Source of the DNA: Mizuhopecten yessoensis
Lineage: Eukaryota
Length of the DNA stretch: 64,000 nucleotides
Direction: 5' to 3'
Assembly (NCBI RefSeq): GCF_002113885.1
Contig: NW_018479894.1
Coordinates: forward strand, 35,707-99,706
Shown: positions 1 to 64,000 of the stretch, in pieces
Position numbering within the stretch: position 1 is the first letter of the stretch
Layout: the number at the start of each line of letters is the position of its first letter
Notes under the pieces: generated by a model
Database searches by the model: none
Seen by the model: only the letters and a program-made list of their open reading frames with translations
What the model was told of the DNA's origin: nothing
Program-made: the position numbers and the translations under genes

Positions 1-245
1 TTATCATCAGCGTTAATGACAGGGGACAAAATAAATGTTGTACACATTATCATCAGCGTTAATGACAGGGGACAAAATAAATGTAGTACGTACATGCTAT
101 CATCAGCGTTAATGACAGGGGACAAAATAAATGTAGTACGTACATGCTATTATCAGCGTTAATGACATGGGACAAAAAAAATGTTGTACACATTATCATC
201 AGCGTTAATGACAGGGGACAAAATAAATGAAGTATGTACATGCTA
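1..245. repeat. Minisatellite, 46-50 bp unit (ATCATCAGCGTTAATGACAGGGGACAAAATAAATGT...), about 5 copies, runs off the window start
   Basis: Tandem copies read directly from the sequence. Confidence 0.9.
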
Positions 246-301
246 TCACACATAATGACACAAGGATTTATAATGACACATTAAATCACTATAGGCCTAT
301 A

Positions 302-433
302 TAGCCTAAGCTTCCTCTGGCCCTGACACCAGACTTAGACATTTTGACAGATAGATGTCTGAACCCACACCAGACATCTATCTGTCACAAAAATGTCTAA
401 GTCTGGTGTCAGGGCCAGAGGAAGCTCTGGCTA
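302..433. mobile_element. Foldback/hairpin MITE (132 bp) with 9-bp TSD
   Basis: Near-perfect palindrome: arms about 309-361 and 371-426, loop AACCCACAC. Termini TAGCC...GGCTA. Flanked by direct repeat AGGCCTATA at 293-301 and 434-442. Confidence 0.8.
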
Positions 434-779
434 AGGCCTATATAGCTAGACAATACTTTACTGTTATGATAAGTCATGTATTTTGGGATGATTATTTAAA
501 TGCATTTTCAAGAATTTTAGCAAAATTATCACATTTTCACATGAAAGATATTTGTTCACCATATAAAACACTACACATATCTTGTATTAAATATATCACA
601 AAAAAACTGACAGGTCAAGCATAATACATCACTATTATATAAAAATACAAAACAATTTTACATGTATCATATACTAAAAACTACTGATACCAAATTCAGA
701 CAGTAAAAGATATACTTAAATCCCTGTTAGTTATGATGCTAGTCCTGGAGGCATGGCCCACTTCACAACCCCTTTTTAA

Positions 780-862
780 CCCTTTCACCACTGTAGACCA
801 TACTTGACTCATTCAGATCAATGCATGGTAGAGTCTACTAAAGTTACATAGGGGTGAAAAGG
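780..862. mobile_element. Tiny TTAA-flanked piggyBac-type MITE
   Basis: TTAA-CCCTTTCACC ... GGTGAAAAGG-TTAA: imperfect TIRs and a TTAA target duplication. Confidence 0.6.
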
Positions 863-1261
863 TTAACAGTTAGATGTCTCATTGAATGAGAAATTAAGAA
901 ACACTATGTGATGCTTAAACATCAGATACATTGTACTCAACAGTCTCAGCTCAACTTTGACTATCACAAATTAAATGTTGATGCTATTTAACGGTTTGTA
1001 CATGAGAAACAAGAGGGTTCAGTATAAACTCTACAAAATCTTCCTTTATTTCAACCGATACTTGACAACCATTTCTGGGTTGGGGAGACAGTTTCACATG
1101 ATGCCTGGAAGTTTTTAAACTGTTTTTTAGACATCATATTTATTTATTAATCAATCAGGAATAAATATGACTGGTGTGTTTAACTTATGAATTAAAAATG
1201 TGACAGGTTTGGGTTTGTTGTTCTACAAGTGTGAAAGAGAACCTCACTAAGAGATGTAGAT

Positions 1262-2383
1262 ACCACTACTCAGCTTCACAGCTAACTCCACCAGACATCT
1301 GTCAAACACGTATAGCTACAACTACTCAGCTTCACAGCTAACTCCACCAAACATCTGTCAAACACGTATATCTACAACTACTCAGCTTCACAGCTAACTC
1401 CAACAGACATCTGTCAAACACGTATATCTACAACTACTCAGCTTCACAGCTAACTCCAACAGACATCTGTCAAACACGTATATCTACAACTACTCAGCTT
1501 CACAGCTAACTCCACCAGACATCTGTCAAACACGTATATCTACAACTACTCAGCTTCACAGCTAACTCCACCAGACATCTGTCAAACACGTATATCTACA
1601 ACTACTCAGCTTCACAGCTAACTCCACCAGACATCTGTCAAACACGTATATCTACAACTACTCAGCTTCACAGCTAACTCCACCAGACATCTGTCAAACA
1701 CGTATATCTACAACTACTCAGCTTCACAGCTAACTCCACCAGACATCTGTCAAACACGTATATCTACAACTACTCAGCTTCACAGCTAACTCCACCAGAC
1801 ATCTGTCAAACACGTATATCTACAACTACTCAGCTTCACAGCTAACTCCACCAGACATCTGTCAAACACGTATATCTACAACTACTCAGCTTCACAGCTA
1901 ACTCCACCAGACATCTGTCAAACACGTATATCTACAACTACTCAGCTTCACAGCTAACTCCACCAGACATCTGTCAAACACGTATATCTACAACTACTCA
2001 GCTTCACAGCTAACTCCACCAGACATCTGTCAAACACGTATATCTACAACTACTCAGCTTCACAGCTAACTCCACCATACATCTGTCAAACACGTATATA
2101 GCTACAACTACTCAGCTTCACAGCTAACTCCACCAGACATCTGTCAAACATGTATATCTACAACTACTCAGCTTCACAGCTAACTCCACCATACATCTGT
2201 CAAACATGTATATCTACAACTACTCAGCTTCACAGCTAACTCCACCAGACATCTGTCAAACATGTATATCTACAACTACTCAGCTTCACAGCTAACTCCA
2301 CCATACATCTGTCAAACATGTATATCTACAACTACTCAGCTTCACAGCTAACTCCACCAGACATCTGTCAAACACGTATATCT
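1262..2383. repeat. Minisatellite, 56 bp unit, about 20 near-identical copies, about 180 bp downstream of the MYORG-like stop codon (possibly in the 3' UTR)
   Basis: Unit CACAGCTAACTCCACCAGACATCTGTCAAACACGTATATCTACAACTACTCAGCTT. Confidence 0.95.
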
Positions 2384-2562
2384 GTTCAGTTATGGTGGTA
2401 GGGCCAGGTCTACAGGACACACACCTATCTTTCACAAAGTTTTCTAACTGAGATTTTTACTCAGCTTTAGTTATATAGTTCTATCACTGATAAATTAAGT
2501 ACAAATCTTAGCTGAAAAAACTTTGAAAAAACTTGACTAGCTACAAAATATTGACTGTAGAA

Positions 2563-2828
2563 TTATCCCAGTATATGGGTCCTTGTGAAGTAAGCCACTT
2601 CTGTGAGCTTCACTTTGTGGGCCCTTAGCCACTGTTTTCCCTGTTCATGCTGGTCATGAATTTGGTCGTGCCAGTCACCTTCAGGGAGGTAAATGTCTCG
2701 TTCTTTTGCACCTTTCTTCAATATGGGTGCCACCAAAATGGAATCTCCTACCAAAAACTCAGAGTCCACCAAAAGGGCATGTTCATCCTTTGGAGAGCTC
2801 CACCAGATTGGACGGATAATTGGGGCTC
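2563..2828 (-). CDS. MYORG: MYORG-like exon 3 (C-terminal beta domain)
   Basis: Acceptor TTTTCAG|GAGCCCCA; reads GAPIIRPIWW...AYFTRTHILG*. Confidence 0.92.
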
Positions 2829-5800
2829 CTGAAAAGTAAAAAAAGCAAAAATGATTATCAAGCCATGAAAACAATTTTTGCAATGAAAACACTTATAACA
2901 AACTAGTACAAACACCTAATCAAACTCAACAGAAATAAATGGCTATGTAAGCGAGCAATATTTGATTTAATAGCACTTGATAACTGCACAGTGTTTTGAA
3001 ACACAAATGACAAAATGATATGAAACTGAAGAACATGGACAGCTTATTATATATTTAACCTTCAGAATTGCTTACTGTTATTTGGGATAATTTTGTTGTC
3101 TGTATACATATATTGCAATATAAATTTAAATTGAACGATTACACAACTTACCTGTCATCTCTGCCTCGCGCATCCCCTGGAGGAGTAATGGCAGAATTTT
3201 CTCCTTTCGTAACTTTATCAGGTTGTTGAATATATCTACAACATCTTTGTCATAATCCCATGGTGTGAAGGCAAACTTCATAACAGGCATAAAGGCTGAA
3301 AGCTGCATCCAACGAATATAGAGTTCTGGTTCTGGTTTGGTCAAAGCCAACGTCCCGTTAACTCCATATGTGGTCCCTCCGATAATGTCAGGCACCACAA
3401 ACTGGTAACCAAGGATACCTAGGGTCAAAATGGAGGGTATGACACTTCGCAGTCCGTTTGTATGAGACCAATGAGACTCTTTTCGTGGTGACTTTGTGTA
3501 GACGGGATACTGCTGACTGCGGTACCCACAACTCACCTGTGTAAGACTGCCAGCATTGGGGCTCACCATGGAAATAAACTCGGTCGCAAAGGTTCCAGGG
3601 TTTGCGAGTGATCTAAACGTTTTATGAATTTTGGGTAAAAAATTAGTTTCACATCCATGGAAATTGAACGACTTGATGCCGTAATCTTTGACCATGTTGG
3701 CTAATTGTTCCTTGTACCAAGTGACTGTGGTCTGACGCGTTACATCTATCACACCCATCAGACCGCTGTACCATTTCATCAAGGAAGGACTATGTGCCTG
3801 AATGTCTGACACCAGTAAATCTGCTGCCTTAGTTTTAAATGCTTTTGATTCTACACTCACAAAGGGTGTCATAGAAACAATGACATCAAATTTATATTCT
3901 TTCAAATAACTTACCATTTGATGTGAGTTTCTGAAAGCAGATTCATCAAAATTAAAATCCCCAAATCTTGTAGAATATTTATCATCTATTTCTATAAAAT
4001 TAGCTTGAAGTTTGTAGGGACTAATCTTATCACTGACGTTTTTTGCATGTGCTAATAAGAGTGATTGAGTCAGATTTGGGTTGAATCTGCCCCAGGTAGA
4101 CCACACAACGCCCTGCATTAAACTTTTGTCTGGTAGACCTAATGGCATGTGAAAATATTTCTTCTGTAGCAGTTTGTGTATTTTACTAATGCTGTCCTCC
4201 TTACACACTGTGTACTCCAACACAGGGGTTTTACTGTCTGGGTTTGGGTACGGTGAGTTGGTATAATCGGCGCTAAAACACAGTAAGTTACTTTTACTTT
4301 CATTTATGCTCACAAACAGTGGTACCTCACTGTTGACTACAATACCAACACCATTGGAATTTATCCAAAATCTATCAACAATATTTCCAAACATATTTTT
4401 TCCACTATTTTTCTCAGTGTTTGATCGGAATAAGATGTCGTTTGATAGATAAGGCTGCATAGGAACATCTGTAGTTTCAAGGGGCCAGGTCTGGTGATAG
4501 AGTTCTGCACCACCGTACCAATGGGCACTCCTCAGAGAAAAGCAGTCGTGTGGAATAAAGTCACGACTGGTTGGAGTCCACTTCACATGATGACAGTTGT
4601 CCGTCTTTGAAATCTGAAATAAAGAAACAATCTGATATAAAGTTTATATATAAAAGATATGACTGTTGCTACTGGCTTAAATGTTGGAAGTTTGACTCAT
4701 CATATAACTGTACATATCTGCCTTTTTTCCCCCAAAGACACCAAGTTACCTAAATAGATACCAGCACCCTGGGAAGTAAATTAGGAAAGACCAGTGTCTT
4801 TAAAGCATCCATGTGGTTATACTCTTGAGTTCTTTAATGCTACTGATAGTCTAACACTAAGATAGTCAGATTTCATTTATTATAGGATTCAGCACAAATC
4901 CGAAAAGAAACATGACAGCTCATTGCTTATGAGAAACCCTTAACAATTCCCAAACGAAGATGGATCCAGTTTGCTTACAATGCATTTAGACCTTAAAATA
5001 CACACGATTGTATGCATGTTCAGCATAACACCGATCTGTATAGAGGAGCACTTTGAGGGAAAATTATCGGGTTAGACCAAGATTGTAACCCGGAAGCTCC
5101 AACTCTAGACAGGTGCTCTAATTACCATTGTGACTGAGCATTATACCTGGTCATCAATTCACAATAGACACATGCCCCAGTCTTATATCTATATATCCTG
5201 TTTGCTGACTTGTGATGTCAGTTATTAAAGTATGAACTATAGTATGGAGCACAGATTACTTGTTATGTATTATATGACAAACTGGTTTACTAGTAAGTAA
5301 CTCTATTTTATTGTACTAATGTAATAGAGGTTGTTAATTTCCTGATGTCTCTACTAGAAATCAAACCTAGTCTGACACTCTACTGATTGAGCTGATGAGA
5401 AATTCCACAAGCCAAATTGGTATGGTAGGATACAACTATAGTATTATATCAGGGTGATATATATATACTCCCTTTACAGGAAAAAAAGCATACTTCACTC
5501 GTTTCTATGCCCTTATGATTAACTCATTGCTGCAGACCTACCACAAGCTTGCTGACATCATTTCTGGTTTTTGAGTAGTGAACGTAAACACATATATATA
5601 TATAGCCTCATGTCTGAAAAGACGTCAGAGAAAATGAGAAATATACTCGCAAGTTCATGCTATTTTATTCAATACTTGTAGAGCTTTTCTGCAATTGTTT
5701 TTTTTTAGGTTACAAAAAAATAGAAATAACCTGGGAAATGGAGATATTTTATATAATAATTCCATGCCTCTACATAATCATTTGCTTACAGTATTGTGTG

Positions 5801-8800
5801 ACCGTCATGTGGTCTGGCTCGTACAGCTTTTCTACAGGCAAAACCAAATATAATCATATGTTTTTCATATAAGTTCCTTATTTATTATTTTTAGGTTAGT
5901 AAATACAGGTATATTCCTTCCTTTGCAAAACAGTCTAATGTCAGCAATTTGCTTTTTAATTTTGATGATTAGTTTATTTGGCAAATTTCATCTTAAAGGT
6001 ACAGAAACTAGAGCTAGAAGCTTAATATAACCCAGGTCCCTACATATCCACTATATCGTAAAACGTACTAGCCTTGTCTGTCAATACACCTATGATATGT
6101 ATATTATAGGTGTAACAGACAAGACTACATGTAGTACCTGTGATTGTAACAGGGATCATTATATGTTTACAGTAATCACAGTAATCTTCCATCATTGGAA
6201 ATCTTGATAGAGATTGTTGCGATGCCTCTTCTTTTTGCTTTAATCGTGTTAACTTTAACGCCTTCACTTCCGGTTGCGTGCATGCTTAATATGTAAAATT
6301 AATTTACAGTTTATGCACACGTAATGTTCACTGTTTAATAAAAGGAAGCACTGAATTTCCTGGGATGAGTATTCCAGTGCTTGTTCAGTCGATGCTTGAA
6401 CGAATTGATGTTTTCTGCGGAAACTACTTCCTTTGTAAGGTTGTTCCATGTGTTGACAACTCTGTTGCTGAAGACGTTTGTGCTGATGTTTAATCGGAAT
6501 GCTTTTTTGTAGAGCTTTTTAGAGTGCCCCCTTGTGGGGTTTACTTCTGGTCGTGCAAACCTGTCGGGCCTTAGACGATGTCAATCCCGTTCAGTATTTT
6601 GTATAGTTCTACCATATCTGCACGTTCCCTTCTGTATTCTAGTGTTGGTAGTCCCAATTTCCATAATCTGTTGGTGTATGACATGTCCTTAAGTTGCGGG
6701 ATTCTTTTCGTAGCTCTTCATTGTACGTTTTCATTGGCAATTTTGTCTTTCAACAGCATCGGGGACCAAACTGTGGAGCTATACTCTATATGCGGTCTTA
6801 CCAGTGTCTTGTAAAGGGCAACAAATGTATTGGTATCTTTAAGGGTTATAGTCCTGCAAATTATTCTGAGTATTCTGTTGGCTTTTGACACGGAAATGTT
6901 GGTGTGATCACTGCATGAATTTGAGAGTACTGTCAATCATAACTCCTAGGTCTTTTTCCGTTGTAACTTTGGTAATATTGGTTACTTCCCCTTTATCGGT
7001 TATCTCATAAGTTGATGTTTTCGCTTTGTTCCCTATCTCCATGTGTTTACATTTATCGATGTTGAGCTCCATTAACCAATTTTCTGTCCATTGACATTTC
7101 TTGTCTATGCTGTTTTGCAGTTGTGCTGTATCTTCCGGTTTTGATATTTTTTGGTATAACTTAGTGTCATCAGCAAACATCTTTATAATGCAGTTGACTA
7201 ATTCGGGCATGGCGTTTACGTATATTAGGAACAGCAGCGGACCCAGTACACTCCCCTGGGGTACCCCGCTGCGGACTGGTTGGGGGTTGAATTGCTCACC
7301 ATTAATTACTACCTTCTGTGTCAAGTTTGATAGATAGGCCCTTATCCAATTTAGCACACATCCCTTGACTCCATATAGTTCCAGCTTGTATAGTAGGAGA
7401 CGGTGTGAAACCACATCAAACGCTTTAGCGAAATCTAGGTATATGACGTCTGCATTGTGTCTGAAGTCTATGATTTCCGTCCAATCCTCTATTGATTCCA
7501 ACAGTTGTGTCGTGCAGGAACGTCCCACCCTGAAGCCGTGCTGGCTGTCTGTTATAAGATTGTTATGGTCTAGATGTTGTAGTATGCTATCTCGTACAAT
7601 TCGCTGCATGATTTTGCATGGTACAGATGTTAGGCTTATGGGTCAATAGTTACTTGGGGTTCTTTTTTGATCCTTGGTGATTTGAAGATTGGTGTCACAT
7701 GTGCTTTTTTCCAGCATTCCTTCTTCGAGAGATCTGTTAAAGATTACATCTAGTGGTTCTGCAATCTCGTCGATCGTGTTTACTAACATTCTAGGATGGA
7801 TATTGTCCGGTCCTGACGATTTATTTGGGTTTAGCCGCTTGATTGCCTTCTCAGGCGATATTACAATGTTGTCCAACGCTTCTTCGTATGTCCTTGGGGT
7901 TAGATTTGGTATGTTGGTGTTGCCGTCAGTGACAAATACACTAGCGAAGTAGTTGTTGAGGGTTTCTGCTGTTTCCTTATCATTTGTTGTTAGTGTTCCA
8001 TCAGTTTTTGTCACTTTGTTGATGGTTCTTTGTTTTGGAGTTAACATATTTTCAGAATGCCTTGGGGTTGGTTTTGTGGTGTTTGTTGACGTTCTGTAAG
8101 CGTGCGAATGACTGTGAGTGAAGCATGTGAGTGACCTTGATGGGAGCCTAGTTCGAATTGTTCTTGCATGTGTTTTGTTCCAAGATAAAAAGTACCCAAG
8201 CTGAGATAGCTGTCCAGTGTTCTATATTTGTGAAGCGTATGTGTGCCGACTGTACTGGTACGAATACAACAATGGCGTCACGAGCATTCCCGAGTCTGTT
8301 CGCGGAGGTCATGGATACGCTAGAATCCGAGGAGAATTTCTAGTGGGATTAATACAAGAGACGTAGAATCCCGGGTAGAGGGTGCGCGCCATCTTTGATT
8401 GTCTTTTGTGTGATACACGTGTTTTGTGTTTCACGTTGTCCCAATGTTTATGTTTTGTGTTTAGAGTTGTATCCTGGGTAGAGGGAGCAATTTATTCACA
8501 AATTCATTCGATAGTTGACCCGTGTAGAAGGCCAACTACTGTCTGATACCCTTGCGTGTTTTTAAATAATAAAACAAAAACCAAAAACGAAACAAACGGA
8601 AACGGAACGGTTATCTTAGGACAATAAAAAAATAAAATATTTAGACAACATTTTATTCGTGGTCACGTTGGTTAGGTGCTCTGGTGGCGCTGTACCAATG
8701 GTAACTGATGTTTGATTAATTTAGTTTCAAGTGTATTCAGTGAGGTAGGTGTTCTGTTGACGCCAGGCTGCTCTGAATATCTATATATATATTTATTAAT

Positions 8801-11800
8801 TTTTTTTTGCTCGCTGTGGTAGGTGTTCTGTTTGACGCTAACCCTCGAGTATTATTTATATTAAAACCACAGCTAGGGTGTCGGTTGTTTTTCTCTTACT
8901 GTTCTAATATGCAGTGTGGTGGGTGGTAATTACCGCTACCCCTGTTTAATAGAAATAAATTTTGTAAAAGGATTTGGGTATATTTTTTTTTTTTTTTTCT
9001 CTTGTTGTTTCTGTGTTAACAGATCTAGATGAACAAGCGGTATGCAGGGGTACTGATCGCAGATTCAAGAGCAAATAATTTTCAAAGATTTGGTCATCCA
9101 GAGGATTTCAACATCAAATTTATAATTCAGAGAGGCGCACAAATTCAGGACCTGGTGGCATTATCAATTCCAATCGTTCGGACATTTGAACCATCAAAAA
9201 CTTTAATAATAAAAGTTGCTGCTGGCATTAATGATTTGTTAAAATTGGAACGGGAGCCAGATGGGAAAATTCTAGTACCGTCAGACAGGTCACCGGACAA
9301 TATTATTGAAGAACTTTCAGAATTTAGAACACGTGTACAGGTAGTTAGACCATCAAGCCGAGTTAGTTTCATCACCATCCCTCCTGCTTCGTTAAAAGAC
9401 TTTCAACTTAATAAATCCTCCAAACCAATTAACCAAAATCTGGTAACAAAATTACAAGAACAACACAATAAAACTGTGTTGGAGGTAAATTCTAGAATTC
9501 ACCATTTAAATAACCAGACAGTGCCAACGGGTTGGACAGTTAAGTGGGCAGATACCATTGTTCACAAACACAAGAAAAGGAGAGGCCGTGCACGGAAAGT
9601 GATTACCGCTTACCGGTATTCCTTTGAACAGTATTACGATGGCTTACATGCCAAATCTGATGTAAAGAAAGAGTGGTACAAACAGGTGGTTTCTGGAATT
9701 CGAGGGGATATTACCAAATTGGAAAAACCAGGAAGTGAGATTCGAATTGTCACCACAGAATCTTCAGAAGAGGACACTCCGGTAGACACTGACGATAAAA
9801 GTTGGAAGAGACTTAAACGGTAATTGTAATACGGCAGCGGGTTGGTGATCTGTTGTCGCCTTATCCCCTGCACCGTAGAACTCTTAAACGATAAGTTGAG
9901 GTTGTGGGTTGGTGATCTGTTGTCGCCTTATCCCCTGCCACAATGACTCGTATAAATTACTGTGAGAGACAAGACCTACTACTATTGCCGGGTATTGGAG
10001 AGCGTCTGGCGGACAAAATTCTACAAGTCCGTGAAGTAATGGGGGACATTACTAAAGAGGTTCTGTTGGCCATTCCATACCTGAGGCCCACAGAGACCAT
10101 GTTAAACCAAATAGACTTTACACCGCGATATGAACGGTTTACTGACATGGGTGAGAACTTGACGGGTGAGCATCACACCTACAAAATGGACCCACCACCA
10201 AAGGTTCAACATCCTTCACCACCACGACTACAAGTTCAAAATCCAGGACCGTATTTTGACAATTATGGGTATCCTGGCAGCCGCCAGAGAGAACATCGAC
10301 AGCAGTACCAGTACACTAATTACCGAGACCCATACGAACAGGAATACCACGGTCAGCCCCGTCAACCACAGTTCAACTTTCCACCTCCAAGGTACAATCC
10401 GGGGAATCCGCCGCCAAGACGTGGACGGGTGGTAGCTCCCAAGACGTTACGCTATGATGGAAACTCCGATTGGAAAGCTTTTTGCACAAAGTTTACTAGA
10501 TTCACTGAGGCGGAGAATCTTACTGCTCGTGAATGTCGGGATAACCTTTGCTGGATACTGGAGGGCAAAGCTAGTGAGTTTTTCACTATGCTCTTGGATC
10601 GTGATTCAACGATGGAATTTTTCGATATCATGTCAAAAATGGAACGCCGTTTTGGATTCAAGGAGCTGGCCGAGACTACCCAAGCACGCCTTCGTAACGC
10701 CCGACAGTACCCTGACGAGAAGCTAGCAGATTGGGCTGATCGGGTGTTATCTTTAGCTACCAGAGCCTATCAGGATCTGCCCGATGAGTTTATGTATAAA
10801 CAAGCGATCTCCACAATTTGCCAGGGAGCAGCAGATAAAGAAGCAGGCCAATATGTTTCTAACCTAAGATTGGGATCTATTGAGGAAGTGGTGGACAAGA
10901 TGAGACTTTTTCAACATACAAGAAAGTCTATCTATGGTCGCGACCGTCCTAGACCTTCGCCTGTCGAAGAACTAATCATACAAGAGGAAGAAGGTACTAG
11001 TGTCAGCAGGACATTCCAGCGTAGAGTCCCAAATTCTCAGTCCTCATTCCAGCCATCTTCAGCAACAAACCAAAGGCTGTCAGCCCTAGAAGACAAGGTA
11101 TCGGACATGCAAAAATCCCTTAAACAAATTTTGGAGGCTGTTCGTGTCCCAGAGGAAAGGATCAAAAGGAATGTGGTTTGTTATGGTTGTGGCCAGACAG
11201 GCCATTTTAAGTCGAACTGTCCTAATGCTGAAGATAATAAATCTGTGAAACTCCTGGATGCGGCTGAAAAGACTGAAGGTGAAGAAGTAGTCCCTGGATC
11301 TGAAGAAGTTGAGGACTCGTTAAACACCGACAGGTCGGCCAACTAGACCTAAGCCCGACCTTAGATGTTAAAAATGGTCTTCATCCTACACGGTCAACAA
11401 TTACACCAGATGACCTTATCAGTGAGGTAATGACTGATAACACCACCGAATCAACCCGTGTTGAACTTGATAATATTACCCGATTACGGTCAACATCCAT
11501 GTTTCAAGTGCCTGTTATCGTGGGAGGTTTTCATACAAGAGCAGTGGTGGATACCGGTGCTGAAGTATCAATCATATCGGATGAGGTATACAAAAACCTT
11601 GTTGAGCCACCCTCGATATTGAAACATGTGACACTTAATGCAGCAGGCAGAGATCAACCAATTGAGAGCTATATTGTTGGACCCATCGAACTAGATATAG
11701 GATCTAAGAGTTACAAGGTTAGCATTTATGTTGGACCAATTGAAGATGATATCTTGCTGGGTCTGGACTTTCTGAAGCCCAATAATGCTCAACTTGACAT

Positions 11801-14800
11801 TTCAGGGGATACTCTTACCCTGGGTATTGGTGGAGAGAAAATTTCAGTGAACACAGGAAAAGAATTTTTACCTGCTTCCGAAGGCAAGGTATATGTACAG
11901 AAACGGACTGTAGTACCACCGAACAGTGTAGCAAGAGTGTGTTGTCGAATTTCCGGAAAGGTAGGCAGTTCTAGTCTAATTGTGGAGCCTACAGTAGAAA
12001 ATGGACTACTAATTCCGAGATCATTGTATGACACAGCCTCGCAGATCAGGTTGTACTGTGTGAATGTCACGGACAGAAATATAATTCTGAAAAGGAAAAC
12101 GGAAATTGCGATAGTCAATGAGGCAAGAGAAATTATTGCGAATGTTGAAAGTCATGCGGATCCCATATTTGTGGAGACATTACGCTGTGGCGAGGAAACA
12201 CCGGACATTGCGCCTTCGCATGTACAGAGTCTCATTGATGGCGCGAAAGAACAGTTGTCGGTTGAGGAGTTAAGTCAATTTGCTCAACTTATTAAGGATA
12301 ATTCCGATGTTTTTGCGAAAAATGACTTTGACCTGGGACATTTTAGTGCTATCAAACACAATATTGATACAGGTACGGCACGGCCGATAAAGCAACGTTT
12401 TCGCAGAACGCCAGCATGTTTTGCCAACGAAGAGGATTTGCATCTAAAGAAGATGCTAGATTCTGGAGTTATCGAATCCTCTACATCCGAGTGGGCGTCA
12501 GCACCAGTGCTGATCCGTAAACGTGACGGCGGAGTGCGCTGGTGCATAGATTATCGGGGACTGAACTCGGTAACTACTAAAGACGTGTTTCCATTACCGT
12601 TAATAGAAGAATGCCTCGACGCATTGACCGATAACGTGTGGTTTTCGAAACTAGATGCCAACTCGGCTTATTGGCAAGTCCTTGTCAATGAATCGGACAG
12701 ACATAAGACTGCCTTCAGTACAAAACACGGATTGTTTCAGTTTGTCAAAATGGGATTCGGACTTTGTAACGCCCCAGCAACTTATGCCAGAGTAATGAAC
12801 CTGGTTCTTCGTGGATTAACATGGAACATTGTTCTTGCCTTCCTGGACGATGTGTTGGTTCTTGGGAAGACCTTCGATGAGCATCTCCAAAATCTAGCAG
12901 AAGTCTTTGAGCGCATCAGGGCGTATCAACTGAAACTCAAACCCGCTAAGTGCGAATTCTTTAAAAAGAAGGTTGACTTCTTAGGGCGAACAGTTAGTGA
13001 AAGTGGCATTGAAACCAGTGGCAAACACATCGAAAAGATGAAGGAGTGGCCAACACCAACATCATCTAAGGATGTTGAGCAATTCTTGGGGTTTGCCAAC
13101 TACCATCGCTCATTTATTCCCGAATATGCCAAAATTGCAGCTCCTCTGTACCAATTGACAGGAAAGAATGACTTTCGGTGGGATGAGGAACAGGAAAAAG
13201 CATTTTCCAGCTTAAAATCTTCCCTGAGTTCTCCACCTGTTTTGGGAATACCGAATAACAGCGATATGTTTGTGCTCGACACAGACGCATCTGACTTTGC
13301 TATTGGTGGTGAGTTGTGCCAAATTCAAGAAGGCAAGGAAAGAACAATAGCTTATGCTAGTTATTCCCTGACATCAGAACAGCGTCGCTATTGTACAACA
13401 AGAAAAGAACTTTTGGCAGTAGTTCGCTTTACCAGACAGTTTCGCCATTATCTGCTTGGTCGCAAGTTTGTGGTGAGAACTGATCACAACAGTTTGGTTT
13501 GGTTGCTCAACTTCAAAAATCCCCAAGGACAACTGGCGAGATGGCTTGAAGAGTTAAGCCAGTATGATCTAACTATTGTACACCGAAAAGGAAAAGACCA
13601 TCAAAATGCTGACAGTCTCTCCCGGAGTCTACCAAAAGACCAGTGCGGAAACTTGAAACATGGGCAAGATCCTACCACGTTACCATGCGGAGGATGTGCC
13701 TATTGTACTCGGGCTCATGAACATTGGCATCAGTTTATCTCTGATGTGGACGAGGCGGTCTCTCTAAGTAACATACCCTGCGTACAAAAAGTAACCCAGT
13801 CTGACAATACTTTCGCCGTGGAAGGAAGTCTATATAGCGAGAATTTGACCATAGAAGTGTCTGCTTTTGGAATAAATATCCTCACTAGATCTGAAAGGAG
13901 TGATATTGAAGACATGAACGTCAACGCCTTGGATATTCAATTCTCGGGTTACTCGGCAAAGGAAATCCGGACTGCTCAGGAGCAAGATCCAGAGTTATCT
14001 ATACTGCTAGAGTGGGTAAAGAATAAGAAAGAGGTGGACGAAGGAGAACTGTTTGGATCCAGTAGAGCCATAAAGTATTACTGGATTAACCGTGAGTTAT
14101 ACTTCCTGGATGAGTCTGGTATATTGTGGAGGAAGGATCTAGAAGACACTAGCAAAACTCAATCCTTGGTTATACCTCCCAGTATGAGAGAAGACGCTAT
14201 TTCTTTGTGCCATGACATCCCGGCTAGCGCTCATCAGGGAATCAACCGAACAGAATCCATGGTTCGCCAGAGGTTCCATTGGTATGGCTTGCCTCGCGAC
14301 GTTCAAAAGTTCGTGAAATCCTGTGTCATCTGCAACACCAAGAAAAAAGCCAGTCGAAAGGCTCGATGCCCGTTGACTCTTTTCCAATCAGGGGAACCCA
14401 TGGAAAGAGTTCATCTTGACTTCTTGGGCCCACTACCCATAACAGCAACAGGAAATGAACACATATTAGTTATGGTAGACCAGTTTACCAAATGGGTTGA
14501 ATGTGTTCCCTTACCTTCGCAGACCGCCGCGACAACCGCAAAAGCAGCTGTAAACGAATTCTTCGCGAGATTTGGATATCCGTTCCAAATTCATACAGAC
14601 CAAGGTAGAAACTTTGAAAGTCGTCTGTTTAAAGCTTTGTGTGAAGTTACGCAAATTCATAAAACTCGTACAACGGCTTATAGACCTTCTGCCAATGGAC
14701 AAGTGGAGAGGTATAATCGCACCATCATGAACGCAGTTCGATGCTTCATAAACTCTCAAAGTGAATGGGACATCTATTTACCACAGCTAGCTGGCGCGCT

Positions 14801-16466
14801 AAGGTGTTCCGTAAACCGCCAAACTGGACATACCGCCAACAAGTTAATGCTGGGCCGGGAGACCAATCAGCCTGCAGATCTCTTGTATGCCGCTCCATCG
14901 AACAAGAAGGCGAAGGACTCTCGCGACTCTGAAAGTTATGTGGACAATTTGGTAGATGCAATTCAGCGTGCCCATGAAACCGCCAGAAAAACCCTTGCCA
15001 CAACGCAGAGGAGAATGAAACGTGATTACGATGTTCGCGTTTACACTACCGAGTTCATTGAAGGGGATGTGGTCTACGTCTTCGACAATGCAACGCCTAA
15101 GGGACAAAATCCCAAGTTAAAGGCCGTTTGGAAAGGTCCTGGACTCATAGTCAAAAAGTACACGCCGTACGTCTATGGAGTACAGATGGGGAAGACGCGA
15201 CAAGTCATTAATCACGATCGATTAAAAATGTGTAATGACCGTAAGCGACCCCAATGGATAATCGATCTCCAGGAGCACCGAGCGGAACCGGTAGAGGAAA
15301 CCCACTGTGTCTGCCATCAAACGGATGATGGGACCATCATGATCCAGTGTGACTTTTGTTTTGTGTGGTTCCATGGACGTTGTGTGGGCTTAAATGTAGA
15401 GGAAGCCGAACAGCTGGAACTTTATTGCTGTACTACGTGTGAACTATCTGTATAAGTGTGAACTGACTCCACAGTATACAGGGACTTCTATAAAAGAGGG
15501 AGGAATGTGGTGTTTGTTGACGTTCTGTAAGCGTGCGAATGACTGTGAGTGAAGCATGTGAGTGACCTTGATGGGAGCCTAGTTCGAATTGTTCTTGCAT
15601 GTGTTTTGTTCCAAGATAAAAAGTACCCAAGCTGAGATAGCTGTCCAGTGTTCTATATTTGTGAAGCGTATGTGTGCCGACTGTACTGGTACGAATACAA
15701 CAGTTTTAATAAGGATCACACCAGCGAGATGTCTGGCTTACTATCAATAAAGCTTAAGAGAAATTATCCTTTACTGAGTTGTTAGAAGACAGCTAGCTTA
15801 TTTCACTATGGTGACAGAGATATATGTCACTAGAATTATGTAAAATAATCAAGGGAGATAACTCACAATATCAGAAATAATATTTTGGCATACAAAGATT
15901 AAGATACATTTCAAACAGGTATAGATCTATACAGTCATTTAGTTTTGTTGAAGGGAAGATCATGATTTCTCCTATATATTAGGATTTGGTAAATTGCTCT
16001 ATCCTTTCACAAAAAAAGCCCCAAAACCTAACAGTAATGAAGCTTGTGAAATCAGATTGTAAAACCTGATCGCAAACATTTGGTTCCGGTTTACCTCTAG
16101 TTTGGCGTATCTAAGCCAGTGGAGACACATGCTCGTGGCTTTGTTCTGGTCTGATTTACAAGCCACCGTAAAGGTGGATCTGAGAGTTTCGGAGACGATG
16201 CCCTGAAGGTATGTGCTTTTGCCACTGTTGTACACAAAAATTCCTGTGGAAAAATCATATTGGAGGTCTCCAACCCTCTGCTCCACCACTCCACTGGCGT
16301 ATAGAGGTGTCACTTTCTTCTTCAGAGCGCTCACTGTGTACCAGATAATAAACACCATGAAGAGAAGAAAACAAGCTATCTTCAAAAATCTCAACGTTCT
16401 GCCGCGAAGTTGCCTCATAGTCAAACTTGTTGTATCGCAGCTCATCACATAACAAACATACCGCAT
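2563..16466 (-). CDS. MYORG: MYORG (myogenesis-regulating glycosidase, KIAA1161)-like GH31 type II membrane protein, 3 exons, 699 aa; catalytic residues apparently lost
   Basis: join of 16466-16095, 4613-3152 and 2828-2563 = 2100 nt, with GT-AG introns in phases 0 and 1. N-terminal TM segment (FLKIACFLLFMVFIIWYTV). MYORG-type motifs HWYGGAE, WSTW, IEIDD, PDIIGG, ELYIRWMQLSAFMP, PIIRPIWW, EFLVGDSILVAP, RDIYLPEG. Confidence 0.9.
3152..4613 (-). CDS. MYORG: MYORG-like exon 2 (GH31 barrel)
   Basis: Acceptor TTTCAG|ATT at 4613, in frame with the 486-aa ORF; donor ACAG|GTAAGT at 3151. Confidence 0.93.
5065..5155 (-). mobile_element. Degenerate tRNA-derived SINE head
   Basis: Resembles the SINE heads at 17068-17165 and 17380-17495. 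Confidence 0.35.
6345..8074 (-). mobile_element. 5'-truncated, frameshifted CR1/L2-group LINE (ORF2 RT and C-terminus)
   Basis: Broken frames give KTNPKAF*KYVNSK, KSSGPDNIHP, QHGFRVGRSC, YLDFAKAFD, GVPQGSVLGP, MFADDTK, LVRPHIEY, TRGHSKKLYK, FSNRVVNTWNNL and SFKHRLNKHW. Confidence 0.9.
8075..8271 (+). repeat. 5' LTR (197 bp)
   Basis: TGTGGTG...TACAACA, identical to 15506-15702 by eye. Confidence 0.97.
8273..8286 (+). other. Primer binding site, probably tRNA-Ser (CGA-type)
   Basis: TGGCGTCACGAGCA 1 nt after the LTR; complementary to a tRNA ending ...CGTGACG-CCA, the 3' end I recall for a metazoan tRNA-Ser(CGA). Confidence 0.75.
9029..9823 (+). CDS. Gypsy accessory ORF0: SGNH/GDSL-like hydrolase (264 aa)
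   Basis: SGNH blocks in order: I VLIADS, II RGA, III AAGINDL, V YDGLH. Basic insert HKHKKRRGRARK and an acidic/basic tail. Confidence 0.8.
   Translation: MNKRYAGVLIADSRANNFQRFGHPEDFNIKFIIQRGAQIQDLVALSIPIVRTFEPSKTLIIKVAAGINDLLKLEREPDGKILVPSDRSPDNIIEELSEFRTRVQVVRPSSRVSFITIPPASLKDFQLNKSSKPINQNLVTKLQEQHNKTVLEVNSRIHHLNNQTVPTGWTVKWADTIVHKHKKRRGRARKVITAYRYSFEQYYDGLHAKSDVKKEWYKQVVSGIRGDITKLEKPGSEIRIVTTESSEEDTPVDTDDKSWKRLKR
9943..11346 (+). CDS. gag: Gypsy Gag (467 aa): N-terminal helix-hairpin-helix, Pro/Gln-rich linker, capsid, coiled coil, CCHC zinc knuckle
   Basis: INYCERQDLLLLPGIGERLADKILQVR (HhH); PKTLRYDGNSDWKAF (capsid start); CYGCGQTGHFKSNC (zinc knuckle). Confidence 0.92.
   Translation: MTRINYCERQDLLLLPGIGERLADKILQVREVMGDITKEVLLAIPYLRPTETMLNQIDFTPRYERFTDMGENLTGEHHTYKMDPPPKVQHPSPPRLQVQNPGPYFDNYGYPGSRQREHRQQYQYTNYRDPYEQEYHGQPRQPQFNFPPPRYNPGNPPPRRGRVVAPKTLRYDGNSDWKAFCTKFTRFTEAENLTARECRDNLCWILEGKASEFFTMLLDRDSTMEFFDIMSKMERRFGFKELAETTQARLRNARQYPDEKLADWADRVLSLATRAYQDLPDEFMYKQAISTICQGAADKEAGQYVSNLRLGSIEEVVDKMRLFQHTRKSIYGRDRPRPSPVEELIIQEEEGTSVSRTFQRRVPNSQSSFQPSSATNQRLSALEDKVSDMQKSLKQILEAVRVPEERIKRNVVCYGCGQTGHFKSNCPNAEDNKSVKLLDAAEKTEGEEVVPGSEEVEDSLNTDRSAN
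11319..11361 (+). promoter_or_regulatory. -1 programmed ribosomal frameshift signal (gag to pol)
   Basis: G TTA AAC slippery heptamer in the gag frame at 11319-11325; 6-nt spacer; 7-bp stem AGGTCGG (11332-11338) / CCGACCT (11355-11361). The -1 frame is open from the heptamer into pol. Confidence 0.8.
11430..15455 (+). CDS. pol: Gypsy Pol: protease, RT, RNase H, integrase, C-terminal PHD finger (probably entered by frameshift near 11325)
   Basis: VDTGA; RWCIDYRGLN; FGLCNAP; AFLDD; LDTDAS; RTDH; HDIPASAH...CVIC; HLDF, HTDQGRNFES, NGQVER; WKGP; C-x-C...QCDFCFVWFHGRCV...CTTC. Confidence 0.97.
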   Translation: MTDNTTESTRVELDNITRLRSTSMFQVPVIVGGFHTRAVVDTGAEVSIISDEVYKNLVEPPSILKHVTLNAAGRDQPIESYIVGPIELDIGSKSYKVSIYVGPIEDDILLGLDFLKPNNAQLDISGDTLTLGIGGEKISVNTGKEFLPASEGKVYVQKRTVVPPNSVARVCCRISGKVGSSSLIVEPTVENGLLIPRSLYDTASQIRLYCVNVTDRNIILKRKTEIAIVNEAREIIANVESHADPIFVETLRCGEETPDIAPSHVQSLIDGAKEQLSVEELSQFAQLIKDNSDVFAKNDFDLGHFSAIKHNIDTGTARPIKQRFRRTPACFANEEDLHLKKMLDSGVIESSTSEWASAPVLIRKRDGGVRWCIDYRGLNSVTTKDVFPLPLIEECLDALTDNVWFSKLDANSAYWQVLVNESDRHKTAFSTKHGLFQFVKMGFGLCNAPATYARVMNLVLRGLTWNIVLAFLDDVLVLGKTFDEHLQNLAEVFERIRAYQLKLKPAKCEFFKKKVDFLGRTVSESGIETSGKHIEKMKEWPTPTSSKDVEQFLGFANYHRSFIPEYAKIAAPLYQLTGKNDFRWDEEQEKAFSSLKSSLSSPPVLGIPNNSDMFVLDTDASDFAIGGELCQIQEGKERTIAYASYSLTSEQRRYCTTRKELLAVVRFTRQFRHYLLGRKFVVRTDHNSLVWLLNFKNPQGQLARWLEELSQYDLTIVHRKGKDHQNADSLSRSLPKDQCGNLKHGQDPTTLPCGGCAYCTRAHEHWHQFISDVDEAVSLSNIPCVQKVTQSDNTFAVEGSLYSENLTIEVSAFGINILTRSERSDIEDMNVNALDIQFSGYSAKEIRTAQEQDPELSILLEWVKNKKEVDEGELFGSSRAIKYYWINRELYFLDESGILWRKDLEDTSKTQSLVIPPSMREDAISLCHDIPASAHQGINRTESMVRQRFHWYGLPRDVQKFVKSCVICNTKKKASRKARCPLTLFQSGEPMERVHLDFLGPLPITATGNEHILVMVDQFTKWVECVPLPSQTAATTAKAAVNEFFARFGYPFQIHTDQGRNFESRLFKALCEVTQIHKTRTTAYRPSANGQVERYNRTIMNAVRCFINSQSEWDIYLPQLAGALRCSVNRQTGHTANKLMLGRETNQPADLLYAAPSNKKAKDSRDSESYVDNLVDAIQRAHETARKTLATTQRRMKRDYDVRVYTTEFIEGDVVYVFDNATPKGQNPKLKAVWKGPGLIVKKYTPYVYGVQMGKTRQVINHDRLKMCNDRKRPQWIIDLQEHRAEPVEETHCVCHQTDDGTIMIQCDFCFVWFHGRCVGLNVEEAEQLELYCCTTCELSV
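15492..15505 (+). other. Polypurine tract
   Basis: AAAAGAGGGAGGAA directly before the 3' LTR. Confidence 0.9.
15506..15702 (+). repeat. 3' LTR (197 bp)
   Basis: Identical to the 5' LTR; followed by TSD GTTT. Confidence 0.97.
16095..16466 (-). CDS. MYORG: MYORG-like exon 1 (cytoplasmic tail, TM helix, start of luminal domain)
   Basis: ATG at 16466; donor CTAGAG|GTAAAC at 16094; phase 0. Confidence 0.8.
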
Positions 16467-17067
16467 GTGCTTCCGGGGGTTATTACCTCATTTCCGGTTC
16501 AATGCGCTCGGGCGCTTTCCATTTGCTGGGAAAGCCTACGTCGATAGTTCTAACACGCTTTCACTTATGTGGTTAAATCAAACATTACCACTCTATAAAT
16601 GAAAATCTGAATAGTAAAGTGCAAGCAGTATACGTCTCTGGTAATATCCCTTTTTCATTGGTTGATAATCATTTTTAAGAAATAAGTGCGTGTATCACAA
16701 TGATATAAGAAAATGTTGGAAAATAATCAATGAACATTCCATTAACTTTAATGTGTTAAATATTTGTGTATGATTATGAAATGTATATACTCAATGTTCG
16801 AGTCGAAAATGAAGGGGGGAATAACACTGGGCCGGAAACGGTGTTTTTTACCGTAATTTTAACGTAATGCATCAAGTGCAAATTATGTTGATCATACCAT
16901 AGACTAGAGACGTACGTCTCTGCATAGACAAAGAGTTTTTCTAATTAAACAGATTTATATAAAACACGTGCCTTCTTCCATTTTAGCGAATAACCACAAT
17001 CTATGGTAACTTTAAATATTCACGAACGCGTGTACGTGCTACGACGATGAAATGTATGTATTGTAAC

Positions 17068-17165
17068 AGGAGATGGAAAGATGCCAGACAAGGGTTCGAA
17101 ACCTGGACACTCCAAACTCCAGATGGGTGATGCTCTACCAATTTAGCTACCTGGTAGCCAACGAT
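17068..17165 (-). mobile_element. tRNA-derived SINE head
   Basis: Minus strand: GGTAGCTAAATTGGTAGAGC (A box) ... GGTTTCGAACCC (B box). No clean cloverleaf. Confidence 0.65.
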
Positions 17166-17239
17166 CGACCAGAGACGTATAATACACAAGTCAATAATAC
17201 ACATAATAGAGTCTCTGGATCGACCAAGTCAAGTTCCAC

Positions 17240-17495
17240 ATCATTCCTCCCTCCTTTTCTAAATCTTCGCCCTCGAAGACACAATTTACAACCCAGGTTC
17301 GGTTATTCCCTTGCCAAGCGTGCGCGTACACCCAATGCTTGTATCAAGGGTTGGTCATAGGCACCACTCTAAAATGAGATGAGAAATGCACGACATGACC
17401 AGGGTTGGAACCAAGGACCCTTCGAACTGTAGACGGACGACCTACATGTACATGTATATCAATTGAGCTACATGTAAAATGTACCTGGTCGCCGA
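17240..17495 (-). mobile_element. Second, more degenerate tRNA-SINE copy (head plus putative body), in tandem with the previous one
   Basis: Minus-strand GTAGCTCAATTG ... GGTTCCAACCC, similar to 17068-17165. Confidence 0.5.
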
Positions 17496-17964
17496 CAGTC
17501 CCACTGCCACCAGTTCAAATTAATTGAAAAACATAATAAGTACATTTATATTTACACTATATTTACAACACAAGTTTTTTAATCCGTCATAAACTATACC
17601 AGTTTTCACTATTGTGAACTCAATCTCTCCACTCCAAACTTATCTCCAACTATAAACTGTAAAACTACACAGACTAAAAACTACAGCTAAAACTTCTATT
17701 ATTACTAACTTCCTAATTCTCGCTTTAACTCGTAACTTTCTAACTCTCCTCTATATCTCTGGACCTCTCAACTCTGTCTCCCTAACTCAACCTCCTTTCT
17801 CAAGACTTCTAACCCAACTTTCTTCTCCTTTGATTCCCATTAGCTGAACTACCTTGTCCCTTAGCAGGGTTGACACTAACTTTTGATAGCTTGTGGTCAG
17901 CCGACGAGTGTAGCGAGGAGTAGGGGGTTGTGTTCGGGAGGGGGTACTGAATAAGAGGGGGGGN

Positions 17965-17965
17965 T
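17965..17965. other. Assembly gap (single N)
   Basis: N in the sequence. Confidence 0.95.
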
Positions 17966-18129
17966 AATGAAGGTTTTTAATTTTCTGTAAAATTCTTGTT
18001 TTTTTCTCTCCTTACTTTTTCCATTTTTCCATTTATGACTGATTTTTAAGAAATAACGCAGAAACATGAAACAAATTTCTCTGTTTATTTTTTTACATAG
18101 CCCCCAACAGTAGTCTGTATGCTTTTTGT

Positions 18130-18260
18130 TGCAACTCTATTCAATCCTTCCTGGACATTTCGGAATCATCTTCTGAGTGCAGCATACCCTACATTTCATT
18201 AAGTTTGTGTCAGTATCATCATTGAGCCTTGTAAACGAATTTTTCCATGAAAGTTTTTTT
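18130..18260 (-). mobile_element. Possible remnant of a hAT/ZNF862-type transposase N-terminal zinc finger
   Basis: WKNSFTRLNDDTDTNLMKCRVCC resembles the W...F.WL......M.C..C motif. Confidence 0.3.
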
Positions 18261-19300
18261 TTTGTTTGTGTAGTTATTTTTCGGTTGAAGTTTTTAACTT
18301 TATTTTGCCAGTGGTTGTACAAGTAGTACACCGTAGGGACCGGGTCCACCAAAATCCTGGACGGTCCACTTACTGGGGTGGGGGTCAGTATCAGCTAACA
18401 CTGACGTCACAGACTGGACTTCACCCTCCTAGACTACAGATGGTAACACTAATACAGATCCCAACCTATATTATAGCCACAATTTTCTTCGGCTACTTAG
18501 TCACTATCTTCAAATAAAACTCTGATACTGACCACGAACCAAGGCTAATAAAATTCAAAGCAAAATATACCACTTAAAACACTTAAACGGCTAATAAATG
18601 CACACCAGTGACTGTGAAAAAACAATAAAATGTATTAGGCATGAAGAAATAGGGTAGGTCGGGAAACGGGAAACACAGCTATATTTTTATTTGGCCTTAG
18701 CGTCCGACTGGAGAGTTGATCGAGACTGTTGGAGTACTTTTCTTTTCAGTTTTTACGGTCGACAATAGCGAGCGGAAAATAAAATGAAAGGTAATGTTCC
18801 TATATATCTGGTTTCTCCTGACCTGACGCGGACAGATATTGAGCGGAGGTTTAAGTTTGATTCGAATCCGTGCGAGCACATATTTTTCAAATATGGGACA
18901 AAATTCATTAGAAGCCGAGGGAAATTTAAAGAATATATAGTCTACACATTTCATTTACTTATCAACGTACGTGGCAGGTGACATCACAACAACAAATCAT
19001 TTTAAAGTTTTGTATTTGCAAAATTTATTGAACTTCCGTTTGGTTGCCATTATCAATCCTGACCTTTCCCCCATAATGTCACAGAGTCATTATCAGCAAG
19101 TGGAGTCTCGAGTTCTGCGGGACTGCAATAGGATACACTCGAACGTAATGGTTACACGTGTGCTTTATTTTGTAAAAGAGTGCGAGTCTGCAATAGTTTG
19201 TCTGTTCTCTGAAGAATTTAATTGTATGAAATATATCATAATATGAACTGTACCCAGGGTCCGTTCCATGTCATCACTCGTCGAACCGCTCTGCATTGGA

Positions 19301-20662
19301 TTTTTAGCTCACCTGCCCGAAGGGCAAATGAGCTTATGCCGTGGCGCGGCGTCCGTCGTCCGGCGTCAATATTTTACCTTAAACACCCTTTTCTTAATAA
19401 CAAAAAGGCCTAGGGTGATGATATTTGGCCAGAAGCAAACTGGAATAAAGAGCTACCAAGTTTGTTCAAATAAATGACCTTGACTTATATTCAAGGTCAG
19501 AGGGCAAATATGTTTAAAACCTTTAATCAACTTCTTCTGAATAACCCAGAGGCCTAGGGTGATGATATTTGGCCAGTAGCATGCTGGGATGAAGGGCAAC
19601 AGAGTTTGTTCAAACGAATGACCTTGACATATATTCAAGGTCACAGTGATCAAATATGTTTGAAACCTTTAAACAACTTCTCCTGAATAACCGAGAGGCC
19701 TAGGATACTGATATTTGGCCAGTAGCATGCTTGGATAAAGGGCCACCAAGTTTGTTCAAACGAATTGCCTTCGCCCATTTTAAGGTCACATGGGTCAAAC
19801 ATGTTTATAACCTTTAAACAACTTCTACTCAATAACCAAAAAGGCCTAAGATGATGATATTTTGCCAGTAGCATGCTGGGATGAAGGGTTACCAAGTTTG
19901 TTCAAATGAATGACATTCACCAAATTTCCAGGTCACAAGGATCAAATATATTTTAAACCTTTAAACAACTTCTTTTCAATACCCTAAAGGCCTAGGATGC
20001 TGATATTTGGCCAGTAGCATGCTTAGATAAAGGGTTACCAAGTATGTTCAAACAAATGACCTTCACTCATTTTCAAAGTCACAGGGGTCAAATATTTTTA
20101 AAACCTTTAAACAACTTCTTCTCAATAACCAAAAAGCCTAAGATGATGATATTTAGCCAGTAGAATGCTGAGTTTAAGGGCAGCGAAGTTTGTTCAAACG
20201 AATGACCTTCGCTCATATTCAAGGTCACAGGAATCAAATATGTTTAAATCCTTTCAACAACTTCTTCTCAATAACCAAAAGGCCTAGGATGATGATATTT
20301 GGCCAGTAGCATACTGGGATAAAGGGCAACAAAGTTTGTTCAAACGAGTGACCTTCGCTAATATTCAAGGTCATTCATTTGAACAAATATGTTTAAATCT
20401 TTAAATGACTTGTTCTGAATAACCAAAAGGTCCAGGGTAATGATATTTGGCCAGAAGCATGCTGGGATCGAAGGCTATAACTCTGTTCAACCTGATGTCC
20501 TTGTTCGACAATCAAGGTCACAGGCGTCCTATGTTTAAATCTTTTAATAGGTTCTTATGAATTGAACACTGATATTTTGTAGCTGTATATTAGTCAACTT
20601 TTAAGATTACAAGTGTGAGATTAATACCAGATGAGCGATCCAGGCCCATTGGGCCTCTTGTT
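19301..20662 (+). mobile_element. Non-autonomous Helentron (HINE/DINE-1-like) with internal satellite of about 146 bp x 8
   Basis: 5' TTTTTAGCTCACCTG...ATGAGC then CGTC-type microsatellite; 3' CAGATGAGCGAT subterminal IR plus hairpin AGGCCCATTGGGCCT; T-rich flanks. ATATTTGGCC recurs at 19421, 19565, 19711, 19857, 20003, 20149, 20295 and 20443. Confidence 0.85.
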
Positions 20663-20794
20663 TTCTTTTGATCTATGTGCGTTCGTTTGTATGGCTCAAC
20701 CTATGGGTTTGTATAGTCCTACATATGTTCTTTCTGCAGCAGTGTTACTGGTGGTTCTAGTTAACATCCTTTCCCTCGTAGGCTATACCAGTGG

Positions 20795-22350
20795 CATATT
20801 ACTGCATGTCTCTCCGTATGCCTATAGCGTAACTCATTCACCTCTAACACGTAGGCTATACCAGTGGCATATTACTGCATGTCTCTCCGTATGCCTATAC
20901 CGTAACTCATTCACCTCTACCATATTACTGCATGTCTCTCCGTATGCCTATACCGTAACTCATTCACCTCTACCATATTACTGCATGTCTCTCCGTATGC
21001 CTATAGTGTAACTCATTAACCTCTAACATATTACTGCATGTCTCTTTGTAGGCCTATAGTGTAACTCATTCACCTTTAACATATTACTGCATGTCTCTCC
21101 GTATGCCTATACCGTAACTCATTCACCTCTACCATATTACTGCATGTCTCTCCGTATGCCTATACCGTAACTCATTCACCTCTACCATATTACTGCATGT
21201 CTCTCCGTATGCCTATACCGTAACTCATTCACCTCTACCATATTACTGCATGTCTCTCCGTATGCCTATAGCGTAACTCATTCACCTCTAACATATTACT
21301 CCATGTCTCTCCGTATGCCTAAAGCGTAACTCATTCACCTCTAACATATTACTCCATGTCTCTCCGTATGCCTAAAGCGTAACTCATTCACCTCTAACAT
21401 ATTACTCCATGTCTCTCCGTATGCCTATAGTGTAACTCATTAACCTCTAACATATTACTGCATGTCTCTTTGTAGGCCTATAGTGTAACTCATTCACCTT
21501 TAACATATTACTGCATGTCTCTCCGTATGCCTGTAGCGTAACTCATTCACCTCTAACATATTACTGCATGCCTCTCCGTATGCCTATAGCGTAACTCATT
21601 CACCTCTACATATTACTGCATGTCTCTCCGTATGCCTATAGCATAACTCATTCACCTCTAACATATTACTGCATGCCTCTCCGTATGCCTATAGCGTAAC
21701 TCATTCACCTCTACATATTACTGCATGTCTCTCCGTATGCCTATACCGTAACTCATTCACCTCTACCATATTACTGCATGTCTCTCCGTATGCCTATACC
21801 GTAACTCATTCACCTCTACCATATTACTGCATGTCTCTCCGTATGCCTATAGTGTACCTCATTCACCTCTAACATATTACTGCATGTCTCTCTGTATGCC
21901 GATAGCGTAACTCATACACCTCTAACATATTACTGCATGTCTCTCGGTATGCCTATAGTGTAACTCATTCACCTCTAACAAATTACTGCATGTCTCTCCG
22001 TATGCCTATAGTGTAACTCATTAACCTCTAACATATTACTGCATGTCCCTCCGTATGACTATAGTGTAACTCATTAACCTCTAACATATTACTGCATGTC
22101 TCTCTGTATGCCGATAGCGTAACTCATACACCTCTAACATATTACTGCATGTCTCTCTGTATGCCGATAGCGTAACTCATACACCTCTAACATATTACTG
22201 CATGTCTCTCCGTATGACTATAGAGTAACTCATTCACCTCTAACATATTACTGCATGCCTCTCCGTATGCCTATAGCGTAACTCATTCACCTCTACATAT
22301 TACTGCATGTCTCTCCGTATGCCTATAGTGTAACTCATTCACCTTTAACA
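20795..22350. repeat. Minisatellite, 53 bp unit, about 29 copies
   Basis: Unit CATATTACTGCATGTCTCTCCGTATGCCTATAGCGTAACTCATTCACCTCTAA. Confidence 0.95.
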
Positions 22351-23435
22351 TCTATCTGCACTTTATTTTCAATTTCTTTTCCTTCAAATTAGAACTTTGT
22401 AATCCCATCAGCATACTATGGGAATCGTAATGTATATTTTTTTAATCATTTCCTGAACATATTCCAGAACATTGAAATGCAAATTTGTTTTCCTACCCCT
22501 AGAACTTACAATGGGGTATTGTCATGTGTAATACACTTCTTGCGACACTACCACTTGCGTCCTGTCACTTTCCCGATAAACCCCAACAAACGCTGGCCCT
22601 TGTTAACCTGTTTTGGTAGTAGAATTGTGCTGACACAGAACTACTAAATCTGTCCATTCACAATCATAAAATACTATAAGACCTTTTACTTGTATCATAC
22701 ATTTAATTGCAATATAATTTTACAATAACTATCTGTCCGGTATTGTAGACTTAATTTATTCTATGAGAACAACATTCTCACACCATCAAATTTTGTAACA
22801 ATCCCTAAACAATACATTACAGAGAACAAATAACAAAACCTAAATATGGAATAATTAGGATCAATGACTAGCTTAGAGCTGACTGCCAGCATGCTTTACA
22901 GAATTATACACATGGTTTAGTAACGTTTACAACTTCCTACACAATTATACTGCCAAAAAAATCTGAGAAAACAGTCCTCTGTGTGGCAGTAGAAAAATGA
23001 ACAGGTCCAGCGATGCAAATAGTTTAGCACGTTTCCAGCCACAGGTTTCTGACAAACGACAGGGACGAAGTGGTTCAGTGGCATCTGTCTCCTAAACATT
23101 CCGATCCCTCGGGTCATGTTGGAATGAAGTTAAACACATCACTATGTTCGTCCCATAGTGTATTCAAGAATGGATTTACCTGGGAAAATGAAGCAAAACA
23201 GAAAGTTCTGAGATGGACATCACGCCGTCTAACAATCTTGGAAGAGTAATCGCCAATGGCCATTTCCGCAAGCAAGATTTTATATGATGCATTTAGTAAA
23301 ACATTTATCAACATGTGAAGTATAAGTGCTAAGCTTGAATGGTGCAATGTAAATGTTTACCTTGTGTTACATAGAAGTCAGAAGGCTACCAAATGCAATG
23401 AGGGACTGACTTGGATGGTACATGCTTACCTTGCG

Positions 23436-23490
23436 TTACATAGGAGATGGAGTTAGGAGGCTACCAAATGCAATCGGATGAGGGACTGAC
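23436..23490 (-). CDS. RNF212: RNF212 coding exon 13 (stop), followed by a donor 6 nt after the stop
   Basis: [18 protein letters not shown]; TTGCAG|; AAG|GTAAGC at 23429. Confidence 0.7.
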
Positions 23491-26400
23491 CTGCAACATA
23501 ATCAGATGTATACTGCTATTAAAATGAATCCCACTCATTTTGACTGTGACTTGTTTGTACACATTCAAATCCTAGATCAATATATCAGTCATATCTTAAT
23601 TAAGTGTCCATGATGAATATTCAACGAAATATTTACTATTTCTTTGAGTGATAGGAGATAATTATAAGAAGTGTGCTGAAGAAGGTTCTGGCTTTTCGTA
23701 AAATCTTTATTATTTTGCTCAAATTCAGTGTTCAAGAAATATTGTGTTCTTACTTTGGGGTTGCAGGCACCGTATATCTCCTAGGTGACGGTGTGTCTCC
23801 AACCGTTCCTACAACAAAAACCTCCTACAATCACATTTCCTTAACAGAATCAAGATACCTAGCTATGTCCTGTACATGTGATGCTAATCATCAAGAGATC
23901 TCTAGATGGCCTGTATTGGGTACACACAAGGAGATCCTTAATGGCTGCTGGTATTGCTAACTTGAATATAGAAATTTCTTGGGACTGAATAAAATGGCTC
24001 ACCTAAACCTAAACTCAAGGAAGGAATTCACATTCACCCATTTGTCAACCCTTGACGGGAAGTCATACTCATCTATACGTCTACTTGCACCTTCAGAAGA
24101 AATATCTCGAACGTAATGACTATAAGATGTTAACCTTACAGAGTATACACGTGGTCCGGTCTTACAGTAGATGGAGGTTGGAAAGAGGCCGGTCACCTCT
24201 GTCCATAAACGGAAACTACAACTTTAAGACACCAAAGTATTCCCAAAGAGGATTATCGTCAGTGAAATTCAGCATAAAATGACGCTTCTTGGAGAAATCT
24301 GAAAGGAAACCAACAGTCCGAATACAGAAAACATGTTATCGCAGTGACATCAAGTATGAAGAGTCTCAGCTGGCTGAAATGATAGAAGTTCAAATTGCAA
24401 TGAGAAGATGGAACTTAAACATTCTTGGTATCAGCGAGGTGAGATAGTTCTTGGCGGGCTGCAGACAAGAGGAGAAATATTGAATTTAAGGGGCAAAAAA
24501 AACATCATAAAAGAGTTGCCTAGGATACACCTTGGTAAAATGGAATCTTTTAAGTGATAAGAGCAGGACTCGTCACCCGCTAGGCAAAACCGACTCATCC
24601 AGATATGTATTCTGACCAATTATGTGGATGATGAACAGAAGGACAATTCATAGGATCAAATTAGAAAATTCATCCAGGAAACACCACGACATGATTGTCA
24701 TCATGAGTGATTCAAAAACTGAATGAAAAGGCAGCAAATGTAACGTCACTGTACCCAAATCAGGACACTTTTTAGATAAATGTCAATGATCTTTATACAA
24801 TACTTTTTCCATAAATAGATACTATCCACTTTTCATTTCTATTACCATTTGATATTTCGGGCGCATGGTTCTATGAAAAGAATGCGAAATACCATCAGAG
24901 TTACGTAGGCCCTTGAACCCACGTTATTGTACCCTGAAAAGGCCACTTACGGTATTTTGACGAATATTTGGGGATAAACAATCAGTATCGGCAGAAAACA
25001 TGCATAGTTGAAATATTTTAGAGTCAACAAGGGTTCTGATTAAATTTCTTTTCCAAACTAGCATTAGTTTTGATAAAATATACTTTTGAAAATGATACCC
25101 AAATAAATAGCGTCGCACGGCATGTAAATCAGGAAAGTTTTGTTTTGGTAATTATTCTTACCTTTAAATTGTCCATGTAACAATAATCACCAGCCAAAAA
25201 GCTCAAAACAGTTTAATTGTCGTGAAAAGTATTATCAAATGAAAACTGTATACATAAAAGTACTTCTTTGCATTGAATGACAGTTGATTGGGCCGTTTTA
25301 CCACAAGTGTCCCGATTTGGGTAGCTGTCCTGATTTGGGTAGCTGTCCTGATTTGTCCTGATTTGGGTAGCTGTCCTGATTTGGGTAGCTGTCCTGATTT
25401 GTCCTGATTTGGGTAGCTGTCCTGATTTGAGTAGCTGTCCTGATTTGGGTAGCTGTCCCAATTTGGGTAGCTGTCCTGATTTGTCCTGATTTGGGTAGCT
25501 GTCCTGATCTGGGTAGCTGTCCTGATTTGTCCTGATTTGGGTAGCTGTCCTGATTTGGGTAGCTGTCCTGATTTGTCCTGATTTGGGTAGCTGTCCTGAT
25601 TTGGCCTGATTTGGGTAGCTGTCCTGATTTGGGTAGCTGGTACAGTGACAGTAGGATTGGAGAATGCTATGTCCAAGAGTGTAATGAACAAGAGGTCCAT
25701 TGGACCTGTATCGCTCACCTGGTTTTTATATTTAAGTCATTACAACTGAATGCATTAGTACATCTTTGTATGAAATTTCCTCAAATCCAGACAAGATCTA
25801 TGTTCTAACCCAACTGGGACCACAATATCTGACTTTCAACTAATCAGGGGCCTCCATTGAGTTGCCATGTTAACAGATTTTGAAATAAGTAATATGTCAT
25901 ATTACAGGGTGTAATTAGACAATACTTGAATTTTCATTCAACTATAAGCTTTTATAAAACTAGAAACCAATTTTAACAATTTATAAAAACTACACCACAG
26001 AATATGATAATCTAGCTGTACCATTTCTTAGGACCGCAGGGGTCAAATCAACCTCATTCAATTAAGAAATGTTTGCAGGCAATTAGGGGATATTAGCGTC
26101 TTAAAGCAAAATATTAGGTCTTCCTAGCCCCAGAGGTCGAACCAGTCTCATTTATTAAGGAAATGATTGCCCTCCCCCAATGAAGTTTCAGAGCAAATTT
26201 GGTTGAAATCTAAGAGATGCGTTTTAAAGCAAATAATATAATATAATAGTACTGGACGCAGGCATATGCCTATATATCCAGATCCTGTGTATCGTCAGAC
26301 TCTAAGCTGACACCCCGACAGTTAATAAGTTCATTATTATCAATTTCATGGGTTACCATCATGGGCCCCACCCCCTGGCCTCAGGGGTTGAACCAAACTC

Positions 26401-29400
26401 ATTCATTTAAGAAATGATTGCCCTTCCCTAGTGATGCTTCAGACTTGATTTGGTTGAAATCCTCAGTGGCGTTAAGCAGGAGATACGTTTTAAAGCAAAT
26501 TTATCTAAGTTCCTCTTCAGGGCCCAGCCACCCTGGCCTTAGGGGTCAAACCAACCTCATTTATTTAAGAAATGATTGCCCTCCCCTAGTGATGCTTCAG
26601 ACTGAATTTGGTTGAAATCCTCAGTGGCGTTTAGGAGGAGGTGCGTTTTAAAGCAAATATAGCTAAGTTCCCCTTCATGGCCCCGCCCCGCCCCCCTGGC
26701 CTCAGGGGTCAAACCAACCTCATTAATTTATTTAAGAAATGATTGCCCATCCCTACTGATGTTTCAGACTAAATTTGGTTGAAATCCTCTCTGGTGTTTA
26801 GGAGGAGATGCGTTTTAGAGCAAATTTAGCTAAGTTCCCCTTCAGGACACCGCCCCCCTGGCCTCAGGGGTCGAACCAACCTCATTAATTTATTTAAGAA
26901 ATCATTGCCCATCCCTACTGATGCTTCAGACTAAATTTGGTTGAAATCCTCTCTGGTGTTTAGGAGGAGATGCATTTTAAAGCAAATTTAGCTAAGTTCC
27001 CCTTCAGGGCACCACCACCCTGGCCTCAGGGGTCGAACCAACCTCATTAATTTATTTAAGAAATGATTGCCCATCCCTACTGATGCTTCAGACTAAATTT
27101 GGTTGAAATCCTCTCTGGTGTTTAGGAGGAGATGCATTTTAAAGCAAATTTAGCTAAGTTCCCCTTCAGGGCACCACCACCCTGGCCTCAGGGGTCGAAC
27201 CAACCTCATTTATTTAAGAAATGATTGCCCTCCCCTAGTGATGCTTCAGACTAAATTTGGTTGAAATCCTCACTGGCGTTAAGTAGGAGATGCATTTTAA
27301 AGCAAATTTAGCTAAGTTCCTCTTCAGGGCCCCGCCCCCCTGGCCTTAGGGGTCAAACCAACCTCATTTATTTAAGAAATGATTGCCCTCCCCTAGTGAA
27401 GCTTCAGACTAAATTTGGTTGAAATCCTCTTTGGCGTTTAGGAGGAGATAGGTTTTAAAGAAAAAGTTGATGACTTGAAAATTGGTCAAGGTCATTCATT
27501 TGAACAAACTTGGTAGCCCTTCATCCCAGCATGCTCCTGGCCAAATATCATCACCCTAGGCCTTTTGATTATTGAGAAGAAGTTGTTTAAAGTAAAATAT
27601 TGACGCTGGGAGATGGACGGACGACGGACGACGCACCATGGCATAAGCTCACTTGGCCTTCTGGCCAGGTGAGCTAAAAAACAAAGACAATATGTCACAT
27701 TGGGACGCAAGACAATAATTCACGAAATAAAATGACATGGTTGGTTTGAAAGACTCAGATAAAGATGTTCAACATAGAATTAAGAACATATTTTAAGCAA
27801 TTCAGACTAACACAGATGAACCAGATGAGATTGAGTGATTCGAGCACATCACGAAACTACAGAGTAAATGTTAGGGGGAAAAAGAAAAGGAAGCAATGTT
27901 AATGGCTAAGCAAAGAAACATGGACAAATACAGAAAAATAAAGTAGAAACACGTAAGATGAAGAAGGCAAAAGAAAGGATTAACTCAGAGAACTAGAATC
28001 CAAGGATACTAAAGGAAAGAAAACGGCAAGAGCTGATAAACAAAATCTAATGGTTAATATGCCAAACAAAGCAGAAAGAACTGCTTGCGAAAACCAAATT
28101 AGTCATCAAGGAAAATCTAAGGAAAATTGAGGTGGTTCAAAAGATAAAGCTGGAAATCCTACGGAAGATGTTGGGAACAATTCTTAAACGTTCTGAATGT
28201 AGATTCAGAAGAAAATGTGGTATTATCATCAGGCTGTAATCTGGTGAACTTGAAGAGATAGGCACTTCTGCAATTATCAGCTATAAGATAAGGAAAAAAA
28301 ACTCCGCCACAAAAAAAGTCCAAGATTGGTAACATCAACGCCGAAGAGATGAAAGAAAGTGTGAATGACGTTAACATCCTAGCTTCAAGGAATCTTTAAT
28401 ATTCTAGAAACAGCAATTTCCAGATGGCTAGAAAATAACGCTTATAGTGAACATTTTACTTGACTATCTGCGACAATAGCCGTGGCATATCGCTCCCTTC
28501 TGTACTATCCAAAGTTTTCTGCAGAATCATCATAGACAGAATCAGAAATAGAGTAGACAACAAATTAAGGAAATTTAAGGAACCTGGGTTTACAAGGGGC
28601 ATGTGACCATCAGAACAGCTTTGATTGTTGTGGAATACTTTAGAGCAGTGCAGCTTCAGAAAGGCTTCAGCATGGTCAGAACAAGGCCATCTTGTTCATA
28701 GTAATCAAAGTCTCAGTCATGCAACAATAATCGCCACACCACAGGACTAAGACGAAAATTTACAACAAAACTTGAGGACCTAGATTTTTCAAGACGAAGT
28801 CAACAGCGTGGACACTGTTTAAAAGGAAAGACACCAACTGGGATGGAGTTCATAGAAATGTGTAGAGCCAGCAACTTGGTATTTGTTGCTATGTTGAGGC
28901 CTTGTTCTGACCATGCTGAAGCCTTTCTGAAGCTGCACTGCTCTAAAGTATTCCACAACAATCAGTGTAAAGGAATGGATGTATGCAGTTACTAGGTGGC
29001 TCATTCATCACATATGGGTTGAACTTGATAAGTGAGCGAGTTAACATCCACCTGACATCCATCTGAGAGGAGTTACTTAAGTCCATATTAGTGGGTAGTT
29101 CACTTATGTGCCCATCTGAGGGGACAGTTCACACTTACCTATACGCCCACCTGAGGGGACAGTTCAAACTTACCTATACACCCACCTGAGGGAGGGAACA
29201 GTTCACACTTACCTATACGCCCACCTGAGGGGACAGTTCACACTTACCTATACGCCCACCTGAGGGAGGGGTTCGCACTGACACTCTGGAAACAGTGGAT
29301 CCAAAATTTGTATAAGCATTCTGCAAATAAAGTGTTGTAATTAATTATCTACAGGATCTATACACTATATACATCTATACAGAGAAATTATTTTGTAATT

Positions 29401-32400
29401 TGTCAAATGGAATACTGCAAAAATCAGGTTGGTAAACATTTGATAAATCCGAGACAAAATGGTGTCAAACTTGTCTATCATACTAACAAGAAAGCGACCA
29501 CGACTGACAAAGCACTCATAGGCATGGCTAAGACAATAATGTTGGCGGCACAAAGATCTAATTTATGAATGTACATGCAGCTCGCAGTTCCTGCTGATTC
29601 CTATATTCCTAAGAATTCTCTTATAGGAACTTGCAGGAAACAAAGAATCAAATAGTACAGAAATTTACAAGAATCCTAGGAAGTTCTGTTATAACGTACA
29701 TGATTCCTAGAGTATTACAGTGATAATACTGGTAGAAACTTACATGACTGTTAATGGTTCTATATATTAATACTTTATACTCACAGCACTCCTGGGGAGT
29801 CCTATAAATGATGCCTGGGACACGGCCTGGGAGAGCTGGGTCTGTGAGAGCTGGGTCTGTGACTGGCTTCTAATGATGGGAAGGTAAAATTTAACAAAGT
29901 GATGAATATGCATCACTCCAACATCATGACCCTGGCATTAGGTGTATTACTGTTGTGTATGGCTACCAAGTGTCTATACTTTAGTGCACTTTTATAGGGT
30001 CCTCTGAATCATTTTTGTCAAATCAAAACAGTTGTACTTCATTCCATAGTTCAACTGAAAATTAATCTGGCTGTTGATCTTCCACATTCTTTTACATCCA
30101 GATCTCATATTTACCATAGTTACCATAAACTATTAGATCCAGATCTCATATTTACCATCGTTACCATAAAATATTCCATCCAGATCTCATATTTACCATA
30201 GTTACCTTAAACTATTACATCAAGAACTCATATTTACCATAGTTACCATAACCTATTAGATCCAGATCTCATATTTACCATAGTTACCTTAAACTATTAC
30301 ATCAAGAACTCATATTTACCATAGTTACCATAAACTATTAGATCCAGATCTCATATTTACCATCGTTACCATAAACTTTTACATCCAGATCTCATATTTA
30401 CCATAGTTACCTTAAACTATTACATCAAGAACTCATATTTACCATAGTTACCATAAACTATTAGATCCAGATCTCATATTTACCATCGTTACCATAAAAT
30501 ATTCCATCCAGATCTCATATTTACCATAGTTACCATAGTTACCATAAACGATTACATGCTCTACAACATGTAGATAGCACAAGTTTCAGCAGGTATATAC
30601 CTACCATAAACTATTACATCCAGATCTCTTATTTACCATCGTTACCATAAACTATTACATCCAGATCGCATATTTACCATCGTTACCATAAACTATTTCA
30701 TCCAGATCTCATATTTACCATCGTTACCATAAACTTTTACATCCAGATCTCATATTTACCATAGTCACCATAGTTACCATAAACTATTACATGCTCTACA
30801 ACATGTAGATAGCACAAGTTTCAGCAGGTATATACCTACCATAAACTATTACATCCAGATCTCTTATTTACCATAGTTACCATAAACTATTACATCCGGA
30901 TCTCATATTTACCATCGTTACCATAAAATATTCCATCCAGATCTCATATTTACCATAGTTACCTTAAACTATTACATCAAGAACTCATATTTACCATAGT
31001 TACCATAAACTATTACATCAAGAACTCATATTTACCATAGTTACCATAAACTATTACATCAAGATCTCATATTTACCATCGTTACCATAAACGATTACAT
31101 CCAAATCTCATATTTACCATAGTTACCATAAACTATTACATCAAGAACTCATATTTACCATAGTTACCATAAACTATTACATCCAGATCTCATATTTACC
31201 ATAGTTACCATAGTTACCATAAACTATTACATGCTCTACAACATGTAGATAGCACAAGTTTCAGCAGGTATATACCAAAGAGGACCCATGAAGGGGGACC
31301 CTATTAAAAACTACTACTGTGTATGTCCTGCGGTGAAGTGGACATCTGGCATACATGTCCATGTGGCATCCACACACCTTGGCCATTATACATATTTAGC
31401 AAACAATTAAACCTTCCAGCAAACTACTAGTAAATTCAAAGTAGCTGTATTATATGGGACATACAATCTTCCCAATACTTCCAATAGAATAACTGATCAA
31501 ATCAATGGATTACAAACAGAACTGCATGGACAGGGCATCTCAAGGTTCTGAAGTCATGAGAAAGTCAAGACAACACTATTAAGCTTCACCTACAATTGGG
31601 CTCAAAATTTACAGCAGACTCTCTTGGAACGAATGCAGAGCCAGCTTCTAAATTACGCAAAAATAGTCATACTAGATATTTTTTCAAGTATATGTCACTA
31701 ATTTTATAGTGATGAAAGGATGGAGCAGTCGCACCAGGATAGAGCTAGTTATAATGGAGGGCCAGAGCATTAATTAGATCAAAAATAGTAACACCCAAGT
31801 ATAAACTTGGCTCTGGATAAAATTCCATTGTTCTTTCACAGTCTTTAAAGCAAGGGAATGACATACACTGATCCTGTTTTTGAGGACAAAGATGGTGTCC
31901 AGAATTCTATTACAGTTTTCTTAAAAAACAATGTCCATTTTTAAGTAATACTTCTGGTGCAGTTAATTATCAAAAAGAACTTGATTGTGTTAATCTGTGT
32001 TACATTACCTGCCTGAGCTGATCATCTGTGGTGAAGAGGATGGGGAACCTAGAGAAAACAAGACTATTATAGCAATTCACAGTCCTGTAACCTAGTGGTG
32101 ACTATACAAGTAAACCACCAACAATATAGTAAAGGTAATGTAGAACCTAGTGAAATCCAGTTGTAATAGTGAAAGAATATGCAACAAAATAAAACTTTAC
32201 TAATTCTCTCCAAATTTTACATGGTAGCAAGTCTCCAATGTCCGAAGTACCCAAAAATAATTCCTATTTCTTCTATTACAAGTCCCCATTTCACATTCAT
32301 TTTGAAGACTTTCTATAAATTTTACACAAACTTGTCTAAGTACAGTTAGCTGACACTCAAATTCACAGGAAACCTACTTCTGTAGACAGGTGATGAGTTC

Positions 32401-35274
32401 CCACTGCGACGTCCATGTGATCTGAAATATTCATACAACCTGTAAGTGTACACTTAAGAGAAGATTCCCTTTAAATAAATGACAATAATGATAGGTTTCA
32501 CAAACTAGCATGTTGTTAACACAGGGACTTCATGAGATATGATGTGGGCTGATATAAGGTACATGTATATAACTAGGAACCCTTTATACTTACACAAATC
32601 TATATAACCACGAACCCTTTATACTTACACAAATCTATATAACGACGAACCCTTTATACTTACACAAATCTATATACCTACGACCCCTATATACTTACAC
32701 AAATCTATGTAACCACGAACCCTATATACTTACACAAATCTACATAACCACGAACCCTATATACTTACACAAATCTATATAACTATGAACCCTTTATACT
32801 TAAACAAATCTATATAACCACGAACCCTTTATACTTACACAAATCTATATAACCACGAACCCTATATACTTACACAAATCTATATAACTATGAACCCTAT
32901 ATACTTTCACAAATCTATATAACTATGAACCCTATATACTTACACAAATCTATATAACTAGGAATCCTATATACTTTCACAAATCTATATAACTAGGAAC
33001 CCTTTACACTTACACAAATCTATATAACCACGAACCCTATATACTTGCACAAATCTATATACCTACGACCCCTATATACTTACACAAATCTATATAACTA
33101 TGAACCCTATATACTTACACAAATCTATATAACTATGAACCCTATATACTTACACAAATCTATATAACTATGAACCCTATATACTTACACAAATCTATAT
33201 AACTATGAACCCTATATACTTACACAAATCTATATAACTATGAACCCTATATACTTACACAAATCTATATAACTATGAACCCTATATACTTACACAAATC
33301 TATATAACTATGAACCCTATATACTTACACAAATCTATATAACTATGAACCCTATATACTTACACAAATCTATATAACTATGAACCCTATATACTTACAC
33401 AAATCTATATAACTATGAACCCTATATACTTACACAAATCTATATAACTATGAACCCTATATACTTACACAAATCTATATAACTATGAACCCTATATACT
33501 TACACAAATCTATATAACTATGAACCCTATATACTTACACAAATCTATATAACTATGAACCCTATATACTTACACAAATCTATATACCTACGAACCCTAT
33601 ATACTTACACAAATCTATATAACTATGAACCCTATATACTTACACAAATCTATATACCTACGAACCCTATATACTTACACAAATCTATATAACTATGAAC
33701 CCTATATACTTACACAAATCTATATACCTACGAACCCTATATACTTACACAAATCTATATAACTATGAACCCTATATACTTACACAAATCTATATACCTA
33801 CGAGCCCTATATACTTACACAAATCTATATAACTATGAACCCTATATACTTACACAAATCTATATACCTACGAACCCTATATACTTACACAAATCTATAT
33901 ACCTACAAACCCTATATACTTACACAAATCTATATACCTATAAGCCCTGTGTACTTACACAAATCTATATACCTACAAACCCTATGTACTTACACAAATC
34001 TATATACCTACGGGCCCTATATACTTACACAAAACTATATAACTATGAACCCTATATACTTACACAAATCTATATACCTATGAACCCTATATACTTACAC
34101 AAATCTATATAACTATGAACCCTATATACTTACACAAATCATTATAACCATGAACCCTATATACTTTCACAAATCTATATACCTACAAACCCTATATACT
34201 TACACAAATCTATATACCTACAACCCCTATATACTTACACAAATCTATATACCTACGATCCCTATACTTACACAAATCTATATAACTACAAACCCTATAT
34301 ACTTACACAAATCTATATACCTACGATCCTTATATACTTACACAAATCTATATACCTACAAGCCCTATATACTTACACAAATCTATATACCTATGAACCC
34401 TAAATACTTACAAAAATCTATATACCTACAAACCCTATATACTTACACAATTATGCGCCAGAGGTAATTTCACCTTAGCTAAATCAGTAGAGTGGTGGAC
34501 TGGGAAGCTGGGAGGTTACAGGTATATAATACACTACTCTCTTTCCTGTTACAAATGGTGCCACGACCAGGATTGTTGTGGTGGGTGGAGGGAGCAGTGT
34601 GGCACAATATATTTATATATAGAATAGGATTACAGATGCCTTCTAGCTTCATGCTGAATGATAAGCTAGGATTCCATACTGGTACATATGATGAATAAAA
34701 CACGATACTGGAGTAATTAATTGATAAACCTAAACTTGTTGTTATAATCATGAATGTAAAGTGTACGCACCTGTTAGTTGTACTGGCTATGTGTCTCTGT
34801 CAATAGAAACAGCAGTTTAACATTCAGATATGCAATGTATATTGTGTATCACATCATTTTACTTAAAATTCAGTTATTGAATAATATGGCAAACATTACT
34901 GATGTGGCATGGTATTGTAAAGCATAGTGAAATGAACTGGGGTCAAATTGCCATTGTGGAAATTTATATAAACCACCCAGAGTCAGAGATGAAGCCAAAC
35001 TATCTGATTTCATTTCTAATATTTTGTTTACACTAATTCTTATTTAGTTTACTTCAATGTTTTGCTCTATATATGTCAATAACAAAACTTATATCTGGGA
35101 TTAGAACTTTTGGGAAGGTCAGTGAAGTTTTTACTTTACCAGTGAAAACAATCTGTATAACCATTTTGTTTTCGTACTGTTTTTTTTTTCATCAAATATT
35201 TTTAGTTTAGTTTAGTTTGGGTAAAGAATTATGTGATGTGAAAGTGGGGTTAACTTTACTAACGATTAAAGTGA

Positions 35275-35314
<40 letters not shown>

Positions 35315-38300
35315 TAACAGAAGAAATTTAAAATCTATTTTGATAGATTTGATGTCAAAAAGTCACCCAATTAGTAAAACATTTGGTTAAATAAAATTGT
35401 TGTAATAGTCATACACCTAAAGAATGCACAGGCCAAAATACTGAATATAGGAATAGGCCAATGGTTCTTAGTAGAGGTTATTCAAAATGATTAAAGTTGA
35501 ATAATCTGTGTTCTCAACTCTGCTCTGTGTTCTTCACTCCATGATAACATTTTAGTCACCAAGAACATGAACTGACTGACATACAGTTTGATCAATAAGG
35601 GTACATGTACTATAAATTTGCTTACACTTTCACGTTCATTCATCAATCTTTTCAAGTAGGAATTTTCTTCGCGTAGTTTGCTCATCTCCCTGTAATAATC
35701 AACAGCCAAATATACTATAAAACATGACGGTTAGCTACAAAGTGGAATACTCTGCAGATTAGATTGAACTTCAAACTAAGACTTCACTTTTGGATATTTT
35801 ACATGCTTACCAAGTTTCATTAAAAGTGAATAATATTTAAGACATTTAATTATCTTGTGGAAAACTAGATTGGATGGATGGCGAGACAGAAGGAAGGACA
35901 AAGAAAGGCTCCAGATATCAAATATCCTGTTAAAATCTGATGTTTATACAATAATCATTTAAAGACTATCTGTTTGCTAAAACTCCATTGAACTTGCCTA
36001 TAGAAAATATTGACTGTATGTTTATTAGATGATCGTCTCACCTGTATGTTTATTAGATGATCGCCTCACCTGTATGTTTATTAGATGATCGTCTTACCTG
36101 TATGTTTATTAGATGATTGCCTCACCTGTATGTTTATTAGATGATCGTCTCACCTGTATGTTAATTAGATGATCGTCTCACCTGTATGTTTATTAGATGA
36201 TCACCTCACCTGTCTGTTTATTAGATGATCGTCTACCTGTATGTTTATTAGATGATCGTCTTACCTGTATGTTTATTAGATGATCGTCTTACCTGTATGT
36301 TTATTAGATGATCGCCTCACCTGTATGTTTATTAGATGATGGTCTCACCTGTATGTTTATTAGATGATCGTTTTACCTTTCCAGGTCATGGGTTGACTGT
36401 ATGTTTATTAGATGATCGCCTCACCTGTATGTTTATTAAATGATCATCTTACCTTTCCAGGTCATGGGAGGCTCGGATAGCTCTTTGACATTTCTCCATA
36501 ACATTCTGTTGTCTGTGGAGCTAGAACAAATAGCAAACCAGAGATATACCATATATACAAAGGCCATTCTGATATTGTCATTTGTTTATAACAGAATTCT
36601 GAAAATGGTTTCTTACCTTGTCCATCAAATATGAAAAAAATCTCCTCCTTTGATTGTGTTGGAAGTCCATGACCTTTAAAAGTAATGAATATCAAATTCG
36701 GTATTGTTGTCACAGTACAAGATATTCAGAGTCAAAAATTAATTAGCAATTTTAATGGAAATAGTCCTAAGCTGAGTGAGATCATGACAAATTTTTCTCA
36801 TATTATGAATATATTGATCTTATTGTTAGGGTAAAATATGATTAAGAATTGTCTTCAAAAAATTCCTCATAATTTTCTAAAATAGTAAATTTACAAACCT
36901 GAATGATTTTTCTGAATTCCTTTTTAAGTAAATCCATTGGATTAGTAAAAAACAATTCAACATCTGGTTTCATCTGAAAAATTGATAAAAATCAGGAATG
37001 TCAAATATAAAATGCACATTTTCATCATGATGTTTGTATAAAACGTCAAAGAAATAAAAAAAAACCCCAAATATTATGATATATAATTTGTCAACAATTC
37101 TTGCCTTATTGATCAAAACATTGTGTTGTCTTGACTGTCCAGACATTGTGTTGTCTCACCTGTCCAGACATTGTGTTGTCTTACTTGTCCAGACATTGTG
37201 TTGTCTTACCTGTCCAGTCATTGTGTTGTCTTACCTGTCCAATCATTGTATTGTCTTACATGTCCAGACATTGTGTTGTCTTACATGTCCAGTCATTGTG
37301 TTGTCTTACCTATCAAAACATTGTGTCATCTAACCTTCCCAATCATTGTGTTGTCTTACCTGTCCAGACATTGTGTTGTCCTAATTGTCCAGACATTGTG
37401 TTGTCTTACTTGTCCAGACATTGCGTTGTCTTACTTGTCCAAACATTGTGTTGTCTTACCTGTCAAGTCATTGTGTTGTCTTACCTGTCCTAACATTGTG
37501 TTGTCTTACCTCTCCAGACATTGTATTGTCTTACATGTCCACTCATTGTGTTGTCTTACCTGTCCAGACATTGTGTTGTCCTAATTGTCCAGACATTGTG
37601 TGGTCTTAATTGTCCAGACATTATTGTGTTGTATTACCTGTTCCGACATTATGTTATCTTTCCCGTCCAGACATTTTGATGTCTTACCTGCCCAGAAATT
37701 GCGTTGTCTTTCCTGTCCAGACATTTTTTTGTCTTACTTGTCCCGACATTGTGTTGTCTTGCCTCTCCAGAGATTGTATTGTCTTACCTGTCCGGACATT
37801 GTGTTGTCTTTCCTGTTCAGACATTATGTTATCTTTCCCGTCCAGACATTTTGATGTCTTACCTGCATAGAGATTGTGTTGTCTTACTGACCAGTCATTG
37901 TGTTGTCTTACCTGTCCAGACATTGTGTTGTCTTACCTGTCCAGACATTGTGTTGTTTTACCTGTCCAGTCATTGTGTTGTCTTACCTGTCCAGTCATCG
38001 TGTTGTCTTACCTGTCCAGACATTGTGTTGTCTTACCTGTCCAGACACTGTGTTGTCTTACCTGTGCAGTCATTGTGTTGTCTTACCTGTCCAGACAGGG
38101 GAATGGTTGTACACGCAGTGCCACACATTTTACACTTTCCATTGGTGACTGAAATACAAATATCATTGACCTTTTACTGATGAGTGAAAAAAAAAGATAA
38201 TCTTATCCATAATCAGTTTCATTGGTTAAGCCGAGTACTTCAAAACATTCTAAAATAAATATGTGATTCCCTATGTTTTTCTCAAATATTGTCTGTAGAT

Positions 38301-38659
38301 TGCTACTATAAAAAACAGTACAATAAAGATCTGGTTAACACATTGATATTAAAGAAACACTATGATAACATCAAAGAACATTTTAAGATGTATCAATATA
38401 CAATACTAAATGTGGATTGATAACATTTCATTGGAACATACGGATAGGTGATTTATAGATTTTCTCAATTTAAGATGACAAGCATGATTAAAATGTTAAG
38501 ATAATTAACGTTTGTATTACTTGTTAATCTTGACACTCTGTGATAATATTAACCTTGATCTATACACTTTTCACAGTATATATGGCCACAGCTTGTTAAC
38601 AGGAACTTCCCTCCATCTCCTGGTTGGTGAAAACAGGTGTTGCAATGCAGCCAATCCAT
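23436..38659 (-). CDS. RNF212: RNF212-family (Zip3/ZHP-3/RNF212/RNF212B) meiotic RING E3 ligase, 13 coding exons, about 269 aa
   Basis: Exons 38659-38554, 38148-38087, 36973-36899, 36673-36617, 36520-36453, 35689-35626, 34796-34771, 32421-32378, 32048-32009, 29869-29785, 29320-29248, 23808-23754, 23490-23436 total 810 nt; all GT-AG with consistent phases. Protein: [100 protein letters not shown], then a coiled coil, then a S/P-rich tail with [14 protein letters not shown]. Confidence 0.9.
23754..23808 (-). CDS. RNF212: RNF212 coding exon 12
   Basis: [18 protein letters not shown]; TTGTAG| ... |GTAAGA. Confidence 0.75.
24743..25651. mobile_element. TA-flanked MITE (Tc1/mariner-like) whose right TIR is expanded into an 18/10-bp tandem array at about 25305-25640
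   Basis: Left TA|ACGTCACTGTACCCAAATCAGGACA; right GTCCTGATTTGGGTAGCTGGTACAGTGACAG|TA; array unit GTAGCTGTCCTGATTTGG. Confidence 0.65.
25686..27680 (-). mobile_element. Non-autonomous Helentron (HINE), chimeric, with internal satellite of about 160 bp x 7-8
   Basis: Minus-strand 5' TTTTTAGCTCACCTGGCCAGAAGGCCAAGTGAGC plus CGTC microsatellite; 3' CAGGTGAGCGATAC plus hairpin AGGTCCAATGGACCT. GGTTGAAATCC recurs at 26452, 26610, 26777, 26939, 27101, 27259 and 27417. Confidence 0.85.
28622..28964. repeat. Perfect 67-bp inverted repeat (28622-28688 / 28898-28964) with a 209-nt spacer
   Basis: TGATTGTTGTGG...AACAAGGCC and its exact reverse complement. Confidence 0.9.
29095..29265 (-). repeat. About 35-bp tandem repeat spanning the RNF212 exon 11 donor (4 intact GTAAGT donors)
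   Basis: Plus-strand unit CACTTACCTATACGCCCACCTGAGGGGACAGTTCA. Confidence 0.9.
29248..29320 (-). CDS. RNF212: RNF212 coding exon 11
   Basis: [25 protein letters not shown], matching the conserved R.S..(S/T)PP..GR.G tail motif; donor GTAAGT. Confidence 0.85.
29785..29869 (-). CDS. RNF212: RNF212 coding exon 10
   Basis: [29 protein letters not shown]; donor GTGAGT. Confidence 0.75.
30092..31276. repeat. Minisatellite, 41 bp unit, with three interspersed copies of an extra block of about 50 bp
   Basis: Unit CATCCAGATCTCATATTTACCATAGTTACCATAAACTATTA; extra block GCTCTACAACATGTAGATAGCACAAGTTTCAGCAGGTATATACC near 30558, 30793 and 31233. Confidence 0.93.
32009..32048 (-). CDS. RNF212: RNF212 coding exon 9
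   Basis: [13 protein letters not shown]; TTTTCTCTAG| ... CAG|GTAATG. Confidence 0.75.
32378..32421 (-). CDS. RNF212: RNF212 coding exon 8
   Basis: [15 protein letters not shown]; TTTCAG| ... |GTAGGT. Confidence 0.7.
32565..34450. repeat. Minisatellite, 35 bp unit, about 54 copies; most units carry a GTAAGT donor consensus on the RNF212 sense strand
   Basis: Unit AAATCTATATAACTATGAACCCTATATACTTACAC. Confidence 0.95.
34771..34796 (-). CDS. RNF212: RNF212 coding micro-exon 7 (26 nt)
   Basis: RHIASTTN; needed for the phase 0 to 2 transition; donor CAG|GTGCGT. Confidence 0.65.
35278..35310. repeat. (CA)n microsatellite
   Basis: Read directly from the sequence. Confidence 0.95.
35626..35689 (-). 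CDS. RNF212: RNF212 coding exon 6 (coiled coil)
   Basis: [22 protein letters not shown]; donor GTAAGC. Confidence 0.85.
36014..36468 (-). repeat. 28-bp tandem repeat, about 15 copies, starting at the RNF212 exon 5 donor
   Basis: Sense unit GT(A/G)AGACGATCATCTAATAAACATACAG. Confidence 0.93.
36453..36520 (-). CDS. RNF212: RNF212 coding exon 5
   Basis: [22 protein letters not shown]; TTCTAG| ... AAG|GTAAGA. Confidence 0.85.
36617..36673 (-). CDS. RNF212: RNF212 coding exon 4
   Basis: [19 protein letters not shown], 57 nt. Confidence 0.9.
36899..36973 (-). CDS. RNF212: RNF212 coding exon 3
   Basis: [25 protein letters not shown], 75 nt. Confidence 0.9.
37117..38097 (-). repeat. 25-bp tandem repeat, about 39 copies, spanning the RNF212 exon 2 donor
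   Basis: Sense unit TGTCTGGACAG|GTAAGACAACACAA (11 exonic plus 14 intronic nt). Confidence 0.93.
38087..38148 (-). CDS. RNF212: RNF212 coding exon 2 (RING C-half)
   Basis: [21 protein letters not shown]; TTTCAG| ... CAG|GTAAGA. Confidence 0.92.
38554..38659 (-). CDS. RNF212: RNF212 coding exon 1 (RING N-half)
   Basis: [10 protein letters not shown]...[14 protein letters not shown]; acceptor TTAG|GCAATG; donor CAAG|GTTAAT. Confidence 0.92.
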
Positions 38660-39392
38660 TGCCTAACTTTAAATAAAGATAAAAATGAATTGTGATGTGA
38701 TAACTAATATTTAGATAAAGGATTACCTTTAATTTATAAACAACTGTCTGTCCCACATAATTTGTTTTTTTTTTTATTTTTCAGATTTTGAATGAAACAA
38801 ATCACCAATATTCATTCATTTTTTGTGTTGACATATCTCATTACATAATTTCGTTTTGTTGATATAAATCATCCAGCATGGTTGAAAACATCCAGCTCAG
38901 TTGAAGAATCAGTGATATTCAATGTTTTTTTTTGTAACTGCCTAACGACATCATACATACATATATATATATATGATTTTTTTTGTAGTTGTGTTAATAT
39001 GTTTCAAAGATGACTTGGCAGGTGTAATAGACAAATAAAATTATAAGATACAAAATCTGCATGGCATTCTGTTAATTCGTATTGATAAATAACATTAATA
39101 ATTTTCTCAAAAAATAAACAATTCTATATTGCAATTAACAATTGTGGTTAGGATTTTGAAAATCAACTGCATTTCTCATTTGTTGTGAAAAAAATATTGA
39201 GATAGCAATATAAATTGGATGACCTGCAGATTTTGTACAGTGACGGTTAGTTCCAACAGCAGTACACTACTTAAGGTTAATATTACGAGTAAGAGTTAAC
39301 ATTTAACAATCAAGGGGAGGTAATCATTACAGAAAATAAACGTTTAAAGACGTTGTAAAGCCTCATGCATGTCATTTGCCTTGGACAGTCTG

Positions 39393-39935
39393 CAGGGTTA
39401 GACAACTTTTTTGTTGCTATGTTGTCCACAGAACTAGTTGAACAGATTATTAAGGCCTAGCCTACTTGTCCTTTGTCAATGTAACTTGTCCAATATTTCC
39501 TGATAAGGAAACATCGCGATCTACAGCACGAAACATCAAAAGTAATCGCACAGGAGTCTGACGTTTAATTAATATATGTATAGGAGTCTGACGTTTAAAA
39601 GATAGTATACAGGGTATTTTTTTTATATATAGACTGTTATACATATATTAATTAAACGACAGACTCCTTTGGTAATCGACTGTGTAGGGACTTAAAATAA
39701 ATACTGCCATGAAAATATGGTGAAGTTTTAGGAATTTTTTGACAATTATCATGCAATAAATCTTATTTTAAGCAGTTATCTTATTTTAAGCAGTTTTCTT
39801 AGTTTTGAAAAGGAATATTCTTTTCAATAATCATATTTTTCACAAGTCCAAAGGACTAGTTAGACAAGGTGATTCACTAGTCCTTGCTGAAATCTACTAG
39901 TCCAGGACTAGCGGACTAGTGTTAGTGTCGCCCTG
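39393..39935. mobile_element. Possible degenerate hAT-type MITE
   Basis: CAGGG...CCCTG termini and repeated GGACTAG subterminal motifs; TSD only partly matching. Confidence 0.35.
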
Positions 39936-39969
39936 CCAGTAACATGGCAAATTTTGTAAATTAACGTAC

Positions 39970-40215
39970 CTTTGTGTCATACACAGGAATCAGCGATGTC
40001 CGACTCTTGATTATAATTTCGAAGAACATTCATCAGTGTCCACTTCCTCAAGAAACACTCATCGAAAAGTCCCAACAGTCAACGTCATCGAAATTCACAT
40101 GCCTCGTAGGAATGAATTAGACAAGGGCTAAAAACTAATTGGAGAACTAAGATGAAATCATCTCTTTACACATTCATAACTTTTTTTGTCACGTGACACT
40201 CTTATTTCCGGAAGT
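39970..40215 (-). promoter_or_regulatory. Putative RNF212 first exon and promoter
   Basis: Donor AAAG|GTACGT at 39969; CpG-richer region; palindromic TGTCACGTGACA E-box near 40187-40198 and TTCCGGAA ETS-like site near 40206-40213. Confidence 0.45.
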
Positions 40216-40589
40216 AGTACACTAGTTCGGGGTCGGGAAAGAGTCAATATTATCCGGCATGCACGTCCTAAAGCGTTCGGTCGACCTGGTCAACTCTTCG
40301 CGGGATATTTTGTACAAAAAATATTTCTGTTCAATTTATTCGGACAATTTATACTTACAAATAAAGTTCGAGGTTTTGAATACATGTGGCGAATTTAGGG
40401 AGAAGGCCGGGGCATCTCAGTCATCCTCTGAGCCGGATGCGCGTCTAACACTGATCAATATTTTATCTATTTATCGAGGACAAGATGACAACAGGCTAAA
40501 GAAATAATTGTAAAAAGTAATGAAAGGTATTTAGAATTCACTTTATGTTGTCTAATGTTAAAGTTTTTGTGGGGCTGATGTTAACAACC

Positions 40590-42210
40590 AAAGATATTAG
40601 AAATACAAACCCAAAAGCCCCTGGACCTGACGGACTCCCGAACATTGTATTAAAGGAGTGCGCACCCCAACTTGCACCTGGAGTCTCTATGATATTCCAG
40701 AGGTCACTGGACACGGGAATACTCCCCCAGGACTGGCTGAATGCAAACGTGGCCCCTGTGTTCAAGAAGGGAGATCGTCATGCACCAGAGAACTACCGTC
40801 CTGTATCGTTGACCTCTGTTCTCAGCAAGATCCTCGAACACATAGTCTGTCATCATTTGCTTAACCACTTTGACCAGCGCGCAATGCTGTCACCTCTCAA
40901 TCATGGCTTCCGTGCTGGTTATTCATGTGAAACCCAGCTTGCTGTCACCATACACGACCTTGTTTCCAACTTTGACGAAGGTTCACAGACCGACATCGCC
41001 ATATTGGACTTCTCTAAGGAATTCGATACGGTGCCCCATAGGAGGTTGCTGCATAAGCTGGACTCGTACGGCGTACGTGGTAATCTTCATTGATGGATCA
41101 GTTCATTTCTCTGCCAAAGGCACATGAAAGTAGTAGTGGAAGGTGAATCCTCAAGAGAAGTCCCTGTTGCCTCCGGAGTACCCCAGGGAACAGTCCTAGG
41201 CCCTCTATTATTTCTGTGCCACATCAACGACTTACCTGATGCCGTCAAGTCTCAAGTACGCCTATTCGCAGACGACTGCCTGCTATACAGGATCATACGC
41301 AACCACCAGGACCATATCACCCTCCAGCAAGACCTAAAAAATCTTGAGTTCTGGGCCGAGCAGTGGGGCATGCGGTTCAATGCCAGCAAGTGTTACATCC
41401 TAACCATCAAGCAGAAGTCATCTTACTACTACCAACTGAATAACACTATCCTCAAAGGAGTTCCGACTAGCCCCTACCTTGGTATCACAATCTTGTCTGA
41501 TCTCCGATGGGGAATCCACATCGACAAAATCTGTAAAAAAGCTAGTTCTACCCTAGGCTTTATTAGGCGGAACCTCTACCACTGCTCAGCCAAAACACGG
41601 AAATCGGCCTACATCTCGCTTGTCAGATCAACACTGGAATATGGAGCCATCATATGGGACCCATTCCTACAGTCGGATATTGACAAGCTGGAGAGGATTC
41701 AAAGGAAGGCTGCTCGATTCATCTCACGCGACCACAGAACAAGAACACCTGGATGCGTTGCCAACATGCTCAGGGACTTGGACCTGCTAACATTACAACA
41801 ACGCAGAAAGGAGCTACGTCTGACCTTCCTGTTCAAGGTGGTGGAGGGGTTGGTATCGGCTATACCACCTAAGCCCTATTTAAAACCAGTGAGAATTAAA
41901 CGCAAAGTGACAGCAAGGCATTTTAACAGCTTTATCTCAACAAACGTCGTTGAAAATAGTGTTACAAACAATAGCCGCTGTTTTCAAACTATTGCTGCAA
42001 AAACAGAAACACTGAGGAACTCTTATTTCCCCAGGACTATTATAGACTGGAACCATCTTCAGGACGAACAAGTCCTTGTGAAATCTGTGGAGATTTTCAA
42101 ATCTCGTCTCCATTCGGATTAAAAACCCCTATGCGCTCTTCCCTCCCGTTGATTATATGCCAGAAGTGGTTTTTCAACGTACAGATACAGATACAGACAG
42201 ATACAGATAA
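40590..42210 (+). mobile_element. 5'-truncated CR1-group LINE; ORF2 RT with one in-frame TGA at 41091-41093; (ACAGAT)n tail
   Basis: KAPGPDG, NYRPVSLTS, HGFR, LDFSKEFD, GVPQGTVLGP, LFADD, YFPRTIIDWN. The two ORFs share a frame. Microsatellite tail at 42181-42208. Confidence 0.93.
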
Positions 42211-42344
42211 TAAATAAATGGCCCAAAGCTAAATGGAACTTTAAAATAGACACCACAGTTCTGCAGGGAAGGAGCGGGCGGAGGGCCGGTGCTTAGAGGG
42301 GCTTGGCACTCAGCAAATAAATCTGAATCCGTGCCTGAGTAACT

Positions 42345-42512
42345 AAACATGGTGGACTGACACGAATGAAAGTGTGGAAACCGGAGTACCCGGAGAAAAC
42401 CGACATTGCCGGACAGGTAACCCAAAATCTTTTCACGTTCAATCGGGGAGTCTAACCTGGACCATCTTGGTAAAAGGCAAGTGCGCTATCCACTGCGCCA
42501 CCGACCCACCCG
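42345..42512 (-). mobile_element. tRNA-derived V-domain-like SINE
   Basis: Minus strand: GGTGGCGCAGTGGATAGCGCAC (A box) ... GGTTAGACTCCC (B box) ... GGTTTTCTCCGGGTACTCCGGTTTCC (V-SINE-like core). Confidence 0.7.
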
Positions 42513-42952
42513 TGGATATGTATAAATGGTTTCTAAGATATTCATGTCAATGTCAATTACATAAACATGTATATGTAGCTACATAATTGGCTCACTTTTT
42601 ATTGATATATGTCATTGATTTTTGTTTGATTTGATTGGTTTTTTTTATGAACCATTCGATAAATTCAGCCTCGCGTGAAAAAAGACAAGTAACATTTTGT
42701 GCCACTGGAGTACGGAAACAGTCTGCTGGTTATATCGTCGACCAGCAATTCAATCATATTCATGATTGAATCCCCAGTTAAGTTTTTCAGACAGAAATCC
42801 TTCAAAATAGTTCACAACCGTGCATTTTTAACACCGTTTGCATTTCTTCGGGGTGGGGATACACATTAAACGTTAATAAAAGAGAGATAAAAAGGGCGAT
42901 TTCCTAAATCTGTTTGATAACGAAAATCGTGCTACGTACCTGTATACTGTTA

Positions 42953-45900
42953 TAAGCCAGGATTGTCATCAGCAAAGATCAGCTGTCAGTGTCATCAGCC
43001 AGGATCAATTGTCAAAATCATGAGCCAGGATCAACTGTTAATGTTTCCAGCCATGATCAGCTGTCAGTAGTTTCCAGCCAGGATCAACTGTCAGTATCGT
43101 CAGCCAGGATCAACTGTTAATGTTTCCAGCGATGATCAACTGTCAGTATCGTCAGCCAGGATCAACTGTCATTGTCACCAGTCAGAATCAACTGTCAGTG
43201 TCATCAGCCAGGATCAACGATCAGTATTATTAGCCGGGATCAACTGTCAGTTTCACCAGCTTAAATCAACTGTATGTGTCACCAGCCGGTACAATAGACA
43301 TAATCATCAGCCAGGATCAACTGTCACTGTCATCAGTCAGGATCGACTGTCAGTATCATCAGCCGGTATTATTAGTCAGTATCATCAGCCAGGATCAACT
43401 GTCAGTTTTACCAGATTAAATCAACTGTCAGTGTCACCAGCCATTGTCAACTGTCAGTATCATCAGCAAGCATTAACGGTTAATGTCACCAGCCCGGATC
43501 AACTGTCAGTATAACAAACCAGGATCAACTGACATTGTCACCAGCTAGGATCAACGGTCAGCATCATCAGTCAGGATCAACTGTCAGTGTCACCAGCCAG
43601 AAGCAATAGTCAGTATCACCAGCCAGGATCGAACTGTCAGTATCACAAACCAGGATCAACTGACATTGTCACCAGCTAGGATCAACGGTCAGCATCATCA
43701 TTCAGGATCAACTATCAGTGTTACTAGCCAGGATCAACTGTCAGTGCTACCTGCCATGATTGATAGTCAGGATCAACTGTAATTGTCACCAGCCAGGATC
43801 AACTGTCAGTATCATCAGCAAAGATCAACTGTTAATGCCACCAGCCAGGATCAACTGTCAGTGTCTTCAGCAATGAACAACTGTCAGAACCATCACCTAG
43901 GATCAACGATCAGTATTATCAGCCAATATCAACTCTAAGTATTATCAGCCAATATCAACTGTCAGTGTCACCAGTCAGAATCAACTGTCAGTTTCATCAG
44001 CCAGGATCAACGATCAGTATCATCAGCCAGGATCAACAATCAGTATCATAAGCCGTGATCAACTGTCAGTTTCACCAGCTTAAATCAACTGTATGTGTCA
44101 CCAGCCGGTACAATAGTCATATCATGAGCCAGGATCAACTGTTAATGTTTCCAGCCATGATCAGCTGTCAGTAGTTTCCAGCCAGGATCAACTGTTAATG
44201 TCACCAGCTAGGATCAACTGTCAGTGTCAACTATTAGTCAGTATCATCAGCCAGGATCAACTGTCAGTTTTACCAGATTAAATCAACTGTCAGTAACATC
44301 AGCCGGGATCATCTGTTAATGTCATCATCCATGATCAACGGTCAGTTTCACCAGATTAAATCAACTGTTAATGTCCCCAGCCATGGTCAACTGTCAGTAT
44401 CATCAGCCAGCATTAACTGTTAATGTCATCAGTTAGGGCCAACGGTCAATGTCCCCAGCCCGGATCAACTGTCAGTGTCACCAGCCAGAAGTAATAGTCA
44501 GTATCCCCAGCCAGGATCAACTGTTAATGTCACCAGCTAGGATCAACTGTCAGTGTCAACTATTAGTCAGTATCATCAGCCAGGATCAACTGTCAGTTTT
44601 ACCAGATTAAATCAACTGTCAGTAACATCAGCCGGGATCATCTGTTAATGTCATCATCCATGATCAACGGTCAGTTTCACCAGATTAAATCAACTGTTAA
44701 TGTCACCAGCCATGGTCAACTGTCAGTATCATCAGCCAGCATTAACTGTTAATGTCATCAGTTAGGGCCAACGGTCAATGTCCCCAGCCCGGATCAACTG
44801 TCAGTGTCACCAGCCAGAAGTAATAGTCAGTATCACCAGCCAGAAGCAATAGTCAGTATCACCAGCCAGAAGTAATAGTCAGTATCACCAGCCAGGATCA
44901 ACTGTTAATGTCACCAGCCAGGATCAACTGTCAGTGTCTTCAGCAATGAACAACTGTCAGAACCATCACCTAGGATCAACGATCAGTATTATCAGCCAAT
45001 ATCAACTGTAAGTATTATCAGCCAATATCAACTGTCAGTGTCACCAGTCAGAATCAACTGTCAGTTTCATCAGCCAGGATCAACGATCAGTATCATCAGC
45101 CAGGATCAACAATCAGTATCATAAGCCGTGATCAACTGTCAGTTTCACCAGCTTAAATCAACTGTATGTGTCACCAGCCGGTACAATAGTCATATCATGA
45201 GCCAGGATCAACTGTTAATGTTTCCAGCCATGATCAGCTGTCAGTAGTTTCCAGCCAGGATCAACTGTTAATGTCACCAGATAGGATCAACTGTCAGTGT
45301 CCCCAGCCCAGACCAATAGTCAGTATCACCAGCCAGGATCAACTGTTAATGTCCCCAGCCAGGATCAACTGCCAGTAGTTTCCAGCCATGATCAACTGTT
45401 AATGTCACCAGATAGGATAAACTGTCAGTGTCACCAGCCCAGATCAATAGTCAGTATCACCAGCCAGGATCAACTGTTAATAATATCAACTGTAAGTGTC
45501 ACCAGCCAGGATCAACTGTCAGTATCATCAGCAAAGATCAACTGTTAATGCCACCAGCCAGGATCAACTGTCAGTGTCTTCAGCAATGAACAACTGTCAG
45601 AACCATCACCTAGGATCAACGATCAGTATTATCAGCCAATATCAACTCTAAGTATTATCAGCCAATATCAACTGTCAGTGTCACCAGTCAGAATCAACTG
45701 TCAGTGTCATCAGCCAGGATCAACGATCAGTATCATCAGCCAGGATCAACAATCAGTATCATAAGCCGTGATCAACTGTCAGTTTCACCAGCTTAAATCA
45801 ACTGTATGTGTCACCAGCCGGTACAATAGTCATTATCATCAGTCAGGATCAACTGTCACTGTCATCAGTCAGGATCGACTGTCAGTATCATCAGCCGGTA

Positions 45901-46822
45901 TTATTAGTCAGTATCATCACCCAGGATCAACTGTCAGTTTTACCAGATTAAATCAACTGTCAGTAACATCAGCCGGGATCATCTGTTAATGTCATCATCC
46001 ATGATCAACGGTCAGTTTCACCAGATTAAATCAACTGTTAATGTCCCCAGCCATGGTCAACTGTCAGTATCATCAGCCAGCATTAACTGTTAATGTCATC
46101 AGTTAGGGCCAACGGTCAATGTCCCCAGCCCGGATCAACTGTCAGTGTCACCAGCCAGAAGTAATAGTCAGTATCCCCAGCCAGGATCAACTGTTAATGT
46201 CACCAGCTAGGATCAACTGTCAGTGTCAACAGATTAAATCAACTGTCAGTGTCAAAATCATGAGCCAGGATCAACTGTTAATGTTTCCAGCCATGATCAG
46301 CTGTCAGTAGTTTCCAGCCAGGATCAACTGTTAATGTCACCAGATAGGATCAACTGTCAGTGTCCCCAGCCCAGACCAATAGTCAGTATCACCAGCCAGG
46401 ATCAACTGTTAATGTCACCAGCCAGGATCAACTGTCAGTAGTTTCCAGCCATGATCAACTGTTAATGTCACCAGATAGGATCAACTGTCAGTGTCACCAG
46501 ATAGGATCAACTGTCAGTGTCACCAGCCCAGATCAATAGTCAGTATCACCAGCCAGGATCAACTGTTAATGTCACCAGCCAGGATTAACTGTCAGTGTCA
46601 CCAGCCAGTATCAACTGTCAGTGCTACCTGCCAGGATCAATAGTCAGTGTCACCAGCCAGAAGTAATAGTCAGTATCACCAGCCAGGATCAACTGTTCAT
46701 GCCACCAGCCAGGATCAACTGTTAATGTCACCAGCCAGGATCAACTGTCGGTGTCACCAGCCAGGATCAACAGTCAGTTTCACCAGCAATGATCGATCAT
46801 AAGTCAGGATCAACTGTCAATG
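42953..46822. repeat. Complex minisatellite of about 26 bp (about 3.9 kb) with higher-order block duplications
   Basis: Consensus CAGCCAGGATCAACTGTCAGT(A/G)TCA(T/C); variant blocks recur, for example a 329-bp period at 44222/44551. Confidence 0.93.
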
Positions 46823-47129
46823 AGTTTGGTCGATTGTCAAGTCTCATCAGCTGATTCATCTATCAGTGAGTGTTTCAACTGTTGTTCTATATGGTATTCT
46901 GATGATGCGGCAAACTAGATAACTTTTGACGTCTTTGTCCTCACGGTTATGGGTCGACTGGGAATAACTTATACCCGACTCTCACTTGAATGAAAGCATT
47001 TCAACCTCTCCTATACTATTCTGACATTTGTAGTGTCGTTCCTTCTGTCTGTGCTAATGCTTGTCTCCCAGGACACCAATAAAACCCTAGCATTAAACAA
47101 TAATAATCATATTTCTGTGAAACGATCTG

Positions 47130-48030
47130 TCCGAATACTGATTAACGATAAGATTACGGACCTAGAATGTTTTTAATTTAGATTTTGAAGGATTCAAAAG
47201 ATCTTTTGATCAATCTTGAACAACCACTTCTCCAAAACGATTCTTCTATTGAAACGTTTGACCTTTTTATTCGTTACATTACAATATACCTAAAGCAAAA
47301 CTGAAGGAACACCTTAGTTTTCTTATTTCCTTTTCCCAAAGATATAAATATATGGCTGTAACCTGTTTAAAAACAATAAAATAAAATATTAAGGTAAAAT
47401 AGGCATGTTATCAAAAGATATCACAATTTAGAATAAAACCTAGATAATTAAGATCACAATGCAGCTTGTAAATAAAAAAGAGTATTTTATTTTAAGAGTG
47501 AGGATATTTTATGAAAAGTACAACAAAGGCCAAAATGAAATATAATGATGTAATGGTGTGAATGATCGAGTTCTGGTTGACAATACCTTTGTTGAGTTTG
47601 GTGGCAAGATTTTCCATTGAAATAAACTTTTTTATGAGACTTAATCCATTGAAGAACTAATCGGGACTGGTAACAAAAACCTAGCCAAATCCTTCATTTT
47701 CACATTAAGATACATCAACGATGTGCTGTCTTTAAATTACTTCGATCTTATATACACTGTAACCTGCTAATACACTACAGGTTCTTCTGTTTCAGCCGCT
47801 TTCTTCGAACTTTACTTATTACCTTAATGCTTGATCAACAGAGGCGACTTATTACTATATAATATCTGTACGATAAGTCGATCGTGAACTTTCTTTTTCT
47901 TGATAGCAACACCCTCGCGTTAGGTGTTTATATGTCTCATTTGATTTGGTATTCAGGAGGTTGCTCTAAATGCCATAATTTCCGTGACAGATGTCGACTG
48001 TTGACAAACTTACAGTGTTTCCAAATATGC
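47130..48030 (+). mobile_element. Decayed Penelope-like element (RT remnant)
   Basis: LVDNTFVEFGGKIF at about 47573-47614; FTLRYINDVLSL at about 47699-47734. Left boundary uncertain. Confidence 0.7.
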
Positions 48031-48039
48031 AAGTTGATG

Positions 48040-48960
48040 AAAAACAACAGGAGTAGATTGAAGTGTCAACAAAACCACAATTGAAACTCAAAATCGATCA
48101 AAAGTAGGTCAAAATGTGGACAAAGGAAAGTGTACATGCAAACTCTTTGAAAAGTCCAAAGATAATAGGACCAGGTGTTCCGGAACGCTAAGCGTCTTCT
48201 GCTTCGTTGACGGCACCCGCCATGTAAATCTGGTCAAATTCAAGGAATGCAACATCCTCACATCGAGAAATCGGGACGTGACAATAAAACAAAAAAAGGA
48301 TCACTTAGGAGCATAAAAAACATCGACCTTCGTATAACACAAAGAAATAGTGTTCAGTGTATTTCCCTATTAGATGACGATGGCGACCATAACATTCGTC
48401 CCTATTAGTCTTTATCAACCGGCATCTTTGGAAACACTGTGCTGTACGTTGGTCCATTAGCAGTCGACATTTATCACGAACGTCATGATATTCGGAACAA
48501 GTTCCTGAATACCGAATAAACTATGTAAACATCGTAGTTAGGGTTCAGTGATTTTGCTCTCAAGAAAGGGATGTTTACCATAGGAAAGTCGTCCCGTTTA
48601 GCGTAGGGCTAGGAAGTAAGCGTTTCCTGTTGGTCATGTTGTAAGTAAAGATCGTGGACAGAAACTGAAGAAGACGAGTTGGTAGTGTGCTTGATGTTAA
48701 GCTCAGCAGGGTATATACGATCGACGTGGTTAATACATGTGTTGCTATTCATAGACAGCACATCGTCAATACATCTGAATGGAAATTATTCCTCATTGTC
48801 TTGAAAGTTGCCTTCCAGTTGATAGAGAGAGTTTCTCGATGCTTAAGACCGTTCATGAAAAGCTATCTTAGCTTTGTATTATTGACAATATTTAGATCGC
48901 CAGCCGGCCTATAGTTGTATGGAGACGCGGAGCTAGAACATGCTGACAGAGGAGTTGTTC
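48040..48960 (-). mobile_element. Second decayed Penelope-like element, opposite orientation
   Basis: Minus strand FRCIDDVLS near 48750-48780; DLNIVNNTKLR near 48870-48900; PLE-like 3' end near 48165-48205. Confidence 0.65.
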
Positions 48961-51900
48961 TAAGGTCATCTTACTTGTATGGGGACGCGGAGCTCGAACA
49001 TGATGACAGAGGACTTGTTATAAGGTCATCTTACTTGAATGGAGACGCGGAGCTAAAACATGATGACAGAGGAGCTGTTCTATGGCCATCTTACATGTAT
49101 GGGGACGCGGAGCTAGAACATGATGACAGAGGAGCTGGTTTAAGGTCATCTTACATGTATGGGGACGCGGAGCTAGAACATGAGGAAGGAGGAGCTGTTC
49201 TAAGGTCATCTTACTTGTATTGGGACGCGGAGCTAGAACATGCTGAAGGAGGGGTTGTTCTTTGGTCATCTTTCTTGTATGGAAACGCGGAGCTAGAACA
49301 TGCTGAAGGAGGAGTTGTTCTTAGGTCATCTTACTTGAATCGGGACGCGGATCTAGAAAATGCTGAAGGAGGAGCTATTCTAAGGTCATCTTACTTGTAA
49401 GGGGACGCGGATCTAGAACATGCTGAAGGAGGAGTTGTTCTAAGGTCATCTTACTTGTATGGAGACGCGGAGCTAAAACATGATGACAGAGGAGCTGTTC
49501 TATGGCCATCTTACTTGTATGGGGACGCGGAGCTAGAACATGATGACAGAGGAGTTGTTCTAAGGTCATCTTACTTGTATGTGGACGCGGAGCTAGAACA
49601 TGCTGAAGGAGGAGTTGTTCTAACGTCATCTTACTTGTATGTGGACCCGGAGCTAGAAAATGTTTGAGGAGGAGTTGTTCTAAGGTCATCTTACTTGTAT
49701 GTGGACGCGGAGCTAGAACATGCTGAAGGAGGAGTTGTTCTAACGTCATCTTACTTGTATGTGGACCCGGAGCTAGAAAATGTTTGAGGAGGAGTTGTTC
49801 TAAGGTCATCTTACTTGTAGGGGGACGTGGAGCTAGAACATGCTGAAGGAGGAGTTGTTCTAAGGTCAACTTACTTGTATGTGGACGCGGAGCTAGAACA
49901 TGCTGAAGGAGGAGTTGTTCTAAGGTCAACTTACTTGTATGTGGACGCGGAGCTAGAACATGCTGAAGGAGGAGTTGTTCTAACGTCATCTTACTTGTAT
50001 GTGGACCCGGAGCTAGAAAATGTTTGAGGAGGAGTTGTTCTAAGGTCATCTTACTTGTAGGGGGACGTGGAGCTAGAACATGCTGAAGGAGGAGTTGTTC
50101 TAACGTCATCTTACTTGTATGTGGACCCGGAGCTAGAAAATGTTTGAGGAGGAGTTGTTCTAAGGTCATCTTACTTGTATGGGTACGCGGAGCTAGAGCA
50201 TGCTGAAGGAGGAGCTGTTTTTTAGGTCATCTTACTTGTATGGGGACGCGGAGCTAGAACATTATGACAGATGAGCTGTTCTAAGGTCATCTTACTTGTA
50301 CGGGGACGCGGATCTAGAACATGCTGAAGGAGGAGTTGTTCTAAGGCCATCTTACTTGTATGGGGACGCGGAGCTAGAACATGGTGAAGGAGGAGTTGTT
50401 CTACGGTCATCTTAATTTTAGGGGACGCGGAGCTAGAACATGCTGAAGGTGGTGTTGTTCTAATGTCATCTTACTTGTATGGGGACGCGGAGCTAGAACA
50501 TGCTGAAGGAGGAGTTGTTCTGAGGTCATCCTTCTTGTACGGGGACGCGGAGCTAGAACATGCTGAATGAGGAGTTGTTCTAAGGTCATCTTACTTGTAT
50601 GGGGACGCGGAGCTAGAACATGCTGAAGGAGGAGTTGTTCTAAGGTCATCCTTCTTGTATGGGGACGCGGAGCTAGAACATGCTGAATGAGGAGTTGTTC
50701 TAAGGTCATCTTACTGGTATTGGGACACGGAGCTAGAACATGCTGCAGGAGGAGTTGTTCTGAGGTCATCCTTTTTGTACGGGGACGCGGAGCTAGAACA
50801 TGCTGAAGGAGGAGTTGTTCTAAGGTCATCTTACTTGTAACGGGACGCGGAGCTAGAACATGCTGAAGGAGGAGTTGTTCTAAGGTCATCTTTCTTGTAT
50901 GGGGACGCGGAGCTAGAACATGCTGAAGGAGGAGTTGTTCTAAGGTCATCTTACATGTACGGGGACGCGGAGCTAGAACATGTTGAAGGAGGAGCTGTTT
51001 TTAGGTCATCTTACTTGTATGGGGACACGGAGGTAGAACATGATGACAGAGGAGCTGTTCTAAGGTCATCTTACTTGTATGAGGACGCGGAGCTAGAACA
51101 TGCTGAAGGAGGAGTTGTTCTGACGTCATCTTACTTGTATGGGGACGCGGAGCTAGAACATGATGACAGAGGAGCTGTTCGAAGGTCATCTTACTTGTAT
51201 GGGGACGCGGAGCCAGAACATGCTGAAGGAGGAGCTGATTTAAGGTCATCTTACTTGTATGGGGACGCGGAGCTAGAACATGCTGAAGGAGGAGTTGTTC
51301 TAAGGTCAACCTTCTTGTATGGGGACGCAGAGCTAGAACATCCTGAAGGATGAGTGGTTCTAAGGTCATCTTACTTGTATGGGGACGCGGAGCTAGAACC
51401 TGCTGAAGGGGGAGTTGTTCTAATGTCATTTTACTTGTATGGGGACGCGGAGCTAGAACATGATGACAGAGTACTTGTTATAAGGTCATCTTACTTGAAT
51501 GGAGACGCGGAGCTAGAACATGCTGAAGGAGGTGTTGTTCTAAGGTCATCTTACTTCATCTGTGGTAGTGTTTACCACTAAAAAGGTTATCTTACTTGAA
51601 TGGAGACGCGGAGCTAAAACATGCTGACAGAGGAGCTGTTCTATGGCCATCTTACTTGTATGGGGACGCGGAGCTAGAACCTGCTGAAGGGGGAGTTGTT
51701 CTAATGTCATTTTACTTGTATGGGGACGCGGAGCTAGAACATGTTGAAGGAGGAGTTGTTCTAAGGTCATCTTACTGGTATTGGGACACGGAGCTAGAAC
51801 ATGCTGCAGGAGGAGTTGTTCTGAGGTCATCCTTCTTGTACGGGGACGCGGAGCTAGAACATGCTGAAGGTGGTGTTGTTCTAAGGTCATCGTACTTCAT

Positions 51901-52485
51901 CTGTGGTAGTGTTTACCACTAAAAAGGTTATCTTACTTGAATGGAGACGCGGAGCTAGAACATGCTGAAGGAGGTGTTGTTCTAAGGTCATCTTACTTCA
52001 TCTGTGGTAGTGTTTACCACTAAAAAGGTTATCTTACTTGAATGGAGACGCGGAGCTAAAACATGATGACAGAGGAGCTGTTCTATGGCCATCTTACATG
52101 TATGGGGACGCGGAGCTAGAACATGCTGAATGAGGTGTTGTTCTAAGGTCATCTTGCTTGTATGGGGACGCGGAGCTAGAACCTGCTGAAGGGGGAGTTG
52201 TTCTAATGTCATTTTACTTGTATGGGGACGCGGAGCTAGAACATGGTTAATGAGGAGCTGTTCTAAGGTCATCTTACTTTTATGGGGACGCGGAGCCAGA
52301 ACATGCTGAAGGAGGAGTTGTTCTAACGTCATCTTACTTGTATGGGGACGCGGAGCTAGAACCTGCTGAAGGGGGAGTTGTTCTAATGTCATTTTACTTG
52401 TATGGGGACGCGGAGCTAGAACATGCTGAAGGTGGTGTTGTTCTAAGGTCATCTTACTTCATCTGTGGTAGTGTTTACCACTAAA
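48915..52485. repeat. 60-bp minisatellite, about 59 copies, apparently amplified from Penelope ORF sequence
   Basis: Unit TTGTATGGGGACGCGGAGCTAGAACATGCTGAAGGAGGAGTTGTTCTAAGGTCATCTTAC. Confidence 0.95.
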
Positions 52486-52867
52486 AATATGGAAAAGCTT
52501 ATTGGTTGCCATTTTGTGATATGAAGGTCGATGTTTTTATTGTAATCGTTCGTGTGCCGGGCGGTTCTCAGTGTTAGGAGGTGACTTTACTTGGTTAACG
52601 TCGATGAAGCAGACGATGCTAACCCTTTCGGAACCCTTTGTCTTATTTTCCCAGTTTTTTGAGAGTCTCAATGTAAATCTTTCCTGTGTTTCATGTTTTC
52701 TATTTTAATCGATTTTAAGTTCAAACTACGGTTTTATTAACACTATGACGATGTGGTATATTTTGCTTTGTGTAAAACTTAAAATTGATTAATTTTAGAA
52801 CAATCACGAATCAAGTTTATCAATTACCCTCATTGGCTTGGATGGAAAGGAATCTTAATTTGGAAGG

Positions 52868-53000
52868 AGACTTGAGCACCCGGAGAAAACCCACATGGTC
52901 GGGCCAAGTACTTTTTCATGTCCGATCGGTATGTCGTACTCCGGCCGTCTTGGTGAACGACGTGAGCGCTACCCACTGTCTCTTCCACCACCCAACCACC
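52868..53000 (-). mobile_element. Degenerate copy of the V-domain-like SINE
   Basis: GAGCACCCGGAGAAAACCCAC core, similar to 42380-42402. Confidence 0.55.
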
Positions 53001-53160
53001 CATATAGGTAGGATATACTTGTAGCTTGTTTTATTATCAGGTATTGTTAATAATAATAATAACACATAAACAGAAAGTACATTATTTTATTAACGTTTTT
53101 CTCTCATTTATGAAGATAGACATTAAAGTGAGGTATTAAGTGTTTGTTTGAGACACGCCA

Positions 53161-53350
53161 TTAAATCTGGTGGTATAAGGTGTTCGCTGACGGGAACTGG
53201 ACACTGTTACAACCACTGCGGGTACAACAGTAGTCACATGTCAGATTCTGGCCGCTAGGTCCACTTCCGGATATTATCAAACTCATACACTCTGGAGAGG
53301 TCAGTGTGTTTCCTATCCACCGGCTGTAACACTCTCCCTCCGTCACACAA
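53161..53350 (-). CDS. Cys-rich domain C-half, terminal exon B3
   Basis: CVTEGECYSRW...CDYCCTRSGCNSVQFPSANTLYHQI*; minus-strand AATAAA at 53086-53091. Confidence 0.8.
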
Positions 53351-56300
53351 CTTCAAAAAATATAAACAGTAACTTATGTAAGACGTTCGCTCTAATTTCA
53401 TCTGAAACTCCGTATTGCACATAATCTATTGACAGTCCCTGTAAAGTTCATAATGACTACCTCGTACAGAACATATTGTATTGACTATTCCTGTAAAGTG
53501 TATGATGAATACCTCGTACAGTACATAATGTATTGACAATCCCTGTAAAGTGTATGATGACTGCCTCGTACAGTACATAATGTATTGACAATCCCTGTAT
53601 AGTCTAGGGTGAATACCCCGTACAGTACATACTCTATTGACTATCCCTGTATAAACTATAGTCTAGGTTGAATACCCCTTAGAGTACATAATCTATTGTT
53701 GTACCTACTTACTCGTCACACAAAAAATTGGATTGAAAAATCTGTATACACTGAAGCTTCTTACCTTCTTGTCTGATTCCTAGAACCATCAGCGCTGTCT
53801 ACGATAGAACTCATGCAGTAGTCCTTACCGAGCGGACAGTGCGAGGGACTGAGGTTTCCATTACACGCAGTTCCGGTGCACGTGATACACATCTGGGATG
53901 CTGGGTAAGACAACACAATAATGAGTAATTACCACCCAGAGGGATATACATGTATGTTATCTTGTCAAACCCATTTTTTTTTTAATTCATAGAGATAGTT
54001 ATCATACGTGAATTGTCACAATAGGTTTCTGTGAAATAAGTAAATGAACATCTAATAGTCGACGTCACGTCCGCTAATCAGATGGCATGAAAGGGAAGTC
54101 CACACATTTTTGTGAATTGAAGAAAAACAAATCGCATGTTGATTTGGATATGTTTTATTACTTAAAGATTGTTAAACAAAGAAATCTTATGAAAAGTTGT
54201 GTGTTGTATACGTCGGTAATATTTCTGAATTAAAGTGCCTGTTGTACCATCAAGGCAGTTTGGTGTGTGTTGTGATGTAACTGAAGACAACATGACTTTG
54301 GTGAGTAACAGTATCACAAAAGACAGTCGATATTGACAGAGTAATCAGTATTATTACCCAATAGTCTATATAAATTATAATTAGTCATTTTTGACTGTTT
54401 CTGGCTAGCGGCCTCAGGCAAACAGTTCCCCAGGGCTTCCCCCTACCTCGGGATGATAGTTTTGACTGTTCCCCAAATAGCCATGAAACAATTGTATACT
54501 GTAACTTTGTACAGAGATATATTTGATGTTGTCGCCTCTGTTAGACTCCTGTCAAAACTATATGTAAAGCAATTTTTTAGCAGCTGTAGAGCATGTTGAT
54601 AGTTGTAGTCGAAGTTTAGGACGAGAACATTTGTCCCAAAGATTGTTTTGTTGGAGCTGTAGATCTAGGGATGCCGACGTCGAGAGCGAGTTAACGTTGT
54701 AAGAAGCGGTCCCTGTCTAGTCAAAGTTAGGGCGAGTACAGGTCAGAAGGGACAGTCCCCGTGTTACAGAGTGCTGTGTTACAGCACCACGAGCACCGGA
54801 AGTCGTCCAGATACAGGTTACTTGGGTCGTAGTCCCTACATCTTCTGTCATCAGACGACCTGTTCGCTCCTCGGCAATCTGTTTCTGTAGCACAACTGCG
54901 AAAACAAGTACACTATGATAATATATTGTAGATACAAATTTCTATTTGTCAAAATTAATTGCCTAGCTTGGCATGAATCGGGAATCTATCTGGAATATTT
55001 TTGCAAATATACATTGCTATTTTAAAAGCACAGTTTTCGGCAGTATCGCTACAAATACATGGAATAAATAACTATATTCAATGAAGTCGGGATTTTCCTT
55101 TATTCACACTACGGTCACTAATGTAAAGATGATGTAAATAGCCCCCATTCATTCCACATGAACATAAGAAAATCGCACTTCCAATCTTAATATTTACTTG
55201 TTATTTATTACTTTCTTACACCATAAGAGCTAAGCTCGAGACCATCTTTGAAATTTGAGATTTTAAAGATTATTTAGTTTTGTCACATTGAATACGATCT
55301 TCTTGGTCGTTTATTATGTTATGCTTTATAGTTACGTAGTATCCAAGCTTTAATGAAAATAGAGCACGACATTTCTGTCTGAGCTGATGTAGTATCTTTG
55401 ACAACGGTTAAGTCTGAAACATTATCAGAAAGTAAAGAAAGGGGATTACATAAAACAACTGACCTCCTGAATACGGACCGAGTGCCGTCATCGTTGTTGT
55501 GGATGGTCGTCACACAGAACTGCTGGTCTACACTTTGACACTGGTGAGCTATGTATCTATCCTCACAGATAAACGGGGGTCCATTACACAGGTTACACGA
55601 CGCTGGGGACAGAAAACAGCCACATATACACAGAGCCAAGAATAGGACAGAAAACAGACACTTATACACAAAGCCAAGTATAGGACAGAAAACAGCCACA
55701 TATACACAAAGCCAAGTATAGGACAAAAACAGCCACATATACAAAAAGCCAAGTATAGGACAGAAAACAGCCACATATACACAAAGCCAGCTATAGGACA
55801 GAAAACAGCCACAAATACACAAAGCCAAGTATAGGACACGAAACAGCCACATATGCACAAAGCCAAGCAAAGGACAGAAAACAGCCACATATACACAAAG
55901 CCAAGTATAGGACACGAAACAGCCACATATACACAAAGCCAAGAATAGGACAGAAAACAGTCACATATTCACAAAGCCAAGTATAGGACAGAAAACAGCC
56001 ACATATACACAAAGCCAAGTATAGGACAGAAAACAGCCACATGCACACAAAGCCAAGTATAGGACAGAAAAAGGCCACACATACACAAAGCCAAGTATAC
56101 ACAAAGCCAAGTATAGGACAGAAAACAGCCACATATACACAAAGCCAAGTATACACAAAGCCAAGTATAGGACAGAAAACAGCCACATATACACAAAGCC
56201 AAGTATAGGACAGAAAACAGCCACATATACACAAAGCCAAGTATAGGACAGAAAACAGCCACATATACACAAAGCCAAGTATAGGACAGAAAACAGCCAC

Positions 56301-59300
56301 ATATACACAAAGCCAAGTATAGGACAGAAAACAGCCACATATACACAAAGCCAAGTATAGGACAGAAAACAGCCACATATACACAAAGCCAAGTATAGGA
56401 CAGAAAACAGCCACATATACACAAAGCCAAGTATAGGACAGAAAACAGCCACATATACACAAAGCCAAGTATAGGACAGAAAACAGCCACATATACACAA
56501 AGCCAAGTATAGGACAGAAAACAGCCACATATACACAAAGCCAAGTATAGGACAGAAAACAGCCACATATACACAAAGCCAAGTATAGGACAGAAAACAG
56601 CCACATATACACAAAGCCAAGTATAGGACAGAAAACAGCCACATATACACAAAGCCAAGTATAGGACAGAAAACAGCCACATATACACAAAGCCAAGTAT
56701 AGGACAGAAAACAGCCACATATACACAAAGCCAAGTATAGGACAGAAAACAGCCACATATACACAAAGCCAAGTATAGGACAGAAAACAGCCACATATAC
56801 ACAAAGCCAAGTATAGGACAGAAAACAGCCACATATACACAAAGCCAAGTATAGGACAGAAAACAGCCACATATACACAAAGCCAAGTATAGGACAGAAA
56901 ACAGCCACATATACACAAAGCCAAGTATAGGACAGAAAACAGCCACATATACACAAAGCCAAGTATAGGACAGAAAACAGCCACATATACACAAAGCCAA
57001 GTATAGGACAGAAAACAGCCACATATACACAAAGCCAAGTATAGGACAGAAAACAGCCACATATACACAAAGCCAAGTATAGGACAGAAAACAGCCACAT
57101 ATACACAAAGCCAAGTATAGGACAGAAAACAGCCACATATACACAAAGCCAAGTATAGGACAGAAAACAGCCACATATACACAAAGCCAAGTATAGGACA
57201 GAAAACAGCCACATATACACAAAGCCAAGTATAGGACAGAAAACAGCCACATATACACAAAGCCAAGTATAGGACAGAAAACAGCCACATATACACAAAG
57301 CCAAGTATAGGACAGAAAACAGCCACATATACACAAAGCCAAGTATAGGACAGAAAACAGCCACATATACACAAAGCCAAGTATAGGACAGAAAACAGCC
57401 ACATATACACAAAGCCAAGTATAGGACAGAAAACAGCCACATATACACAAAGCCAAGTATAGGACAGAAAACAGCCACATATACACAAAGCCAAGTATAG
57501 GACAGAAAACAGCCACATATACACAAAGCCAAGTATAGGACAGAAAACAGCCACATATACACAAAGCCAAGTATAGGACAGAAAACAGCCACATATACAC
57601 AAAGCCAAGTATAGGACAGAAAACAGCCACATATACACAAAGCCAAGTATAGGACAGAAAACAGCCACATATACACAAAGCCAAGTATAGGACAGAAAAC
57701 AGCCACATATACACAAAGCCAAGTATAGGACAGAAAACAGCCACATATACACAAAGCCAAGTATAGGACAGAAAACAGCCACATATACACAAAGCCAAGT
57801 ATAGGACAGAAAACAGCCACATATACACAAAGCCAAGTATAGGACAGAAAACAGCCACATATACACAAAGCCAAGTATAGGACAGAAAACAGCCACATAT
57901 ACACAAAGCCAAGTATAGGACAGAAAACAGCCACATATACACAAAGCCAAGTATAGGACAGAAAACAGCCACATATACACAAAGCCAAGTATAGGACAGA
58001 AGACAGCCACATATACACAAAGCCAAGTATAGGACAGATAACAGCCACATATACACAAAGCCAAGTATACACAAAGCCAAGTATTGAACAGAAAACAGCC
58101 ACATATACACAAAGTCAAGTATAGGACAGAAAACAGCCACATATACACAAAGCCAAGTATCCACAAAGCCTAGTATTGAACAGAAAACAGCCACATATAC
58201 ACAAAGTCAAGTATAGGACAGAAAACAGCCACATATACACAAAGCCAAGTAAAGGATAGAAAACAGCCACATATACACAAAGCCAAGTATAGGACAGAAA
58301 ATAGCCACATATACACATAGCCAAGTATAGGACAGAAAACAGCAACATATACACAAAGCCAAGTATAGGACAAAAAACAGCCACAAATACACAAAGCCAA
58401 GTATAGGATAGTGATACATATCGCCAAATACAGGATTGAAACAGATATAGCAAAGTAAAGGATTGAAATAGATTTAGCAAATTATAGGATTGAAATACAA
58501 AATGCGAAGTTAAGGATTGAAATAGATATAGCAAAATAAAGGATTAAAATACAAATAACCAAGAATAGGATTGAAATACAAATAGCCAAGTTAAGGATTG
58601 AAATACAAAAAGCCAAGTTAAGGATTGAAAAAATGTGGACAGTTAACAGCGGCATGTAGAAAGTCAGGTCAGGATGAGAAAATAATCGACTTAAGTGTAT
58701 CACAACAAATATACTTACTGGGTCGTGTAATAATAGACTTTAGTTATCAAAACAAATATACTTACTGGGTCGTGTAATAATAGACTTTAGTGTATCACAA
58801 CAAATATACTTACTGGGTCGTGTAGGTTTTGGCGTCGGTTGCGATACTGTAGTAGTTGTAGATGGAGTGAGTGTAGTACTCGGTGCAGCCTCCGTTGTGG
58901 TACCTGATGTTGGAGGCGTTGTAGATGGAGTGAGTGTAGTACTCGGTGCAGCCTCCGTTGTGGTACCTGATGTTGGAGGCGTTACTATTGAGGTCGTAAT
59001 GGCGGTACGTACTGTCGACGAAGCTACTGTTGACGTCATAGGCGATGACATAGGTGACGTGGTGACTGTCAATATGTAAACTAGCGATTAACCATCAGCT
59101 CTTCATCATCATTTCCATCAACTCAGATGTATTGGTAATACGGACAATTGTTTTCACCANACTATTGAGGTCGTAATGGCGGTACGTACTGTCGACGAAG
59201 CTACTGTTGACGTCATAGGCGATGACATAGGTGACGTGGTGACTGTCAATATGTAAACTAGCGATTAACCATCAGCTCTTCATCATCATTTCCATCAACT

Positions 59301-62289
59301 CAGATGTATTGGTAATACGGACAATTGTTTTCACCACCGGATATGGACGGAATGAACAACAGTATGGTTGTGATATTCTTCACATCAACATTAACGCTGG
59401 CTGATCGGACACAGTGATAGATTTGTATGTGATGTAATGTATCACAATAATCCAGTGTCCAGTTCAGTTTTAACGATGGAAAAAAAGCGAAAGGAATATA
59501 TTGAAATGTTTCTATCAACATGTTGGCAGCTTCAATATTGAAAGAAATTGAAAAAGTTTTTGACCTCATACATGTTGACGAGAAAGCTCTAGCAGGCTTT
59601 GATTATATGGACAAGAAATTCAAGAAAATATTACCTCATGTCATGATTCTGTGTTTTATTTAACAAATTTAAATTGACAAATAGATAAAGTTAATGATAC
59701 CAATAAATACACACGAATATATCTTGAAAGCTGTCTTTGATTTTTTTCCAGATAAAAACTCAAGCAGCGATAAAGAGATTGCGGTTGCAAGAGTTTTCTT
59801 TCGAAAAATATCATCTGTTGATGTAATATATATGCCTTAGTCTTTAATGTAGAGAACTCTTAAAAAGGAAAAGGTTAAATCGCTGAATCGTTGAATACAA
59901 AAAAGATATATTGAAATACTATGTAACATCCAATTAAAGCCATACTTTTTAACTACAAAACTAAGTAGTTTAATATCGTTCAATAACTAATGCAGTGCTT
60001 AAAATATAGATACTAATCATTAATGTATCTTCAAAGGGAAACAAACTTGTATTTAATTTGTTTAAATGTAGATGCGTCCTCTGCACTGTTTCTGTATTTA
60101 GATTGTGGGGAGAATGTGATAATCATGGTGTTGGTTACATAACCTTTTGTACCTTTTGTATTGCTTCACAGCCTCAAGAACTTGAGGTGTTTACTTACTC
60201 ATTTTGAAATTTTGCCAAAACTAGTACAAGAGATGTCGATGGTGAGCAGTTTTACACAGATATTACATAAACAGTACGTGATATTCCGATAGATTGAAGA
60301 CAATGATTACAAACAACATTTGACATTAACTCTGATGTTGTATAAAATTTATTCTCAAAATATACTAACCATTACAATAAAAATAAAATTAATATTTCTA
60401 AACAAACGATGTTCTTTAACCTTGCAACATCACATGCTTTGGCCATGTGACGTACTATAAGGACGTATTGTGACGTCAATGTTTGCCGACGTAGAAGTCG
60501 CCCGCAGGCTTGATGTTAGTGTTACAGTGTGACGTCGTGCAGCAGTAGTGACAGGTGCCCCGAAGGACGGAGTTACCGTCGTAGTCGAGACAGAGGCTCT
60601 GGTCGGAGGACTGAAGTAGCCACAAAGACCGGCAAACAGTTTCCGTGACACACCTTTAACACACAGAGGCAAAGAAGACTCAAAAGTTACCAGGCGCGTA
60701 TAGTATGCAACAAACACAGGGACAAAAACAGAGGTAGCAAGGTGTGTATCACATACAACAAACACAAATGCAGATGTTACAAGGTAAGTGTAACATGCAA
60801 CATACATAGGAACACAAATGCAGAAGTTACAAGGCGTGTATTACATGCAACATACACAGGATAAAATAACAAAGTTACATGGCGTGTATTACATGCGAAA
60901 AGACTTGAACGTAGCTAGCCGCGTTAATTATACAACGGACACATGTGCAAAAGGCTCAGAGGTTACAAGGTTAAATATACAAAGGACACACGTGCAGAAG
61001 GGTCAGAGGTTACAAGGTTAAGTATACAAAGCACACACGTGCAGAAGGCTCAGAGGTTACAAGGGTAAATATACAAAGGACACACGTGCAGAAGGCTGAG
61101 AGGTTACAACGTTAAATATACAAAGGACACACGTGCAGAAGGCTCAGAGTTTACAAGGTTAAATATACAAAGGACACACGTGCAGAAGGGTCAGAGGTTA
61201 CAAGGTTAAGTATACAAAGCACACACGTGCAGAAGGCTCAGAGGTTACAAGGTTAAATATACAAAGGACACCCGTGCAGAAGGCTCAGAGGTTACAAGGG
61301 TAAATATACAAAGGACACACGTGCAGAAGGCTCAGAGGTTACAAGGGTAAATATACAAAGGACACACGTGCAGAAGGCTCAGAGTTTACAAGGTTAAATA
61401 TACAAAGGACACCCGTGCAGAAGGCTCAGAGGTTACAAGGCTAAATATACAAAGGACACACGTGCAGAAGGCTCAGAGTTTACAAGGTTAAATATACAAA
61501 GGACACGCGTGCAGAAGGCTCAGAGGTTACAAGGTGAAGTATACAAAGGACACACGTGCAGAAGGGTCAGAGGTTACAAGGTTAAGTATACAAAGGACAC
61601 ACGTGCAGAAGGGTCAGAGGTTACAAGGTTAAGTATACAAAGGACACACGTGCAGAAGGGTCAGAGGTTACAAGGTTAAGTATACAAAGCACACACGTGC
61701 AGAAGGCTCAGAGGTTACAAGGTTAAATATACGAAGGACACACGTGCAGAAGGCTCAGAGTTTACAAGGTTAAATATACAAAGGACACACGTGCAGAAGG
61801 CTCAGAGGTTACAAGGCTCATAAAACATACATGTATCAGATGACGTAAATACATTGAATCAAAGTGTATTTCAATTTGCCTTTTGAAATTTTTAACCAGT
61901 ATCATTAAACATATAGATAATACATTTAATTATGACAGATTTAGGTCAATATTAGATAATGATATTATTATAATGAAAGGTAAGCAACAGAGAAGCATTT
62001 AATATGCATTAAAACAACAGATTTGTCTGCCTTTTGAAGGTAACACACGGTATCATTTGTCAGTAACATCATTATCTTGTTTTCGTAGGTAAGAGACATG
62101 TAAGTAACATAATCGTGTACCTCTTGAAGACTTGTAGGTTGCCATTACTGTCGCCCTCTACTGAAGTCAAACAGTAATTATGACCAGGCGCGCAAGGCCG
62201 GATTGCGTGGTTCGAACTTGTTTCTCGCACGAGACAAGGAATGCCAAGGTCTTCGTGGCCACACACGTGACAGCTTTGCGCTGGCGTCA
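53161..62289 (-). CDS. 3' part of a gene encoding 12-Cys Ly6/uPAR/three-finger-like domains with Ser/Thr-rich mucin-like spacers (5' end not found in this window)
   Basis: Exons 62289-62121 (phase 1-2), 60610-60456 (2-1, less certain), 59065-58814 (1-1), 55602-55464 (1-2), 54895-54727 (2-stop), 53900-53765 (1-2), 53350-53161 (2-stop). Domains read CxxC...C...C...YC then C...C...C...CxxCC-x4-CN. Confidence 0.7.
53415..53700. repeat. Degenerate tandem repeat of about 52 bp, about 5 copies, intronic
   Basis: TATTGACAATCCCTGTAAAGTGTATGATGA...CCTCGTACAGTACATAAT. Confidence 0.8.
53765..53900 (-). CDS. Cys-rich domain N-half, exon A3
   Basis: SQMCITCTGTACNGNLSPSHCPLGKDYCMSSIVDSADGSRNQTR; CCCAG| ... 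AAG|GTAAGA. Confidence 0.8.
54727..54895 (-). CDS. Cys-rich domain C-half, exon B2 (ends in a stop)
   Basis: CATETDCRGANRSSDDRRCRDYDPSNLYLDDFRCSWCCNTALCNTGTVPSDLYSP*. Confidence 0.8.
55464..55602 (-). CDS. Cys-rich domain N-half, exon A2
   Basis: SCNLCNGPPFICEDRYIAHQCQSVDQQFCVTTIHNNDDGTRSVFR; CCCCAG| ... AG|GTCAGT. Confidence 0.8.
55607..58410. repeat. 38-bp minisatellite, about 74 copies with a highly homogeneous core, abutting a splice acceptor; decays into related sequence to about 58630
   Basis: Unit AGGACAGAAAACAGCCACATATACACAAAGCCAAGTAT. Confidence 0.97.
58690..58824 (-). repeat. 47-48 bp triplication of the mucin exon donor site
   Basis: ACACGACCCA|GTAAGTATATTTGTT donors at 58813, 58765 and 58718. 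Confidence 0.9.
58814..59065 (-). CDS. Thr/Ser/Pro-rich mucin-like exon with an internal 60-bp duplication
   Basis: TTSPMSSPMTSTVASS...PPTSGTTTEAAPSTTLTPSTT twice...PTRP; TTGACAG| ... A|GTAAGT. Confidence 0.8.
58984..59336. other. Assembly gap (N at 59160) with a 176-bp exact duplication across it
   Basis: 58984-59159 equals 59161-59336, the signature of an unmerged contig overlap. Confidence 0.9.
60456..60610 (-). CDS. Possible second Ser/Thr-rich exon
   Basis: PPTRASVSTTTVTPSFGAPVTT...IRPY; CTTCAG| ... A|GTACGT; phases fit both neighbours. Confidence 0.45.
60935..61818. repeat. 47-bp minisatellite, about 19 copies
   Basis: Unit CAAGGTTAAATATACAAAGGACACACGTGCAGAAGGCTCAGAGGTTA. Confidence 0.95.
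62121..62289 (-). CDS. Cys-rich domain N-half, exon A1
   Basis: TPAQSCHVCGHEDLGIPC...CAPGHNYCLTSVEGDSNGNLQVFK; TTCTAG| ... AG|GTACAC. Confidence 0.75.
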
Positions 62290-62929
62290 CTAGAACGGTA
62301 GAAACGCGCTATTGGACACAAGTAGTGTAATCCAGTGAATACCAAACATATCGTATATTTAATTAAAATATTTACCATTATGATAAACATGTCTTGTAAA
62401 CGATTAACACTGCTTATGATGCTGAGGGATCCCCCCGGACATCACATACAAGCATGTCTGATTTGCTAAACCATTTTATTGTCTAACAGTTTAAGGTTTT
62501 GATGAATATCAATTGTATATACCATTGTGATATCCAAGAGATATGACACGGAGACCAAATACGCGACCCACTAATAATCCAACCTGCTCTCACGATGACG
62601 TGGTTGTTTGTACCACGTACCGTAGGCAACAAACGGGACACAGTGTACGACCTTGTGCCACTGATGTGCCGTATTAATGTATTGCTTGATACGTCTGTAG
62701 AAAAATGGGCAAGGTCAGGATACACTCATACAGATGTTGTGTATTTGTTCACCAATGAGACATAATGGTAGTCTTGGTTTCGACGTTGCAACAGTCCAAC
62801 CGGATATATTGTTACGTTTGAAGGCTTTTCGGAACCCTACAGGAACACAAGGTGTCCAATTTACTTGAATATTTATTCGATTCGTTTCCTCTTGTACGAA
62901 CAATAAAAGAGGATACTAACGACCTTTGG

Positions 62930-63640
62930 AAAGAAATAACAAAATTATCGAAACATAAGCAAAACCGTAATTCAAACACCCTTGAAAAAGTACACAGAAA
63001 AAACGACCAGGTGTTCCAGAAGGGTAGACGTGAGTCTGCTTCATCGATGTAGTTACCTGTGTTAATATATGTAAAATCCAAGGAATTTTTACATTCTCGT
63101 AAATTGCAATCAGGAACACTTCTGTCATATCAGTCCCGCTAATCTTAATATTACTTTACTAAGATAGGACTATCACAAACAAGGACAGCTTACCATTAAG
63201 CTGTATTGACGATTTCAATCTTCCAATCGCGAAATTTCCATTTCTTGAATGTAACGTCCCTGTTCCCCCACCAACAGTGTTTAACATGTCGCGTTTGATT
63301 CAATATTTGCCATCATGCTTTGAATATTACACTTTCTGCAATACTTGTCTAAATCTGACGAAACAAAGACTATGGACAGGTTTTATGTTCGCCTAATCAT
63401 GTCATTTGGAAATATTTGTTTCTTTGTGTGATATGAATACCGATTAACACTGTTTATGTCCATAAGTTTTCATTTTGGTTTCGTTGTGATAACACTGGTC
63501 CCCTTGTTAAGGACGTGACATCACTTGGATCTGATCTACATTTATACCACCGGTGTCGTCAATGAAACTGGAGACATGTACGTTTCCAGAACAGATGGTA
63601 TAGTTCTCTTATTTAGATTTACATGGGTCCTTGTGTAAAA
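62930..63640. mobile_element. Penelope-like remnants (3' end on minus at about 62930-63050; RT C-terminus on plus at about 63160-63640)
   Basis: DDFNLPIAKFPFLECNVP at about 63208-63261 resembles the PLE motif DDFNF.I.NFP.L.SNIP. Confidence 0.55.
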
Positions 63641-64000
63641 CTTTCCTTGGTTCATAATTTGCCGTAGTGTCAGCAGAAAGTTAAAATTGCGGTTCATTAG
63701 TAACGCTATGCTATACCCCATAGTTAAAAGCCGTTAAAAATTATAAAGCATACATTGCGGTCTCATATATGTTGTTAAATACTTACAAATAGGTGTCCAA
63801 CAGTGTTACATGGTTATAAACATTGTGTAATAAATATACAATGACATCATTTTGTTTATTGATTAGGCGTCAGTTCATATAGTGGCACACTTATTTATCA
63901 GGACTATCGAAGATACCCATCCATATACTTTTACATTAACAGATTTTAAAACGGCCCGTTTTAAGGTTGAATGAATTGACGTGGCTACAACGAAGGTATA

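What the first reader, a model, noticed from the sequence alone, without database searches (positions are those of the whole stretch)
8075..15702. Three non-standard modules in one young element: SGNH ORF0, HhH-Gag and integrase-PHD
Seen: short 197-bp LTRs, a leader of about 750 nt, three intact ORFs, RT with FLDD rather than YxDD, and a small CGGCAYCTRAH motif between RNase H and integrase. Inference: together these could define an uncharacterised Gypsy system that couples DNA binding (HhH), histone reading (PHD) and an esterase, possibly for targeted integration.
Basis: partly seen in the sequence, partly recalled or inferred. Interest (0 to 1): 0.8.

Follow-up and report, generated by a model that had tools for sequence, protein, structure and literature searches.

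The report
Young Gypsy retrotransposon with three add-ons
This is an intact, recently inserted Gypsy-type retrotransposon that carries an esterase gene before gag, a DNA-binding motif on Gag and a histone-reader finger on its integrase; all three add-ons are real, but related elements carry them in different combinations, so they are not one coupled system.

Summary
The element spans 8075-15702 and has identical 197-nt LTRs, a 4-bp target duplication, a 757-nt leader and three intact ORFs.

- **ORF0** has no Pfam hit but is an SGNH/GDSL-fold hydrolase. The Ser, Gly, Asn and Asp-x-x-His blocks are conserved, and every top fold match is an SGNH esterase. Its family is unnamed and large (797 clusters at 50% identity).
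- **Gag** starts with a ComEA-type helix-hairpin-helix motif. 18 of 35 Gag relatives hit Pfam HHH_3.
- **Pol** runs PR-RT-RH-IN and ends in a PHD finger that most resembles the PHF2, CFP1 and BPTF fingers.
- **FLDD and the four-cysteine motif** are shared by the whole clade.

The "one coupled system" reading fails. SGNH ORF0 also sits before gag in distant Gypsy lineages that lack the Gag motif and the PHD finger. The nearest sister elements keep both of those, lack ORF0 and carry a TatD-DNase ORF after pol.

Esterases and PHD fingers are already reported in retroelements. I found no report of HhH-Gag, of an esterase placed 5' of gag, or of the TatD ORF. Verdict: a new variant of a known kind, of moderate interest. 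The proposed functions are inferred, not tested.

The parts
8071..8074 (.). target-site duplication GTTT, 5' copy
   Evidence: Read directly from the sequence; it matches 15703-15706.
8075..8271 (+). 5' LTR, 197 nt, TG..CA ends
   Evidence: 100% identical to the 3' LTR.
8273..8285 (+). PBS-like TGGCGTCACGAGC, 1 nt after the LTR; the tRNA was not identified
   Evidence: Read from the sequence. No tRNA gene lies in the window.
8272..9028 (+). 757-nt leader with 7 upstream ATGs, four copies of the hairpin motif and two splice-acceptor-like pyrimidine tracts
8675..8936 (+). four leader copies of a 5-bp-stem hairpin (GGTG-N / N'-CGC, loop YCUGNNN): 8675-8690, 8748-8763, 8822-8838, 8922-8936
   Evidence: The covariation test is.
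9029..9823 (+). ORF0, 264 aa, SGNH/GDSL-fold hydrolase (Ser13, Gly36, Asn68, Asp204, His207); no signal peptide or transmembrane segment is apparent
9844..9926 (+). two more hairpin copies in the ORF0-gag spacer (9844-9859, 9911-9926), within a 33-nt exact direct repeat; the motif after the last hairpin (33-nt repeat, ends 9938) stops 5 nt before the gag ATG
9943..11346 (+). gag, 467 aa: HhH, a Pro/Gln/Tyr-rich linker, a capsid domain and a CCHC knuckle
9952..10056 (+). N-terminal helix-hairpin-helix motif (ComEA/HHH_3 type, LPGIG signature)
   Evidence: Pfam E=0.002 in this copy. 18 of 35 relatives hit HHH_3, best E=1.4e-9. Weak matches to ComEA and Pol lambda.
10489..10818 (+). capsid-like domain (Retrotrans_gag / PNMA)
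11176..11226 (+). CCHC zinc knuckle (nucleocapsid)
11319..11361 (+). candidate -1 frameshift site: G_TTA_AAC, a 6-nt spacer, then a stem (11332-11338 pairing with 11355-11361). The pol frame is open from 11313.
   Evidence: The same heptamer type sits in frame in L007, L009, L010 and L012. The downstream fold is not significant on its own.
11430..15455 (+). pol, 1341 aa from the first ATG: PR-RT-RH-IN-PHD
11511..11777 (+). aspartic protease (DTGA)
12513..12992 (+). reverse transcriptase; FLDD at 12840-12851
13179..13565 (+). RNase H
13644..13760 (+). conserved four-cysteine block (C-x13-CGGC-x2-C, then a W/F-bearing helix); it contains CGGCAYCTRAH (13686-13718)
   Evidence: Invariant Cys, Trp and Phe in 8 clade members. 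No Pfam hit. The AF2 model has low confidence.
14172..14687 (+). integrase: H2C2 zinc finger (14172-14348) and catalytic core (14394-14687)
15135..15227 (+). integrase C-terminal SH3-like domain (Integrase_p58_C, below cut-off)
15306..15440 (+). PHD finger (C4HC3) at the extreme C-terminus of integrase
   Evidence: Pfam 28.5 bits, above the cut-off of 24. Best PDB matches are PHF2 (1.4e-11), CFP1, PHF8 and BPTF.
15492..15505 (+). polypurine tract
15506..15702 (+). 3' LTR
15703..15706 (.). target-site duplication GTTT, 3' copy

Best explanation
The feature is a complete, very recently inserted, apparently autonomous Ty3/Gypsy LTR retrotransposon of 7,628 bp. Its relatives come from molluscs.

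**Shown by the sequence**
- Identical LTRs, a target-site duplication, a PBS and a PPT.
- Three intact ORFs, with pol in the order PR-RT-RH-IN.
- Three extra modules: an SGNH hydrolase ORF0, an HhH motif at the Gag N-terminus and a PHD finger at the integrase C-terminus.
- A [G/T]TTAAAC site in the gag-pol overlap that is conserved across relatives.

**Inferred mechanism**
- Gag-Pol is made by -1 frameshifting at that site.
- The PHD finger sits where chromoviruses carry a chromodomain. It probably tethers the integration complex to histone H3 tails, most likely of the H3K4-methyl type, and so biases target choice.
- The HhH motif gives Gag sequence-independent nucleic-acid binding, possibly holding particles or cDNA on chromatin.
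- ORF0 is an active acyl-esterase made as a separate soluble protein. By analogy with the ORF1 esterase of CR1/L2 LINEs, it probably acts on lipids or membranes during particle assembly or transport, not in integration.
- ORF0 lies upstream of gag, so gag-pol expression needs splicing or internal initiation. The hairpin repeated before ORF0 and before gag probably belongs to that control or to RNA packaging.

The modules are independent accessories that Gypsy lineages shuffle. They are not one co-adapted system.
For: **Structure and youth**
- Element anatomy.
- CpG o/e is 0.82 in the element against 0.45-0.54 in the flanks.

**Domains**
- Domain order from Pfam.
- SGNH: blocks ADSRA, RGA, GIND and DGLH in 12 homologues. 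Ser13, Gly205 and His207 are invariant across 92 diverse members. The AF2 model has pLDDT 75.6, and all top-50 PDB and phage matches are SGNH/GDSL enzymes. 6 of 92 members hit Lipase_GDSL and 3 of 92 hit Lipase_GDSL_2.
- HhH.
- PHD.

**Frameshift site:** in the gag frame in 5 elements.

**Modularity**
- Contexts of relatives.
- hmmsearch finds no ORF0 homologue in L009-L012.
- Pol tree.

**Hairpin:** 100% of cells paired; the closing pair occurs as AU, GC, UA and CG; 1 of 500 shuffles reaches the observed score.

**Functional analogies from papers**
- The ZfL2-1 esterase is active and binds phospholipids (PMC3905857).
- Chromodomain targeting and PHD fingers in retroelements (PMC6673714; bioRxiv 10.1101/2021.11.30.470311).
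Against: - No function was tested.
- In this copy the first aromatic-cage position of the PHD finger is His. Relatives, PHF2 and CFP1 have Tyr there, so methyl-lysine reading may be weakened.
- HHH_3 is below Pfam's cut-off in this copy.
- The stem after the slippery site is no more stable than shuffled sequence (z = -0.55).
- Only one insertion site is available, and it lies in repeat-rich DNA. That says nothing about targeting.
- The sample of relatives is small (about 15 loci), and the branch separating ORF0-bearing from ORF0-less elements has weak support (74/84).
- The host species is not known.
Confidence: 0.75

Rival explanations
1. One reading: the esterase, the HhH motif and the PHD finger form one co-adapted system that together directs integration.
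For: All three occur together in two elements from different samples, the window and L007. Their pol cores are 68% identical and their ORF0s 43%.
Against: - ORF0 occurs without HhH or PHD in L006, L001, L004, L005, L013 and L017.
- HhH and PHD occur without ORF0 in L009-L011.
- HhH occurs alone in L012.
- Documented retroelement esterases are linked to lipids, not DNA (PMC3905857).
Confidence: 0.08
2. ORF0 is a passenger: a host gene fragment picked up by this element, with no role in its life cycle.
For: - ORF0 differs in composition from gag and pol (GC3 0.34 against 0.43).
- It has no Pfam family.
Against: - It holds the same position, directly 5' of gag, in eight elements from at least three Gypsy lineages.
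- The family has 797 clusters.
- Catalytic residues are invariant across 92 members.
- The ORF is intact in a copy with identical LTRs.
Confidence: 0.05
3. ORF0 serves cell exit or entry, like the receptor-destroying SGNH esterases of some enveloped viruses. That would make the element retrovirus-like and infectious.
For: - SGNH fold.
- Such roles were raised for bdelloid GDSL ORFs (PMC5408684).
- Horizontal spread of bivalve retrotransposons is cited in PMC6238403.
Against: - The catalytic Ser is at residue 13, so there is no room for a signal peptide. No transmembrane segment is apparent.
- There is no env-like ORF: pol ends 50 nt before the 3' LTR.
- The PPxY motif in Gag is not conserved.
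Confidence: 0.07
4. The PHD finger is not a histone reader here. It could serve as a structural zinc module or bind another partner.
For: - Two of the four cage positions differ from PHF2 in this copy (His and Asp in place of two Tyr).
- No binding data exist.
Against: - Relatives keep a Tyr/Asp/Met/Trp pattern identical to CFP1's.
- All the top PDB matches are fingers that I know as H3K4me3 readers (my own knowledge).
- The domain sits where chromoviruses carry a chromodomain.
Confidence: 0.2

Closest known systems
Vesta LTR retrotransposons of bdelloid rotifers, with a GDSL esterase ORF3 (Rodriguez et al. 2017, PMC5408684)
   Same: An LTR retrotransposon with a separate SGNH/GDSL ORF. Catalytic residues are intact and there is no transmembrane domain. 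That paper also describes accessory ORFs being exchanged between lineages.
   Different: In Vesta the esterase lies 3' of pol; here it lies 5' of gag. The lineage and the host phylum differ. Vesta has no PHD finger and no HhH motif. Whether the two esterases are related in sequence was not tested.
ORF1p esterase of CR1/L2/RTEX non-LTR retrotransposons (ZfL2-1; PMC3905857, PMC4120745)
   Same: An SGNH esterase encoded upstream of the polymerase ORF. PHD fingers also occur in ORF1 of the same LINE groups, so esterase and PHD recur in retroelements.
   Different: Those are non-LTR elements. Their esterase replaces a Gag-like protein and carries a coiled coil. Here it is an extra ORF beside a full Gag. 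The ZfL2-1 structure was not among the top 50 fold matches.
Chromoviruses (Gypsy elements with a chromodomain at the integrase C-terminus)
   Same: A chromatin-reader domain fused to the C-terminus of integrase, after the SH3-like domain. A targeting role is demonstrated for the chromodomain (cited in PMC6673714).
   Different: The domain here is a PHD finger, not a chromodomain. The likely ligand is an H3K4-type mark of active chromatin, not H3K9me heterochromatin.
Ngaro tyrosine-recombinase retrotransposons with an SGNH ORF (PMC9210276)
   Same: A retroelement with an extra SGNH hydrolase ORF of unproven function.
   Different: A different class of element: tyrosine recombinase and split direct repeats. 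The ORF lies after the recombinase.
Retrotransposon-PHD fusions in cnidarians and other eukaryotes (bioRxiv 10.1101/2021.11.30.470311; PMC6673714)
   Same: PHD readers captured by retrotransposons, with H3K4me-type fingers proposed.
   Different: Those fingers are reported as PYGO-like. This one is closest to PHF2, CFP1 and PHF8. The host is probably a mollusc. The combination with HhH-Gag and ORF0 is not described there.

Membership tests
Ty3/Gypsy LTR retrotransposon (Metaviridae) | Direct LTRs with TG..CA ends and a short target-site duplication | tested here: met
   197-nt identical LTRs and a 4-bp GTTT duplication.
Ty3/Gypsy LTR retrotransposon (Metaviridae) | Pol domain order PR-RT-RH-IN, with integrase after RT | tested here: met
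   Pfam coordinates: PR 28-116, RT 362-521, RH 584-712, IN 915-1086.
Ty3/Gypsy LTR retrotransposon (Metaviridae) | Gag with a capsid domain and a CCHC knuckle; a PBS next to the 5' LTR and a PPT next to the 3' LTR | tested here: met
Named Gypsy clades (Mag A/B/C, CsRN1, MolGy1-16 and others) | RT/RH/IN phylogenetic placement with reference elements | not testable with these tools
   No reference set (GyDB, Repbase, MolGy) could be fetched. Only a tree of retrieved relatives was built.
Chromovirus | Chromodomain at the integrase C-terminus | tested here: not met
   No chromodomain hit. A PHD finger occupies that position.
Errantivirus / env-bearing Gypsy | An env-like ORF 3' of pol | tested here: not met
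   Pol stops at 15455 and the 3' LTR starts at 15506. No ORF lies between them.
SGNH/GDSL hydrolase superfamily (ORF0) | Conserved blocks I (Ser), II (Gly), III (Asn) and V (Asp-x-x-His) | tested here: met
   The motifs ADS13RA, RG36A, GIN68D and D204GLH207 are present. Ser13, Gly205 and His207 are invariant in 92 sequences. Asp12, Gly36, Gly66 and Asp204 are conserved at 90% or more.
SGNH/GDSL hydrolase superfamily (ORF0) | Three-layer alpha/beta/alpha fold | tested here: met
   AF2 pLDDT 75.6. All top-50 PDB matches are SGNH enzymes, with TM-scores up to 0.49 (query) and 0.64 (target). The phage library gives the same result.
SGNH/GDSL hydrolase superfamily (ORF0) | Sequence match to a curated family model | tested here: inconclusive
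   This copy has no Pfam hit. Among family members, 6 of 92 hit Lipase_GDSL and 3 of 92 hit Lipase_GDSL_2, weakly. PDB sequence searches were blank.
SGNH/GDSL hydrolase superfamily (ORF0) | Esterase activity | not testable with these tools
   Needs an enzyme assay.
PHD finger | C4HC3 zinc-binding signature and a model score above cut-off | tested here: met
   PF00628 scores 28.5 bits against a cut-off of 24. PHF2 PHD matches at E=1.4e-11.
H3K4me3-reading PHD subclass | Aromatic cage (PHF2 Tyr7, Tyr14, Met20, Trp29, numbering from my own knowledge) | tested here: inconclusive
   This copy has His, Asp, Met, Trp. Relatives have Tyr, Asp/Ala/Trp, Met, Trp, which matches the CFP1 pattern.
Helix-hairpin-helix, ComEA/HHH_3 type (Gag N-terminus) | Hydrophobic-Pro-Gly-Ile/Val-Gly hairpin between two helices and a model score above cut-off | tested here: inconclusive
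   LPGIG is present. This copy scores 18.6 bits, below the cut-off of 27. Relatives exceed it (L011 30.8 bits), and 18 of 35 hit HHH_3, best E=1.4e-9. The feature is met for the family and sub-threshold for this copy.

The most novel reading that the evidence does not exclude
The unnamed SGNH ORF0 may be an old, widespread and functionally required accessory gene of marine-invertebrate Gypsy elements. It would be a convergent counterpart of the LINE ORF1 esterase, pointing to a general lipid or membrane step in retrotransposition. On this reading the clade seen here also uses a CFP1/PHF2-like PHD finger to steer integration toward H3K4-methylated chromatin and an HhH-Gag to hold on to DNA. Sister elements would replace the esterase with a TatD nuclease. 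That would be a natural swap experiment in accessory enzymes.
Probability: 0.25. Interest if true: 0.7.

Novelty: new variant of a known kind. Interest (0 to 1): 0.5.

Why it matters
Retroelements of four classes (LINE, Ngaro, Penelope-like, LTR) have each acquired SGNH esterases, and nobody knows why. This finding adds three things:
- a large unnamed esterase family (797 clusters at 50% identity) in a fixed position before gag;
- an intact, young copy that is suitable for experiments;
- close relatives that lack the esterase or carry a nuclease instead, which can serve as comparators.

The PHD finger sits where chromoviruses have a chromodomain. That gives a testable case of integration aimed at active rather than silent chromatin. 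An HhH motif on a Gag protein, and a TatD nuclease inside an LTR element, did not turn up in the searchable literature.

Tried and rejected
- **ORF0 sequence searches:** Pfam gave only a spurious Filo_VP24 hit. PDB sequence searches with the single protein and with the 92-member profile gave nothing meaningful. Only the fold search and conserved motifs resolved it.
- **Same-length ORF elsewhere:** the 264-aa ORF at 49375-50169 is unrelated; it is a tandem-repeat artefact.
- **RNA and tRNA scans:** Rfam over the element found no credible family. No tRNA gene in the window could identify the PBS partner.
- **Frameshift stimulator:** the fold is not better than shuffled sequence.
- **Cys motif:** the AF2 model had low confidence (pLDDT 61), so I ran no fold search on it. 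Pfam was blank.
- **PPxY late-domain idea for Gag:** the motif is not conserved.
- **Locus searches:** The metagenome scan gave only six loci.
- **Distant ORF0 relatives:** their contexts were on contigs too short to help.
- **Exact-sequence look-up:** the window's own three proteins are not in the 15-billion-protein collection, so I could not count copies.
- **Papers:** Kapitonov and Jurka 2003 is not held.
- **Clade placement:** I could not place the element among reference Gypsy clades because no reference sequences were available.
Full report
**1. What is there**

The window holds one copy of a 7,628-bp element at 8075-15702.
- Two 197-nt direct repeats, 8075-8271 and 15506-15702, are 100% identical. 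They begin with TG and end with CA, and GTTT flanks them on both sides (8071-8074, 15703-15706).
- A TGG-initiated PBS-like sequence starts one base after the 5' LTR. A 14-nt purine run touches the 3' LTR.
- Between the LTRs lie a 757-nt leader and three intact ORFs: 9029-9823 (264 aa), 9943-11346 (467 aa) and 11430-15455 (1341 aa).
- CpG observed/expected is 0.82 inside the element and 0.45-0.54 in the flanks.

Identical LTRs, intact ORFs and undecayed CpG all indicate a very recent insertion. The two N bases of the window lie outside the element.

**2. Pol and Gag**

Pfam gives protease, RT, RNase H, the integrase H2C2 finger, the integrase core, a sub-threshold p58-type SH3 and a terminal PHD finger, in that order. 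That is the Gypsy order. No ORF lies between pol and the 3' LTR, so there is no env.

Gag has a capsid domain (Retrotrans_gag/PNMA), one CCHC knuckle and a sub-threshold HHH_3 match at residues 4-38.

Pol is in the -1 frame relative to gag and is open from 11313, which gives a 31-nt overlap.
- The heptamer G_TTA_AAC lies in that overlap, in the gag frame (11319-11325).
- Six bases later comes a 6-7-bp stem.
- L007, L009 and L010 have T_TTA_AAC, and L012 has G_TTA_AAC, at the equivalent place and in frame.

I infer Gag-Pol synthesis by -1 frameshifting. The stem alone is not statistically distinctive.

**3. ORF0 is an SGNH hydrolase**

A word search found 11 unnamed homologues, one of them from the sea cucumber Holothuria leucospilota.
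- Their alignment shows the four SGNH blocks: ADS13RA, RG36A, GIN68D and D204GLH207.
- An AlphaFold model built on that alignment (pLDDT 75.6) matches only SGNH/GDSL enzymes among the top 50 PDB hits. These include PAF acetylhydrolase, sialate O-acetylesterase, isoamyl-acetate esterase and PatB. The viral library likewise returns mainly phage esterases and hydrolases.
- A profile search of 1.84 billion representatives found 797 relatives at E<=1e-3 and 64 at E<=1e-30. Nearly all are stand-alone proteins of 230-290 aa.
- In 92 diverse members, Ser13, Gly205 and His207 are invariant. Asp12, Gly36, Gly66 and Asp204 are conserved at 90% or more.
- Six members weakly hit Lipase_GDSL and three hit Lipase_GDSL_2.

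The catalytic Ser is at residue 13, so there is no signal peptide.

**4. HhH-Gag**

The N-terminus carries the LPGIG hairpin signature and weakly matches ComEA and the Pol lambda HhH.
- Among 35 Gag relatives, 18 hit HHH_3 (best E=1.4e-9) and 12 hit HHH.
- L011 exceeds Pfam's cut-off.
- The named relatives are nearly all from Mytilus mussels. Two sit in symbiont MAG bins (Thiodiazotropha, Sedimenticola) and are probably host contamination.

The host of the window is therefore probably a mollusc, but that is not proven.

**5. The PHD finger**

It scores above Pfam's cut-off. Its best matches in the PDB are PHF2 (1.4e-11), CFP1, PHF8/KDM7, BPTF, DIDO1, ING2, Spp1 and TAF3. From my own knowledge these are H3K4me3 readers.

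Using PHF2 numbering (also from my own knowledge), the cage positions are His7, Asp14, Met20 and Trp29 in this copy. Relatives have Tyr7 with Asp, Ala or Trp at position 14, plus Met20 and Trp29, which matches the CFP1 pattern. Histone reading is thus plausible for the family and a little less certain for this copy.

The finger sits after the SH3-like domain, where chromoviruses have their chromodomain.

**6. FLDD and the Cys motif are clade characters**

The motif VLAFLDD is shared by the window, L007, L009-L012 and P0045. The distant ORF0-bearing elements have YLDD (L006) and YIDD (L001). Tyr to Phe is a conservative change, and I attach no functional meaning to it.

- It is present in all eight clade members and absent from L006 and L001.
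- The His is not invariant (His, Asp or Asn), so a four-cysteine zinc site is the likelier reading.
- Pfam has nothing for it, and the structure model is too weak to use.

**7. Do the modules travel together? No**

| Element(s) | SGNH ORF0 | Gag type | PHD on IN | Other |
|---|---|---|---|---|
| window, L007/L008 | yes | HhH | yes (L008 pol cut off by the contig end) | - |
| L006 | yes | Ty3-type, no HhH | no | - |
| L013 | yes | CCHC Gag, no HhH hit | no | - |
| L001, L004, L005, L017 | yes | DUF7041 | no in L001; pol is fragmentary in the rest | - |
| L009, L010, L011 | no | HhH | yes | TatD-DNase ORF 3' of pol |
| L012 | no | HhH | no | - |

- In L010 the TatD ORF lies inside 260-nt LTRs.
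- An HMM of ORF0 finds nothing in L009-L012.
- In every one of the eight ORF0 contexts the order is ORF0, gag, pol.
- A pol tree puts all ORF0 bearers on one side of a weakly supported branch (74/84). That fits one loss followed by a TatD gain, but nine taxa cannot settle it.
- ORF0's GC3 (0.34) differs from that of gag and pol (0.43).

**8. A repeated RNA hairpin**

A motif occurs six times in this element, on the + strand only. It has a GGTG-N / N'-CGC stem and a 6-8-nt loop, usually reading YCUGNNN.
- Four copies are in the leader and two in the ORF0-gag spacer. The motif that follows the last hairpin ends 5 nt before the gag ATG.
- L007 has one copy before ORF0 and one before gag.
- All 40 cells pair. 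The closing pair appears as AU, GC, UA and CG. One of 500 shuffles reaches the observed score.
- Several copies are preceded by YCAG and pyrimidine tracts that look like splice acceptors. The clearest are at 8885-8914 and 8983-9022.

ORF0 and seven upstream ATGs stand between the cap and gag, so some special route to gag-pol translation is needed. Splicing, internal initiation and a packaging role for the YCUG loops are all open. I recall that retroviral CCHC knuckles bind UCUG, but I did not check this.

**9. Comparison with the literature**

SGNH esterases are known in:
- CR1/L2/RTEX LINE ORF1, where the enzyme is active and binds phospholipids (PMC3905857), and where PHD fingers also occur in the same groups (PMC4120745);
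- Ngaro elements (PMC9210276);
- bdelloid Vesta LTR elements and Athena elements, as ORF3 (PMC5408684).

PHD fingers in retrotransposons are described as widespread (PMC6673714), and fusions are catalogued in cnidarians (bioRxiv 10.1101/2021.11.30.470311). The survey of mollusc LTR elements defines 21 Gypsy clades but does not describe accessory domains (PMC6238403).

Searches for helix-hairpin-helix with gag and LTR retrotransposon, and for TatD with LTR retrotransposon, found nothing relevant. The library holds open-access papers only, so absence there is weak evidence.

**10. Verdict**

This is a new variant of a known kind. Interest is moderate. It rests mainly on three things:
- the large unnamed esterase family with a fixed position before gag;
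- the natural esterase/nuclease swap among close relatives;
- an intact young copy for experiments.

**Limits**
- I could not place the element among reference Gypsy clades.
- I could not identify the host.
- I have no copy count and no expression data.

Noticed in passing
window 8675-8936 and 9844-9926; L007 93-108 and 997-1012: A small hairpin (5-bp stem, YCUG-type loop) is repeated before ORF0 and before gag. Its closing base pair covaries. It occurs only in the ORF0-bearing members of the clade.
   Followed up: yes
L009 7244-9466; L010 11794-13551 (inside LTRs 1503-1762 / 13901-14160); L011 10502-12853: Sister Gypsy elements carry a long ORF 3' of pol that ends in a TatD-family DNase domain (E down to 2e-35). 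No report of TatD in LTR retrotransposons turned up in the searchable literature.
   Followed up: partly
window 8885-8914 and 8983-9022: Two long pyrimidine tracts ending in CAG/AG lie just upstream of a hairpin copy and of the ORF0 ATG. They look like 3' splice sites. GTAGGT donor-like sequences lie inside the leader hairpin repeats (for example 8745-8750).
   Followed up: no
window 9029-9823 (ORF0 residues 179-190 and 258-264): ORF0 has a conserved basic insert (Lys/Arg-rich, with a near-invariant Arg184). In the longer family members it also has a conserved C-terminal Trp-Lys-Arg-x-Lys tail. These could be nuclear-localisation or lipid/RNA-binding elements.
   Followed up: no
protein P0039 (Mytilus galloprovincialis Gag relative): One Gag relative carries a Tpt1/KptA RNA 2'-phosphotransferase domain (E=2.3e-8). 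This is another accessory enzyme in the same Gag family.
   Followed up: no
proteins P0014 and P0016: Two Gag relatives are deposited under bacterial MAG names (Candidatus Thiodiazotropha, Sedimenticola). They are most likely bivalve host DNA binned with symbiont genomes.
   Followed up: no
window 6908-7609 (-) and 41124-42122 (+): Two other reverse-transcriptase fragments lie in the window. The first is just upstream of the insertion site, so the element landed in repeat-rich DNA.
   Followed up: partly
window 3126-4586 (-): A 486-aa ORF with a glycosyl-hydrolase family 31 domain (E=1.7e-25). It is probably host coding sequence.
   Followed up: no
window 49375-50169 (-): A 264-aa ORF made of about 10-residue tandem repeats. 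It has the same length as ORF0 by coincidence and is unrelated to it.
   Followed up: yes
window 55791-58194 (-): Three overlapping long ORFs in different frames lie in a stretch with very high AT skew (0.65). There is no Pfam hit. It is probably low-complexity sequence.
   Followed up: no
window 8075-15702 versus its flanks: CpG observed/expected is 0.82 in the element and 0.45-0.54 in the flanking DNA. This fits a CpG-depleted (methylated) host genome and a very young insertion.
   Followed up: partly
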